This document shows positions 1 to 64,000 of a stretch of 64,000 bases of DNA, piece by piece (the stretch's first letter is position 1; each line of letters opens with the position of its first letter). The notes beneath the pieces are model-generated. The model was not told where the DNA came from and did not search any database. It saw only the letters and a list, made by a program, of their open reading frames with translations. Origin of the DNA: Macrostomum lignano. Its lineage: Eukaryota. Both the position numbers and the translations under genes were made by a program. The stretch is taken from positions 1 to 64,000 of the forward strand of contig NIVC01001636.1 in NCBI GenBank assembly GCA_002269645.1. Direction: 5' to 3'.

Positions 1-862
1 CTTTACATTAGAATTGCAGTTCTGGAGAAAGTAATGTTTGGTTAGGAACTGATCGCACAGATATCAGAACAAGTCGTGTTACTCATTTAAAAGCATTGAC
101 ACTAAAGTTTTGTAATCTGGCCCCACCATACTTTTGTGGCATTTTTGTAAGACTGAACGCCTTGGCACATATACACGCCTCCTAGCTCGCTGGGAAGGTG
201 TCACATGTGACACCTGCGTGTTTTTAAGGTTGTTAAATCACTTTGCCCTGCTTTACAGATAAAATATACTACATTTTAGAATGCAGTAGTGTTGCACAGA
301 CTTTGGATGACAAAAAAGCGAAATGTCACGCAATTTCTGTGGCTAAAAGAAAGTTTAAAATCACTTCAAATGGTTATAAATCAGTTACTTAAAGATTTCC
401 GATTGTATTTTGCAACAAAAAAAACAGATTTCATTACGAATTAAAAACATTTTTAAGTTACTTTAACGTATTAAATCATAAAAGGTAAGTTAAATTACGA
501 ACTGTGTTTGCACTTCGCACCTCCTGAAGTGAGTGGCAACCAATTCAGTTTTAGAAGAATTATAATCGCCAGTTTTTAGCTTCATTAACAATGCCTTTCA
601 AATGCAGAAAATATACTGCTCTTTTTCGAAATTTTCAGTTGAACCCAGAGCATGCATTGCATAAATGGATTGTCCATTGATAACCGTTATCTTAGACTTA
701 AAGTGTACTAACTGTGGCGCAGTTGTTTAGCTCAGATAAGAGAGCCCGTGAATCCAGATCCAGACCCCCTAATTATCAGAACAAATCCAAGCTATAAAGG
801 TTAGAAAATCCGAAAGCCGAGCCAACACCAGAGCCAGCAGTTACTGCTCAGCTAACTGCAAA

Positions 863-2652
863 ATGCAGCATAAGAACGGCGCCACCCAGAATGTCTTGGA
901 TCCGCTCGTAGAAGAAGCTGAGCATGAAGATCAAAAATTAGATTGCAAATTTGAGAATGTTGAAGCCATATTCGATCACCTCGGAGGCACTGGTCGATAT
1001 AACCTGCTTGTCTTAGTTATCATGGTGTATGTTAACTTATTCCCTGGAATGATCACTTTGTCAGCCAACTTCACAGCTGCCGATGTGCCATTTAACTGTT
1101 CCAAGTTCGGCTTCGAGAACTCTTCTCTGTCAAGTACCTGCGCTCCATCAACGTCTATCGATGATAATCTTCAATGTCGTGTAACTCTCAACTGCACTGA
1201 GTCAGCTGGTTTAAATGGACAACTGGATAACTCAATAAGTTCGGTCTTGAAGACATTCGAGTGTCAAAGTTTTCAGTTTAGTACAACCGGAGCGCTTCAG
1301 GTAGGACGCATCCAAAGTCCTGTGACGAGCCTCAGTAAAATCTTTAATAAGCTGCACCAAAACTCAAACTAATTTAGGAAACTGCGGTGTCCAGATTCGG
1401 TCTTGTGTGTCAGCGCGCCTGGATGTCCAACCTGGCTACCACATTCTTCTTTATTGGCTTCCTATTTGGCTGCTCATTGTACGGCGCATTGGCCGACCGA
1501 TTCGGCCGGCTCAGAATGATGCTAATTGCGCTCTGTAACATGTCCGTAGGTGCCATTGCGGCATCGCAAGCTCCCTTTTTGTGGCTTTATTGGTGCTTCC
1601 AACTGCTGATTGGAATCGGAATAGGCGGCTTCATGTCCTGCACTTTTTCCTTTGCACTGGAGAACACCGACCCAGCGCACCGAAGCATCTCGGGCTTCAA
1701 CTTGCACAACGGTTGGACTGTGGGAATTTTCCTGGGGACGTTTATTGCCTATTTTGAACGACGCTACAGCCGCCTACTGCTCTACAAAGGTTTGTGCGCT
1801 GCTGCTGCGCTGCCGCCTCTGCTCATCCTGAGCGAGTCGCCGCGCTGGCTCGTCTCCGCTCGACGCTACAAACAGGCCGACTCGGTGCTCCACCGAATCG
1901 CAAGGATCAACCGTCGATCCTTGGGTGGCGACGCTTTCTCTAGCGAGGCTATTAGTCGACGCTTTGAGAAGCGGGTTGTTAAGACAAGCGTACTGGACCT
2001 GCTCAGGCGGCCGGGCATGCGGCGAGTAACTTTTATTGCCTGGGCCATGTTCTTCAACGTGTCCATGGCCTACTACGGGATCTCTCTGGGCATCGGCGAC
2101 CTCGGTGGCAGCATCTTTGTCAACCAGCTCCTTGCTGCCGCTGTGGAAATCCCAGCTAGACTGTTGGGTATGCTGGCTAGCTATCGAATTGGTCGCCGTG
2201 TGAGCACCATGGTGTCTTTCGGGTTAGCTGGCATCTGTCTCACCGCTACGGCTTTCCTGTTTGGGGACAGTCGCTACACCGGAGCAAGGATTGCCACCGC
2301 TATGACAGGAAAGTTCTGGATTACTCTGGCATTCGATTTGGCCTGGCTATACTCTGCCGAAGTTTTCCCGACGGTTGTTAGAAGTCTTGGAGTCGGTACC
2401 GGATCAACGTTTGCCCGGGTTGGCGCAATGGTGAGCACCCTAGTGCCTGGTTTGGGGTTTGTTTGGCGCCCTTTGCCGTTTTTAATCTTGGCTGCAGGGC
2501 CACTGCTGGTGGTTCTGCTGGCTGTGGCCGCTCCGGAGACAAAGGGGCGTCGACTGCCCGACAGCATGGAGGATGGAGAGCGGCTCGCGCAGGCCGGCGG
2601 CTGCTGCGGTCGGCGACAAGAAGACAGCGGAAGGGGCGACATCGAGTTATAG
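863..2652 (+). CDS. SLC22/organic cation transporter-like MFS protein, paralog 1 (exons 863-1300 and 1378-2652; 570 aa)
   Basis: Phase-0 intron 1301-1377 (CAG|GTAGGA ... CTAATTTAG|GAA) joins two ORFs in frame. SLC22 hallmarks: Cys-rich loop after TM1, 'FGLVCQRAW', 'GALADRFGR', 'ESPRWL', 'YSAEVFPTVVRS', 'PETKG'. Confidence 0.93.
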
Positions 2653-3410
2653 ATTTGAACTATACGATACACGATACTCTCGTATTTAACTAGAAGAACT
2701 ACAGATATAACTTACTGTGACGCCTTTGAAATGCAAACCATTTTATTGCTTTATCTTTCAAGCTTGTTAGTTTCCTTAACTGCTTGTACCCATGCAGTAG
2801 TAGTGGTTACTGGTGAGTGTGCTTAAAATGTATAATTTCGCTTTTCTGATAATTTAGGGGAATAAAAATCTTTGAAAATTTTCCTAAATTTGTTTAAATG
2901 TATTATGTCTAATTGTTTTTTATTCCTGCTCAGGTAGCTAAGAAATGTGTTTACCGGAATCGGACATTTCGTCTTGTTAAAAGGCGCCTTTTGTATGTGC
3001 ATAATCTTGGAAGTACGAGCTAGTTAAGCTTCGTCACTTGAACGGACCATTTACATGAGTACAGATACTTAGCAAAAATCCTTTGGAAACTAAATTAAGC
3101 TGCATTATTCGGATGCAGAAAATACAATGTGAGACTAAACTACTTCTGGGGTTTTAAATAGAAGGTAACAATTTATTACTAAGCTCATGAAACCAATGAA
3201 CGAGCCGTATGATGAAATTATGGGTGAGCACAGTAGCAAAATGAAAAGAAAAGTAAGTCTGCTCAATTGCTGCACTTGAGTGGCTGGCTGGGTGGCTGGC
3301 AACTTGGCCAAAATAGCTCAAAAGCTAAGGGGTTAGTGTGGAACAGAAACAGCATAAATTGTAATTTCAAACAGCACGGGGTAATTTCTATTTTTCACTC
3401 TGATGCGAAA

Positions 3411-5917
3411 ATGCAAGACAACAGCAATGAAAAAGAACCCAGCAGAGATGTCTCTGACCCGCTCGTTGACGAAAACGAGCAGAAGAGGGACGACGAGCCG
3501 AGCAACTTTAAAGACATCGAAGCAGTTCTTGATCATCTCGGAGGCGCCGGTCGCTACAATTTGTTAGTTTTGGCCGCGGCGGCGTTCTTCAACGTCTTCA
3601 CAGGAATGATAACATTATCTGCCAATTTCACCTCAGCTGGCGTGCCTTTCAACTGTTCGGACTTCGGCCTCGACAATGTATCCCTGCCGGATGATTGCCA
3701 GTCTTCCGCAGCCACGAATGGCAGCTCTGCTGCGATCGACTCTCAGTGCTCAGTGACTTTCAACTGTTCCTCGGCGATGACTGAGAAGCTAGATAAGTCG
3801 GACAGTTTAAAGCTGAGGACATTCGACTGTCAAACGTTCCAATTCAGTGAAGCGGGGATGTTTCTGGTAAGTGCGGTGCATGTGTGCTGCTTAGGGATTT
3901 TACACCAACGCTAGCGGTTTGTGTAGACATCGATTTTAGCAACCTAACACTGCATAAGCAATTTTTTCTACTTTAAAACGTGTTTAAAATACACTGTAAG
4001 CTAAAGTGATAAGCTTATAGAATGAATAGAAAAAAACAGCAGCAAAATTGTCTTGAGAATCGTTCTATCGTTATTGTGCTCTATTTTTTCTGTCTTGCAT
4101 GGTAGTCTCTCTGCTTCTCTGAGTAAATTGCAACATAGATGGCTTTAAGAATTTTTCGTCTTTCTTTATGGTTGAATTGTTAAACAAGCTCACTAATACG
4201 AGTAGAGACAGTTTTCACTCGTGTTGCTTGCAAACCACTCGGTAGTTTGTAGTGACATTCGCTGAGGAGGGAATCACTGTCAAACTTTCTAAAACATTAC
4301 CTATAACATACGATGCAACTCTAGAACCAACACTAAGCAATTTCCATTGGCGATATACGGTAGAGCATCGATACATCTGTTTATGAATTCGTTAATCTTT
4401 AAACTTTGCGTCTTTGTCATACAGTGCCCATTCACTTCATTCAGAGGCTTTATCAATAGTTGTCGAAATTTTGTCACTTTTTCAAAGTGTCTTCATTGGC
4501 AACATACTATGAAGTCCTAAGAATGCTATTTTGACCTCGTAAAATCGGACCAAGCTCTTACTCATAACTTAGAGTTAGTTAGCGTATGATCGTAAAAATG
4601 TCTTTTTGCACCATTAAGGAAACAGCCGTCTCGCGATTTGGCCTGGTCTGTCAACGAGCCTGGATGTCCAACCTGGCCACAACATTCTATTTTGTGGGTT
4701 TCCTATTCGGCTGCTCAGTCTATGGCGCACTGGCGGACAGGTTCGGGCGTCAGAAAATGGCGCTAGTCTCACTGATCAATATTATAGTCTGCACCATAGC
4801 CGCGTCACAAGCTCCTCTTCTGTGGCTGTACTGGAGCCTCCAACTTCTCACTGGATTGGGAATTGGCGGCTTTATGTCGTCCACGTTTTCTTTGGCGTTA
4901 GAGAGCACCACTCCAGCCTATCGGAATATTTGGGGCATGGGCTTGCACAATGGTTGGACAATTGGCATCTACTTGGGCACGCTGATTGCTTACTTTGAGA
5001 GGCGCTACAATTTCCTGTTGCTGTACTACGGATTGACTGTGTTGGCTGCCATCCCACCGGTGCTGCTGCTGAGCGAGTCGCCACGCTGGCTCGTGTCCAC
5101 CAGGCGGTACAAGCAAGCCGACTCAGTACTCCAGCGCATCGCAAGGATCAACAGACGATCTTTAGGTGACGATAATTTTTCATCTGAGATCATTGCTCTC
5201 CGAGACAAATCCGCTTCTACAGGGGACGAAGGCATCAGCGTTCTGCAGCTGTTGAAACAGCCGAACATGCGCCTGGTCACCTGCATCGTCTGGGTCATGT
5301 TTTTTAACGTTTCCATGGCCTACTATGGGATCTGGTTAGCTATGGGCAACCTGGGTGGCAGCATATATCGCAATCAGCTGATCGCGGCTACTATTGAGAT
5401 ACCGTCTAGGCTACTGGGCATGCTGGCCAGCTATCGAATCAATCGCCGCGTGACTATCATTGTTACATACGGCTGTGCGGGCGTCTGTCTCGCAGCTACG
5501 GCATTCTTGTTCGGTGAAAGTCACCTCTCTGTAGCTCGAATTTCTACAGCAATGACAGGAAAGTTTTGGGTCCTGATTGCATTTGACCTGACTTGGCTCT
5601 ACTCTGCGGAAGTTTTTCCCACCGTGGTTCGCAGTCTGGGAGTTGGTACCGGATCTACATTTGCTAGGGCTGGGGCGATGATCAGCACTCTGGTGCCGGG
5701 GCTTGGAGTCTTCTGGCGTCCGCTGCCTTTCCTGATCTTCTCTATTGGTCCGTTGCTGGTGGTTCTGCTAGCGCTGGCTGTGCCCGAGACGCGAGGCCGT
5801 CGGCTGCCGAATAGCATGGAGGACGGAGAGCGACTCGCTAAAACCAGTCGATGTTGCAGACGGAGACGGCAGCAGGCGCAGGATATCAGCGACGGCGGCG
5901 GTGACATTGAGTTGTAG
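3411..5917 (+). CDS. SLC22/organic cation transporter-like MFS protein, paralog 2 (exons 3411-3866 and 4619-5917; 584 aa)
   Basis: ATG at 3411 (MQDNS...). Phase-0 intron 3867-4618 (CTG|GTAAGT ... TAAG|GAA) sits at the same position as in paralog 1. Same motif set, ending GDIEL*. Confidence 0.92.
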
Positions 5918-6973
5918 ATGCTTTTTTGAATCGCTTATAGCCTGAGGAGGTTTCATGATAATGTTTTTGTTGAAAGCTTACTGAATCATAATTAGTTTCA
6001 TCTAACAAAAAGAACTTTGAGCACATAGTTTAACTTCGATTTTTAACCTCGTGATGGCTATCATTGACCGAAAGCTGTCAATATACTGACGTAGTACTGA
6101 TTGAAATGTTTTTCGTCTCCACGACGAAAACAGTAGGGACTACTTTGTAGTAAGTTTAATGGAAATTTTAGTGGTATGTATATCGTTTCATAAATAATAA
6201 TTAGCCTCTTTATAATCAATTAACTAACTAATCTGTTTAACGACGGCAAAAATATTTACTTAATTTTTATAAACAAAGCGTAGTTTGGATTGAAGTAGTT
6301 GGTGTTTCATAATATAATATATATTTGAACCCAATTTAATAGAATCGATCACCTTTTTTACCGGACTGCTAAGCACTGGTGAATTTGATGAATTCAACTA
6401 CAAGTATTTAATAGAGGTTTCACTGTTCCAGATTTCGTCTAGGCCTATAGAGGGAAAATACGTTTTATGACTGATGCCTAGTTTAAACAAAATAGTCCTG
6501 CGTTTGATTGTTACATTATTATTCTTTTAAAGATTTTCCTATTTTGCCTATTTTAATATTAAAATTTTATAGTATTTAAAGCTTTATGAGGAAAATTTTA
6601 TAAACGACAATATTTCTGAAGCAACCAATGGTAGACTGCTTTTGTTAAACTATACGTAACACAAATCACCAATAACTATAGCAGATATAGTATTCAGTCG
6701 TTTATGATGAAATCCCGGTCTTATTCAGTGCAATCTAATTCTTTACATGTGCAGTTATTGCATTACACGCAGTATCAAGATGGATTGGTCCTACCTCTGT
6801 GATTGGTTTAGATTCCCCATGGCCTCGATAGACCAATAGAAATTCGTTTGGATTTCGTATAAGACGCATATATTAAAGCATTGTTGCATTCACTCAGGGA
6901 ACTAAGGAATCACTATAACTACTAGGAAAATCCAGCAAAACGTACTTGAAGTAACACGCGAACAAGAAGACTA

Positions 6974-8065
6974 ATGTCTCCAATAAATTCATTAAACACA
7001 CTGTTCCTGAGCTGTATCGTTTCGCTTCTGCTGCTGTCAAGCGTCTCATGCAGAGAGGTGAGAACAGTTAGTGTTGGCTGCTACCGTGACGGCAGAACTC
7101 GAGACTTGCGAGGCTTGCATGGTGTGACCAAGCTGCTTGGCTTTAGTGTGCATTCCACTGCTCACACGGTCATTAGTTCTGGCATGACCTACCAGCTCTG
7201 TGCTCGGGTGTGTTCGCAAGGCGGCTTCGCCTACATGGGACTGCAGTACAGTTCCGAGTGCTACTGCGGCAACTCTTACGGAGCTCACGGCCGAGCGCCC
7301 GACAGCGACTGCAATCGACCGTGCCGCGGAAATTCGACGCAAATCTGCGGCGGTTCAAGCAGGAATTCCGTGTTCGAGCTTAAGTACACGTGTGAGCATT
7401 CGCCACGCAGGAGGCCTTAGCCTAGCGGCATAGCGCTGATCTCTTATGTGCCAGCAGCCCAGGCTCGATTCTAAGTGCAGTCACATTAATTTTGAGCAAA
7501 ATTGGAATATCAGCTTGGGTCTGAACGTTAAATTAACACCCTTGAGGGTCAACCTCAAAGACACTGGGAAGTGTACATGCCTAACGATAAATACAGTTAG
7601 GGCCGCTGTGTGTGTGTGCCCGTGCGTATGACTGCGTACGTATCCACGCGCTTGTGGGCCTGCTCAGAGAAGTCGGTGGAATGGGCAGTAAAATGTTTTT
7701 TGCCGATTGTGTGACTATGTCGCTTAAAGTGCGCCAGGGTGCACGCAGCCCCCTGCCCCTAGAATAGCTTTGATACGGATATTACTTCCTTCAATAACAT
7801 CGATCACTTCGACCAAAATTCAATTGCAACTTCAGATCCAAACCGATTCACAGCAGCAGACAAAGCCTACTTCACAGTGAGCCCTTCGAAAACGGTCCAC
7901 CAAAGCGTCAGCGCCAGCAGACTGACTGAATGCCTGTACAGGTGCGACAACGACTGTCAGGCAGCGCTTTTTATTTCCGAGCAGCAGCTCTGCCATCTAT
8001 TAAAGTTCACTCTGATACCCCAGACTCTCAGCACAGCAGCTGGGGTTTTTCTCACACTGGCCTGA
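6974..8065 (+). CDS. Secreted signal peptide + WSC domain + PAN/apple-like protein (exons 6974-7391 and 7836-8065; 215 aa)
   Basis: Hydrophobic leader. WSC motifs: GCYRD, MTYQLCARVC, YMGLQYSSECYCG, CNRPCRGN..QICGG. Phase-1 intron (T|GTGAGC ... TTCAG|AT) joins to an exon reading ECLYRCDNDCQAALF...CHLLKF, a PAN-like Cys spacing. Confidence 0.88.
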
Positions 8066-8469
8066 CAAACGGCAAGCAATGGATAGTGGAGCCTCAAACT
8101 GATGAAATGCAAATTTGCAGTCTTGAAAACCCCCGAGCCCACTTTTTGGAATAGTTAAACAGCTTTTTACTTTAACATATCCTCTTACCGTTGTTTCAGT
8201 AACGAACGCTTTTTTTCTTTACTGGCTGTGTTTGCTCTGCCTTGGAATGTTTATTCCCACGGATGAGCTCAAGCCTCAAGAAGGTTTTGTTAAACGTGCT
8301 GAATGAAAGTTTTTCGACTGATATGTCGGGTAATAAAACTATTGAGTATGCCAATCAAGATCTATTTTTTTAGAGGCTTTGAATATTTGAGCTTTGAATA
8401 TTAAAGTGGCTAAAAACTGAACCGTATGTCGAAGTTGCTTCTTTCTATTTTTTCCTAAACTCTGTCACT

Positions 8470-8780
8470 CTCCAATGGTTCCACGGGGATGCGAACCCCG
8501 GTCCGCAAAGCCTCTCTATCCGCCCCCCGGGTATCGTTTGAAACTTCACAATAGCAATCCGGCGGGCTCAAGGTTTGTGTCTTCTACGCGCTCTCTTTAT
8601 TCCTCTTTTCTCTCCTCTCTAATCTATCCTCTGTTCTCATCTCTCAGTTTTCTCATTTTCTCCCATCTCTTCTCTCTTCCCTCCTCTATCCTGTAATCTC
8701 TTCTTCTCTATTCTATCATCTTTCCTCTTATCTTCTTCTATCTTTCCTCTATTGACTCTCCTGTTCCATCTTCTCTGACC
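8470..8780 (+). mobile_element. MITE-like element with internal CT-rich tract (related to 59269-59693 and 11830-12030)
   Basis: Head 'gcaaagcctct.tatcc...gaaact.cacaatag.aat.cgg' is shared with the reverse complement of 59590-59655. A polypyrimidine tract follows. Confidence 0.5.
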
Positions 8781-9011
8781 CGAAGTCATAAGTTCTTGTA
8801 TATTATTTATTTGGAACTTATGGGTCTAGCATTCGAAGGGTTCCACCTTATTTTACCTTCATTCATGCAGTAGTAAGTGCCAATGCTATTAGTACGATAA
8901 TTTGATCTGATTTGCCTTCTCTCTTTTTCTGATGCCAAGAATCCATCCTTATACTCGGATTTAGGTTTAACTAGTCGATAATACTTGGATTGCAATGCCA
9001 AAATTTAAAAA

Positions 9012-9220
9012 TCCTGAGTCCTGCCGCCTCACCGCTCCTGAGTCATGCCGCCTCACCGCTCCTGAGTCATGCCGCCTCACCGCTCCTGAGTCATGCCGCC
9101 TCACCGCTCCTGAGTCATGCCGCCACACCGCTCCTGAGTCATGCCGCCTCACCGCTCCTGAGTCATGCCGCCACACCGCTCCTGAGTCATGCCGCCTCAC
9201 CGCTCCTGAGTCATGCCGCC
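9012..9220. repeat. 24-bp tandem repeat (8 full units plus a partial) derived from WSC coding sequence
   Basis: Unit gccgcc(t/a)caccgctcctgagtcat. On the minus strand it reads ATG ACT CAG GAG CGG TG(A/T) GGC GGC = MTQER(*/C)GG. Confidence 0.95.
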
Positions 9221-9440
9221 AGTCAAAGCGCGAGCACTGGACGAACCAACAAATTGATGGCCTTGAGAAGTCAGAATGTCCTTCATTCCTGTGAGGTCGT
9301 GATTCTCGCCAGAATTCTCAAAGCAGCCGATGTAGTTGGTGCGAAACAGCCTGGCCTCTGCCGAAATCAGACTCAGCTGGCAGAGGTACCAGAAGTTCAA
9401 CACGATTTCGATATATTAATCAGAGCTTTCGACAGAGTTC
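9012..9440 (-). pseudogene. WSC-gene 5' fragment, close paralog of the 46586 gene, truncated at the repeat expansion
   Basis: ORF 9197-9403 (LNFWYLCQLSLISAEARLFRTNYIGCFENSGEN...GGMTQER*) is near-identical to the ORF at 46.6-46.8 kb. The first repeat unit supplies an in-frame TGA. Confidence 0.88.
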
Positions 9441-9609
9441 TGGTGAATTCTAGGAATCTCAGGTAAGCTGCGCGCTGTCGTATACATGTAGACAATGGAC
9501 GGATTTCCATCATTCCATTTCATCTAAAATAGTTCTGAAACTTTTTTCAAGAAGCCAGATACGAGATCGTAATAGCTTCGTACATCACCGGATCGAGTTA
9601 AAATTAAAT

Positions 9610-9985
9610 ACACCATTTGAGAGTGTAGAGTCCTTGTACTTTAGCTGACTTTGACAAGACCCAAAAGCGTATGAACTTGACAGGAATAGATTTGATAGAA
9701 TTAGAAAAATAGCCCGAAATTTTGAACTCGTGTATTTTAAATATTCGTATCAAGCATCATGCTTCATCTAATGAATTCTTCACTGCAGAAAATATTAACA
9801 AAAATTTTGTTTGGATAAATTTTTGTTAATGTCAAAGTTGCTTCCAAGCCGATTGAAGGCTCGATTTTGCCTGCTGCAGCAGCGGCATCTCCCATGCCAT
9901 CACGCTGGTGCTGTGACAGAACCAGCATCTCGAACTCCTTCAGCGAATAGGAGAGACCAAAGTAGAGCCACCAAATAATTCTTAC
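9610..9985 (-). pseudogene. FReD 3' end plus 3' flank, inverted relative to the 10.0-11.1 kb copy
   Basis: Minus strand reads IIWWLYFGLSYSLKEFEMLVL, followed by the same flank as 10790-11065 (cagcaccagcgtgatggcatgg...gcaactttgacatt...cagctaaagtacaagga). Confidence 0.85.
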
Positions 9986-10027
9986 TGCAGAACCTGCAAG
10001 CAGTAGATACGTCTTTGTACTCTTGAG

Positions 10028-10790
10028 GCTCAGTGGACTTTTACCGCAACTGGACTCAGTACCAGAGCGAGTTCGGCGAGGGACCCGACGGAAACTACTG
10101 GATCGGTGAGTGCATCCCAGATCTGCTCCATTCGCTTCCTTTTCCAACTCGGACTTCAACGACAAACAACTCACTGCTTCTGGTCCTCGGAAGCTGAGGA
10201 TCCTGATGAAGTCGTGGAACGACTCTGAGCACTGGGCTGAGAACTCCAGCTTCTCCCGTGGGTCCCGAGTCGGACAACTACCGGCTGAGTGTGTCCGACT
10301 TCTCAGGCAGCGCCGGCATCGGCGACAGCCTCGCAAATTACAACGGCATGCAGTTCATGCAGGGACCGCGCAGGCGTGGCCAGGGACGATCAGCCCGCTA
10401 CGTCGACCGCCTTTTTGAAGATGCGCGAGCACCCAGCCAGGTGGCCGGTGTGAAGTCACATTAGAGACCTAGCTCTGAAACGCGCGATTTGACGCTCCCC
10501 CCTTTTGGCCACTTCTGTGGCTGTCGTGGGGCGTAACTATTATTATTATTATTATTATTATTACTATGCAGTTCAGCACGTGGGACGCCGATAACGACGG
10601 CGCCCCTGGCAACTGCGCAAGCGGGAATCGAGGTGCGTTCTGGTTCAACAACTGCTTCTACGCCCATCCGAACGGAGAGAACAAAGACGCATCTAATGCC
10701 CTTGGAGGTGGTGGAATTATTTGGTACCCACTACATTTTTCCACTCCTGCTCGCTGAAGGAGTTCGAGATGGTTGGTTCTATAACAGCAC
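10028..10790 (+). pseudogene. Fibrinogen-related domain (FReD) pseudogene
   Basis: Reads [27 protein letters not shown]|gtgagt, then [18 protein letters not shown], a +1 frameshift, VGPESDNYRLSVSDFSGSAGIGDSLANYNGMQF, a LINE insertion, FSTWDADND..NCASGNRGAFWFNNCFYAHPNG, another frameshift, and SLKEFEMLVL*. Confidence 0.9.
10358..10565 (+). mobile_element. 5'-truncated non-LTR retrotransposon (RTE-like 3' end) with (TAT)n tail
   Basis: Flanked by the 10-bp direct repeat ATGCAGTTCA (10348-10357 and 10566-10575). Encodes GPRRRGQGRSARYVDRLFED. Ends in (tat)n. Confidence 0.85.
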
Positions 10791-11374
10791 CAGTGTGATG
10801 GCATGGAAGATGCTGCTGCCGCAAAAGGTAAAATCGAGCGATCAATTGGCTTGGAAGCAACTTTGACATTACCGAAAAATTATCTTATCTGAAGACAGCT
10901 GTTAGATGAAGCGCTCAGTACTAATATTGAAAATACACGAGTTAAAAACTTCTATTGATTTAAAGATTTAATTTTTTAAAATTCCTTCAAACCCATTTAT
11001 GCCTTCTTAACCCGCTGTAAAGTCCCATTCTGGACAGCTAAAGTACAAGGATTCTGCAATCTCATTTCTCGGTATTTTCGACTTTTAAGTTTGTAACCCC
11101 AAAAGTGCCGTTTTTCAATTAACAGGTAAAAAGTACTCCACTTCGCTCGAATTTTCTTCTAAGGCACTTTCTGGCTCAGTCCTTCCACAACTCTTGGAAG
11201 ATTGAGGCAATTAGTTTTATGCTCTTACTAATTGAAGCCTAATTAATTAAGCCTAATTGAGAATCCTTCATCGCCGGTAAGTCATGGTGAAGTCGAGAGA
11301 TTGTACCATGGAAACTGACAAATGTACTTATAAATTTCAAATAAATTTCTATGACGCAAGAACTGTAATAATAC

Positions 11375-12670
11375 ATGTACTCAAACTGTATCCACAACGA
11401 GGAATATTTGCAATCAACGAAAATCCTCCTTACCATATGCACACAGCATCTTTCTGTTGACTGTGTCAGCATTATAATGCCGTTCGTTTGTCGATAACTT
11501 AACGAAAAGGGAATGAAACCGTGAGTGCTTGAAGCGTGAGGATTCATTAAAACTCGCAATTGCTAGGCGTCCTACTTTTACTTTTACTTTTGCGAGCTCT
11601 GCTAACCATAAAAAATCTAAGAAAGCATTCGAGACAAACCTCTCAAGAGCGCCTACCGCACAGAATGCGAATTAAAATTTGGCTCTCGAGACCTCGTCAT
11701 TGCGTTTGCTGAAATGGCAAAAGGCGTCTAGACAAGAAAAGGCAAAAAAAATCTCTTTTATATTACTACTCTAGAAAATTCATGTATGACAAGTTTTTAC
11801 TTTTTGATAGAGAAGATTCGATCTTTTCTTCGGGTACCTCACTGCTGCGGACTAGATGGAAGAGCGATGGAGAGGGAGTGAGAAAGAGATGACAGATGAC
11901 AGAAGAGAGGAGAGGTGAGAGGAGGAGAAAGGAATTAAGAGATGAAAGCAGAGAAGAAAGAAGAGTGTCGGAGAGACTTGGGGGCTTGGAGACTTGCGTA
12001 GAGACTTAAGCGGACCGGATTGCTATTGAGAAGCCTAATAAAACCTTTGGAAAAGCCATTTTGACTAGATTCAAATAGAAATCGTTAACAACCGCAGGCA
12101 CCGAATCAGTAATTAACTGTGTGTTAATGCTAAGTCTAGATAACGAATGAAAAAGATATTCATACTCCACACGAAGACACGCGCCGGACCGACGCGAAAA
12201 TGCTCACCAAAAACTATTTGAATCGGTTGAATCTTGAATGCTAAAAATAGATAAGCAAAGCGTATGATCATTGTATTGCAACTAACAATCAGAAATCAAA
12301 CAACCCTTGATTCAATCGGTATTCAGGGGTATTCAGTCGAAAAAAACAACCCTGAATACTCACTAGTCAAAATTTAATGTTCAAGTTAAAATTTTCTCAG
12401 AAATTTGTTATACTGCTAACTATTTTTCCTGTTTCTATACTGAAAACTGACGAAATTCGATGTCTCATGGCAGCAAAAATTTGGGTAGCTTCTACTCAGC
12501 TATTCTATGCAAGGATTGTTATAAGTTACTGTTCAATTAGGACGTAACAATTGTAAATATTGATCCCAATGTCTTCAAAGACTCGCTTTTTACGTGTATT
12601 CAGAAATGTTTGTCTTCATTGCTTTTCAATGCTTTCGACTGCACAATATATTGCGTATTGAATATTGATA
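11375..12670 (+). repeat. Non-coding block duplicated at ~56490-57480
   Basis: Shared segments include 'catatgcacacagcatctttctgttgactgtgtca', 'gtcattgcgtttgctgaaatggcaaa', the GA-rich tract ending 'gtcggagagacttggg', and 'tgtaaatattgatcccaatgtctt'. Confidence 0.85.
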
Positions 12671-13919
12671 TACTGCTCCGGGGCCGGGAGCCAATCCATA
12701 CCGTGTAATTTCCAGCTCTTCTATAGTATTCTCTCTTCTTAGCTTAGCTTATCCGCAGGGTGTCCGGGAGCGGAACTGCGAGTAGACGATGGCCGTCCAT
12801 ATCGCAAAACTCTGACAACCAGACGGCCTCCCGTTGGAGGGGTGTTGGAGGGGTTCCTGCAGATTCACCAGCATTGAGCCGGTGAGTCACGTGCCCTGGG
12901 AAAACTCAGCTCTTCCAGTCGCACGAATAAAACGGGAGAGCTGGGGGGGGGGGTATTCTCAGGCCTACACGCCTCCTCAAGGGTAAGGGTCGGCCCGAGA
13001 AGAGGCAGGTCTCTGCGTCCACGTGGCCCTGAGGTAGCGGTGCCGGGTGAAGCAGCCGTCACTAGAAAGCCATAATTGCGATAATTGCGGGAAAATTGCC
13101 CGATCAAAACACGATAATCGTGCAATTATCGTGTGTCCGATTGTAAAATCGGCATAATTGCAATCTAATTGCGTTAACTGTGAGAATTGCAATTAGCATT
13201 GACAATGAAATTGCAATTATTGCAATCCAAAATTGAAAGCAAAGAAATTGTAATTGTGGCAGTTATCCGCAATCGGATTTCAATTTTCGCAATTTGCGGA
13301 ATCGAATTGCAATTATGATATGTTTGTTTCGCGAAATTTGGGTGTCTAGTGGTGACCCAGAAGGGCCATGCAGACCGCTCTGATGTATTTCCTCATTCGG
13401 CCAATAACGAGACCAATAGTACCCATTTTATAGGAGAACAACATCCTTGAAGAAATGAATAAAGTCTTAATTGTATATTACCTCTCAAGGTAAAGTCAAT
13501 CGATACGCGATCGGATCAATATGCAAGTATGATAACGAGCTATTGGCTATTTAGAACACCTATTTACTTCACTATCTATTCAAAACAAACAAATACTGCG
13601 ATAAAAATAAAATGATAAAGTTAAAAAGTATGAGTGTAAAAAGTACACAATGCGTGTGAGCAAGAAAGCTTATAATAACGGAGCAACCGGTATCAAAGAT
13701 ACCCTAAAATGTACCGTGTCAATGAAGATGCCGTACGAAATGAAAATATCAGTGTTGCTTTTACCTTATAGAGTGCAAATACATAAGCGCGTAAACGTAC
13801 TACAACAAATGTTGTTGTATTATCAAGGTAAAGGGATTGGAACCAGAAAAGAGCATTCCTATGCCAAAAGACGCAAAAATTGTGAATAAAAATATTTCCA
13901 CACTTTTTCATAATACTTA

Positions 13920-14365
13920 CATTATCTCGCCTCTCCATCTCTCTCCTTGCCATATCTATCCTTCCCATCTCTCTTCTTCCCATCTCTCTTCTTTCCATCT
14001 CTCTTCTTCCCATCTCTCTTTTTTCCATCTCTCTCCTTCCCATATCTCTTCCCATTTCCCTCTCTTCCATATTCGCCTCACTCCTCTCCTTCTCTCCCTC
14101 TCCCCCTCTCTCACCTCTCCATCTCTACCCTCTCCTTTTTTCCCTCTCGCTTTCTTCCATTTCCAAGTCTCCCCCTCTCCCCGCTTTCCCTCCTTCTCTC
14201 CTCCCCTCTCCCTCTCTCTCCGCTTTTTCTCTGCCTCTCTCCAAAAAGAGAGAGAAGATAAAGCATTCATGAATGTCCTGATGTGATTCTCACTTCTACA
14301 TGCTTTGACAAAGATAAATCCCCCGTCCTAATTCTCTCCCTCTCTCCTCTTTAGATCTCCACGCC
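13920..14365. repeat. Pyrimidine-rich low-complexity tract with (ccatctctct...)n subunits
   Basis: Almost pure C/T. It generates spurious FPSLF/ERRE ORFs. Confidence 0.85.
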
Positions 14366-14391
14366 TCTTCTAACATCTCTTTCCTCGTTTC

Positions 14392-14518
14392 ATGGGTTAA
14401 TTCCAAGGACTACTTAATAGTAGTACAATACCCTAATATAGTATACCCCAATATACAGTAGTATAATAGGGTATTGTTAATAGTATTTACTACTTAGTAC
14501 TCCTTGGTTAATACCCAT
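14392..14518. mobile_element. Short foldback/MITE-like imperfect palindrome
   Basis: Left arm atgggttaattccaaggactac...caataccctaatatag pairs imperfectly with the right arm ...tagggtattg...gtactccttggttaatacccat. Confidence 0.55.
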
Positions 14519-15015
14519 AATTTATTTAGCCAAAATATAACTTTTCCACAGGCTCATGATCAATTGACACATCAAGCAGACTATAAGGAAAGATCCGATA
14601 ACAGTGGAAAATTCAACTAACCACCTCGAAAAATACATAGATAACCAGTGATCTGAATAAATAGCTAATAAAAAAGACAACCAAAACATAAAATTATGAA
14701 GACATTGCGACAAAAATAAACTACAGAAAGGTATAATCATAAAAAAGCATGGTCCCTAATATCAAAGACAAGTACACCTGTGTGAAGAACTCAAGTTCAG
14801 GTCTTAAGGGATTAAAATGATATTGGATGTACATCAGTTCTATCACGTACACAGAAAATGGTTGGTGGCCATATGCACAGCCAATAGTTCCAGCACTGCA
14901 ACTGTATGCTAAGTTTTTTTATAACACAGCCACTGTGCCTTGGGGGCCGGCCCTCATGGGTGTACTTTAGCACAAACGGCTCAAGTAGCTCCGATCGGTA
15001 ACGCCCAAAATGAAT

Positions 15016-15090
15016 GCGGCGCGACCGGGATTCGAACTCGAGACCGCTGGTACACGAAGCAGCTACGCTAACCGCTCGACCAACTTCACC
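15016..15090 (-). mobile_element. tRNA-derived SINE head / tRNA pseudogene
   Basis: Minus strand has a Pol III A box (TGGTCGAGCGG) and B box (GTTCGAATCC) at tRNA spacing. No clean acceptor stem. Confidence 0.6.
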
Positions 15091-16717
15091 CCCTCTGTTT
15101 GTGCTAATGCCATTCTTTATGAACTTAGTAGCTTTATAAATTGATTGTTTACTACACTAGTTCATAACTTTTTCTTTGAAAGGATCAGAGTTATAATTAC
15201 CTGCTATGAGTAGAGAGTTCATGACCCTTTTCCAGAAGGTTCCGGGTTCGAAGTCAGACTGGGAGCGAATAATGTGTACCCAATGCAAGCAATCAAATTC
15301 CCTCTGGCTTCTGCAGTCCACTTTGTTGAGAAATGATACAGGAATGCCGGACTTATACTTTTACAGATCAGCAAATGGGCTTTGTGGGCAGGGTCAGAGT
15401 CAGTGAAGGGGGGAGGGGCAGGGACGTCAACATTCTTCAAGGACGGAGTTTAAACCACTCGGGCTAACTCTTTATAAATGATCTCCATGGCTAAACATAC
15501 TACTATATCTTCATATTCATTAGTGGAAAGCTCTACTTGACTATACATGCACAGAAAAAGCAAACTAAGAGTACAAAAAGGACACTAAAAATCTGGTCCA
15601 TGGTCCATACACTGGTCCATGTATCAATCGTGCCAATTTGTCATGGGTAGAGGGGTAAAAGTACGAGTACAGTCAGGGTAAAAATATAGTATAGAAAAAA
15701 AGTAACAAAGCAACGCAGGGGCAGTGGTTGGTGGTCACCCCCCATCCCAGCGATCATAGGAACCACCCCAGGAATGACACTCTGAGGCAGTATTAATGTG
15801 ATTTTTGAACAGGGTGTAGGAATGTAGAGAGAAACGGGTGTGGCAGGCAGCGGAATGTACATGAACATGTAAGTAACATGTTGTATGGAGTGGTGAAATT
15901 ATTACAGGATTTTATTAGTAATTCACAAAAAGTATGTAGAAAAAGGGTTAAAATTTTAACAATGTCGAAAAAATCAATAGAAGCATACTTAAATAGGATT
16001 TCACCTCTTTGGGGGGTGATGGGGTGGTCACCCGAGGGCAGTAGCCCCCTCTGCCCCCTGCGCCGCCACTGATAAACACGTAAAAGCTGTAACCGGGCAT
16101 TTGTCAGGTCACTGTAAAAGACGAGCTCGCAAATCCTGCAGCGTCTCCAAGCACCGCTGCTCCTGAAGTTCGGGCTGAAAGAGACAAGGAAGCTTTGCTG
16201 TTAGTGAGAGAATTTGCGTGACAAATAACTATGCATATAGGTAGCTGGGTAGTAGCTTTTTTACTGTGCCCCTTTCAGAGTGCCCAATGACGGGGTAAAC
16301 CTCCGTACGTTTTGTGCCCCTGAAGGCGGATGAAGAATTTTATCCTGGTCTATGGCACACGGGCACACGGCAAATAATAAGGGGCACAAAAAGGGACCAA
16401 TTAGGGGCCCAAAGTGGGAAAGGAGTCAAATGTAAAACTGGTCAAACGTGCAATACTCGTATATCGACCTAAGAAAATTTTGCACACACCTTGAAAAATA
16501 GGGGCCCACAGCTTGGTCCCTTAATCGTCCCATACACTGTACCCCTTCCTAACTTTTTTTTCCAAAAAGGGATCTGTGAAAAATGAAAAAATATGCTCAG
16601 TTTTAATTTTTTGCTATCAAGATTGGGTACACGATCGCTTTTGGCCTTTCTTTATTCAAAGGGGCCCAAATCGGGGGCCCCTGAATACACTTTCGACCCC
16701 TTCATTTGGTCACATAG

Positions 16718-17118
<401 letters not shown>

Positions 17119-17130
17119 TTGCAGAGCAAG

Positions 17131-19770
17131 TTAGCTCACCAATTCCTCCATCAGCTCAAGCAGTTTGTCCCTTGAATCGTGATGGTCAAGAATGACACTG
17201 TTGTGCTTGCGAATGACGCTGAGCAAAAGCGGGATTTCCCGGCAGTGCTGCATCACCATGATCAGTTCTTGAACATCGGCGTCCTCGCTGAGCAAGACCT
17301 CTTTGAACCAGTGCTTTGCATCGTCCGCTACATCGCCGACTAAATCCAGCATCAGACACATCTTCAGGGCGTCAAAGTTGAAGAAGAAATACTGGTGACA
17401 ATCGTTGAAGATGACTGGAAACAGGTGTGCAATAAACTGGCTAAGAAAATGAAGAGTTGGTCGTTCATTGATGAAGAAGCAGAACTTCCAAGCGGAGTCA
17501 GAAGTGGTGAGATGGTGCCACACAAACTCTGTCACGGTTTGCTGGCCCGTTACATCCGCTGAATTGATTCGCCGGCTGACAGAATGACCTCTCATGTTGC
17601 GCAACACTTGAATGGCGTGATCTTTTTTGTTGTACTTGACAAAGGCGATGGCGCGCAGAGTTTCCCGGACAGTTTGGGCGCAATCGGGCAGTCTGTCTAT
17701 GATGCCTGCGGAGATAGACAGAGACAAATACAGAGGAGAGATCATAGACAGAGGAGGGAGAGGGGGAGAGGGAAGATAAGGGCACGCTGCTTATGCAAGG
17801 TTTTGGATGGATAGAATGGCTGAATAAGGCAGTTGTGAGGGGGAAGTGACATACGCATCGGTTTGAACCGTTCCTAGCGGGTTTCATTTGCCTAGCACCT
17901 GAGCAAACAAGAAGCAAATAGGCTAAAGAATTGAATCCCTCATACTCTACACAATGCATTATGCTATGAGACACATAGTGAGCCAGCAGACAATATTTAA
18001 TCACTTCACCTGTCACCTTCTGCTCGGGGGTGTCCTGGCGCGCCAGCAGGACCAGGATATCGCGAACACAGTCGTAGATCTCGTGGTACTGCAGCGGAGC
18101 TTCCGAGCTGTACTTAGCGATCACCCTGATCCATGGAATGTTCATGAATGGTTGAAAGTAGAATGTCGGAGGCTGCTTGTCCACAGGCTTCAGGGTGAAG
18201 TCCTTGAAGCGGGCAAGGTGACGCGGCAGGTTATCGATGGTGCCATTAATAGCTTCTTCAATCTCCTGCTTCGAACTGTGTCCGCTTTTAAAGTACACGA
18301 TGGCATCGCGCATGAAGAAGTGGGGCATGCACTTGCTGTTCCTTTTACCACTGCTTTTGATGTGGCGTAGCAACAGCTGTAGTGCTTTTCGCGTGAGAGC
18401 CACCAAGCTTCCAGGCTGCCAGTCCTCCGGTGCCGTCTCTTCTAGCATGTAGAACAGAAGGCTCTTGGCGTGGTAGGTCTTCAGACCGTTCACAGTCTCA
18501 GACAGAACCTTCTTGATGAGGTATTTGAGCAGGATGAAGAGCTGACCCTGCACATCGTTGAGGCTGCGAAGGGTGAGCCTTTCCAAGAAAGTGGTGCTCA
18601 CACGAAGCAGCTGACCGCCCTGGCCCGGGGGCGCCGCGGTCACTAGGTGGCAGTTCGATTCACGGACGCATTGAGTCAGCGATTTGAGCAGTGAGTCACT
18701 GAGGTGAGAATCGGGATTTGGGTTTTCGACCACCTCGACGTGCGGATAACTGCAGCAACGGTAAGCTGTGACGTAATCAAAAGCCGGTCTCAGGCAGGAG
18801 CCGTATTCCGGCAGGGCTGGGTTGTTGGCTGGAAGCAGTGAAGGCACGTGGGTGAAATTTCACACTTTTTTATCTTTTTGCGTTTTCCAGTGCTACCCTG
18901 CTACCATTTCTCTTTCGACAAAGACAAAAGACAATTAAAGCCATAATCCTGGGGTGGCGTGGTCGAGAGATTAGCGGTTACCCCTGCCTGTATGAGTGTG
19001 TGCCGGTGTACTGCATTCATATGCAGTAGCCCTTGTGTATTTGCTTCGATACATGTCGGCTACTGTATCTGTATGCGTCACAGGCAATTCTGCCTTCTAC
19101 CAGCTGTTGGACGATTGCACCAAAGGTGTAGCCAAATGGTGTCACCATCCCCCTGCAAAGCAACAAGCCAAATTGCCTTGTTGTTTTGCCGTAACTTACT
19201 GTAGTTAAAAAGACATTTTAGGGTGCTTACGGAATCGTTACTTTACTTCTTTCAGTTATACTGGCATATGTCTTGTATGGATATAAAAAGTATACCATTG
19301 GAATAATTTTTTCATTTCATGGTAGCTAGATTGCTTAAGTAGCCTTGACTTCAGTTACAAATATCAAGCCTATGTTTTTCCGAAACAGCAATACAGCGCA
19401 GCCCGTGAATGACTCACTTAGTCCAGTCACCGTCACGTGACCATTATCGTAGGTAACCAGATCCTCCTCCTTGACACTTTCGCACTGGCATCTGCCGCGA
19501 AGATGGTACATTCTGCCAGGAAAGAACTCCGCCACATCAACGTCAGACTCAACATCCGTCTTGCCGATCAGTCTGCTCAAACTGTTCCCCCAGCCCTCTG
19601 AGAAGCTGCCAACGACAAAAATGTCTTCCCAGTTTCGCCTCTTCTGCTCAATTTGTTGCATGACGTCACCGCATGCAGACTGGAAGGCTGACATTTGGCA
19701 AGTGAATCCAGCCTTTTTGAATTGCGAGTGCAGACTGTTGCTCAACTGGGAGTCTGTGACGTCATCGTTT
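17131..19770 (-). CDS. Mab-21-fold nucleotidyltransferase / cGAS-like receptor (cGLR) core (exons 19770-19418, 18828-18010, 17705-17131)
   Basis: NTase motif VVGSFSEG...ESDVD, third acidic strand RPAFDYVTAY, and Mab-21 C-lobe (LRVSTTFLERL, FILLKYLIK, KTYHAKSLLFY, CMPHFF). Two phase-1 GT-AG junctions (A|GTGAGT..CTTCCAG|CC and G|GTGAAG..CCGCAG|GC) keep the frame open. Confidence 0.88.
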
Positions 19771-20189
19771 CTGTAAGTTAAGTATTGTGTACCACTGATA
19801 TAGGCATACTGATCGATGGAGCCAGTAAGTACCATAGGAAAAAATGCGAGCGTAGCGTTTTAAAATCAAGAGTTTTAATGGTAGGTTTATATGAGGCACG
19901 AATTCAAGTTAATGGCCAAGGGCATGATCGAAAGAAAATATCGATGCGTACACTTCATGTCAATGGTAGGCCGGTGTCAATTGGCCAGTACCGCAGATAA
20001 CATCGGTGAAGCAGTTGTCTATGGTCGAAATTGGAGACTAGTGATATGCAAAAGCTTGCATGCTACTTTGAGGGAGGTACGGCAGTGGCAGAGCAGGACA
20101 AATTTCTGTTTTATGTCCTTTATTGCTTGAGCGAGAGGCCAAGAGAAATTGCAGCATCTGACACGACGAGATGCATTGGAGCTGCACAC

Positions 20190-20788
20190 CGACTCTGATG
20201 GTAAGGAGTTCTACTGAATAAGTCCGCGGATCCAGTGAGAAGTAAAGTGACGGTATCTAGACCTTCTACCAGTTGAAAGCAAGGATAACCACCTATTTCC
20301 ACGGCCACTGGCAAACTCTGCGAACGGAAGTCCTACGTATTCAACGAAGCAGAAACGGGGAGTCAACTATCTTGTTTGATTCATGCATAACTTGAGCGAG
20401 AAGGCTGGGCTATCAAAGATGTATACCAACCATTGCATCACGTGGTACAACTGATGCACGTATAACAGATCTTAGATCTTTAATTTATCTGAGCGAAAAC
20501 ATTGTAAACTACATGCATTAGTAATGTAATCATCATTGATCATATTTTCTTAGGGTCACCAGGATTACGGATCTAGAGGCAGCGGGACATAGCATGGCCG
20601 ACATTATGTCCATCACCGGCCAGACATCTGAACGAACGGCACGCAGGTACCTTACAAAACGTCGAGACCAATCTCTGCAAGCGAGCAGCTCTGCTGTGAC
20701 GTCGGCATTGGCACTGCAAACTAAAGAAGGAGAAGTTAAAGGTGACGAGGCCGGACACGTAGGACCAAGCGATTCTGGGGCCAGTGAG
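20190..20788 (-). CDS. Two candidate linker exons between the ankyrin and cGLR exons (20788-20569 and 20317-~20190)
   Basis: Open frames with compatible phases: CATCCAG|C (phase 2), TCC|GTAATC (phase 0), TTCGCAG|AGT (phase 0). The final phase-2 donor is weak (CG|GTGTGC). Confidence 0.45.
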
Positions 20789-21694
20789 CTGGATGTCAAC
20801 GTGTTGTCAAACATGTAAATCACCGGCGTTAATCAGGAAAATCTGGCGACGGCGAAGTTTAGCTTTAACATCTGCACCTTCTCCGAATGCAATTTTTTTA
20901 TAGATAAGACAGGTAATGATATGAAGCTTAATATGACTTGATAGGACTTTACCCTAATTAATTTAAAATAAATTGTTGCTTCGTTTGTCTGGTTTGCCCT
21001 TTAAATAAAATATCCGTTTGTCTTACAGTTAATGACCGGTCATTAATCAGAGGACATTAACGTGAAGTGACATTTCGATCAATGTCTATGGCTGAGACGG
21101 CCGGAATCTGGTCTGCTTAATTTTAAAGACGGCTGGGGGAGACTCCTTATTGCAATCTTTTGGTAAAAAGTTGAATAATCTACGAAACAGGGACTAATAA
21201 ACCTCTTTAAAAGTCCCTGCTTTGAAATATGGGAAATTAAGGGAAAAAAGTAAAATAAGTACGGGACCACCGCCTTTGTGGGTCCCGGTTTCCCGGTTGA
21301 TATTGAGCATCACGAATTACTGATGGCTCCTTCACCAGACTTTCAAAAGTCGGATTTCAATTTTCGGAAAATTGACTCATGCATGTATAAACTTCTTCTT
21401 TCACATCTGCATTCTCCAAGTTTGTCTTGGCACCAAACAAATTAAATGCCTGCGAGCGAGCATCTATGGGTTTAAATCATAAACTTTTGGCTGACTTTAT
21501 TCCAACTGCAGGGTCAAGCTGAGAAATACGAGCGTAAAATTTAAACTTGAATTTGTCCCCTATCTGCTTGCAAAACAGAATTGAAAGGATAATTTAGCGT
21601 TATTTCCGATACTTCTTTTTATTCTATCTGACCCGGCCTACACAATTCACTATAAATTAAGCAGCCGCAGCTATAAAGTGCCTGCAGTTTGGGA

Positions 21695-21915
21695 GTGTGA
21701 AATTTCGGGTGTGAAAATTTGGAGAAGGGAAACTTCGGAGATCTGAAATTTTGGGAAAGTGAAATTTCGTGGATGTAAAATTTTGAGGATTTGAGATTTC
21801 AAAGATGTGAAACTTCGGGGATATGAAAACTCTATCAAAGACGTGAAATATTGGGTATGGGAAATTTTGAAATATGTGAACTTCCAGAATGAGATCTTAC
21901 AGGGGATGTGAAATC
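21695..21915. repeat. Degenerate ~16-bp-period repeat (GTGAAAYTTYGG-like, ~14 units)
   Basis: Recurrent gtgaaatttcggg / gtgaaaatttgg / gggaaacttcgg / gtgaaacttcgg at ~16-nt spacing. Confidence 0.7.
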
Positions 21916-21961
21916 AGACACATATTTACAACGATTGTCAGTACAATTAACCAATACTCAC

Positions 21962-22959
21962 TGCGCCTTTGCCCCCAGCTCGTCTTTTATGGCTTCACCC
22001 ATTGGCAACGCTTGTTTAGGCACTTGCTCAACACATTCTTTAGCAAGCGATGTACACGATACAGGCAGACGCTCTGCAGCCTCTGGACTGTGCTGCAGGA
22101 TGGCTTTGGCAATTTCACCCGATCCGATGAAGCAAGCAACCTGCAGAGGCGAGAATGGAGGCCGAATGGACGCAAGCTGAGGTCGAGCACCGTTACTCAG
22201 CAAAATGCGAACTGCAGGCTGGCACACGACTGAAGAAGCAAAGAACAACGGCGTGCAGCCCATCTTGTCCTGTCGATTAGCATCAGCGCCTGCGTCGATG
22301 AGCATTCGAATGACGCTCACGTTCTTGGCGAGGCACGCCTCGTGCAACGGCGTCTTTCCCGAATCGTCCTGTGCGTCGACGTCAACCTTGGCGTCAATGA
22401 GAGATTGAACTACGGCTGTGCGACCGCACCAGCTCGCGACGTGCAGCGCAGTTGAGCCATCGTTGTTCCGCCGCTTGGCATCAGCGCCTGCGCCAATCAG
22501 ATGCTCCACTACGGCCACGTGACCCTCTTGACTGGCGGCGTACAGCGGTGAGCAGCCAGTGCCGGATGGCAGGTCCACAAGGGCCCCAGCATTAAGTAGG
22601 GCCTCTGCCACAAAAATATAGCCATTGGCTGCAGCAGCATAGAGCGGCGATCTGCCATTCTTGCGCGGTCGATTCACGTCGGCTCTGTTTTCGATGAGAA
22701 GGTTCACTGCCGGTAGCAAGCCGTTCTGACTAGCGCAATAGATGGGCGTCCGACCTATATCCTCTTCAGAATTAATGTCGGCGCCAGCCTCAATGAGTGT
22801 GGTCATCACAGCGATGTGGCCGTTGGCCGTAGCCCTGTGCAAGGCCGTCCAACCGAGTGCATCACGTTCGTGAATGTCAGCACCCTTAGCGATCAGCTGC
22901 TGGACCTGTTCGTCATTGCCGTTGCGTGTTGCCAATCGCAATTCGTCAATTATTGACAT
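21962..22959 (-). CDS. Ankyrin-repeat exon (8-9 repeats), probable 5' exon of the cGLR gene
   Basis: Repeats such as GWTALHRA, GRTPIYCA, GRSPLYAA, GCSPLYAA, GSTALHVA, GKTPLHEA, GCTPLFFA. The apparent stop TGA lies inside a perfect donor, CA|GTGAGT (phase 2). Confidence 0.9.
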
Positions 22960-24306
22960 TATGGTCTTTTGTTCCTCCAATTAAGTCAACTAATCAAGTT
23001 TTTTCTGAAATAATAGTGATATTGTAAGTCATGCTTGGGTATCTAATTCTTCTGTATTTGTATCTAAAAATATCATAAAATATCATAAAAGTGTCATAGA
23101 TTGCTCCAAATATTTCAATACAAATATGTCAGATTGAATAACTATGGTACTTTCATTTTTTACATTAAAAATGAAGAATCGAGCATTATTGGTGACAGAC
23201 AGTGAATATTCAAATGATAAATCAGATTGTATTATAACTGTATTCAGCAAAAGTATTTTTTAATTTAGCTAAACAAATTTGACAGAGCATCCCCAGATTT
23301 ACCACTATTGTAAAGTATCTACAGTAATTCTGCAGCATCTTTATTTCAGAATATTGCAGCTGCCTCACATGGACAACAATTAGGCAATTAAACTCTTGTC
23401 CTAAATCACTAATTTCCACCTAGCTGGTGTGTTCTAAGCAATCATTAAGACAAAATTCAAAAGTCAATCGTTTAAAAGTTAATCCCTGAGCTCCAGTGAG
23501 CATGCGTCCTGTGTTCTGTAATAGTATTTGTTCAACTCACAAATTTAGTACTGCCACGACATTTTATATTCTATCAGAACAAAGTCATAAATATAAAATA
23601 TATTATGTAATAGCAATATTTACTTTAGATGAAATCGAATTATTTTTAGACAAAAAGAATACTTTAAATATTTAGCATCAACGAAAATTAGGAATAATTT
23701 AAAGTCTGAAACTTGCAACGTCCTTTAATATTTTGTCAACGGCACAGCATGAAATTATAGAATAATCTATCACCATGACAAAAGAGATATAATATATTAC
23801 AAAATATGGTTAAAAAACTATAAATCACATAGAAAATAAATCAGTTGTAAAAGAGCGGGTAAGTATGGACACATGTAAAATGTTATATGACATGATACAT
23901 TTACTTTGCGTATTGTTATTAGTATATTAATTGATGTATACTGAATTTTTTATATTCCCCGTACACTTCTACAATTTACAAATTATATGTCAAAATGATA
24001 AATTAATATTATAAGCTAATGCAATAGCTTTCTATGTACAACCCATACAGTAGTTGCTATCACGCTAGTTGTGGGACGATGAGCCAGTAAGTAGTATAGA
24101 AAAAAATGCGAGCGAAGCGAGAATTTTTTTCTATGCTGCTTACTTTTGCGAAATCGTCCCTGATAAGATGTGCAACAGATGTGACACACTAAAAATGACG
24201 TTTTTCAACTTTGAAACGCTGCCAATAGAAAACGATACGACCGATTTACAAACAGTTTTTGCCAAAATGTGTCAAAGACCTAGCGCTATCGGATGCACAA
24301 TAGTTG

Positions 24307-24342
24307 GTTGCCATGGCAATGCGTTTTGGTTGCCATGGCAAC
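24307..24342. promoter_or_regulatory. Two tandem RFX X-box-like palindromes
   Basis: GTTGCCATGGCAAT (24307-24320) and perfect GTTGCCATGGCAAC (24329-24342) match the RFX X-box consensus. They lie in TE-like sequence ~1.35 kb upstream of the ankyrin ATG. Confidence 0.4.
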
Positions 24343-24789
24343 CAAAAACTGCGTTTTTTCGACATTGTCAAAAAATTTGATCTCAATTACAGCGGCAGGA
24401 AATTATGGCAGCGCTTAGTGAGTGTGCTCAATAGACGCAGGCATTTGAACGCTACAATGATCCGAAATGGATTTTTTGATTGTACTTTTACTTCACAGGT
24501 AAAAGTACAAAAAACGTGTTTTTTGAGGTCGAAAATTTGGCATTTTTTTCAACTTTGCCTCACCGCAGCGAAAAGGACGCGCGATAGCGCGGCCTTTGAG
24601 CTGCCTCATAGCGTCAATAACACCTGGGGCTGTTTGATGCGCTATAGTTTTTAGGGCTAAAATGTACTTTTCACATGGCTGCCTATCTGCTGTTTAAAAG
24701 TACAAATTTTTAGTGCACTTTTGTGAGGCCTATGGCGTCGAGATGGAAAACTTTATTTTTGCTGTTTTGCATACCAAATAACTCAAATA

Positions 24790-25590
24790 GATGTCTTTTA
24801 ATCGGAAACATCGAGATTTGGCCGATTGGGCCATCAATAACCTGCCCAGGTGCCAAAGAGTGCCTAAAAACGACATTTTCGAAAAATTGGGTCACGTTTT
24901 TTAAAAGTAGTCCCAAAAAATAAGAAAGTGTTTTATGCTACGGTGTTGAGACTTTAACACAACGTGTCAAACATATGGAAATTTGTTTTCCTGAATTTTC
25001 TAAGCATTTGGACCTACCTGTGCGGAGCAGTGACCCGGAAACCGGGGAAAAAAGAGGCCGGGGGCTCTGCAGAAAATCAGACGTTGTTAAGAAAAATTTT
25101 TTAAAATGGGGCGAATTTTTTCGAGTGTAGTGTCAAATTGTAGCCCATCGGATGCCCTTTTGAATGACATAAGACACTCCTGAAAAAAACCCTGTTAACA
25201 GGTACTTTTTACCTGTTAAGTGAAAAACGGCCCATTTGGGGTACAAACTTTGGAGTGGAAAAATAAGAAATTTTGCGCACCGATTTTTCTGCATTTTCAA
25301 TATTGTTTAGTCGAATAGCTAAAGTTTCACCGGTCATACGCCAATATGGCTGGAAAATTCGTATTTTTGAGAAAATTGGCTCCGAATTTTGAGTAGGCCA
25401 TTTTCGGGCAAATTTTGAGCATACTTTTGCTAATAACTCTGCATTGGCGAGACCTAGAGACTCAAGTTTGGTGTCTAAAAACAGCACTATGGATGCATTA
25501 TGCAGCTAAATCAGTTTTGAAAACTGATTCTTAGGTTAACAGGTCTTAATACCTGTTTGATTACCTGTCAGAACAGGTGAAAATTAATAT
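24790..25590 (+). mobile_element. Non-coding interspersed repeat, probably a non-autonomous DNA transposon segment (copy 1)
   Basis: Colinear high similarity with 35255-36050, e.g. 'ggccgattgggcca', 'gtcaaacatatg.aaatttgttttcctgaattttctaagcattt', 'gagactcaagtttggtgtctaaaaacagcact'. Confidence 0.8.
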
Positions 25591-25811
25591 TTTGGCGCCT
25601 AGCAGCCGAAAAATTTGTTGACATAATTTGAAAATGCATTGGATGAATGCGCCTTGATGTTATCTCTGTAACGACATGCGACTCGTATTTTTAGGTAGAA
25701 GCGTTGCGATGCAACGAGCAGAAATGTATGAAAAAGCAGCAAAAATGGTAGAAATGGCTGTTATTAGCGATATTCGATATAAAATACGTGTACTATAGGC
25801 CAACTTAGTAA

Positions 25812-25882
25812 GCAATTTGTGGCTCAGTGGCAGAGTTAGTTTCCATATAATTGAGTCCTGCAGGGTTCGATTCCCAAGAGAT
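25812..25882 (+). mobile_element. tRNA-like SINE head (degenerate)
   Basis: A box TGGCTCAGTGG (25820) and B box GGTTCGATTCC (25864). The stems are not conserved. Confidence 0.45.
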
Positions 25883-26189
25883 CCGAAAAATTTTTAGTTT
25901 AAAGTTCTTTTAGAGCAAACAGATTTTTAGTATTTTTATTTCTCTAACTATTATGTTTTTTATACAATTAAATTACATTTATTTAAATTTATTTTTCTTT
26001 TTATACGTATTTAAAGAGTAACAGAGAATCTTTTAGTGCGGCACATATGATTGTTAGTGCAAAAAGTATATTACGATACATGTCGGCAAGCAAGTATTTG
26101 ATGTCTGGTCGTTTGAAGGCTAGAATATAGTTGTAACATATTACAAAGACGTGTTTAGATGTGGGAAAAGTTCTCGAGGGGTGGTGGAG

Positions 26190-28015
26190 CGGTGGGGGAG
26201 CCAGCCCCCCTTTACCACTAGACTAACTAATGCCAGGGGCGTGGGGGGCGGCCAGCCCCCCACTATACCACTAGACTAACTAATGCCAGGGGCGTGGGGG
26301 CGGCTAGCCCCCACTATACCACTAAACCACTAGACTAACTAATGCCAGGGGCGTGGGGGCGGCCAGCCCCCCACTATACCACAAGACTAACTAATGCCAG
26401 GGGCGTGGGGGGCGGCCAGCCCCCCACTATACCACTAGACTAACTAATGCCAGGGGCGTGGGGGCAGCCAGCCCCCCACTATACTACTAGACTAACTAAT
26501 GCCAGGGGCGTGGGGTGCGGCGAGCCCCCCACTATACCACTAGACTAATAAATGCCAGGGGCGGCCAGCCCCCCACTATACCACTAGACTAACTAATGCC
26601 AGGGGCGTGGGGGCGGCGAGCCCCCTACTATACCACTAGACTAATAAATGCCAGGGGCGTGGGGGGGGGGGAGCCCCCCACTATACCACTAGACTAATAA
26701 ATGCCAGGGGCGTGGGGGCGGCCAGCCCCCACTATACCACTAGACTAACTAATGCCAGGGGCGTGGGGGCGGCCAGCCCCCTACTATACCACTAGACTAA
26801 CTAATGCCAGGGGCGTGGGGGCGGCCAGCCCCCAATATACCACTATACCACTAGACTAACTAATGCCAGGGGCGTGGGGGGCGGCCAGCCCCCACTATAC
26901 CACTTAGACTAACTAATGCCAGGGGCGTGGGGGCGGCCAGCCCCCCACTATACTACTAGACTAACTAATGCCAGGGGCGTGGGGGGCGGCCAGCCCCCCA
27001 CTATACCACTAGACTAACTAAAGCCAGGGGCGTGGGGGCGGCGAGCCCCCTACTATACCACTAGACTAATAAATGCCAGGGGCGTGGGGGCGGCCAGCCC
27101 CCCACTATACCACTAGACTAATAAATGCCAGGGGCGTGGGGGCGGCCAGCCCCCCACTATACCACTAGACTAATAAATGCCAGGGGCGTGGGGGCGGCCA
27201 GCCCCCCACTATACCACTAGACTAACTAATGCCAGGGGCGTGGGGGCGGCCAGCCCCCTACTATACCACTAGACTAACTAATGCCAGGGGCGTGGGGGGC
27301 GGCCAGCCCCCCACTATACCACTATACCACTAGACTAACTAATGCCAGGGGCGTGGGGGGCGGCCAGCCCCCCACTATACCACTTAGACTAACTAATGCC
27401 AGGGGCGTGGGGGGCGGCCAGCCCCCCACTATACTACTAGACTAACTAATGCCAGGGGCGTGGGGTGCGGCGAGCCCCCCCACTATACCACTAGACTAAC
27501 TAATGCCAGGGGCGTGGGGGGCGGCCAGCCTCCTACTATACCACTAGACTAACTAATGCCAGGGGCGTGGGGGGGCGGCCAGCCCCCCACTATACCACTA
27601 TACCACTAGACTAACTAATGCCAGGGGCGTGGGGGCGGCCAGCCCCCCACTATACCACTAGACTAACTAATGCCAGGGGCGTGGGGGCGGCTAGCCCCCC
27701 ACTATACCACTATACCACTAGACTAACTAATGCCAGGGGCGTGGGGGCGGCCAGCCCCCCACTATACCACTAGACTAACTAATGCCAGGGGCGTGGGGGG
27801 CGGCCAGCCCCCCACTATACCACTAGACTAACTAATGCCAGGGGCGTGGGGGGCGGCCAGCCCCCCAGTATACCACTTAGAATAACTAATGCCAGGGGCG
27901 TGGGGGGCGGCCAGCCCCCCACTTTACCACTAGACTAACTAATGCCAGGGGCGTGGGGGGCGGCCAGCCCCCCACTATACCACTAGACTAACTAATGCCA
28001 GGGGCGTGGGGGGGG
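26190..28015. repeat. GC-rich minisatellite, ~52-60-bp unit, roughly 30+ copies
   Basis: Unit ctagactaactaatgccaggggcgtggggggcggccagccccccactatacca. Each unit has the hairpin GTGGGGGGC-GGCCA-GCCCCCCAC and G-runs. Confidence 0.97.
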
Positions 28016-28019
28016 GCTT

Positions 28020-28131
28020 TTTAGCTCTCAATTTAGGTTAAATAAATAGATGTCATAGCCATAAACAATAATGGACACAATATATACCCATCGTCCCACC
28101 TTTGAAGACGACAGCGTCTTCATTCACTAGT
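28020..28131 (+). mobile_element. Helitron/Helentron-like 3' terminus (copy 1)
   Basis: cgtcccacc-ttt, then hairpin GAAGACG-ACAG-CGTCTTC, then attca-CTAGT. The same block is at 36560-36656 (+) and 45434-45500 (-). Confidence 0.6.
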
Positions 28132-28764
28132 TAGTTCCTTGATACTAGGAACTATGTTTTAAGCTGACAGCTGCTGTCAATATAAACGTTCGGTTTACAA
28201 AAGATCTTTGAAAAATTACATTTTCAGCACTAATGTAATTAAAAAGTATTATCAAATTAACGTTCTAAAACAAAACATTCAGGTATTACACAACTTATAG
28301 AATTTTTGTTATAAATTGTAACGAAATAATCTCGTACGTGATTTGGAAATCTGCTTTGCTTGAAACTGGTCCCGACTGAAATAACGTGAGACTACACAAT
28401 AACGTGAGATGACACATACAGTGATATTTAGTCAGACAATTTGTTGAAGAAGTATCATATTGGATTTAAAAGACTTGTTGCCTCGTAATAACATTTTTAC
28501 GAATGCTTCAATCAAGTGACTACTCAAGTAACGTATACAACGGTAATTTTTAGTGGTCCTTGATAAAAACATGCAAAAATGTAGCGTAAAAGTTTTTCTT
28601 GTGAAGAAGTTATACCAAATTAATAAAAGCCCACTTGAGCTCCTTAGAATTGGAAACAGCAAGTGCATCAAGATATTTAATAGTGGAAAACAATTTACTG
28701 AAGCAAATCGACCCACTTTTAGTAATACAACTTTGTATAGTACTACCAGCTAGAAATATTAAAG

Positions 28765-28950
28765 TTCGTGAGAGTTCGTAAAGTATCCGACGAAATTCGG
28801 CGAGTGATTACCGGTACATAATTTATTGTAGCTGGTTCAGACTGCTATTAAAACTTTTTGTAGGCAGTTTCCTACCTACAGACCCACGTAGGGGAAGCCG
28901 CCAGATGAGCAGATGCCTGAGTCATCATGCCGCCAGTCGAGGAAGTTTCT
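28765..28950 (-). pseudogene. Decayed WSC exon fragment
   Basis: Minus strand reads STGGM(M)TQ, a deletion, GICSSGGFPYVGL*, and later CTGNHSPNFVGYFTNS. Homologous to the 46586 gene. Confidence 0.75.
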
Positions 28951-28954
28951 TCGT

Positions 28955-29170
28955 GGTGAACTACTAGCCGTTGTGTTTTGCGAGACTGTCGCCGATACTA
29001 GTGCTGACGGAGAAGCCGGACACGCTCGATCAGCTGCAGTTTGTCGGACTCGGGACTCACGGAGAAGCTGAGGTACTCGATCAGGCCATGTGCTCAGGGT
29101 CGTTCCTGCACGCCTCCTTCAGCTTCCCAGGACCAGAAGCAGTGAGAGCGCGGAGAGAGTGCGCCCTTGT
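28955..29170 (-). pseudogene. FReD exon fragment directly joined to the WSC fragment
   Basis: Minus strand reads ALTASGPGKL..SFSVSPESDKLQL..VSGFS.STSIGDSLAKHNG**FTT, homologous to 10150-10357. A possible upstream exon at 29575-29700 ends in CAG|GTAAGT. Confidence 0.75.
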
Positions 29171-32062
29171 GCCGACACCTCTGACCAGCGTGGATACCGA
29201 TTTCTACGTTCGATATTGATTGAAATCAATGGCTGCAGAGCCGTGACGAGTTAAAGTTATGATGGGTTTCGGCCTTTTTGGCCTTCGGGCCTCAATGTCT
29301 CAGAAATAAATAAATTAGAGTACTGGCCCCTGTACTAGTACTGACTACTGGTCCTGTCAGATGGTCAGCGCCATGGTAGCTTGATCTGTGGCGAGCAGTC
29401 TAGGTCCTATAGCTAAGAGAGAGACAGCGAGAGACAAGCACGGAGAATTTCGAAGTTAAAGATCAGGCAATCCGCAGATTATTAACTAACCCACTGCCAC
29501 CAGCCCGTGCGTCATTGCTCACCAAACCGGAACTTTCGAAATCGGGCTTCCGACTAGGAGGGGCTTTGCACTTACCTGCCAGCTAGTGTCTTTGCTGTCA
29601 ATCTCGAAGTCATAGCCGATGATAAGGGACACTGCTGGGACTTGATCGCATTGGCCATGCAGGTACAGAGGGGACTTGTGCAGAGGATTCTTGCAGTGGC
29701 GAGTCTATGGGGTAGCTACGTGTACTATTACATTGCTAAATACGATTAACAGAACTTTTGGCCTTCAGCGCGCCAACTAGCCTCTCGTAGCGCTGATGAT
29801 AGACTAACTCGAACATCAGAGGCCGCATGATTCATTACCCGAGCCGCTTGGCGAATCTAGAGTGCACAGAAGTGCATCTCTAGCGCCGATTTTGCACTGT
29901 TGGCAATCTCGCTAACTGATTTGATAGGTTGATCGACTGAGAACTGCCTTGCCATTGGTCCACTGCGATCGGCGCCTACTAGCTTAGCTACTCATCTGAG
30001 CCATCGGCGAACAAAGAAATAAAACCAATAAAAAATTTCAGATTTAACCTTCTCTTTCAATCACTTCCTAATACTAAAAATGGTCTGTCTGTGTCTATCT
30101 ATCTATGTGATTTTCACACCTCAAAATGAATTGGAGTAATCAGACTACTAACAGTATTATTAAGTGATTTCTGCCTCAATAACATCACTGCTGAACAAAA
30201 TGAGCAAAATTGTGCGCCTAATCCAGCTATTGAGATAGGGGACAGATAAGGAATCACCCAATCAAGCAAGTCTAGGTAGCCTCTCACCCAACCAATCAAA
30301 AACTCAACAGCCGGAGACCAGGTATTCCACAGTGACCGAATCGGCTTAGTGCTTCGCAGCTGTAGACCCAGGATGATGCTGTCACAAACTTCGCAGGTAG
30401 CTAGCAGGTGATGACCTTAATCTTGATGATCGTTGCTGTCGACCGGGGGGATTCGTCCTTGATGATGATGGGGGGGGAGTCGCGATCCGGGGATCAAGAA
30501 ACGACGGTCGGGCTAGAGAGAGAGCGAGTTCCCGGCCAGTCAGCAGAAAGTCAGTGACAGCCGAGTTCCAAGCCAGTTGTGGTCCAAGCGGACCAAAAAC
30601 ACCGGTTTAACTGGACCGCAATTTTGTTAAAATGGAACACCTCGACGCTGATTGGCTAAGCTGATTTGTTATAACTGACGTCGAATTTTCTGATTGGCTG
30701 AGCAATTGTTGCCACTTAAACTCACGTGACAAAAGATCCTATCAGTTCCCTTGGGGCCACAAAAATTCGCCAGGTGCGGTCATAAATCACTCAAAATCGC
30801 TACATAATGATTTATGACCTTTTGCGTTGGAATTACAAAAATTAATGAAAAAATATGCATTGGAAAGGTCTTACTATGTAGAAAGTGAAGATAGTGAAGA
30901 CAAATCGCTAATCGCTAATTCCCAAAGTACTTTTAGGGGTAAAACGCATAGCTGTCAAAGCTGTTAAACGCCTGAGTGAACACGAACAATAAGCCGTGAC
31001 CTCATAAATCTGATGGCCTGTCAAAATAATGAGAAAAAAAGCTACCGCTCGCATCCTTTCAGACCATCTGGCGCCAGCCTTAACACTGAGTGAGGCGCAG
31101 GTGGCTGTCAGACCAGCTCACAAGCGATGATTTATGACCCCAAAAGTAGCAAAAACCGCGCTATGTTATTATAACTACAGGTATGGCAAATCAGATATGC
31201 TACAGAAATCCTGCTAGTATGAATTCTAGGAACATTAGAAAAAAGGAGAAAAATGCCCACGGCCTGCTGTTAGTAGGCTAGCAAGTTGGAAGCCCATGAG
31301 CGGGCGTGAAATTTGGAAAAAAAGTTCGTCCTCATCACAAGTACAAAAATGGCGTTGAATCTACTGCATCGAAGAATGTCGCCATTCTGAGACTGGTTAC
31401 TCTACAGAAGTACATTTACTGTACAAATTGCTTACGAAATATACATGACCTATGCTGGTACATGTACAGCTGCCCTTAGTATCACCAGGTCGTCGCACTT
31501 AGTAGCGCATTTACCGTTTAACTGATTTCCTACATTCTCACTTTGAGCATCAAATTTTCATAGGCGCCCGATCGTCTCGACTGTGTAATCACGGAAGGTT
31601 GGTGCGCGTGCTGTCAGGCCTTGAATTTTTCTCGTTGGCCGGCTTGTACTCCGCTGGTTCGCGTCCCGGCAGTGTCCCGATGCGGCTTGCATCCCCTGGG
31701 AGCTGAGAGAGGCCGTGTGAGGCCTGAGAGGAGCCCAGAGACAGAAAGTCGGTCAAGGGGGCGCCATGCGCCCTTACGCCGAGCTCAAGAGCTCTCAAGG
31801 GAGCCGGCCTCTCTACGCAGGTAGGCGGTGAACGACGCCCCCGCAGAGGCCGTCTCAGGTCTGCCAGCCCGCTGTCTCCCAAACCACAGCAATAAGGTTG
31901 TTGCCAACAGCTTACACACCTGCAATTTTTATCTTCATCATCTCGACTTTTCTGGAGGGGTTCGCGATCATGAGGAAAGCAGAAGAACTCAAAATTGAAC
32001 CGGAACCAGCTCGTGGCCTCATTGTACTCCTATTCATCTCATCTGGCTAGCCGCACAGCGTA

Positions 32063-32762
32063 TCAGCCAATCAGGCGGTAGTTGTGCGCGTCCACGGTCC
32101 CAGAGGCCTCGCCCCAGACCTCCACCCCCGCCACGATGCTGCCCACCCACTTGGCGGATCGGAAGTAGGACAGCGGCACGTGGGCCGTCCCTGGCGCTTG
32201 GATCAGCGCTTGGACGTCGATGCGGAACTTGCGTCACGGCGCGTGCTCCACTGGCGACCTGCGAAGGCAAGCAACGGAGTCTGGTATAGCTGATGGTTCG
32301 TCAGGTTCTTCAGGAAAAATAGAAGGTAACCAGCGGATGAAGTGCACCCAAAGGCCACCAAATCTGTGACAGTTGCTCTTCATGCTCAGTTGATGGAGCA
32401 TAGCGAGTGCATTCTGTCCAACATCAGGCAGCTTCATTCGCACCTTTTGCACGACGGAGGAATCTGTCAGAAGCCAGGACTCACCTGCACCCGGGGTCCG
32501 GGTCCTCCCAGGCGTCGTAGCGGCTGAAGCCCCACAGCTTGCCATGCAGGTTCCACACGTTGGAGCGAATTCGGGGGTTCGGGTCGATGGACTGCTCGTC
32601 GAAGGTCTTCCGGTGCCAGTAGTCTGGCAACCTGGCGCCAGGCAGAGCACTCCAGAACTCGAAGATGTTGAGCCGGATGGAGTGCCCGTACTGCTGCAGA
32701 TTGTTCCAGAAGCTGAGGTAGTGAACCACCTGACCGTGCGCGTACTTGCGATCGGGCCGGAG
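32063..32762 (-). pseudogene. 5'-truncated pseudogene paralog of the 36704-37793 secreted protein (exons 32762-32485 and 32258-32063)
   Basis: YAHGQVVHYLSFWN...NVWNLHGKLWGFSRYDAWEDPDPGCR, with the same phase-2 intron. Exon 2 has a TGG>TGA stop and a small deletion. Confidence 0.88.
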
Positions 32763-32794
32763 TAGTATGCATGAGGGGAATTCTAGCACAGATT

Positions 32795-33606
32795 CCCCCC
32801 GCAATTTTTCGTGACAAAAAACTCCCCGCAATTTTTACTTAATTGGAACTTCTTAACACCTGCTATTTATGAGGTGGATGTAGAGATCCCAACAGAACTG
32901 CACGACTATTTCTCGGACTTTCCACCCTTTCCAGAGAATATTCATTGTCCAAAAATGATGGAAAGCTCTGATGGAACTTGGTACCTGTCTAAAAGGGAAA
33001 AAAACATACCAAGAAACTCACACAAAATCTAAACAACAAAACGCGGTATAAAATTGATTATAAACTGCTGCAGTATTTTATTTACCTAAGTTGTAAGGTT
33101 ACAAAAGTGCACAGAGCACTTGCATTCACAGAAGAAACGTGGATGAAACCCTATATTGATAAGAACAACCAGTTTAGAACAGAAGCTACTAATAATTTTG
33201 ATAAGGACCTGTTCAAACTGGCCAATAATTCTGTCTACGGCAAGAGTTTAGAGAACGAACGAAAAAGAGCAAACTTGAAGCTTGTTAAGTCATCCGAGTC
33301 GGATGTTATTTTAACTAGTATATCGAAACCTACTTTTAAGGAGCTGCACCGATTTAATAATCACTTGGTTGCGATCCTATTTTATAAAACTAGAACGAAA
33401 TTAGCCAAGCCAATTTTCAAAGATGTGGCTATATTAGATGAATCAAAGCGTTTAATGTACAAGTTCTTCTATGATTTGAAGGTAAGATATGGGGATAAAA
33501 TCAAACTGCTATATACCGACACAGACAGTTTGATTTTGAGTGACAAATTGCGGGGGGTTTGTCACGAAAAATTGCGGTGAGTTTTTGTCACAAAAATTGT
33601 GGGGAG
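32795..33606 (+). mobile_element. Polinton/Maverick-type family-B DNA polymerase fragment between internally repetitive inverted repeats
   Basis: Motif B (FKLANNSVYGK) and motif C (LLYTDTDS) in ORF 33107-33580, with upstream YEVDVEIP..HDYFSDFPP. The flanks 32795-32836 and 33545-33606 are inverted arrays of a ~24-bp ccgcaatttttcgtgacaaa unit. Confidence 0.85.
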
Positions 33607-34417
33607 CAGGCAGCCTGTGTTCTCCTACCAGTTGGCGAGCGGATCCTCTGTTGTCCTGTCTGCCTCAAGATTCGACAGGTTCCTCAAGCGCTGCCTAGCA
33701 ACTGCTGAGCAGGACGCTCGTTCTTTCTCAGCGCACAGCCTGCGCAGAGGTGGTGCCACCTGGGCCTACCGTCTCGGACTATCTGTTCAAGAGGTGAAGT
33801 GCATCGGTGACTGGCGAAGTGATGCTGTGACTGCCTACCTTCCATCTGCTGATTCTGTGCGGGCTGGTTCGCGTTTTGCTGGTGCTTTTAGCGAGAGCTG
33901 CCTTTGAATAACTTTTGCTTGTGTTCAAAGTTTTATTTCCGTTCTTATCCCTAGCCTTATTTCCACCGTTTCGTAAATTCTCTCCTTCGTTCATTCATTT
34001 GTTTGTTTAGCCTTGGGGTTGCATCCTCTGGCTTTTCGCTGCCTCGCCATCGCCACACTCGGTTTGTCTTTGTCTTTGTCTTTGCCTCCCCTTCACTAAT
34101 GCACCGGTTTGCGCGAGCCCGCGAGGGCTAACCGCTGTTAGTGCAAGGGGGGGCTGTTTGGGTGCTGGCTGTCTGGTGGGGTGGTGGGTGCGTTGGTGCG
34201 TGCGCGTGCCTATTTAGGCCGCCACCTTTGTGGCTGCGCGGGGTTGCTCGCGGTTGAATTTTTTTTCCTCGCTAATTTATAATTTTTAATCAGTTTAATT
34301 CGTTTTAACAAGTCATGAAATAAATACGATCGACTGAGGGTTGCATCCTCTGGCTTTTCGCTGCCTCGCCATCGCCACACTCGGTTTGTCTTTGTCTTTG
34401 TCTTTGCCTCCCCTTCA
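33599..34417 (+). mobile_element. 3' end of a DIRS/Ngaro-type YR retrotransposon (tyrosine recombinase C-terminus plus split direct repeats)
   Basis: SAHSLRRGGAT...IGDWRSDAVTAY contains the H-x-x-R and Y catalytic region. An ~80-bp direct repeat occurs at 34016-34095 and 34338-34417. Confidence 0.85.
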
Positions 34418-34869
34418 ATAACGGAAAAAATCAAGCTCGGTCCTTGACGTGGTGTCCAGCCGAGCGAGTGTAAAGCATGTGGCCACCGATCCTCACTATC
34501 GTACATCGGCTGCGTCCTCAAACCTTAAGATCAATACCCCAGACCTTTTCCCTTGATTGCCATTTCAGGTAGCTGCAAGTCTTAGAGGACTAGGCTCTCT
34601 TAGCTCCCTATCCTTCAGTCTCCCAATCCACAAGTTCTCTGTTGCCTTGAGAGTGAAGAATTTTGACCAACCTTCCGCTATTTCCATGAGAGCTCGCTGA
34701 TGTGTGCGCAGAGAATGAAAGGAGATGGAGTAGCCCAATTCGTGGCTCTGCTTTCACTTCCCAGTATCACCTTGTCATAAAGGCCTGAAACGTACTAATC
34801 ACAGCCTTTCACCTGTTGCACCGTTAGCAACCGTTTCTAACTGGGTCATGTTTCTAATGTCGGTTCATG

Positions 34870-35235
34870 GGCACGTTTTCCCTCGCTGTCTGGAGGCAGC
34901 GCAGAGGCCGATCGCTCCGGACCGTTCTGCAGAACTGTGCGCTGCCAGACCGTCTGAAGGCCCAGCTTTTTTTGCCGCAGTGGTTGAGACGTTACTTTTG
35001 TACAACGCCAAGACGTGGATGCTCAGTGTCTCCCTGGAACGGCAGCTGGATCTGGCCCACCCAAGCCTGCTGCGAGCGGTCTTCGGAGTTCACTTCCAGC
35101 AGCGCTGACCTGTGCACGAGAGCCGGGCTGGCACCCCTGAGCCAGCTGCTTCGTGCTGGGTGCCGCCCGAGGTTGACAGGTCACGTGCCGCGTGCTGAGG
35201 CGCGGACCCCGGAGCCGCTAAAGCAGGTGCTCCGA
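34870..35235 (+). mobile_element. RTE-like LINE reverse transcriptase C-terminal fragment (frameshifted)
   Basis: LPDRLKAQL / AVVETLLLYNAKTWML..LERQLD.AHPSLLRAVFG / LSQLLR..RLTGHV, typical of RTE-clade RT tails. Confidence 0.7.
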
Positions 35236-35254
35236 CTTTATTTTTTTTTCTACA

Positions 35255-36050
35255 TCAAAATCACTCTACTGAATGTTCTCTATTCGAAAACACCGAGATC
35301 TGGCCGATTGGGCCACTAAAAAATTTCCCAGGTGCCGTAAAGTGCCTTAAAACGTCGTTTTTGAAAAATTGCATCACGTTTTTAAAAAAGTAGTCCCCAA
35401 AGTTAAGAAAGTGTTTTATGCTACGGTTTTGAGGCTTTAACACGACGTGTCAAACATATGAAAATTTGTTTTCCTGAATTTTCTAAGCATTTAGACCTAC
35501 CTGTGCAGAGCAGGGGCCCGGAAACCAGTGAAAAAAGAGGCCGGGTGCTCTGCAGAAAATCAGACGTTGTTGAGGTATTTTTTTTAAATTGGGCGAATTT
35601 TTTCAAGTGTAGTGTCAAATTGTAGCCCATCGAATGCCCGTTCGAACGACGCAAGACACTCTGGAAAAAACCCCTGTTAACATGTACTTTTTACCTGTTA
35701 ATTGAAAAACGGCCCATTTGGGGGTACAAACTTTGAAGTCGAAAAATAAGAATTTTTGCGCACCGATATTTCTGCATTTTCAATATTGTGTAGCCGAATA
35801 ACTGAGCCGAATATGGCTGGAAAATTCGTATTTTTGAGAAAATTGCCTTTGGATTTTTAGGATGTTTTTAGGCAAATTTTGAGCATACTTTTGCTAATTA
35901 CTCTGCATTGGCAAGGCCTAGAGACTCAAGTTTGGTGTCTAAAAACAGCACTACGGATGCACTATGCAACTAAATCAGTTTTGAATACTGATTATTCTTA
36001 GGTTAAAAGGTCTTAATACCTGTTTGATTACCTGTCGGAACAGGTGAAAA
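35255..36050 (+). mobile_element. Non-coding interspersed repeat (copy 2 of 24790-25590)
   Basis: Colinear similarity with 24790-25590. Confidence 0.8.
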
Positions 36051-36057
36051 TGTATTA

Positions 36058-36210
36058 CGCAACCCCTACCCAACAACAACAACAACCCTAACAACAACCC
36101 CTACCCAACAACAACAACAACCCCAACAACAACAACCCCTACTCAACAACAACCCCTACTCAACAATAACAACAACCCCAACAACAACAACACTCCCAAC
36201 AACAACCCAC
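36058..36210. repeat. (CAA)n / caacccctacc compound microsatellite
   Basis: Directly visible. It lies ~350 bp upstream of Helitron-like end copy 2. Confidence 0.9.
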
Positions 36211-36559
36211 GTTTGAGTTTTACGTCCTATAAATACTCTAGTGGTACTTGATTGGATAGCCTGCTGCACGAGACTACAGTTTCGTCGAGACTGAATTGTG
36301 CACCATTTAGTTTGGATATTTGGCGTAAGGTATTTAGGGTTTGGAAATATTGGTCACTAAGATGTTTTTTAGCAGTAAATATATGCCTGCAATTTATATC
36401 CGTTTGATAAGTAATTTTATTAATTTATTTAAACAGTTATGCATAAACTTTGTTTAAATGAAATTATAATCATAGCCCAAGCAGCTTTTAAGTTCTTAAT
36501 TTGTAAAATGTAATAGCCATTTAAGATAAAAACACAATATAGCTTCTTAATTAGTTCTT

Positions 36560-36656
36560 AATTTGGGTTAAATAAATAGGTCATAACCATAAACAATATT
36601 GGCCATAATAAACCATCGTCCCACCTTTGAAGACGACAGTGTCTTCATTCACTAGT
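36560..36656 (+). mobile_element. Helitron/Helentron-like 3' terminus (copy 2)
   Basis: Near-identical to 28030-28131 (hairpin plus CTAGT). Confidence 0.6.
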
Positions 36657-36703
36657 TTATTTACCACGTAACCCGAAAAGCTACAATTAAGGTGCAACGG
36701 CAA

Positions 36704-37793
36704 TCAGCCAATCAGACGGTAGTTGCGCGCGTCCACGGTTACTGAGGCCTGGCCCCACACCTCCACGCCGGTCACGATGCTGCCCACCCACTTGGCCGAC
36801 CGGAAGTAGGACAGCGGCACGTGGCCGTCCCTGGCCAGGCCGTGAATCAGTGACTGGACGTTGATGTGGAACTTGCGCCACGGCACGTTCTCAATCGGCG
36901 ACCTACAAATACGATGGACAAGATGGAGCATAGAGAAAAGCGCCCGCGATTGAGCGAATTGTTGCGTTCAGTGATTGCTGCGATCGATTTAAACCCAACG
37001 GGGTGAGTGTGAGAGCTTTGGCGACTCACCTACACCCGGGGTCCGGGTCCTCCCAGGCGTCGTAGCGGCTGAAGCCCCACAGCTTGCCATGCAGGTTCCA
37101 CACGTTCGCTCGTAGGTTGGGATGCGGGTCGATCGACTGCTCGTCGAATGTCTTGAGGTTCCAATAGAATGGAGGCTTGGCACCACGCGGGGCACTCCAG
37201 AACTGGAAGATGTTGAGCCGGATTGCGTGCTCGTACCGCTCCTGATCGTTGTAGAAGGTGAGGTAGTGCGACACGTGGCCGTGCGCGTACCTGCGGTCGC
37301 CCCTGTAGCACACCTTGGCACGCAGCTCCAGCTCCAGGTAGCGAATCTTGAAGGGGTCGATTCGCAGGGGCGGCAGACCAGAGCACACGGTGTTTTGATT
37401 CTCCTGGATGCCGATGTACGACCGAGTTTGCACGCTCCAGTCGCGCATGCTCAGCGTCAGTCTCGCGAAGCCCTGGTTGGACCAGTAGAAGTAGAAGGGG
37501 CACCGCTCGCCTAGGATCGGCCGGAACACCGGCTTCGGGTCGTTGATGATGGCCCCGGTGTTCGGCTTGCACGGCGTGTCTCGGTTTGACTCGGCGTCGT
37601 ACGACAGCGTGTAGAAGCCCCTGTTGAGGCTGTTGCAACACCTTCCAGTGCTAGAGGCGGCACAGCTTTCAAAGAAGTAGGGACTATTGGGGTTCCAGTA
37701 GGCCGCCAGCTGTTTGCGCATGCCCGGGTCCCAGTTCAGGTTTGCGAGCGCCCCAGGCAGGAGGCAGAGGAGCAGAATAGCGAAAGACTGCAT
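36704..37793 (-). CDS. Secreted 320-aa protein of uncertain family, possibly a GH12-like beta-jelly-roll (exons 37793-37030 and 36902-36704)
   Basis: Signal peptide MQSFAILLLCLLPGALA. Phase-2 intron (AG|GTGAGT ... TTTGTAG|G). Trp/Tyr-rich and GC-rich. The C-terminus HINVQSLIHGLARDGHV...WVGSIVTGVEVWG resembles the GH12 acid/base strand. Gene model confidence is high; family assignment confidence is low. Confidence 0.8.
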
Positions 37794-39084
37794 GGCTACC
37801 AATTCCCCATGCAGTCGTGAAGGTTTTGCGGCTACTTAAAAGCAAGAACTTCTCGCAGCTGACAGGTTCCCTGCGTATCGCTGACGGATAAGGCAAGTCA
37901 GACAAGGCAAGTCAGATAAGGCTAGTCTGATTGAGCCAAAGTCTTGTGACAAGGTCCCGTAAATAACTGATTTGGGTGTAATAGAATAAGGAGCTCGTAT
38001 TACTTGTTTAAAAAAATTTCAAAGGGTCAAGTTGAACTTCGGTGGTTTTAAGCCAGATCAATGTCTTAGGATTATTGTGTAATTTTAGTTTAGTTTTTAG
38101 CAATTTTTGGATGGTCCAAACTAGCACGATTATCATAAATAATTGAATACTACATTGACCTCTCTTTGTGTATCTGATGAACTAAAAATTTATGAAATAA
38201 CCATCAGCATAGTTCTTGAGCCTGTCTGAACAAAATCAATGAATCCACGGAAACTAGAAAATCCATACAGGTAGAGGTAAAAAGAAGGCAAAGACAAATA
38301 AGCATGAAAATTAAGACTTAAAAATAAACATAGGTTCAAAATAAATATTAAAAAACTTTGAGTGCAACCATGAGGAATCGGTCTATTGTCTATTTAATCT
38401 ATTTAAGGACATGGGCATACGATTTAAGATATTTTATAAACCCTTGTGCAAACCTGCTATGATTGATTGATGTTGTCTTTGGCCTCCTCACTCTATGCTT
38501 GAGGTTGAGGTCTCGTAAAGTAGTTCTACCTATGCACATGTACCGACGTATGATATTCTCGCACGATATATTTGCAAGATATACACCCAACTCGACCCGC
38601 ATGGCTCTACCGAGACACTACTTGACCCGCACGGCTACACCGAGATCTTAGATCACCCATCTACTGTCTATTTGCGATCCGTCGTTATCTGTGGCGATCT
38701 GCGGCGATCTGCGGCGGTCTCAGGCTATCTGCAGCGACCTACGACGATTTCTAGCAATCTGCGGTTAGCTGAGGCGATATGAAATCTGCAAGTGGCCCAA
38801 AGGCGATCTACATCGGCCGGAGCGAACTGAACATCGGCTGAGACGCGGTCTGCATCCGCCAAAGGCCACCTACGACTTTCCGAGCGAGGAGACGAACCAA
38901 GGCCGCAATTACGTTTCGTAAACCGGTATTCGTAGTCCGTCTTAGCAGTTGGTTTGCGTGATTTTAGTTTTAGGTCCTTTAGGTTGGGTATCAGGTCCTG
39001 CCAGATACTGTGTGCTTTTGTTCTTCTCTCATTTTCCGCTTTCTATTTCTTTCTTGCTGCCTTCTCTTCCTTGCCGAGCCGGTC

Positions 39085-41530
39085 ATGAGTGATCACGAGG
39101 AGTCCGCAGTCAATAGTGCCACAGGCACAGGGAGTGCTGCAGGTTTTGGTACCTCTGATTCTGAACAGAAGCCCAATGCGAGCGCTGCAAGCGCAAGTTA
39201 CACATCAGATCCGCTGCTCGCCAACACTTTTACTGCGTTGCACCGCTTCCTAGAAAGTCGATTTTCGGGAGAACCGCCGACTAGAACTCGCTATGAGAAT
39301 ATCGAATTATCATCAAGCATCAAACTTTGTCCGCCTGCACTGTTCACTATTAATACTCCCTTTGATGTCTGGAAAGCCCAGTTTAAAACCTACATTGAGA
39401 CTACCAATGTCCCTTATTTTCAACAGACTGCTGTGCTCCAATCAATTCTGGCAACCAAATGCCAAGACTTCTTTCTGAACAACAAATTAGATAACAAATC
39501 TTGTGATGAGGCGCTACGCCTCATGAGAGCACGGTACACAGACTCGAATCTCAAGGATAAAAAGTACATGGAGCTGGTTTCGACCCATCAAGAAAGCGCT
39601 AAGTCCATTGTAGAATTCTATGACCGTCTGGCCACCTGTGCCAGGATCGCTTGCTTGACTTCAGAGGTGTTGGCTGAAAGGCTCCTGTGCTGGAGTAGGA
39701 ATACAGTGGAAAGGAGTTCCTTGTTGAACGGTAAGACCAAGAGTGTTTCGGCTGCTGTACTAGTTTCCAAAGCCAAAGAGATGGTCGGTATACAGCAGCT
39801 TCTGCACCCCGCTCCGAACTCTTCTGCGAATATCCGAGTCCTTGAGACCGAGAAGGCTTCTCTGGAGGCAAGAGTAGAAGAGCTAGAGAGACTCCTTCGA
39901 CTCCAGAACCAGGCTGGTGTTTCCAAGCCTGTTGCTGTCAATCGACCACAACTATCTAACAAGCCAATCCAAAATTCAAACCAACACAAGCCACATAACA
40001 ATCACAAGAATAAACAGCCGCCAAATCATGGGGCAACTCAGCAATTTGGTACAGCGGTGTCCGATTGCTAGTCCGATTGCTAAATAGTAGCGATCAACCA
40101 GCTAGGATTGAGCGTGACCAAGAGATTGCATCTTTCAAGAGCTCGGCCATGGAGAAGTAGTACATGTAGTACCAACTGCTCTGTCTGAGAAGTATTTTTC
40201 CATAGACAACTGCAATCTCCTCAACAGTAAGCTTTCAAGATTACCACCACCAGAAAAAGGTACAGCAGAATGGCTTGTGAAACAGTTCCTACTCGACCAG
40301 TCCAGTCTGACTCCAAATCAATGAGACCTAACTTTGCGCATGCTTAACTACTTTTTAAGCCAGATATCCCAGGATAATAGTGATCTTGGTCGCACAAAGC
40401 TACATGAAATGTCAATCGATTTGATTGAGAAGGACAATCATCCGGTTCTGCTCGCTTCGAGGAGCTAGAACAACTCCAGCTCAAAAGGAGTTTTTAGATC
40501 AACATATTAGTCAATTGCTCAAGCAGGATGTAATTGAAGAGTGTGATTCAGACTGGGTATCACCGATAGTGTTAGTTAAGAAGAAAGATAGGTCTCAGAG
40601 ACTATGTATTGACTACCGAACTGTAAACAAGTTAATTCGACCCTGTAGTTTTCCATTGCCAATAATTGAGGAGTCGTTTGACAGCCTGGCTGGTTCTTCG
40701 GTGTTCAGCAGCCTTGACTTAACCTCTGCCTATTGGCAGGTGGGAATCAAAGAAGTAGACAGAGATTTTACAGCTTTCTCTTGTCCACAGGGCGCGTTTC
40801 GTTGGAAGGTAATATCATTTGGGATCAAAACAGCCCAGCGAATTTCGGTAAATTAATGCACAAGGTATTCCAGCCATTGCTTATGAAAGTTAGCCTAATT
40901 CACCTTAATGACATAAAAATAAAAGCACAGAATAATGACCAAATGATCGCGCACTTAGCGCTGGTGCTTTGGCAACTTCGCACTTCGCACTTCAGGCCAA
41001 CCTGAAGATTAAACCTGCGAAGTGTGAGCTATCCAAAGACAGAGTTATGTTCTTAGGGTTCATAGTCTCGTCTAATGGTATCGAAGCCGACCCAGCCAAG
41101 AATCGAGCAGTCCAAGAGTGGTGTAGACCGAAAGACAAGAAACAGTTTATGGCGTTTCTTGGCTTTCCCAACTATTATAGGAAATTTGTACAACGATTCT
41201 CAGTTATTGCCACGCCGCTGTACGCGCTGGCGAAAGGTGGTTAGAACGCCACGAACGCGCGTTCCAAGAACTCAAGCGCAGTTTGTGCAACCCACCGGTA
41301 TTAGCGTATCCGGACTTGTCTCCCGACATTCGTGGGTTCGTTCTCGACTGCGACAGTTCACTTGAAGGAGTTGGCGGCGTGCTATCTCAGATAGGCCCAG
41401 ATGGGTCAGAACAAGTCGTTGCGTACGCATCTAAGAAATTTTTGCAGAGTCAGTCAAATTATTGTGCAACCATGCGCGAGTTACTAGGGTTAGTACTCAT
41501 GCTAGAGCACTTTTGTACAAATCTGTGAGG
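39085..41530 (+). mobile_element. Decayed Ty3/Gypsy internal region (gag plus frameshifted RT/RNase H)
   Basis: Gag-like ORF from ATG 39085. RT motifs WVSPIVLVKKKD, LCIDYRTVN, SSLDLTSAYWQV. RNase H motifs FVLDCDSS, VAYASK. Many frameshifts and no LTR recognised. Confidence 0.88.
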
Positions 41531-41635
41531 GTACCGGCCAGGGAAAGACTATGTCGCGGCAGATATGCTGAGACAAAATCCTCGCTTTCGAGCCGATCAC
41601 TTCGACTGCCCGTCGTGCAGCATTGTACCTGAATT

Positions 41636-42350
41636 TCAAGAGAAATTTAAAATCGAGCAAGCTAAAAAGTCAGCATCAGTTAAAATCAGAAAGCAGCAAG
41701 TTGACGCTGCAGTACAATGCTCTGTAGCGTTAGTGACATATACACATAGTGTACTATGACACATAGTGCTTTTGACACTAGGAGGCGGTCCTACCGAAAC
41801 CAGCATGATGTTGAAGGAGCTATCGGTTTGGAATGTAACGAATCTAGGTGGCTTCGCCTCGGCCTCAAATTTTTTTATTAGTTGCTCCAATGAGTTGACA
41901 GAATCCTTAAGAAAAAAATCTGCTATTAACTGCTCTTGAACAGCAAAACCGGCCTCGTGTCGACGCGATGACGTAGCTTTGTCAGATCTCTCAGTTCGTG
42001 GAGGCTTTGTAAAGTAGGGCGGCATATTTGTGCTGCTGAATTGTGTGGGAACTGCATCTGGCTTCAGTCTTCTCCGGGAGAGGAGAGCATGGAGATCATC
42101 AGTAGACTTTCGCTTCTTCCTGCGCAGGTGGCTGTCTTGGCTGTCGCTGACAAAATCCGAATCGACGAAGTGCATAGAGCAGATGCGAGTGTAATTAGTT
42201 GGTTCGAACGTTGGCTCTCTAGATAGGTTACGAGCCATTTTGCAAGGAGTTCCTTGTTTTCAGGAAACCCTCATGAAATGACACTTCTTTCCCTGTTACC
42301 TGGGAGTCGTATCCGGATTTGCAGCCATATACAGCACACTTGTAGGGCAT
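41636..42350 (-). pseudogene. THAP zinc-finger ORF remnant (P-element/THAP transposase-like)
   Basis: From ATG 42350 it reads MPYKCAVYGC...SFH, frameshift, FPENKELLAKW, frameshift, RNLSR...RICSMHF...LKPDAVPTQF: the full C2CH THAP signature. Confidence 0.82.
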
Positions 42351-43591
42351 TCGGACAAATACGAATATTTTACTTTAGCAGAACGAGTCAAGAATAAGGA
42401 ATCAAGAAATTAAAGCAGGGAACTTTGAAATCACGAAAATATGTGCACAAAGACAGCTTTAAACTCAATTACGATGACTAACTTAAAATTCAACGTACAT
42501 TTGTACCCCTATGTTGTTGTATCATGAAAGATAATGTACAATAATGTTTGATTCTTCATACGTCCCTATATTCTCTCTCCTCTCTTCCCCATTTTTTACT
42601 TGCTTATACCCTTCAGCCTGCGAAACGAGCCCGAGCAGGCCTGGTCCGTTGTCTGTATTGGTCTGTGCATGCCTGCCCCCGGTCCCACGCGGACTACCAT
42701 TTTTCTTTATCATCGCGCCAGCTTACAGTGTCCGGGGTCCGAGCGCCTCCACTCAAAAGTTGGTATTCCAGCTGCTAGATCTAGATTTCCTTGGTTCAGA
42801 GAGGTGGAGAACAAGGGACGCAGAAAAAAAGCTTCTCCTACTGCCGGCTGTTCTTTTTCCAGCGAGGAAGAATCAACTCAGACAAAGAGCCCGCTATGTT
42901 GGACCATAAAACTATAGATATCAAGTATAGGTATTATAGCTAGGTTAATATCTAGAATTATATGGTTGGAGCCGCTAGCTAAAGAAGCTATTTTGGTTTG
43001 GAAATTTCCCGTTTTCATATTGTTGCGTTTTCTTCGATACAAAAGATAAGATAGTTCGCCTGGCGGATCGGATATTTTCATTTCAAGAGTTTATACATGT
43101 AAGGAAAGAGAAGAGCTAGAAATTGCATGCAAAGGAAGAGACGAAGAAGACAGGAAAATATACTGAGAAATTAGAGACTTAAAAGCGAAAGGCTGAAGGC
43201 CGAAAGGATTAAGAAAATGAAAAGAGGGTGAGATAGAAATGCGCAAAGAGAAAGATGGATCAATTTGCCGCGCAGAAGAGGTACAGTGCAAGAGAGTAAG
43301 AGGTGGGAGTGGTGGAGAGGGAGAAAAGATTGGGTGAAAGAATGACAATTGAAAGTGATTAGAGTTCCTACTCATTCAAAAATGCAATTTTGCTCAGTTG
43401 AAATGGCTAAAAATTCAAATAAAAAAGTAGCTATTTAAAAAAATTGTGAATCCACCAACTTGCCTTAGCCGAGTTAGCAAGGGATGATCCAAGGGCGCAT
43501 TTATGGGATGCAAAAAGCGCTTGCCTCGTTCCTTGCATCCCGAATGCCCAAGTAAGTTTGGCAGGGGGACACAGACTTGACAAGCACTCAC

Positions 43592-44047
43592 TAAGATATT
43601 CCAACGAGTACACAGAGTTCGTGAAGTATCCGCCGCACTTCGGCGAGTGAGTGCCGGTACATGATTTATCACAGCTGGTCTCGGACATATTTTTAAACTT
43701 TCTGTAGGTATTTCCGCAGAAGCACTCCATGCCGTACTGCAGACCCATGTAGGGGAAGCCGCCAGCTGAGCAGATGCCTCCAAACCTGTAGTGCACTTGT
43801 GTGTGGCAAAAAAACTGGTCTCGTGGACCGTATATTTGGGCTATTATATAGACTCACTGCCGACGTGCGGCTACAGTGTTACGCAATATTTTGCGGGGCC
43901 AGTGCTAGCGCACGTTGGACAAGAGGGCAAAGCTATAGTCAGAGAAAAGCGTGAAGGCATAGAGGGGGCGTACACTACAACACCGCTCCGGAGTCATGCC
44001 GCCAGTCGAAGCGCGCGCACCGGACGAACCAACAAAGTGATGGCCTG
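43592..44047 (-). pseudogene. WSC exon fragment split by a solo LTR
   Basis: PGHHFVGSSGARASTGGMTPERC, then the insertion, then GGICSAGGFPYMGLQYGMECFCGN...NSVYSLEYL with donor A|GTGAGT at 43591. The 5' end is replaced by a FReD fragment, and no PAN exon was found downstream. Confidence 0.88.
43787..43979. mobile_element. Solo LTR (193 bp)
   Basis: Termini TGTAGTGCAC ... GTACACTACA (TG...CA, 10-bp inverted). Near-perfect 5-bp TSD AAACC/ACACC. Internal TATA-like sequence. Confidence 0.75.
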
Positions 44048-44400
44048 GCATAATTTCGGCGGGTCCTATTCGCATGAGTTCGAGATGCTGCTTCTGCAAC
44101 AGCACCAGCATGATGGCATAAAAGATGTGGCTGCTAAAAAAAGGCAAAATCAAGCGTTGAATCGGCTTTGAAGCGACTTTGACATTTGCTAAAATTCATC
44201 CAAACTCAAGTATTTTTCTGAAAACAGAATTTATCAGCTCAAGCGCTCGATACGAGCGGAATGAAAATACACTGATAGTTCACTATTTCGACCGATAATA
44301 AGATTTCATTTCGATGTGCTTTCAAATCAGTTTTCGTCAAACTGGGTCTCCTCACCATGGACAGGTAAAATTAAAATTTGAGATTTGAGACTACACTCTC
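44048..44400 (+). pseudogene. FReD 3' end plus flank fragment
   Basis: HNFGGSYSHEFEMLLL followed by the conserved FReD 3' flank (cagcaccagcatgatggcat...gactttgacatt). Confidence 0.7.
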
Positions 44401-44741
44401 AAATCTCAGTTTTTCTGCACAATGCTGCATTAATATTATTGTGCAGGTGACTCAACTAAACTTATTCCTGGAAAGAGTCGTTTCTCTGCATAGCGGTAAA
44501 CGGTTTCGCCGAAGGCGTTAGGTCAGGTGGCCACAAACCACTTTTTTAAAAAGCAGAGAAGAATACGAGCTAAAAAGGAATACTGACTGTAATTTTAAGC
44601 ACAATTTTTTCGACCTGTAGTGCGACCAGTTTCGACCTGGGAGGTCGACAATTTTTTCGACCACTGACGATAGGTAGCTAACCTCCGACATAAAGGTATT
44701 GTTCGCTATTTAAAAACACTACTCATGTAGTATTCGCTACC

Positions 44742-45260
44742 CATGTTCACCACGAAGGTCACCGGTGGAAACTGCGCAAGGATGAAAAAAGGAGCCTTCT
44801 AGTTCAACAACCCTTTCTACACCACCCGAACGGAGAGTACAAAGACGCATCTAATGTCATTGGAGGTGCTGCAGTTGGAATTTTTTGGTACCACTACTTT
44901 GGCCTTTCGCACTCGCTGAAGGAATTCGAGATGCTGGTTCTGTAACAAAACCAGCGTGATGGCATGGAAGATGCCGCTGCTGCAACAGGCAAAATCGAGC
45001 GTTCAATCAGCTTAAAACAACTTTGACATTCCCGAAAATTTATCCAAACTGAAATATTTTGCTGCAGAGCAAAGACAGTCGTTAGATAAAGTGCCGGATA
45101 CTAATAAAAAAAAAACACGACTTCAAAATTTGGACCGATTTTAGGATTTACAATTTTTTAAATGCCCTCAAATCAGTCCCCGTCAATGCCTACTAATGTT
45201 GGGTCTCGCCATGGACTCACCATGGACAGCTGAAGTACAAGGACTCTACAATCTCAACCT
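44742..45260 (+). pseudogene. FReD last-exon pseudogene plus 3' flank
   Basis: FTTKVTGGNCARMKKGAF*FNN, frameshift, HPNGEYKDASNVIGG..GIFWYHYFGLSHSLKEFEMLVL*, then a flank homologous to 10790-11065. Confidence 0.85.
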
Positions 45261-45433
45261 CGCAAATTTACTGAGTCTAGTTCTCTGGAAATTACTGAAT
45301 TGATATAATTATGCATCTGACCTTTCTAATCTGAATCAAGAGTCGCTATTCAGCATTGCAGTAAAGGTTTCCTTCCTAGGATACAATGCAAACTTGCAAG
45401 CTTCGTTGCCATTTCCTAGGAACTTTCCTAGTA

Positions 45434-45660
45434 ACTAGTGAATGAACACTTCGCAGTCTTCAAAGGTGGGACGATTGGTTATTTGCTGTTTGTGTTTATG
45501 TATTTAGCCTGTATTAAAAACCAGCTAACAATAACAAACACAAGAACAACATAAACAGCAACTAAAGGAACAACAAGCAACAAAAACACCTAACAGTAAA
45601 GAAACAATGCATAAAAAACAGACAAACTAACGAATAAACCACTACTGTTGGGTAAGGGAG
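45434..45660 (-). mobile_element. Helitron/Helentron-like element end (copy 3) with AAC-rich interior
   Basis: The reverse complement reads atcgtcccacctttgaagactgcgaagtgttcattcactagtt. Confidence 0.55.
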
Positions 45661-46585
45661 GTCGAATGTGAGGGGTCACACCCCCAAATTCACCCTCACC
45701 TCACACCCCGAATTCCCTTGACTTTGCCCTCCCGTAACCTCTACACAGATCCTTTGTAGTATGTTGAGGCTACCAGACGCAACATCCTGGCCTATATGTA
45801 TCGAAAAATGTTTCTTGTTCAGTAGCTATAATTGTGAGAAGTGAGAAGTGGCAGTTCGACAAGTAGCAAGGTTCTAGTCCAGCCGCAGACCACTTGTGAG
45901 CAATATATACAGTGACCGAAGAAACAGCCCTAACTATCGCTCGCCAGCTGCGTGCCTTTACATCACCTAACCCTGATCTAATCGATCTATTTAATCTGGG
46001 TCCTGTGTCAGCTCAGCGGTAACTTGTCCGACTTTCACGGAATAATCTGGTCCAATTTCGTCCGTGGCCACATTAATTTGTGGCTTTTGTAGGAAAATTG
46101 CATGTCCGGGATTGTGGTGCTATTCAAACTCATGAGGACTAACTCTTAAGGCACAGAGAGTGTACATGCCTGATGATTAGAAAGTCAGGGCCGCTGTTAC
46201 ACCCTGTGTGAGCGTGTGTATGATGCGTAACTGCGTACAGCATTGGCACAGTAAGCAGAATGGCTAGAATTGTGGGACGATTTCGCCGAAGGAGTTAGAG
46301 CAGGTGCCCACAAGCCTCCTGAAATTTTTTATCGGTATTCTAACCTGAGCTTTTTAAAAGGAATAATGTCTGCAAATTTAGGGACATTTTATCGACCACT
46401 GACGATAGGTAGCTAACCCTCGACATGACGGTATAGTCCGCTCTTTAAAAATATTACAACGAAAGCATTTCTTCAGACTTACTTTAAGTAGAATGGAGCG
46501 GATAAAACTCGCTGCTTTGTCTATAAAACCGCGCGTAATTTACCTGATATTCCTAGAATTCACCCGAACTCTGACGAAAGGTCTG

Positions 46586-47446
46586 ATGAATTTATCCGGA
46601 ATCCTGCTAAACTTTTGGTACCTCTGCCAGCTAAGTCTGATAGCGGCAGAGGCCAGGCTGTTTCGCACGAACTACATTGGCTGCTTTGAGGATTCTGGCG
46701 AGAATCGCCACCTCACAGGAATGAAGGACATTCTGACTTTTCCAGGCCATCAATTTGTTGGTTCGTCCGGTGCTCGCGCTTTGACTGGCGGCATGACTCA
46801 GGAGCGATGTGGTGGCATCTGCTCAGATGGCGGCTTCCCCTACATGGGACTGCAATACGGCATGGAGTGCTTCTGTGGAAATACCTACGGAAAGTTTAAA
46901 AATATGTCCGAAACCAGCTGCGATAAACCATGTACCGGAAATGACTCGCCAAAGTGCGGCGGATACTTCACGAACTCTGTGTACTCGTTGGAATATCTTA
47001 GTGAGTGCTTGCCACGTCTGTGTAAGGGATTTGCGGGCTTGTGGGAAATACGAAGAAAAAGCATGGTAGATACCTTATGCTTCTTCAAGATTTCAAGATG
47101 TGAAGTACAAAAATTTTGAACGGTAACATCAGTTTTATCACGTCAATGACGGGAGAAAAATGAATCACTTCTTGCTAAACCTAGTGCACTTCGGAAAATA
47201 CTTTGCACTCAAATTTCAGACCCGAATAACCTGTTCGTCCGAGGCACGAAAAGTAACTTTTCCGCCAGTATTCCAATGCACCGGACTGTGAGCGCCAGCG
47301 GACTGAAGGAGTGCGTCTACCTGTGCGAGACCGACTGCCAGAGCGTGCTTTTCGATGAAGAAAATCGCAATTGCCACCTTCTGAAGTTTGCCATGCTGCC
47401 GACAAGCCTGTCTAGCGTTACAGGAGAGTTCCTCTGCCGAGCTTGA
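46586..47446 (+). CDS. Secreted signal peptide + WSC + PAN/apple-like protein (exons 46586-47000 and 47220-47446; 213 aa)
   Basis: ATG 46586 with a hydrophobic leader and a complete WSC domain. Phase-1 intron (A|GTGAGT ... TTTCAG|AC). Exon 2 reads ECVYLCETDCQSVLF...CHLLKF and is missed by the ORF track. Confidence 0.88.
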
Positions 47447-50030
47447 CAGTTTATTCACCTGAAGCTTTGAAAACTCGAGACTTTATAAAGTCTAATTGAG
47501 AAACTAAACAGTGTTTTAACTATTTAAAAGAGCTACAAGAACTAAAATATTAAGAACTGAATGACTGAAAATGATAGACTTTAATAAATGCATCTACAAG
47601 TTTGTCACAAACAGAAATTCGTGTGCCATCAAGTTCGTAGAGTACTAGAGATTTCAGTTTAAATTGACTGAATATTCCATCTTATTGTCTCTAAATATAC
47701 TTTTACTCTTTAGAGACCATTAGGGGTTAGGTGAGTGACGAAGACCGAACGCAGAACGTGGGCACAAAGCAGTGAGCAGGGGAGCAACCCCTGGCTGTTC
47801 GACGAGTTATTTATTTGAAAGGCTGTTCGATGAGCTACGAGCGTAATATTTGAAATTGGTATTTAAGACACTAAGAATCAAAGAATGCACTACTTCGTAT
47901 TTAAAAAAAAATTATGCAGGTGTGCGACACCACGAGCAGAGCACAAGTTGGGGGTTGAAAAGCTAGCCACCCCGCGACAACCCCCCAACGCAGACGCCAC
48001 TCCGCCACCCCTAACACACTTTGTAAACGGCCTACTGCCGCCCACAAAGCACACTTAGGGGTTAGGCGAGTGACGAAGAGCGAACGCAGAACGTGGGCAC
48101 AAAGCAGCGAGCAGGGGAGCAACCCAAAACTCCAAAAAGCAGGCGAGTCAGAGGGGAGAGGAGGCAAATGATGAACAGTAGGAGCCAAGGCAAGCAGACA
48201 TAGATCGACGGGCCACTAGGTTAACGGCACTGCCATCAGAGATGTACCGCGAAACCGCCGAGCTGCGCCAATCTCCCAGCAGTTTGATGCGGTCCACGCT
48301 CAGCCCAGCATTGAAAGCAAACGTCGCTCCACCACGCCGGAGTGAGTGCGCCGAGAAGCTAGAAGCTTCCAGTCCGGCCTTGCAAAACAGGCGATGCAGG
48401 CGGTGGCGAACCCCCCGCTGAGTCAGAGGCCGCCAGGATCGCAGCGCTGATGAAACTGAGAATATGGGCAGACTGTGAGACGCATCAAAAACGCGATTCA
48501 GCTGCCAGTGATGTCAAAGCGCAGCCACAGGACACAACTTAAGAGCAGCTGCTGAGCTCTGGCCCATGACCGGGAGCTGGATGGTGTGAACGCGCTCACC
48601 GAACTGCACTGTCTTTGAACGGGCTACAAAGATGGTAACACCAGCGCGGCTGAACTTGACGTCAGATATCCTGATCGCGCTCGCTCGCCGATTGAGACGA
48701 AGCATGCCGAACCAGCCCGTGAGCACGAGAGCCCATAGAGCAGCATCTACCGGATCTGACAGCAGCAGGTGCTGCCGAATGCGCATCAGATGCTCCGGCC
48801 GGAGTGGTTGCTTAGTGGCTGGGTTCCACGACTTGCTTAGGTCCCGTCTGATTCCTTTTAGGATGAGTGGCAGAATTGGAGCTCGCGCGACTTCGTCAAG
48901 ACCGAGGCAGCAGCAATACCAGCTCAACGCTTGCACATGAAGTTGAACACTGTTGAACGAAAGTAGGCGAAGAGAGATGTCGGACAGGTAGAGAACGAGA
49001 AGCTCCACCGTGGGCTGCTCAGGTCGTTAATTTAGCCCTTGACAGAAACGACATCAGGCTCGCCAGACAGACTCGTAGGTCAGCCGTGTCGACTCCGCCA
49101 GAGACAACTCGATCAGACAAGCCGCCCGCCCCCGAAGCCGCCGCACCGCAGGGTCAGGACCTGTAAAAGCAGAAAATGGGAGGGAGCAGAGGCCAGCGCG
49201 TTGGAGGCAAATTCAAGCGGGCACACTAGCATAGTGCCATAAAAACGCATGCAAAAGTTAATGAGGCCACTCCGAGAATGAAGACGCGAAATAGGGTCAG
49301 CATAGGTTTGAAACCAGCCTGGCACATGAAAGAAGCTTTGCACAACTTTGTTTGCGAAACAGAAGAGACCAATGGTCTGAACAGTCAGATCAATCTTATC
49401 AGCGGGCAGGCAAAGCAAACCAGAGCTCGTGTCGATGTTCACACCGAGGTAGGTGACGATCTGGGCTGGGGCGCTGCTCTTCTCCCAGTTGATGTCGAAC
49501 CCGAGACGTTGGAGAAGGCCAGTTAAAAACTCATAGGCCTCTTCACACTTGGCTTTACTGTCAAAGGCAAGGCCAAAGTCATCCAAATATCCAACGACAT
49601 TGCTAAAGCCAGACCGCTGCATAATTCGGACAATCGCCTGCGAGATTCTGTGAAAAATAGACACAGAGGCAGCTGCGCCAAACATCAGCCGGGTGTCAAC
49701 CAGGTAGCACGGCGAGTCGGCTCCTTTGAATTTCCATTGCAGACCGGCTGCCGGGTAGCAAGAAGGGTGAATGCCAACGGAGCGGTAGGCATGCTTGATG
49801 TCGACTTTTGCCACAAAGCAGCCAGGACGGAGCAGACGATAAAATTCATCGATAGACTGAAAGCGGATGCGTTCCTGCTGATGGTAGTGACTGTTGATAG
49901 AATTTCCATACGGAGCGCTGGCGTCGTGAATCAGCCGGATTGATGAGCTGCCTTTAGGGATTGCTGCCAGCGGGCTGACCTTCGTAGGCTTTGTGGAAGA
50001 CTGTTCTTAGCTCTATTTTAGTTTGCTTAT

Positions 50031-53000
50031 TGACATACGCTCGTGCAATAGTCTATGGCCGCTGCGCCCAAATGCCACCTCCCTCATCCCTTCCTAATAT
50101 ATAAGTGTCCTAGTTTCATAATCTTGTTACAAGCCCCGCTAGCATTAATGTGGTCCTAAAGCCAAATAAACAAGCAAAGCAAGATACGAGCTTCGTTATT
50201 CATCAAGCACTAGAGTTGCCAGCAGAGCATCACAATGGCGTCGCAAGCACTTGGACGCATCGAACTCTCAGAACCTGAGCGCGCCCTGACATGGCTAACA
50301 GCATTCCGTGCGCTCGCTCGAGCCAAGAAATGGAAAGATGAAGGCACCAACAGAGAAATTGCGGATAACTTTCTAGCACTATGCGGATTGCCAGCACTTG
50401 AAAAGCTAACATCTCTGGTGGCCCCAAAGAAGATCGACGAATTGGAGTTTTCTGCAATCGAGGCCGCCATTCAAAGTTACCTTCAACCAAAGACGCGCAT
50501 CACCATTGCCGAGCGAACTCGCTTCTACACCATCCGGCAACAGCACGACGAGTCTCTTCCGGATTACCTCTCGCGCCTAAGAAAGGCCGCCCAACATTGC
50601 AAATTCGACTCGCTGAAAGAGGCAGAAAGCCCAGAAGAGGTCATGATTCAACTGGCGTTAGTCGCTGGCATGCACTGTCCCACAACACAGCAAAAAGTTC
50701 TAGAAGCTATGCAGATCAAGGAGCTGTCGGTCGAGGAAATCGTAGATTTTGTTGCCCAGATCAAGCAAGTGAAAGAGTTCGTGTCCAAACAAGCCTCCAC
50801 GCCGTTCACGACCTCCCCACCAAAGGAAACTGTTCCGGAGATTCACCATGGCTCTTTGGCTACAAAGAACAACTTTACCACTCCGCACAAGATTGGACCA
50901 CGCACTGGACATTGTGGCTACTGCGGTCAAGTCCATGTTGCTGGAAAGTGTCCAGCGTTTGGAAAAACCTGCAGCAAATGCTCAAAACCAAACCACTTTG
51001 CATCAGTATGTCGATCCTCCCGACCACGCCAGCTCCACAACGTCGAGGAGCTCTCAAACGCAGACACGCCGCAACCAGATACCACGTCCCTTCTTCACCT
51101 TGGGGACGCGGACACGATTCACGCTATCGACTCGACACTGGAAAACATAGGCATCAATGGTGCTCAAATCCCAATGCAAGTAGACACCGGTGCTGCGGTG
51201 AGGGTCATTTCAAGCACTCTCTGGGAGTCACTCCGCCGCCCGGCCCTCCAGAAGTGTCATCGCCGTCTTCAAGCCTACGATGGCCACACGCTTAAAGTCC
51301 TCGGCAAGTTATCAACCGCCATTGAGCTTCGCGGCAAGTTTCACCCTGCTGAACTGATCGTTGTACAGGCCTCTAAGACATTCGGTCTGTTAGGCCGTGA
51401 CTTATTGGACTCAGCGCAAGTCCACAGCACATGCTCCACTAGCATCGGTAACAGCGTGGATGCCCTACCCGTGATTAAAGGCATCAAGGCCAAAATGGAG
51501 ACCATCGCTGGTGCCACTCCGAGGTTTTGCCGTGCGCGTCCCGTGCCTGTCGCCCTGGAATCCTCCATCAACGCTGAATTGGACAGGCTGCAGCAGCTGG
51601 GCGTGATAGAACCAGTTGACGGCCCGGTGAGCAATGCTTCTCCTGTCGTCTGGGTCAAAAAGAAAGATGGAACCCTAAGGATGTGCGCTGACTACAGCGT
51701 TCACGTCAACGCAAAGATCAAGTCAGAGGACTATCCCATCCCTAGCGTGGAGCACCTATTTTCCAAACTAAAAAACGCCAAGAAGTTCGCCAAAGTAGAC
51801 CTGAGGTCGGCCTATTGGCAGATAGAATTGGACGAGGCTGCTCAGGATCTCTCAATAATTAACACATCCAAAGGATTATTTCGCGTGAAAAGACTTCAGA
51901 TGGGGATGAAGAATGCATCTTTTATTTTTCAGCGCGCGATGGAAAGTATTCTGTCAGACCTAAAGGGCGTTCTCATCTACCAAGACGACGTATTAGTTTT
52001 CGCCGAAAACAGTGATTCACTACAGAAAAGACTTCGTGCTGTGAAGACTAGGCTGGCAGAAAAGCATGTCACCATCAACGAAAGCAAATGCATCGAGGCG
52101 ACTGATGAAATATCATTTCTGGGATTTAAAATTTCTGCTGCTGGCATCCAACCCGATGATCGATTGGTTGAGAAAATCCGCAGCATCGCACAACCTAAAG
52201 ACAAGAAGGAGCTGGAACGATTTGTTGGTCTAATAAACTTCTTTGGAAGGCTAGTACCCAATTTCTCTGGAAAGATCCAGCCGCTAAATCGACTGCGCAG
52301 AGCGGACGCCAACTTTCAGTGGACAGCTGAGTGTGACCGAGCCTTCAGACAACTCAAGACGGAGATTGCCTCTCAACCCATAGTCCAGCCATACTCATTA
52401 GAAAAGGAACTCACTCTTACCACAGATGCCTCCAAGGGAGCACTTGCAGGAGTGGTCACGCAAGATGGCCATCCAGTGATCTATATTTCTCGGTGTCTTT
52501 CTACTGCCGAACAAAACTATTCGAACATAGAGCGAGAAGCCCTTGCCGTTTTTTGGGCAGTCAGCCGGCTGAAGCACTATTTACTGGGCCGCCACTTTAC
52601 AATACAGACGGATCATAAGCCTCTCGAACAGCTCTTCGGCCAGTCTCGCGGGGTGCCGCTGAACACCTCCGCTCGCATTAGCAGATGGGCACTCGCGATG
52701 ATGCACCTTGACTACACCATACGCTATATACCAGGAGAGAAGATTCCACATGCCGATGCGCTTTCTCGCCTACGCTTCACTGACTCATCTAACGATTCGG
52801 CGGAAGTCTGCGAAGCCATTGATTGCGTTGCCTTCGAGCCGTCTGTCATTTCCAGGAACCGGGTTGCCGCAGAGCTAGAGTTGGATGAGCTCATAAAAAA
52901 AGTGATGCACCGAGTTCGCTCGGGAAACTGGGCTGGCTGTTCTCAGGCTGAGAAACCATTCCAGGCCGTATCGCAATGCCTAACTATCGAGGACGGCTTA

Positions 53001-54361
53001 CTGTTCAAGGGTCGCCAGGTCTACATTCCGCCAAGACTGCGGAAAGAAGCTTTTCGTGCAGCGCATGACACTCACTCTGGGTCTCTGGCGACACTCAACT
53101 TCATGAGCTTGTCCTGCTGGTGGCCTGGAATGCGCGCTGACATCGAGCGATTTGTCAGCCAGTGTGATGTATGCAACAGGCTGCGGCCCAGATTGGGGAA
53201 GACCAGAGACACCTGGCCATCGACTGAATACCCGTTTCAAAAGCTTCACGTTGACTGGGCGTACGTAAAGAATGTTGGAAACATCCTGATAGCAGTCGAC
53301 TCTCACTCTGGTTGGATCGAGGCCTTTCCCTGTAAAGATCGATCCACAGACCAGATCATTAAATGCCTCAGAACTGTTTTCACACGCTTTGGTGTGCCTG
53401 AACTTTTAGTTTCGGACAATGCTCCGGAGTTCGTCAGCGATTCACTGAGGAGCTGGCTGCACCAAAATGGCATAAAGAAGATGGAATCCCCAACTTATTA
53501 TCCCCAGGCCAATGGATCGGCTGAGCGAGCAGTCCAGACAGTCAAACGAGCTCTGCGGGCCTGGAACGAACGAACCACCCACGCTGAATTTGTTCCCTAT
53601 CTACAGCGATTGCTGTTTCATCACCGAAACTCATCTACGTGTAGGGGCAAGACGCCAGCTGAGATTGTTTTCGGACGCCAACTACGCGCTCCTGTAGTCT
53701 CCACGTTCAACCAAGGCGAGCGCGTTCTGTATCAGCCAACTTCGGACGTTCCACCCTCCACTGTCGAATACGTGATGAACCGAGGACGCAACACGGCCTT
53801 CGTGTTGGACGGAGCGAACTGCGTTTGGCAAGCGACAACCAACTTGCTCCACTGCCACACGACGATGAAGAATCAATGGCAGGAGATCCCGCAGACACGG
53901 AGGCAGGGAACCCCAGCGACAATTCGAACCAAGGCGCGCAAGAACAAGAAGCAGGTGGAATTCGCCGTAGCACCCGGATGCGTCGCCAACCAGACCGCTA
54001 CTCCTCATGACTGCTAAAAAACGCATTAGCTACACATTACGAGTAACCAAAATGAAACCTGACACGCTGAATTTGAATTAGTTATCTGTTGAGTTCCTAA
54101 CATAAAGTTTACATTGTTCGGAGACATAGTTCAACTCTTTCCTTCTGGAGGGAGACATGACATACGCTCGTGCAATAGTCTATGGCCGCTGCGCCCAAAT
54201 GCCACCTCCCTCATCCCTTCCTAATATATAAGTGTCCTAGTTTCATAATCTTGTTACAAGCCCCGCTAGCATTAATGTGGTCCTAAAGCCAAATAAACAA
54301 GCAAAGCAAGATACGAGCTTCGTTATTCATCAAGCACTAGAGTTGCCAGCAGAGCATCACA
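50031..54361 (+). mobile_element. Full-length young Ty3/Gypsy (Mag-like) LTR retrotransposon
   Basis: Identical 204-bp LTRs (50031-50234 and 54158-54361), 5-bp TSD CTTAT, PBS-like TGGCG after the 5' LTR, and PPT ggagggaga before the 3' LTR. Confidence 0.97.
50235..54017 (+). CDS. Single gag-pol polyprotein (Gag-2xZnK-PR-RT-RNaseH-IN), 1260 aa
   Basis: CGYCGQVH..C and CSKCSKPNHFASVC knuckles, VDTGA protease, YQDD RT, TDAS RNase H, HHCC plus DDE integrase. Apparent frameshift at ~53820 in the C-terminal tail. Confidence 0.96.
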   Translation: MASQALGRIELSEPERALTWLTAFRALARAKKWKDEGTNREIADNFLALCGLPALEKLTSLVAPKKIDELEFSAIEAAIQSYLQPKTRITIAERTRFYTIRQQHDESLPDYLSRLRKAAQHCKFDSLKEAESPEEVMIQLALVAGMHCPTTQQKVLEAMQIKELSVEEIVDFVAQIKQVKEFVSKQASTPFTTSPPKETVPEIHHGSLATKNNFTTPHKIGPRTGHCGYCGQVHVAGKCPAFGKTCSKCSKPNHFASVCRSSRPRQLHNVEELSNADTPQPDTTSLLHLGDADTIHAIDSTLENIGINGAQIPMQVDTGAAVRVISSTLWESLRRPALQKCHRRLQAYDGHTLKVLGKLSTAIELRGKFHPAELIVVQASKTFGLLGRDLLDSAQVHSTCSTSIGNSVDALPVIKGIKAKMETIAGATPRFCRARPVPVALESSINAELDRLQQLGVIEPVDGPVSNASPVVWVKKKDGTLRMCADYSVHVNAKIKSEDYPIPSVEHLFSKLKNAKKFAKVDLRSAYWQIELDEAAQDLSIINTSKGLFRVKRLQMGMKNASFIFQRAMESILSDLKGVLIYQDDVLVFAENSDSLQKRLRAVKTRLAEKHVTINESKCIEATDEISFLGFKISAAGIQPDDRLVEKIRSIAQPKDKKELERFVGLINFFGRLVPNFSGKIQPLNRLRRADANFQWTAECDRAFRQLKTEIASQPIVQPYSLEKELTLTTDASKGALAGVVTQDGHPVIYISRCLSTAEQNYSNIEREALAVFWAVSRLKHYLLGRHFTIQTDHKPLEQLFGQSRGVPLNTSARISRWALAMMHLDYTIRYIPGEKIPHADALSRLRFTDSSNDSAEVCEAIDCVAFEPSVISRNRVAAELELDELIKKVMHRVRSGNWAGCSQAEKPFQAVSQCLTIEDGLLFKGRQVYIPPRLRKEAFRAAHDTHSGSLATLNFMSLSCWWPGMRADIERFVSQCDVCNRLRPRLGKTRDTWPSTEYPFQKLHVDWAYVKNVGNILIAVDSHSGWIEAFPCKDRSTDQIIKCLRTVFTRFGVPELLVSDNAPEFVSDSLRSWLHQNGIKKMESPTYYPQANGSAERAVQTVKRALRAWNERTTHAEFVPYLQRLLFHHRNSSTCRGKTPAEIVFGRQLRAPVVSTFNQGERVLYQPTSDVPPSTVEYVMNRGRNTAFVLDGANCVWQATTNLLHCHTTMKNQWQEIPQTRRQGTPATIRTKARKNKKQVEFAVAPGCVANQTATPHDC

Positions 54362-56489
54362 CTTATCAACAAGCTCCTGGTGCGCGAGCGCAGAGTTGTA
54401 GTTTGGCTTAAAGCTTTCGCAGAATTTGGTATCATCAGTGATCATAAACCCGGAACTAATACCATTTAAGAGAAACTCTGCATCTCTGTCTTCATTAAGA
54501 TACTTCGACCATTCACAAAAGCGCATGTCACCACAGCTGGATGTAGGAAAATTATCAGGAATAAAATCGCGGATTGATGAACTATTTACAATGGCGGGCA
54601 GGCGGTCATCTATTTTTTTGACGCTGAAGCGTGCAGAAGACCCGGATGGTCCCTTCTGCAGATGACGCAAGCATGCTGAAATTTGCATTCCTCGCCGAAC
54701 TTACAGCCAGTGTCGCGGTTGAAGAGCAGGCAGATTTGGCGATTCCTCCTATTCTGTGGCTGTTTTCTACGCTGCAAGCTGCTATCTATGGCGATGAGTC
54801 GATTCGGAGTAAGCAAGTGTCGTGAGAGCAACTGGGAAGATTCGTTGTCCCAGTGACGACTGGTTTCATGCTGGAGTCTCCGAAAGCTGTCATCATAGAG
54901 CAGGAAATTACTGACGTCAAATCCACTATTCAGCAGGTCGCCTAACTGGCGGCTGTAGGAAAGGTACTCATGCAACCTTGGAGCAGCGCGCGCTTCCCAG
55001 TCAATCATCTCGCCAGATTCGATCAGGGACTGGAGAATTCTCGCATTCGCACTTATCCACTCGCCGATGCTAATCTGTTCCAGCGGCTTCTGTTTGGTAT
55101 TTGTTCCTTTCTTATTGCCAGCGCTGACATTTCCGGAGTCTTCGACGAAGTCAGGAATGAGAAGTGGCCCCCTCTTGGTGGGGTCAGCATCTTGCGCCAG
55201 GAGGGGAATATTCTCTAAGGCTGAATCTGCGGCGCCCCAGCTAACAGAAAAAGCTGGCTTACCCGTCTTCGTGTCATGGCGTCTGCCGCTGAGCTCGGCT
55301 GTCAACTCCGCTTCCTCCTTTTGGAGCCTCAGTAGCCTGGTGCGTTCCTCGGTCGCTTCGATCTCATCGCGCAGGTCCTGACCCTTCGTCGAGCGGTGGC
55401 GGTTGGGGGCGGTGGCTGGGGCTGCGGTTGGCTGTCGATCTCGCTTTCAGTTGATTCCTCTCGTCTGCTGGTTGAGTCGTCTTGTTCAGGGTCTCTACCT
55501 TGCAGACTTTTCAGACGCGCTAACAGAGTTCTCTTGTTACTAGTAGTTGACTGGCCAGCCGCGGAGAGTTGAGCTTTCAATTCTCGGGCTGTAAGTTTAG
55601 CAAGGCTAGCCATCGCGCAAAAATTAAGCAGGTGTGCCACACCGCGAGCAGAGCACAAGTTGGGGGTTAAAAAGCTAGCCACCCCTAACACCTACGGCAA
55701 CCTACGGCCGCCCACAAAGCACACTTCAATCAAGGAAAATCTGAATTTTTACGTCACCAATATCCTAAACCAATACTAGTAACCTCTACAGTCAAATTGA
55801 CAGCAAAAAGTATTAATGCAAAAATTTTCTACTTCAAATATGGGTCTGTATGCTAGACGGAGTGCCTTATTCTTGGTTGCTTTTAAAGGCAGCGCGACTT
55901 CCGCCCACGGTGACCTCGGCCTCCATTGAAGCATATGCATGAAAATGCATGCCCAAGCACCGTTCTGATAAAATGAAATGTTTTCAAAGTATCTAGCCAG
56001 GTATGTGATATATTTTCTTTTAGAATATTCTAAACCAGTTTTTGTGCGTTTGAGCAGAATCTACAATCAGCTACGGCGGTCTAAAATGAACGCTTTAGAT
56101 GATTTCAGCTAAGGAAGTACGAGTATAACAAAAGAACACTATGATCTCTCAATTACTAAATACTTGGCAATAGTTGCTCTGAATAAGGTTACTCATTTAT
56201 TGAACTTAAAAAATATTGACCAGAAAACAAAAATACAGAACTGAGCTACATATCTTATATTACTTTTTTAGTGCAAGTGGTGTTTATTGAACGTCCCACT
56301 TTTACGATAATATTTTAATATAGATTGAGATAAAATAGTTTTATGATCTTACTCCGAGGTAGCTAAGCCTAACTAAATCATTTATTGCCGTTAAGGCATG
56401 GTAAAGCCCAGATATTGTACTATTGAAACTGAAAAATGTAATTATAATGTTCAAATAAATTTCTGAGACGAAAACTGGAATACTCGTAA

Positions 56490-57480
56490 TCCTCAACTGT
56501 AACCACAACGAGGAAATATCTAAAATCAACGAAACTCTTCCTTAGCATATGCACACAGCATCTTTCTGTTGACTGTGTCACTATTGACTCAGCATTAATG
56601 TCGTTCATTTGTGGATATCGTAATCAAACAGGAATGAAACCGTGAGTGCTGAAGCGTGAGGAATCATTAAAACTCGCAATTGCGAGGCATCCTTCTACTT
56701 TCTGCTTTTACATTTGCGTGTTCTGCTAACAATCGAAAATCTAAGAAAGCATTTCTAGACAAACCTCTCAAGACCTCCTACCGCACGAAATGCCAATTAA
56801 AACGTGGCTCTCGAGACTTCGTCATTACGTTTGCTGAAATGGCAAACAGGCACTAAACATTTCTCTTTTATATTTCTATTTCAGAAAATTCATGTATGAC
56901 AAGTTTTTACTTTTTTGATAGAAAAGATTTGATTTTTTCTTTGGCACTTCGCGTATACAATGAAATAATGATAGATGTGGATGGTTTTGGTGTATCTTAT
57001 ATTTTAAATATTATCTAGATCAAGGCTGGCAAGCTCACCGCTGCGGACCACATGGAAGAGCAAATGGAGAGGGAATGAGATAGGGAAAAGAAGAAAGAGA
57101 AGATGACAGAAGAGAGGAGAGGTGAGAGATTCGATAAGAGAATAGAGGAGAGAGGAGAAGGGAGTAGAAATGAAAGAAGAGTTGAAAGCAGAGAAGAAAG
57201 AAGAGTGTCGGAGAGACTTGGGGACTTGGTGACTTGCGTAGAGACTTGAGCGGGCCGATGTCTCCTGACGGCAGAAAATTGGAAAGCTTCCACTCAGCTG
57301 TTCTAGGCAAGCTAGGACTCCTAAAAGTTACCGTTGAATCAGGACGTAGCGCATGTGTAAATATTGATCCCAATGTCTTGAAGACTCACTTTTTTACGTA
57401 AACTTTGCGATGTTTGTCTTCATCACTCCATCACGCAGCTGCATTGTTTTCGACTGCACGATATATCGCCTATACCTCGT
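56490..57480 (+). repeat. Second copy of the 11375-12670 non-coding block
   Basis: Colinear shared segments as listed for 11375-12670. Confidence 0.85.
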
Positions 57481-58279
57481 AGTCATTACTTGTAAAATTT
57501 TTTGAACAAACTTGTGCAAAAAGTTTTGATTTAAGATAAACTGATCCGGAGTTATGAGCATTTGAAGCTTAGTTGCAGAGGCCTTCAAGAGAATTGCAAT
57601 ATTGAGCCTGCCACTGCAGCTTCTAGTGGTTATTTTTTTCTATAGGACTGCATGGCAGCAACCTGGGAATGAATGAGGAAGTCTTCTTCATTACCGTTGA
57701 ACAGATTTTATTTCTCAGCAATGGTTTTCCATACAGATTCCTTTGAATACGATCAGAAACACTATTATGAAGATACGAGATAACAATGCAGTGACTAAAA
57801 AACGAATGCGAACAAAGCACTCCATAGTTTGTCGAAGAAGCCTACTTTATTGAAACAACTGTCGAAAATTATGTCTACGCATCTTCGTACTACTGTTGAA
57901 TTTCGATAGAGTACTATTGAACGCACATTACAGTCTGATATTGTTTTGTTAAATCTATAAACTTATCAAGAGGTTTGTGTGTTTTTTGAAGTTATGAATT
58001 GCCGCTCAGACTACTGACTGCATGATTTTACGAAGTAGACCGTAACGAATACAGCGAAAGAATCTTTTATTGTTATTGCCTTTGAATTAATTACATTACA
58101 GTATAGAGAGTTCTTATTTAAAATGATATAGGACATTGAGTACTAATCGGTAGAAAGCTCAAGTTTTAAAGAAAAGTAAAATACGACAATATACATTTAG
58201 CTAAGTTGTTAGAGCGTAATTATTTTTAAAATAAACAAAAGATAATCTAGTCTCAAAATGTTATTTAAGGTCTCTTAAA

Positions 58280-58359
58280 ACTCGTTCACACCTTCATCAG
58301 ATGAGTCCAATTGTTCGTAGCATTATTTCATTGTTTAACTCATTTCGGTGTGAACGAGT
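58280..58359. mobile_element. 80-bp MITE-like element
   Basis: Perfect 13-bp terminal inverted repeats ACTCGTTCACACC / GGTGTGAACGAGT. Confidence 0.55.
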
Positions 58360-58581
58360 CTTTGAGGTTTTACACTTCTGCATGAGTACATACACAAGTA
58401 CATTAAAATCAAGAAAAGAAAAATATTCAAATTTAGCTTGATGATGACCTTTCTCTTAAAAACAGCAAATAATATCAATAAGTTTGCTTTCAGAAAAAAA
58501 GTCTGGTTTGAATTTTTCAATTCAAACTGTTCAGCAGTTCAGGCAGTCGACTGCCTATAGGTTACGACATCCGCCTTTGGT

Positions 58582-58814
58582 TCAGCCACGAACAAACAGC
58601 TCACCCGCGGTGCTGTTCAACTCATTCGGCACCACAGAGAACTTGAGTAGATAACAGAGCTGCTGTTGCTGGGCAAAGATTACAGCCTGACAGCCGGTGT
58701 CGCACTGGTACAGGCACTCGCGTATGCTACCGGCATTTGAGATCCAGTGCGTGCTGTTCGGGACTCGGGTGCTGAAGTAGACCTTGTTGAAGCTGCGAGT
58801 AAATCGGTTCGTGT
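58582..58814 (-). CDS. Intact PAN/apple-like last exon of a further WSC-PAN family gene; exon 1 not found in the window
   Basis: TTTTAG|AC phase-1 acceptor, then TNRFTRSFNKVYFSTRVPNSTHWISNAGSIRECLYQCDTGCQAVIFAQQQQLCYLLKFSVVPNELNSTAGELFVRG*. Homologous to 7836-8065 and 47220-47446. Confidence 0.82.
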
Positions 58815-59268
58815 CTAAAATTTATATTGGTGAACCGGTTAAGGGACACTGTACATGTGTGATTCAATGTCGAAACGAAGCTCTAAAGGCCCTTTTACAC
58901 CGCCTTTAAATGAGGCCAATTTTCGAGTGATCACAAAATTTGAGTTGATGATTAAGCGTTCACACCGCCATCAACAGACTGATACTGAGGAGAATGACTG
59001 GGCTGAGGTTTAAAGGAGGGTGATGCAAGTTTTCCAATTAGTTGCGCGAACAATACTGTACGGGAATATCTCCAGCTGAGCCTGAATCGTACATATATAT
59101 TTTACTCTATTACATATATTACACTTTTTTATTGTTCTTTTTCCTGGTATTTCAATTGTTAGGCTGCCGAAGGTCGTTAAGAACAGGATTTCTTGCACCT
59201 TGTTTACCAGAGGTCCCAGCGGCAACCAACGGGTGCGCTGTTTTTTAATGCTTGCTCATTTCGTTTGT

Positions 59269-59693
59269 CAGGGGTCGGCAATCTTTTTTACCTCAAGGGC
59301 CAGATAGAGAACCTATAGAGCATGACTGCGGATGAGAGAGAATAAAAAAGAAAAAAGGAGATAGGAGAAATGAGAGGCGAGGAAATGAAGGAGCAAAGAG
59401 GAGACGAGAGGAGAGAGGAGAGATGAATTAGGTTAGGAGAGTAGAAAAGAGGAGAGAGAGAGGGAGATGAGGAAGGAGAGAGAGAGAGGAGATGAGGAAG
59501 GAGAGAGGAGAGAGGAGAGGAGAGAGAAGAGAGGAGAGCTGGAGAAGAGAGGAGAGAAGAGAGAAGAGCGCTGAGAAGAGACAAACATTCAAGGGCCGAA
59601 TTACTATTGTGCAGTTTCGAAGGACCTTGAAGGCCGGATAAAGAGGCTTTGCAGGCCGCATGTGGCCTGCGGGCCAGAGTTTGCCGCCCCCTG
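59269..59693. mobile_element. hAT (Charlie-like) MITE with internal GA-rich tract
   Basis: TIRs CAGGGGTCGGCAA / TTGCCGCCCCCTG and subterminal ggccgcatgtggcc.gcgggcc. No 8-bp TSD preserved. Confidence 0.7.
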
Positions 59694-59727
59694 ACTCCCA
59701 TGTGATGGAAAATAATAAAATAGTTAA

Positions 59728-62700
59728 TGTTGTGTATGAACTTAAGTTCTATGGTTTATGGGTGAAGCCTTATTCATATTTTAAGTATAGCAGCCAGCTA
59801 CTTCGCTGCGGAAAATATACGCGCTGCATGCATCTACGATCTCTTCCTAACTTGGCATCTTGCATTCGTCTTCGTTACTACGAAAGTACAACATGGCGAC
59901 GAGGAAAATTTAATTCGCCGCGGGACGATACTGCAGTCACCAAATCTTCATCCCGATGTCTTCCGGACTCGACTTCCGACTGGGGGAGATGCCGCTGTGC
60001 TACCCGATGTCGAACAGTATTTCAAGCGCCTCGGTTTTTACATTAGCGCAACGGAAAAGAATGACCAGAGCAAAGCCGTTCTACTTGCTACTTGTGGAGA
60101 TGCCGCATTTTCACTGATTGAGACACTTGTGCAGCCAGAAGACATTTTAAACGATACAAAGTGTACGTTCGATTTCATCAAAGAAGCGGTACTGAGCCAC
60201 TTGAAACCCAAGCGCCTTCTTCACTACGACAGACATCTGCTACATACCATGGTCCAAATACAGGGTGAGTCGGTGACAAAGTTTTTGGAGAGACTGAAGA
60301 CACAGGCCAACAAATGCGAATTCGGCAACCTGCGAGAAGAGTTAATTCTTTCTCAGTATATTTTCGGACTGGCTGATAATTCTCTGAAGCAAAAATTACT
60401 AGTGAAGGAAAAGCTGGATCTAGAGACTGCGGTTAAGGATAGTCTCTTATCGGAGTCCGTATCTCAAGCTACTGATTCGAGCAAAACCGTCGCAGCAGTG
60501 CAGAAAACCACTCACAAGAAGACCGGCAGCAACCAAAAGTATCCAACGGTATCCAGGCCAATGCCAACAACGCCGAATCATTCTAAGTCTAGCTGCCATT
60601 CCTGTGGTAACCCGGGTCATCTTAGAAATACCGCAAGTTCCGTAATGCGACATGTCACAAGTGCGGAAAAACCGGGCACATTGCCAGAGCATGCAGGTCC
60701 AACATCGGTGGCAGCAAGAAAGTCACGTACGCGGAAGTTGAAGCAACCGACGCTGATCCACCTGATTCAGCTGTGTACTCGGTGATCAAGGCTACTCCAT
60801 GCGACGAACTCTGGAAAATAGTCTGCACGATCGGTGATTCCACAGTCCATATGTGCGTCGACTCTGGTAGTCAGGTAACAATTTTGCCAGTAACCATCGT
60901 AGAGCAAGCCGGATTGCACATGGTTGACGCGGACATTCGATCACTCAAAGTTTTCGGGGGAGCTTCAGTTTCCGTACGAGGCATGGCTAAGGACGTCACG
61001 ATTGAGCTGAGAAACGGCAAAACGGCATGCGGAGACATATATGTCGGGGACCCATCCAGTCAAGCCATTTTAGGAATAAATTTTATTCGTGCCTTCAACC
61101 TATTGACGGTAGACGAATTTCTGTGCCATCCAGTGCAGTGTGATGAAAATTTAAGATTCCAGGCCAGCTTTCGCCTGAAGGACGGGGCCTCTACCGATGG
61201 AATGTGCTTTCCTGCCAGATCCCTTCCGTTCTCAATTAAAACTTTGGTTGAACTGGAGCTGAAAAGACTGGAAAGTGCAGGTACCATCTACCCAGTTCAC
61301 TCGCCTAAGGTATCGTGCCCTATTGTTCCTGTGTTGAAACCAGAAGGATCAAAGAGACCCATTAGACTGTATGGAGACTATTCAGTCACTCTCAACAGAC
61401 TGATAGACCGAGATCGATATCGACTGCCAACTTTGAAAGAAATCCTTCAAAAGATCCCAAATTCGAAAGTGTATTCAGTGCTTGACCTCGAAGACGCATT
61501 CTTGCAGATTCCCCTAACGCCAGAAAGTCAGATCTTACGTGTATTTCCACCCACGTAGGACATTTTGCCTTCCGCAAGTTACAATTTGGCATATCGGCAG
61601 CACCACTGATATTTCAGGAAGTTATGGATATCTTGCTCAAAGGAATACCAGGCACTGCTTCTTATCAGGACGACATCATTCTAGGCACTGAAACAATGGA
61701 GCAGCATCGACAGATCCTGGTGCAAGTCAAGGAAAAACTGAAAAAGCATGGATTCAAGATCAATGAGCGTAAGACTCAGGAGTGCAAGAAAGAAGTCACA
61801 TTTCTGGGATTTCTCCTCCGAGATGGGAAACTTTTGCCTGATCCTGCAAGAGTGGAAGCTCTATCCAACTTGTCAGAGCCAAAAGACCGGGATCAATTGA
61901 GAAGTGCTATATGCACCTTAAGACACTACGGGATTTTTTGTCGGAACTTCTCTATGATCGCCAAGCCGCTCTATTACCTCCTAAAGAAAGGGGTTCAGTG
62001 GAAATGGACTGTCGTTCACTCGAGTGCGTTCTCCCAACTGAAAGCTGCTGTAACGGAAGGTCGAATCGTTTCTTATGATATAAAAGGCCGTTGTTTCTAA
62101 CCTGCGACGCTTCTCAGAGTGGAGTCGGATTTGTGCTGTCCCACGACACGAACCAAAAAGAAGTTGTATGGCTGGGAAGCAGAGTTTTGACCAAGGCTGA
62201 GGCCAACTACGCCAACATTGAGCGGGAGGCTCTTGCAATTATCGAGGGTGTAAAATATTTTCATCAATTTCTGGCAGGCCGTCATTTTACAATCATCTCT
62301 GATCACAGACCTTTGCAGTACATCTTCTCTACAACAAAAGTTCCTGACCGAGTTTCTGCGAGACTCCAGAGATGGGCATTGCTGCTCAGATCCTATGACT
62401 ACACTGTCACTTACTCAAAAGGAGACACCATGCTCGCAGCAGTTACTCTGTCCAGAATTCCTTCAACAAACGCTTCTACTTCGTTTTCAAATTTTGATGT
62501 CAATCTTCTGGAGGTAAACTCTCTCGTAGAATTTTCTTCTTCTGGGACAATTCTTCGGCGTGTCGCCAACACCAGAGACCCTGAAATTGATATTATCAAG
62601 AAGTTTGTTACTCAAGGTTGGCCAAGCTAAATTTCTAAACAGCTGCTTCCGTACACCAAATCCAAGGCGGAATACTCCATTCAAAACGGGATTCTGTTCA

Positions 62701-63968
62701 AAGGGATCCGAATCGTGCCTCCAAAGTCCATGCGCAGAGAAATTCTTCAAATTCTTCACGAGAATCATCCGGGCATTGTGCGCATGATCAGACTAGCTCG
62801 AGAGTACTTCTGGTGGCCTTACATTGACGCCCAGATCAATAGCTTCGTTCAAAGGTGTCCTTCCTGCCAACTAAATTCGAGAAAGCGAACAAATGCAAAT
62901 CTGCATTCATGGGAAGATGCAAAGTTCTTCTTCGAACGTGTTCATCTGGACATAGCATATTTCAAGGAAAACACTTCTTGGTTCTCATCGACTCCTTCTC
63001 TCGGTGGATTGATGTACATCAGCTGTCCAATCTCACAGCCAACTCTCTTATTCCAGCATGCAGACGAACATTTAAGTACATGGGACATTGTGACTGACAA
63101 TGGAACCAATTTTCGATCAAAAGAGTTCGCAGAATTTCTCAAGAAGAATCTAATTAACCATGTCCTAACACCACCTGGTCATCACCAGTCAAATGGGATT
63201 GTGGAGAGAGCTATCCAAGAGTTGAAAGTGACTCTGAAGCAGGACAGTAATGACATAGGTTCCGAATGTGAGAAGGTGTTGATATCATTCTGCCTTTCGA
63301 AGAACACTACACCGAATTCCGAAGGAGCGATTCCTGCTGCACAACTGTTTATGCAACGCCCAAGAACGCGCCTCACTGCAACCTTTACAGAATGGGACAA
63401 ACCGCTAACTACCCCAATTCCTGTCTACATCAACGTAGAAGGAAAGTCAGACAAGGTCCCAGAGAAATCCAAGGACTTCATGGATCAAATACCTACTTGG
63501 ACAGCAAAGGACGGGTTGTTCATGCATCTGATGCAAGCCAAGGACTACAGAGAACTCACAAGAGATTACCTCGCCTGGACCTGCCAATGTTGGCAGCAGC
63601 AAGGAGAAGGAAATGGAGACTACGACTCCTGCTGAAGTGGAGACAACCAGCGATCAAAGTCCCGAGTACCAAGTTTCTCGTCGAAGTCAGAGGCTCCGAA
63701 AAGCCCCTGATCGGCTGACCTATTCCTGATTTATTTGATCGTTAGACAAAATAGAAAACAGTCATTTATTTCTCTCCAGGTTAATTGCTAAAATATGGGG
63801 GTGTTGTGTATGAACTTAAGTTCTATGGTTTATGGGTGAAGCCTTATTCATATTTTAAGTATAGCAGCCAGCTACTTCGCTGCGGAAAATATACGCGCTG
63901 CATGCATCTACAATCTCTTCCTAACTCGGCATCTTGCATTCGTCTTCGTTACTACGAAAAGTACAACA
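59728..63968 (+). mobile_element. Full-length but frameshifted Ty3/Gypsy (Mag-like) LTR retrotransposon
   Basis: LTRs 59728-59893 and 63802-63968 differ by 2 substitutions and 1 indel. TSD GTTAA. PBS TGGCGACGAGGA is complementary to the tRNA-Ser(GCU) 3' end. Gag, VDSGS protease, YQDD RT, RNase H and integrase are in broken frames. Confidence 0.95.
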
Positions 63969-64000
63969 GTTAATAACCTGACTGGTGTGATGACCAATCA

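Follow-up and report, generated by a model that had tools for sequence, protein, structure and literature searches.

A five-exon gene of Macrostomum lignano encoding ankyrin repeats fused to a predicted, highly divergent cGAS-like core

On the minus strand of the window (the whole 64,000-nt stretch analysed here, from Macrostomum lignano GenBank contig NIVC01001636.1, with locus coordinates identical to those of GenBank), an open reading frame of ankyrin repeats is followed by an exon of the Mab-21 type. This raises the question of whether both belong to one gene and whether the product might be a cGAS-like receptor (cGLR). A preliminary description of the sequence proposed a single gene, in which the stop codon of the ankyrin frame (ending ...GCG CAG TGA) lies within a phase-2 splice donor, CA/GTGAGT, and the first Mab-21 exon starts at the acceptor TTACAG/A at 19770 (the slash marks the splice site). 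We found both sites as stated, the donor directly following the exon end at 21962, and joining CA to A creates a Gln codon. The same junction is used in an existing GenBank gene, BOX15_Mlig024325g2, with the range 16109-22959 on the minus strand. Its protein, PAA65593.1, maps to the predicted exons with 100% identity, the coding sequence rebuilt from the five exons (Table 1) translates to PAA65593.1 with no residue differing, and the protein junction GAKAQ/NDDVT is exactly the predicted ankyrin-to-Mab-21 splice. This annotation rests on RNA-seq data and on assembled transcriptomes that had been divided at spliced-leader and poly(A) sites (Wudarski 2017, PMC5730564). The agreement goes far beyond chance, and there is hardly any doubt that 16109-22959 is one five-exon gene in which ankyrin repeats are fused to a cGAS-like core.

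Table 1. Coordinates of the coding exons, introns and active-site codons of the PAA65593.1 gene
Feature	Position	Strand	Details
Coding exon 1	21962..22959	-	ATG at 22959; residues 1-332 and codon positions 1-2 of Q333
Intron 1	19771..21961	-	phase 2, 2191 nt, donor GTGAGT, acceptor TTACAG
Coding exon 2	19418..19770	-	predicted N-terminal 'spine' helices and start of the nucleotidyltransferase core; ends on base 1 of codon T451
Intron 2	18829..19417	-	phase 1, 589 nt, CTAA/GTGAGT ... CTTCCAG/CC
Coding exon 3	18010..18828	-	D468 (18778-18776), RVSTTFLE motif, Mab-21_C helical lobe (18538-18305)
Intron 3	17706..18009	-	phase 1, 304 nt, ACAG/GTGAAG ... TCCGCAG/GC
Coding exon 4	17140..17705	-	C-terminal domain, ~190 aa; motifs RLPDCA, DSAWKFCF, NFDAL, EDADxQEL
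Intron 4	16175..17139	-	phase 0, 965 nt, GAATTG/GTGAGC ... CTCTTTCAG/CC
Coding exon 5	16109..16174	-	21 residues (PELQEQRCLETLQDLRARLLQ), then TGA stop 16111-16109; exact PAA65593.1 mapping
GS motif codons G387-S388	19605..19610	-	after strand beta-1; columns invariant in 21 paralogues
Acidic pair codons D409-V410-D411	19536..19544	-	start of strand beta-2; S-D-x-D invariant in 21 paralogues

The 3' end of the gene had to be corrected. Intron 4 was overlooked in the preliminary description, so the stop was put at 17131 and exon 5 was left out. Translation does not end at the TAA at 17133-17131, as the mRNA splices at 17139 to exon 5 (16174-16109), whose 21 residues take the place of a terminal VS and stop. 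The 914-aa protein expected from direct splicing, with the introns at 19417-18829 and 18009-17706 removed, does stay open; the annotated product, however, has 933 aa. A 1030-aa form with two linker exons within intron 1 is possible by arithmetic but arbitrary: an open frame is retained by four different pairs of exons totalling 348 nt, each with weak splice sites, the intron gave no alignment to any of 37 paralogues, and its two longest minus-strand ORFs had no Pfam matches. Two repeats were also seen in the introns, namely a tandem array with a 16-nt period at 21691-21828 (intron 1) and a (GTCT)n / (AGAC)100 microsatellite at 16716-17118 (intron 4).

Introns 1 and 2 are kept in position and phase in two paralogues of about 40% identity (P0008 and P0016), in which the equivalent of intron 1 measures only 105 and 432 nt, respectively. 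The stop within the donor of intron 1 recurs in the paralogues as well (GG/GTGAGT and AA/GTAAGT); it arises automatically whenever a phase-2 intron starts with GTGA or GTAA. Intron 3, on the other hand, is confined to this gene copy and its near-identical relatives, and coding is uninterrupted at this point in P0008, P0016 and the JGI relatives L001 and L002. A copy that is 92-97% identical has an independent UniProt model with the same ankyrin/Mab-21 junction, and the order of ankyrin repeats, Mab-21 part and C-terminal domain is repeated in dozens of paralogues.

The N-terminal part of the protein consists of nine ankyrin repeats (about aa 1-312; 22959-22024), and exon 1, in addition to its exact mapping to PAA65593.1, matches Pfam Ank_2 with E=1e-62. 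Together with the transcript-derived coding sequence and the conserved intron 1, this match places the ankyrin repeats in the same polypeptide as the cGLR core. In the AlphaFold model of the 92-97% identical copy (P0001), the repeat helices span 1-312 and pLDDT falls below 50 at 314-336, which suggests that some 25 residues around the junction of exons 1 and 2 form a flexible or disordered linker; the orientation of the ankyrin array relative to the enzyme is not confidently predicted in this model (pTM 0.53). The 933-aa product is a cytosolic protein.

The assignment of the core to the cGAS/Mab-21 fold, as claimed in the preliminary description, is well borne out. The Pfam family Mab-21_C (PF20266; gathering cut-off 24.1 bits) is matched by exon 3 alone with 28.2 bits, by the spliced Mab-21 part with 25.9 bits, and by 14 of 15 family members. 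A family profile searched against the PDB found cGAS (E about 2e-4, in the Mab-21_C lobe) and Sp-cGLR1 (2e-3). The N-lobe behaved differently: the Mab-21 nucleotidyltransferase family PF03281 gave no match at E up to 1 for the protein and five paralogues, and an N-lobe profile found no nucleotidyltransferase in the PDB by sequence, which we ascribe to a core too divergent for sequence methods. The fold was therefore assessed on the AlphaFold model of the paralogue P0006 (pLDDT 87.5, pTM 0.89), which shares 42% identity with PAA65593.1 across 97% of the Mab-21 and C-terminal part. Its top PDB matches in Foldseek were cGAS (human and porcine), MB21D2, Sp-cGLR1 (8gjy), MAB21L1 and MiD51, with E about 1e-7 and a target-normalised TM of 0.5-0.58 for cGAS. 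Identity to the solved cGAS and cGLR structures is about 12-16%. Judging from the paralogue model, it is very probable that the core takes the bilobed cGAS/Mab-21 nucleotidyltransferase fold in a very divergent form. The assignment of secondary structure in exon 2 was likewise drawn from paralogue models.

The motifs GSFSEG, SDVDV and FDYV, previously read as the catalytic site, are all present and correspond to G387/S388, D409/D411 and D468 of PAA65593.1; they make up the signature h-G-[GS] ... [DE]-h-[DE] ... [DE]. Across 21 paralogues of 28-48% identity few N-lobe columns are invariant or nearly so, and the G, the S, S-D-x-D and the third D (at least 90% conserved) are among them. In paralogue models, beta-1, the loop after it, beta-2 and an adjacent strand are predicted to carry the motif residues, and in P0006 the equivalents of D409/D411, D79/D81, begin strand 79-91. 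Similar motifs occur in coral cGLRs (GS-h-SEG and VD-h-V-x-A), where the GS-to-DxD spacing is about 12 residues as against 21 here; an hhalign comparison with a small coral cGLR profile aligned the RVSTTFLE region only, at a probability of 0.6%. The degenerate active site that marks the non-catalytic MAB21L1/2 and MiD49/51 was not found. Because neither the acidic triad nor the GS motif is degraded and both are conserved, the gene is not placed with the non-catalytic Mab-21 proteins. At the level of motifs, the view that the predicted catalytic residues are intact is supported, and we consider the odds slightly better than even that the protein would be catalytically active.

The C-terminal domain encoded by exon 4 matches no Pfam family and is family-specific. 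A profile search among 1.84 billion proteins returned only 73 cluster representatives, of which the ten checked for their species all come from M. lignano, so by sequence this domain appears to occur almost only in this species. It is predicted to pack against the enzyme core, as seen in a paralogue model. PAA65593.1 is one member of a large Macrostomum-specific ankyrin-cGLR expansion. In a relative fused to a caspase the DxD motif has been lost (CDMNW), which means that non-catalytic family members exist.

How might such a protein work? In our working model, PAA65593.1 would be a cGAS-like receptor that stays inactive until a ligand binds, and would then convert NTPs into an oligonucleotide second messenger, cyclic or linear, to be detected by an innate-immune receptor. 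The ankyrin array, the C-terminal domain or both would recognise the ligand or regulate the enzyme. To this model as a whole, fused gene and second-messenger receptor included, we assign a probability of roughly 0.6.

The strongest competitor is a non-enzymatic Mab-21 scaffold resembling MAB21L1 or MiD49/51, which would keep the fold, perhaps bind a nucleotide, and act as an adaptor producing no second messenger, with partners recruited by the ankyrin array and the C-terminal domain. MB21D2, MAB21L1 and MiD49/51 (PDB 7lt1, 5eom, 4oaf) do share the fold with comparable structural scores. The N-lobe that escapes PF03281 and PDB searches, the 9 additional residues that separate GS from DxD, the loss of DxD in the caspase-fused relative, and the lack of any M. 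lignano enzyme among the 15 active cGLRs described in the consulted sections of Li et al. 2023 all fit such a role. However, the G-S, D-x-D and third D positions are the most conserved columns of the N-lobe, a pattern expected under selection for catalysis, and the fold search lists cGAS ahead of MAB21L1 and MiD51. MAB21L1/2/3, according to the same sections, have no predicted functional active site, whereas the catalytic signature of PAA65593.1 is intact and conserved. We regard the scaffold as unlikely, though as a serious contender.

If PAA65593.1 is a receptor, as we prefer, the nature of its ligand becomes the next question. The closest solved relatives, cGAS (human, mouse and porcine; PDB 6ct9, 4k8v, 4jlz) and Sp-cGLR1 (8gjy), share with it the bilobed fold, the GS / DxD / D residues and a Mab-21_C lobe detectable by sequence. 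PAA65593.1, in contrast, is devoid of a basic N-terminal tail, has a longer GS-DxD loop and adds the ankyrin and C-terminal domains; its activity and ligand are predictions. A conventional sensor responding to dsRNA or dsDNA in the manner of cGAS, Drosophila cGLR1 and Sp-cGLR1, with ankyrin repeats serving only localisation or oligomerisation, would agree with the best structural matches being DNA-bound cGAS and the dsRNA-sensing Sp-cGLR1, and with dsDNA and dsRNA being the only cGLR ligands identified so far in the sections of Li et al. 2023 used here. Yet the isoelectric point is 6.7 for the enzyme core and 6.1 for the whole protein, compared with more than 8.5 given there for nucleic-acid-sensing cGLRs, and a core that is not basic argues weakly against a nucleic-acid ligand. 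Moreover, five M. lignano paralogues (rows 89-93 of Table S3 in that study) were cloned without their ankyrin regions and screened with nucleic-acid PAMPs, of which the legend of Fig. 2 names 45-bp dsDNA and poly I:C, and they are absent from the active enzymes described. We consider the conventional sensor improbable. A protein or other non-nucleic-acid molecule would be the more probable ligand, although we propose this only tentatively and put it at somewhat below even odds. The ankyrin array may, as the preliminary description suggested, stand for a protein ligand or for autoinhibition.

Least credible of all, and in our opinion barely tenable, is a split into two genes or mRNAs, with the ankyrin frame stopping at its TGA and the Mab-21 part starting at ATG 19835 or being trans-spliced to a spliced leader at 19770: this ATG is in frame and its ORF continues into exon 2, intron 1 is unusually long at 2.2 kb, and trans-splicing affects about 39% of M. 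lignano genes, with about 7% of assembled transcripts being multi-gene precursors (Wudarski 2017, PMC5730564), but the transcript-based coding sequence joins both parts although the pipeline cut transcripts wherever there was evidence of trans-splicing, the phase-2 intron is kept and short in distant paralogues, the near-identical copy was modelled independently with the same junction, and in most paralogues the stretch from the junction to the GS motif is devoid of Met, which means that the Mab-21 part could not be translated alone.

The single ankyrin-cGLR gene proposed in the preliminary description is thus a correct rediscovery and not new, as it is annotated in GenBank and its class has been published. 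Ankyrin-cGLR fusions are already included in Li et al. 2023, where Table S2 gives PAA67649.1, PAA58690.1, PAA68676.1, PAA86972.1, PAA45980.1 and PAA68216.1 from M. lignano; PAA65593.1 is not among the rows listed from the tables of that study. The M. lignano paralogues of Li et al. share with it the species, the family, an Ank_2 N-terminus, the motifs GS[FY][SA]EGWGN ... SD[IV]DV ... RVSTTFLE and the RLPDCA domain, but they are different paralogues, and the screened constructs were devoid of the ankyrin region. Ankyrin-, TPR- and death-domain-fused cGLRs, e.g., of Stylophora pistillata (Fig. 1C, 4C and S2A of the same paper), belong to the same architecture class of interaction repeats plus a cGLR core. 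Compared with these fusions, the flatworm core is much more divergent (12-16% identity to solved structures, no PF03281) and carries an extra C-terminal domain that is essentially Macrostomum-only. The literature found, including the consulted sections of Li et al. 2023, reports no ligand or product for any ankyrin-fused cGLR, the M. lignano paralogues included. The contribution of the window is a verified gene model that gives five exons, a product of 933 aa and the positions of the catalytic codons; nothing in it goes further than the GenBank annotation and the catalogue already in print.

A further suggestion concerns the whole Macrostomum clade with this architecture: a protein or some other molecule that is not a nucleic acid might switch it on, acting on the ankyrin array or on the species-restricted C-terminal domain, and its product would signal, possibly to a receptor other than canonical STING, in a phylum that has otherwise mostly lost cGLRs. 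A related ankyrin / Mab-21-like / caspase fusion, PAA80948.1, may in this view point to direct coupling with a protease effector. We offer this as speculation with a small chance of being right. M. lignano is not among the species listed from the species table (Table S5) of Li et al. 2023, and the literature found says nothing on whether it has STING. Most flatworm species have no cGLRs beyond Mab21-like proteins, according to the sections of that study used here, so the very large ankyrin-cGLR expansion of M. lignano stands in a phylum otherwise mostly without them. This flatworm is a tractable laboratory animal, for which transgenesis has been reported (Wudarski 2017, PMC5730564). If one ankyrin-cGLR were activated by something other than a nucleic acid, the known sensing range of cGAS-like receptors would be widened.

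The window is eukaryotic DNA, with a minus-strand open reading frame that begins with the ATG at 22959; its 333 residues consist of ankyrin repeats (Pfam Ank_2, E=1e-62). Its 3' end reads ...GCG CAG TGA. The last G before the stop codon, together with that codon, starts a GTGAGT donor, and the acceptor TTACAG/A at 19770 begins exon 2 in the phase matching this donor. Both sites are therefore present in the sequence, as the preliminary description had it: a phase-2 donor that contains the ankyrin stop codon, and a phase-2 acceptor. Since any phase-2 intron starting with GTGA or GTAA reads as an in-frame TGA or TAA, the stop codon within the donor is automatic, and the paralogues behave likewise. 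The direct splice, described as an open frame of 914 aa, was reproduced over exons 1-4. Clustering at 90% identity places PAA65593.1 (BOX15_Mlig024325g2, UniProt A0A267EVP4, 933 aa) together with the best database match, and this protein aligned to the window with 100% identity in five exons; the CDS reassembled from the five exon coordinates is translated exactly into this protein. The GenBank range of the gene on NIVC01001636.1 (GCA_002269645.1) is 16109-22959, numbered as in the window, which is therefore the initial 64 kb of this contig. The 3' end had been placed at 17131, whereas the TAA there (17133-17131) falls within intron 4: exon 4 is joined at 17140 to exon 5 at 16174, and the reading frame terminates at the TGA of exon 5.

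Exons and introns of the ankyrin-cGAS-like gene and other features of the window
Feature	Position	Strand	Remarks
Exon 1	22959-21962	-	PAA65593.1 mapping
Exon 2	19770-19418	-	PAA65593.1 mapping
Exon 3	18828-18010	-	PAA65593.1 mapping
Exon 4	17705-17140	-	PAA65593.1 mapping
Exon 5	16174-16109	-	PAA65593.1 mapping; 21 residues, then TGA stop 16111-16109
Intron 2	19417-18829	-	phase 1, CTAA/GTGAGT ... CTTCCAG/CC
Intron 3	18009-17706	-	phase 1, ACAG/GTGAAG ... TCCGCAG/GC
Intron 4	between 17140/17139 and 16174	-	donor GAATTG/GTGAGC, acceptor CTCTTTCAG/CCCGAA
Degenerate tandem array, 16-nt period	21691-21828		in intron 1; at least 7 copies
Microsatellite (AGAC)100 / (GTCT)n	16716-17118		within intron 4
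Two tandem paralogous MFS / sugar-transporter (SLC22-like) genes	863-5917	+	each an exon-like ORF upstream plus a long ORF matching Sugar_tr (E=2e-29 and 1e-25)
WSC carbohydrate-binding domain ORF	6974-7420	+	E=3e-18
WSC carbohydrate-binding domain ORF	46493-47119	+	E=1e-16
Transposon-derived sequence	39010-42238, 48514-54017, 59997-63635
gag-pol ORF, intact, 1260 aa	50235-54017		Ty3/gypsy-type by reading of sequence
gag-pol ORF, second, fragmented	59997-63635
Reverse-transcriptase fragment	49113-49814	-
THAP-domain ORF	41636-42238	-

The alternative form of 1030 aa, with two linker exons inserted, found no support. Four separate two-exon combinations totalling 348 nt stay in frame within intron 1, each with poor splice sites; no paralogue aligns to the interior of this intron, and its two longest minus-strand ORFs have no Pfam match. 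The linker exons were rejected on these grounds. Intron 1 itself is unusually long: it measures 2191 nt here, and two paralogues have just 105 and 432 nt at this position. Intron 3 is absent from two paralogues (P0008 and P0016) and two JGI relatives (L001 and L002), whose coding sequence runs uninterrupted there; these alignments suggest that the intron was gained recently or is an insertion removed by splicing. The microsatellite in intron 4 begins 12 nt past the presumed TAA stop.

The C-terminal helical lobe is the sole part of the enzyme core recognisable by sequence, with 25.9-28.2 bits against Pfam Mab-21_C (cut-off 24.1), a model matched by 14 of 15 relatives. The N-lobe gave no match to Pfam PF03281, and its profile returned no nucleotidyltransferase from the PDB, the sole return being a chance SH3 match. 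Comparison by hhalign with a profile of four coral cGAS-like receptors (cGLRs) reached a probability of 0.6% over 62 columns, PADLOC reported ankyrin models only, and a PDB search with the whole protein found ankyrin-repeat proteins only. The family profile matched mouse and human cGAS in the PDB (E ~2e-4), as well as Sp-cGLR1 (E 2e-3). Structure was modelled on two paralogues, P0001 and P0006, in place of the window's own spliced protein. P0006, which spans the Mab-21 and C-terminal parts and is 42% identical to the window protein, was modelled with a pLDDT of 87.5 and a pTM of 0.89; its top PDB matches are all cGAS (E ~1e-7), followed by MB21D2, Sp-cGLR1, MAB21L1 and MiD51/49. Thus, a cGAS/Mab-21 fold of the enzyme part is well supported as a model-based prediction, in agreement with the cGAS-like identity assigned to it before.

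The putative catalytic triad, previously called intact, corresponds to G387-S388, D409-V-D411 and D468 of PAA65593.1. In all of 21 paralogues (28-48% identity) the G, the S and the S-D-x-D pattern are unchanged, with conservation of 90% or more for the third D; these positions are among the very few invariant or nearly invariant columns of the N-lobe. In the P0001 and P0006 models the GS motif follows beta-1, the acidic pair opens beta-2, and the third D is on an adjacent strand. The spacing between GS and DxD is 21 residues in the Macrostomum protein and about 12 in coral cGLRs. As so few other columns are invariant, the conservation of the signature argues for selection on catalysis, and the reading of the protein as a non-catalytic Mab-21 scaffold, although it keeps some weight, seems unlikely.

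In the model of P0001, a near-identical copy (mean pLDDT 83), nine ankyrin repeats occupy residues 1-312, residues 314-336 are disordered and coincide with the exon 1/2 junction, and the enzyme core comes next; the relative orientation of ankyrin and enzyme parts is of low confidence (pTM 0.53), so that autoinhibition by the array, suggested beforehand, is neither favoured nor disfavoured by the model. A fold search with this ankyrin-containing model returned DARPins and ankyrins only and is uninformative on the enzyme part. The enzyme core is not basic (pI 6.7; whole protein 6.1). According to Li et al. (2023, PMC9980059), those sensing dsDNA or dsRNA have a pI above 8.5, and non-nucleic-acid ligands are proposed for acidic ones. 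By this comparison, a protein or other non-nucleic ligand would be somewhat more likely than nucleic acid, and a conventional nucleic-acid sensor appears improbable. We infer that the protein would be a cGLR which, once activated, produces a nucleotide second messenger; recognition of its ligand, protein or other, may be through either the ankyrin repeats or the C-terminal domain.

That the ankyrin and Mab-21 parts belong to two separate transcripts is hardly credible, since the predicted junction (...GAKAQ/NDDVTDSQ...) is carried by an annotated CDS which derives from transcripts. The GenBank annotation of GCA_002269645.1 is not ab initio; it rests on a genome-guided transcriptome (StringTie/TACO plus de novo assembly), for which spliced-leader and poly(A) sites had been mapped experimentally and used as cutting points for the transcripts, with ORFs called by TransDecoder (Wudarski et al. 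2017, PMC5730564). The annotated junction thus supplies evidence from transcripts of the kind called for in the preliminary description. The same junction occurs in an independent UniProt model of a copy 92-97% identical. The paralogues PAA59246.1 and PAA65214.1 (~40% identical) have a phase-2 intron at the same site, 8-9 residues upstream of an LSxxLH motif, and a phase-1 intron at the intron 2 position, these introns being just 105-432 nt long. Moreover, in most ankyrin-bearing paralogues the 75 residues upstream of the GS motif are free of methionine, which leaves no start codon for separate translation of the enzyme part. The JGI relatives L001 and L002 were rejected as transcript evidence; without the ankyrin region and with intron 2 still present, they are uninformative on the fusion. 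We thus conclude that one mRNA encodes one polypeptide with ankyrin array, linker, cGAS-like core and C-terminal domain. Apart from the 3' end and the 1030-aa form, the preliminary description was confirmed, and its interpretation as a single, cGAS-like ankyrin-Mab-21 gene is supported.

The product of exon 4 is a conserved ~190-aa domain, not discussed previously, which belongs to no Pfam family. Out of 1.84 billion proteins, its profile retrieved just 73 cluster representatives, and all ten of those looked up were from M. lignano. In the matches examined the domain stands behind the Mab-21 core, in most at the protein's end, with an ankyrin array mostly ahead of the core; in a caspase fusion a further ankyrin array comes next and then the caspase domain. 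Hints of a TRIF-NTD or TPR-like domain (Pfam E of at least 0.05, 3 of 15 members; Foldseek match 4bsx, probability 0.51, TM 0.33) are weak and non-independent, the three members probably being near-identical JGI/MAG relatives; this assignment was rejected and retained only as a lead.

As a database query, the spliced Mab-21 part matched only M. lignano proteins plus a few metagenome fragments, and more than 20 of these matches have ankyrin repeats ahead of the same domain. A protein labelled 'MAG: Kangiellaceae bacterium' (P0012, V2I33_19315, 347 aa) and sequences on the JGI metagenome contigs L001 (3300040779) and L002 (3300040801) are 41-57% identical to the family; L002 retains a gap resembling a spliceosomal intron. 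Their DNA is almost certainly of flatworm origin, a contamination in the case of the MAG. The older ML2-assembly entries A0A1I8G0B9 (P0002) and A0A1I8FYI1 (P0114) are mis-modelled forms of PAA65593.1: both skip residues of the ankyrin array (…ANGHIA/ALLNAG…), use another exon 3 acceptor and end in …VYFKSGH, and P0002 has an additional 1-nt frameshift at the exon 1 end (…DELGQRRTFQS…). Outside the window, the caspase fusion PAA80948.1 (P0107, BOX15_Mlig018330g1, 1444 aa), noted together with PAA59752.1 (P0081), is a transcript-based M. lignano model with an ankyrin array, Mab-21-like core, family C-terminal domain, second ankyrin array and caspase (Peptidase_C14, E=2.7e-25). Its core retains the GS motif and has CDMNW in place of DxD, hence a cGLR-like/caspase architecture whose active site is probably dead. 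P0038 (UniProt A0A1I8GXZ3, 1346 aa), also outside the window, has two complete tandem Mab-21 units, with the GS motif once at 70 and again at 816. This model represents either a real tandem cGLR, comparable to the multi-cGLR fusions of Li et al., or two adjacent genes merged by the older annotation.

In the study of Li et al. (bioRxiv 10.1101/2023.02.22.529553; PMC9980059), ankyrin- and TPR-fused cGLRs are known minority forms, the domain table includes several M. lignano accessions with Ank_2 matches, and rows 89-93 of the screen table are five M. lignano proteins of the same family cloned without the ankyrin region. The 15 active enzymes described there are of insect, anemone, mollusc, hydra and coral origin. 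Given this listing and the GenBank annotation, both the gene and the ankyrin-cGLR architecture class are already known. Our literature search found no paper on BOX15_Mlig024325g2 itself, no characterisation of an ankyrin-cGLR after Li et al. 2023, and no statement on STING in M. lignano. With a probability of roughly 0.15, the family may represent a clade of cGLRs whose trigger would be a ligand other than nucleic acid; the regulatory domain would be lineage-specific, and the receptor possibly different from STING.

Follow-up and report, generated by a model that had tools for sequence, protein, structure and literature searches.

Clan GH-C of the glycoside hydrolases comprises families GH11 and GH12, in both of which the general acid/base is a glutamate on the penultimate strand (B4), and in GH11 a conserved tyrosine on the strand beside the nucleophile contacts that nucleophile. 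An animal genome carrying a gene with the GH12 fold is not unprecedented, since GH12 genes proper, acquired by horizontal transfer, are described from the dorylaimid nematodes Xiphinema index and Longidorus elongatus in the account given in PMC5664137. The gene from the flatworm Macrostomum lignano that we present here resembles those cases, as that report presents them, in being a microbial-type gene for a secreted protein of glycanase fold with a patchy distribution; however, the nematode genes are reported there as GH12 members, whereas the flatworm gene falls in a distinct family that has no name, and it lacks the canonical catalytic pair. What is new here is this family and its pattern of conserved residues.

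The gene lies in a 64,000-nucleotide stretch of M. lignano contig NIVC01001636.1 (the window), where it occupies 36704..37793 of the minus strand as two exons with an intact reading frame. Exon 1 (37793..37030, minus strand, beginning with the ATG at 37793..37791) codes for residues 1-254 and two nucleotides of codon 255, and exon 2 (36902..36704) for residues 255-320 and the TGA; between them lies a 127-nt spliceosomal GT-AG intron (37029..36903, GTGAGT...TTTGTAG) in phase 2, with TGT AG before and G after the junction. On the same strand, about 43 nt past the stop, an AATAAA polyadenylation signal can be read from the sequence at 36661..36656. The spliced coding sequence of 963 nt yields a product of 320 aa that matches the annotated M. 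lignano hypothetical protein BOX15_Mlig032870g3 (P0001) over its full length with 318/320 identities, indicating that an independent annotation arrived at the same splice. By the criterion of hydrophobicity, the N-terminal residues 1-17 (MQSFAILLLCLLPGALA, followed by N; 37793..37743 in exon 1) form a typical signal peptide, with a mean Kyte-Doolittle value of 2.35 over residues 3-17. Gene model, annotated match and N-terminal hydrophobicity hence agree with the intron-containing, secreted-protein gene that the first-pass annotation had described here. The conserved cysteines at positions 44, 52, 75, 98, 162 and 254 are all encoded in exon 1. Literature searches with the gene identifier and for Macrostomum glycoside hydrolases recovered no expression, localisation or activity data for this gene.

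An exhaustive HMMER search of 1.84 billion protein cluster representatives at E <= 1e-3 recovered a family of 59 representatives, whose full-length homologs (~300 aa) show 25-35% identity with a best E of 4e-32, a similarity far above chance; shorter matches of 40-58% identity are exons on long eukaryotic contigs. A word-index homolog search returned the flatworm protein alone and its profile version three proteins, and a scan of genome contigs with a one-peptide pattern found four loci. The family is made up of sequences from DPANN archaea, CPR bacteria, Planktothrix, GC-rich marine protists and a few animal contigs. The named prokaryotic members come from Candidatus Pacearchaeota, Woesearchaeota, Candidatus Paceibacterota, Planktothrix agardhii and P. 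rubescens, with one further member on a contig binned as Saccharibacteria. The flatworm protein matches no Pfam family at E <= 10, and PDB sequence searches, conducted both with the single protein and with a profile, gave chance matches only. Members are uniformly annotated as hypothetical apart from one “peptidoglycan-binding protein” and one “endo-1,4-beta-xylanase”, names that derive from fused domains: among 39 members we found fusions to PG_binding_1 in three, to GH10 in one and to a GH100-like fragment in one. The archaeal and CPR gene neighborhoods consist of housekeeping genes (TruD, SRP54/FtsY) and offer no functional hint. Many bacterial members additionally carry one or two copies of a small C-terminal module of the form G-K-F-R...Y-Y-S-N-G-x-x-A-x-C-x-Y or G-Y-Y...Y-F-x-N-G-x-N-A-F-C-W-F (P0006, P0015, P0021, P0022, P0026, P0029, P0030, P0037 and P0044; also P0019, P0033, P0036, P0039 and P0058), which matches nothing in Pfam; it could be a novel binding domain that accompanies the family.

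We then examined the predicted fold. The AlphaFold2 model of the flatworm protein, built with a 44-sequence alignment (pLDDT 92.4, pTM 0.90), consists largely of beta structure and ends in a helix (270-279) and, after it, two long strands; DSSP assigns strands at 170-182, 187-200, 291-305 and 307-319. Foldseek comparison with the PDB gave 102 matches at E <= 1e-3 (probability 1.0, best E 1e-6), the best 50 of which are all GH12 endoglucanases or xyloglucanases, followed by GH11 xylanases or GH11-derived constructs. Among the matches listed, the TM-score is modest, at 0.26-0.39 normalized by query and 0.33-0.47 by target (0.23 for a receptor-xylanase fusion entry), at an rmsd of 7-12 A and 7-14% identity. 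A second, independent model of the divergent bacterial member P0048 (pLDDT 87.9) gave 126 matches at E <= 1e-3, the best 50 again GH12, GH11 or GH11-derived, with T. maritima Cel12A on top (E = 5e-8, probability 1.0) and a target-normalized TM-score of up to 0.56 to GH11. Foldseek comparison with viral structures produced no match at E <= 1e-3. The models thus show, as the predicted structure of the flatworm protein, the curved beta-jelly-roll of clan GH-C, and the GH12-like fold that had been guessed by eye holds at the level of the clan. The topology that guess had described, namely a helix, then the G-x-E-x-W-G strand and a final strand, is likewise present, and the motifs quoted for it, FHINVQSLIHGLARDGHV, KWVGSIVTGVEVWG, VDARNYRL and YEHAIRLN, are all found, falling respectively on helix 270-279 and on strands 291-305, 307-319 and 187-200.

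GH12, as represented by T. maritima Cel12A (PDB 3AMH/3AMM) and T. reesei Cel12A (1H8V), is the best structural match of both models, and the family shares with it secretion, a beta-jelly-roll whose single helix packs ahead of the penultimate strand, and on that strand a glutamate within a G-x-E-x-aromatic-(x)-G pattern (G-x-E-x-W-G in the family, G-T-E-P-F-T-G in fungal GH12). However, the flatworm protein exceeds GH12 by ~80 residues, its N-terminal third being elaborated and rich in disulfides, the TM-scores reach only 0.3-0.5, and the family conserves neither the E-[LI]-M-I-W nucleophile motif nor an equivalent of the conserved aspartate. Sequence homology to GH12 is also not detectable. 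None of 44 family members matches PF01670 or the GH11 Pfam model at E <= 10. Profile-profile alignment with hhalign against 29 GH12 sequences (T. reesei Cel12A, 1H8V, and its fungal relatives; the profile is fungal only because the relatives search returned no bacterial sequences) gave probabilities of 0.04-0.44% in local, permissive and global runs, never reaching significance. Judged by sequence the protein is not a GH12 enzyme, and the membership suggested by the first-pass annotation, together with the profile comparison it proposed, fails at this level. The non-significant alignments are topologically coherent: helix is placed against helix and the family's h-i-n-G-x-x-w-G against VNVGGQSW of Cel12A, and every run that reaches the C-terminus, though equally non-significant, pairs G-x-E302-x-W-G with G-T-E200-P-F-T-G of Cel12A. 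GH11 xylanases (e.g. Bacillus circulans xylanase) form the second group of structural matches, the highest target TM-score (0.56) being that of the bacterial member. The family would resemble them in the pairing of its invariant Tyr177 with residue 192, although residue 192 is not glutamate in the flatworm or in most members, and the flatworm protein is much larger than the ~190-aa GH11 domain.

Conservation across the family (flatworm numbering) extends to D22, P23, G24, E42, C44, C52, G59, F60, Y61, C75, N78, C98, P99, F102, W104, Y126, G128, Q130, N132, G139, R158, C162, Y177, G240, D249, C254, W263, G281, G300, E302, W304 and G305. The glutamate of the G-x-E-x-W-G strand, which had been read by eye as the acid/base strand, is conserved: E302 (codon 36763..36761, minus strand, in exon 2) is present in 23/24 aligned full-length members and kept in the divergent subfamily as GPE or GIE. 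It is the sole acid on the C-terminal strands and lies on the penultimate one (291-305), after helix 270-279. The partner position is of a different nature. On the strength of topology and hairpin arithmetic, from which the strand register and the cleft placement of conserved residues are taken, Tyr177 (codon 37265..37263, minus strand, in exon 1) would pair with residue 192 (Arg in the flatworm, codon 37220..37218, likewise in exon 1) on the polar face of the hairpin formed by strands 170-182 and 187-200 across a four-residue turn. The two positions covary: Tyr is combined with Ser or Ala in most members of the main prokaryotic family and with Arg in all animal copies, and Gly with an invariant Glu ([VL]-E-[ILM]-N) in the divergent bacterial subfamily alone, which also holds the GH10 xylanase fusion and 2/3 of the PG_binding_1 fusions. 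This pattern resembles, by analogy, the Tyr/Glu-nucleophile neighborhood of GH11 and suggests that a canonical pair exists only in the divergent bacterial subfamily. An alternative register from hhalign, itself non-significant, sets N194 against D99 and E218 against the nucleophile E116 of Cel12A and would give the flatworm protein a second glutamate in E218. At position 218, however, only ~65% of members have an acidic residue (E/D), and L006, the closest animal copy, has Gln; position 194 is Asn in the animal copies and Asp in about half of the prokaryotes. As judged from the alignment, there is no family-invariant second carboxylate under either register.

Taking these observations together, we propose, with a probability of about 0.65, that the gene belongs to an uncharacterized family, lacking a Pfam model, a solved structure or a functional name, which has a clan GH-C-like fold, retains E302, lacks the classical nucleophile, functions as a non-canonical glycan enzyme or a glycan binder and is derived from microbes; as part of the same proposal, the flatworm product is a secreted, disulfide-bonded, single-domain protein with a mature form of ~303 aa. 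It is probably carbohydrate-active. The residues D22, E42, N78, W104, Y126, Q130, N132, R158, Y177, D249, W263, E302 and W304 would line a substrate cleft on adjacent strands of the concave sheet, and such a lining of invariant polar and aromatic residues suggests that the protein binds a glycan chain and probably cleaves it. The classical Glu/Glu double-displacement pair of GH12 would not be used; the protein may instead catalyze by a non-canonical route, using a single acid, another base or a lyase-like set of Tyr, Arg and Gln, or it may be a derivative that only binds. A more specific version, which we put forward tentatively, is that it represents the first animal member of an unrecognized CAZyme family of clan GH-C fold, in which Glu302 works together with a Tyr177-centered site in place of the classical Glu nucleophile, that acts on a microbial polymer and was taken from microbes for digestion or antibacterial defence. 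Such an enzyme might be a single-acid transglycosylase or act by a substrate-assisted or lyase-type mechanism, with peptidoglycan or an algal exopolysaccharide as examples of its possible substrate.

The binding-only option can be stated as an explanation in its own right: a non-catalytic, lectin-like derivative or pseudo-enzyme of a GH-C-type ancestor, serving for instance in mucus, in the gut or in pathogen recognition. The concanavalin-like jelly-roll commonly serves as a lectin scaffold, and all animal copies have Arg rather than a carboxylate at 192; at 194 they have Asn instead of the Asp seen in about half of the prokaryotes. We nevertheless regard this explanation as doubtful. E302, D22, E42, D249, R158, Q130 and N132 are nearly invariant from archaea to animals at ~25% identity, which fits a conserved chemical step better than binding alone; moreover, the prokaryotes of the main family also lack Glu192, so that Arg192 does not represent a recent loss from an intact pair.

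With respect to origin, the distribution of the family is patchy, with M. lignano and a few animal contigs on one side and archaea, bacteria and protists making up the remainder, and the exhaustive search of the 1.84 billion representatives recovered no other named animal with a member. Within the flatworm the gene is physically integrated in the host genome, as is evident from its intron and polyadenylation signal, from the host genes and transposons around it, and from the recurrence of the locus on a second contig. That contig (L008, NIVC01000896.1) carries the BOX15_Mlig032870g3 gene and is collinear with 28955..64000 of the window at 97-99% identity; the two gene copies, both of them intact, differ at 8 nt, which alter 5 codons synonymously and 2 non-synonymously. 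The intron, the transposon flanks, the collinear locus and the lack of another named animal thus corroborate the earlier view of a genuine animal gene in a mostly microbial, patchily distributed family. The paralog that had been cited against contamination is real, but it is a truncated pseudogene (32063..32786, minus strand; 69-73% aa identity), since it covers residues 155-320 only, starts abruptly and has a TGA (32236..32234) in place of the Trp263 codon of the intact gene. It has an intron of ~220 nt at the same position as that of the intact gene, its 5' end abuts a PolB-like transposon fragment at 33107..33580, and it is present at the collinear locus as well. The ORF at 33107..33580 (plus strand) contains a family-B DNA polymerase-like motif (YTDTDSLIL) and sits exactly where the paralog ceases to resemble the intact gene, as if the duplicate had been cut short by an element bearing PolB, Polinton/Maverick-like or otherwise.

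The other animal copies are found on three contigs. On L006 there is a six-exon copy, which is more closely related to the flatworm gene than any other, and both L001 and L007 have two multi-exon copies in divergent orientation, with fragments of UDP-glucuronosyltransferase and GGACT genes as neighbors on both and an HTH_animal ORF on L007. The animal copies have up to five introns, and all those outside the flatworm contain the flatworm intron at the identical codon and in phase 2, the conservation having been checked on L001 and L006. Rfam models matched nothing on the animal contigs. The head-to-head pairs span 6973..12368 of L001 and 5768..13946 of L007; one L001 copy has lost the conserved Cys254 and has an altered splice donor (TCT AA before GT, as against TGC AG before GT), and one L007 copy has an in-frame stop. 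Among the protist members, the copy on L009 adjoins kinesin and sulfatase genes, and those on L010 and L011 are multi-exonic; the proximity of the L009 member (157..3239) to the sulfatase gene could reflect a link to the metabolism of sulfated polysaccharides or be a coincidence. In a neighbor-joining tree, computed without support values, the animal copies are monophyletic with the flatworm gene and the protist copy lies outside; the animal clade is not nested in a particular prokaryotic clade, and no donor clade is resolved.

Given that no other named animal has the family, we consider it most likely that the gene entered animals by transfer from microbes, and the patchy distribution combined with integration in the host genome favors transfer into an animal ancestor. 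In such a scenario the gene would have passed from a microbe into an ancestor common to M. lignano and the few other animals, gained introns, of which one is common to all animal copies, and then been duplicated, leaving M. lignano with one intact copy per haplotype or homeolog and the truncated pseudogene. An ancient eukaryotic or pan-domain family that was inherited vertically and lost in almost all animals would accommodate the presence of members in at least one protist group, the monophyly of the animal copies outside any prokaryotic clade in the neighbor-joining tree and their up to five introns. We hold vertical inheritance to be unlikely, however, as among the 1.84 billion representatives the animal side comes down to one named animal and to contigs of the ENA analyses ERZ25069580, ERZ25070167 and ERZ25072384, whose accession numbers are adjacent, the protist copy falls apart from the animal ones in the tree, and losses would be required in nearly every sequenced animal lineage, including the other sequenced flatworms.

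Still less probable is a canonical retaining endo-beta-1,4-glucanase or xyloglucanase of the GH12 type in which Glu188 would be the nucleophile and Glu302 the acid/base. In its favor, the best fold matches are GH12 structures, and the strand that bears the conserved E302 is the right one. E188, in the YEHAIRLN segment, occurs in 5/7 animal copies; its long strand may be counted as B6, and the residue is on the face toward the cleft. Yet no prokaryotic or subfamily member conserves E188, and it is replaced by Pro in the closest relative, L006, and by Gly in the pseudogene. It is situated at the first turn of its strand, four residues before position 192, where the subfamily has its invariant Glu and the flatworm Arg192. 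The PF01670 search found nothing and no profile match was significant. The earlier proposal of Glu188 as the nucleophile is not sustained.

That a microbial gene was mis-assembled into the flatworm scaffold can be set aside as effectively refuted: the GC3 of the gene is unusually high relative to neighboring genes, but its spliceosomal intron is at a position common to the other animal copies, it has a polyadenylation signal and is flanked by retrotransposons and host genes, the same arrangement including the pseudogene recurs at 97-99% identity on an independent contig, and the prokaryotic homologs are AT-rich. The first-pass annotation had likewise thought contamination unlikely, and the intron, the host flanks and the second contig agree with it, the paralog it had counted in addition being the pseudogene.

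The high coding GC noted there is confirmed by measurement, at 61.5% against 36-40% in the 1-kb flanks, but it fails as an argument for acquisition, as the nearest archaeal and CPR homolog genes are at 38-41% GC. GC3 is 0.84, and six other ORFs of the window have a coding GC of 47-57% and a GC3 of 0.53-0.64. We also considered high GC3 as a trace of the donor and rejected it: genes of the donor type are rich in AT, and GC3 in the homologs of the other animals is 0.46-0.55, so that the anomaly in the flatworm gene is real but not a donor signature.

If the protein is active, it would define, within the structural clan of GH11 and GH12, a new family of glycanases whose catalytic residues are non-standard and which spans DPANN archaea, CPR bacteria, cyanobacteria, marine protists and a few animals, and a flatworm would join the few animals with acquired microbial carbohydrate-active genes; if inactive, it would be an example of an enzyme fold turned binding protein. 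As M. lignano is amenable to RNAi and in situ hybridisation, the biological role of the gene is directly testable.

Several other features of the window were observed alongside. About 17 kb (~38000..55385) is missing from the collinear second locus; the block is transposon-rich and looks like a haplotype- or homeolog-specific insertion. It includes retroelement gag/RT ORFs (39010..40856), an RT together with a possible tyrosine-recombinase ORF (48514..49814, minus strand) and an intact ORF for a 1260-aa gag-pol polyprotein (50235..54017) with RT and integrase motifs recognizable by eye. Three Cys-rich ORFs at 6974..7420 (plus strand), 43431..43796 (minus strand) and 46493..47119 (plus strand) have in common a motif of the GGFPYMGLQYGMECFCGN type that is WSC domain-like by eye, and may constitute a local family of secreted carbohydrate-binding proteins. 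At 863..2652 and 3267..5917 (plus strand) are tandem multi-exon genes, clearly similar to each other and MFS/SLC22-type transporter-like by eye, and a long (CAGA)n-type microsatellite at ~16700..17130 reads as DRQT/SVCL repeats in several frames.
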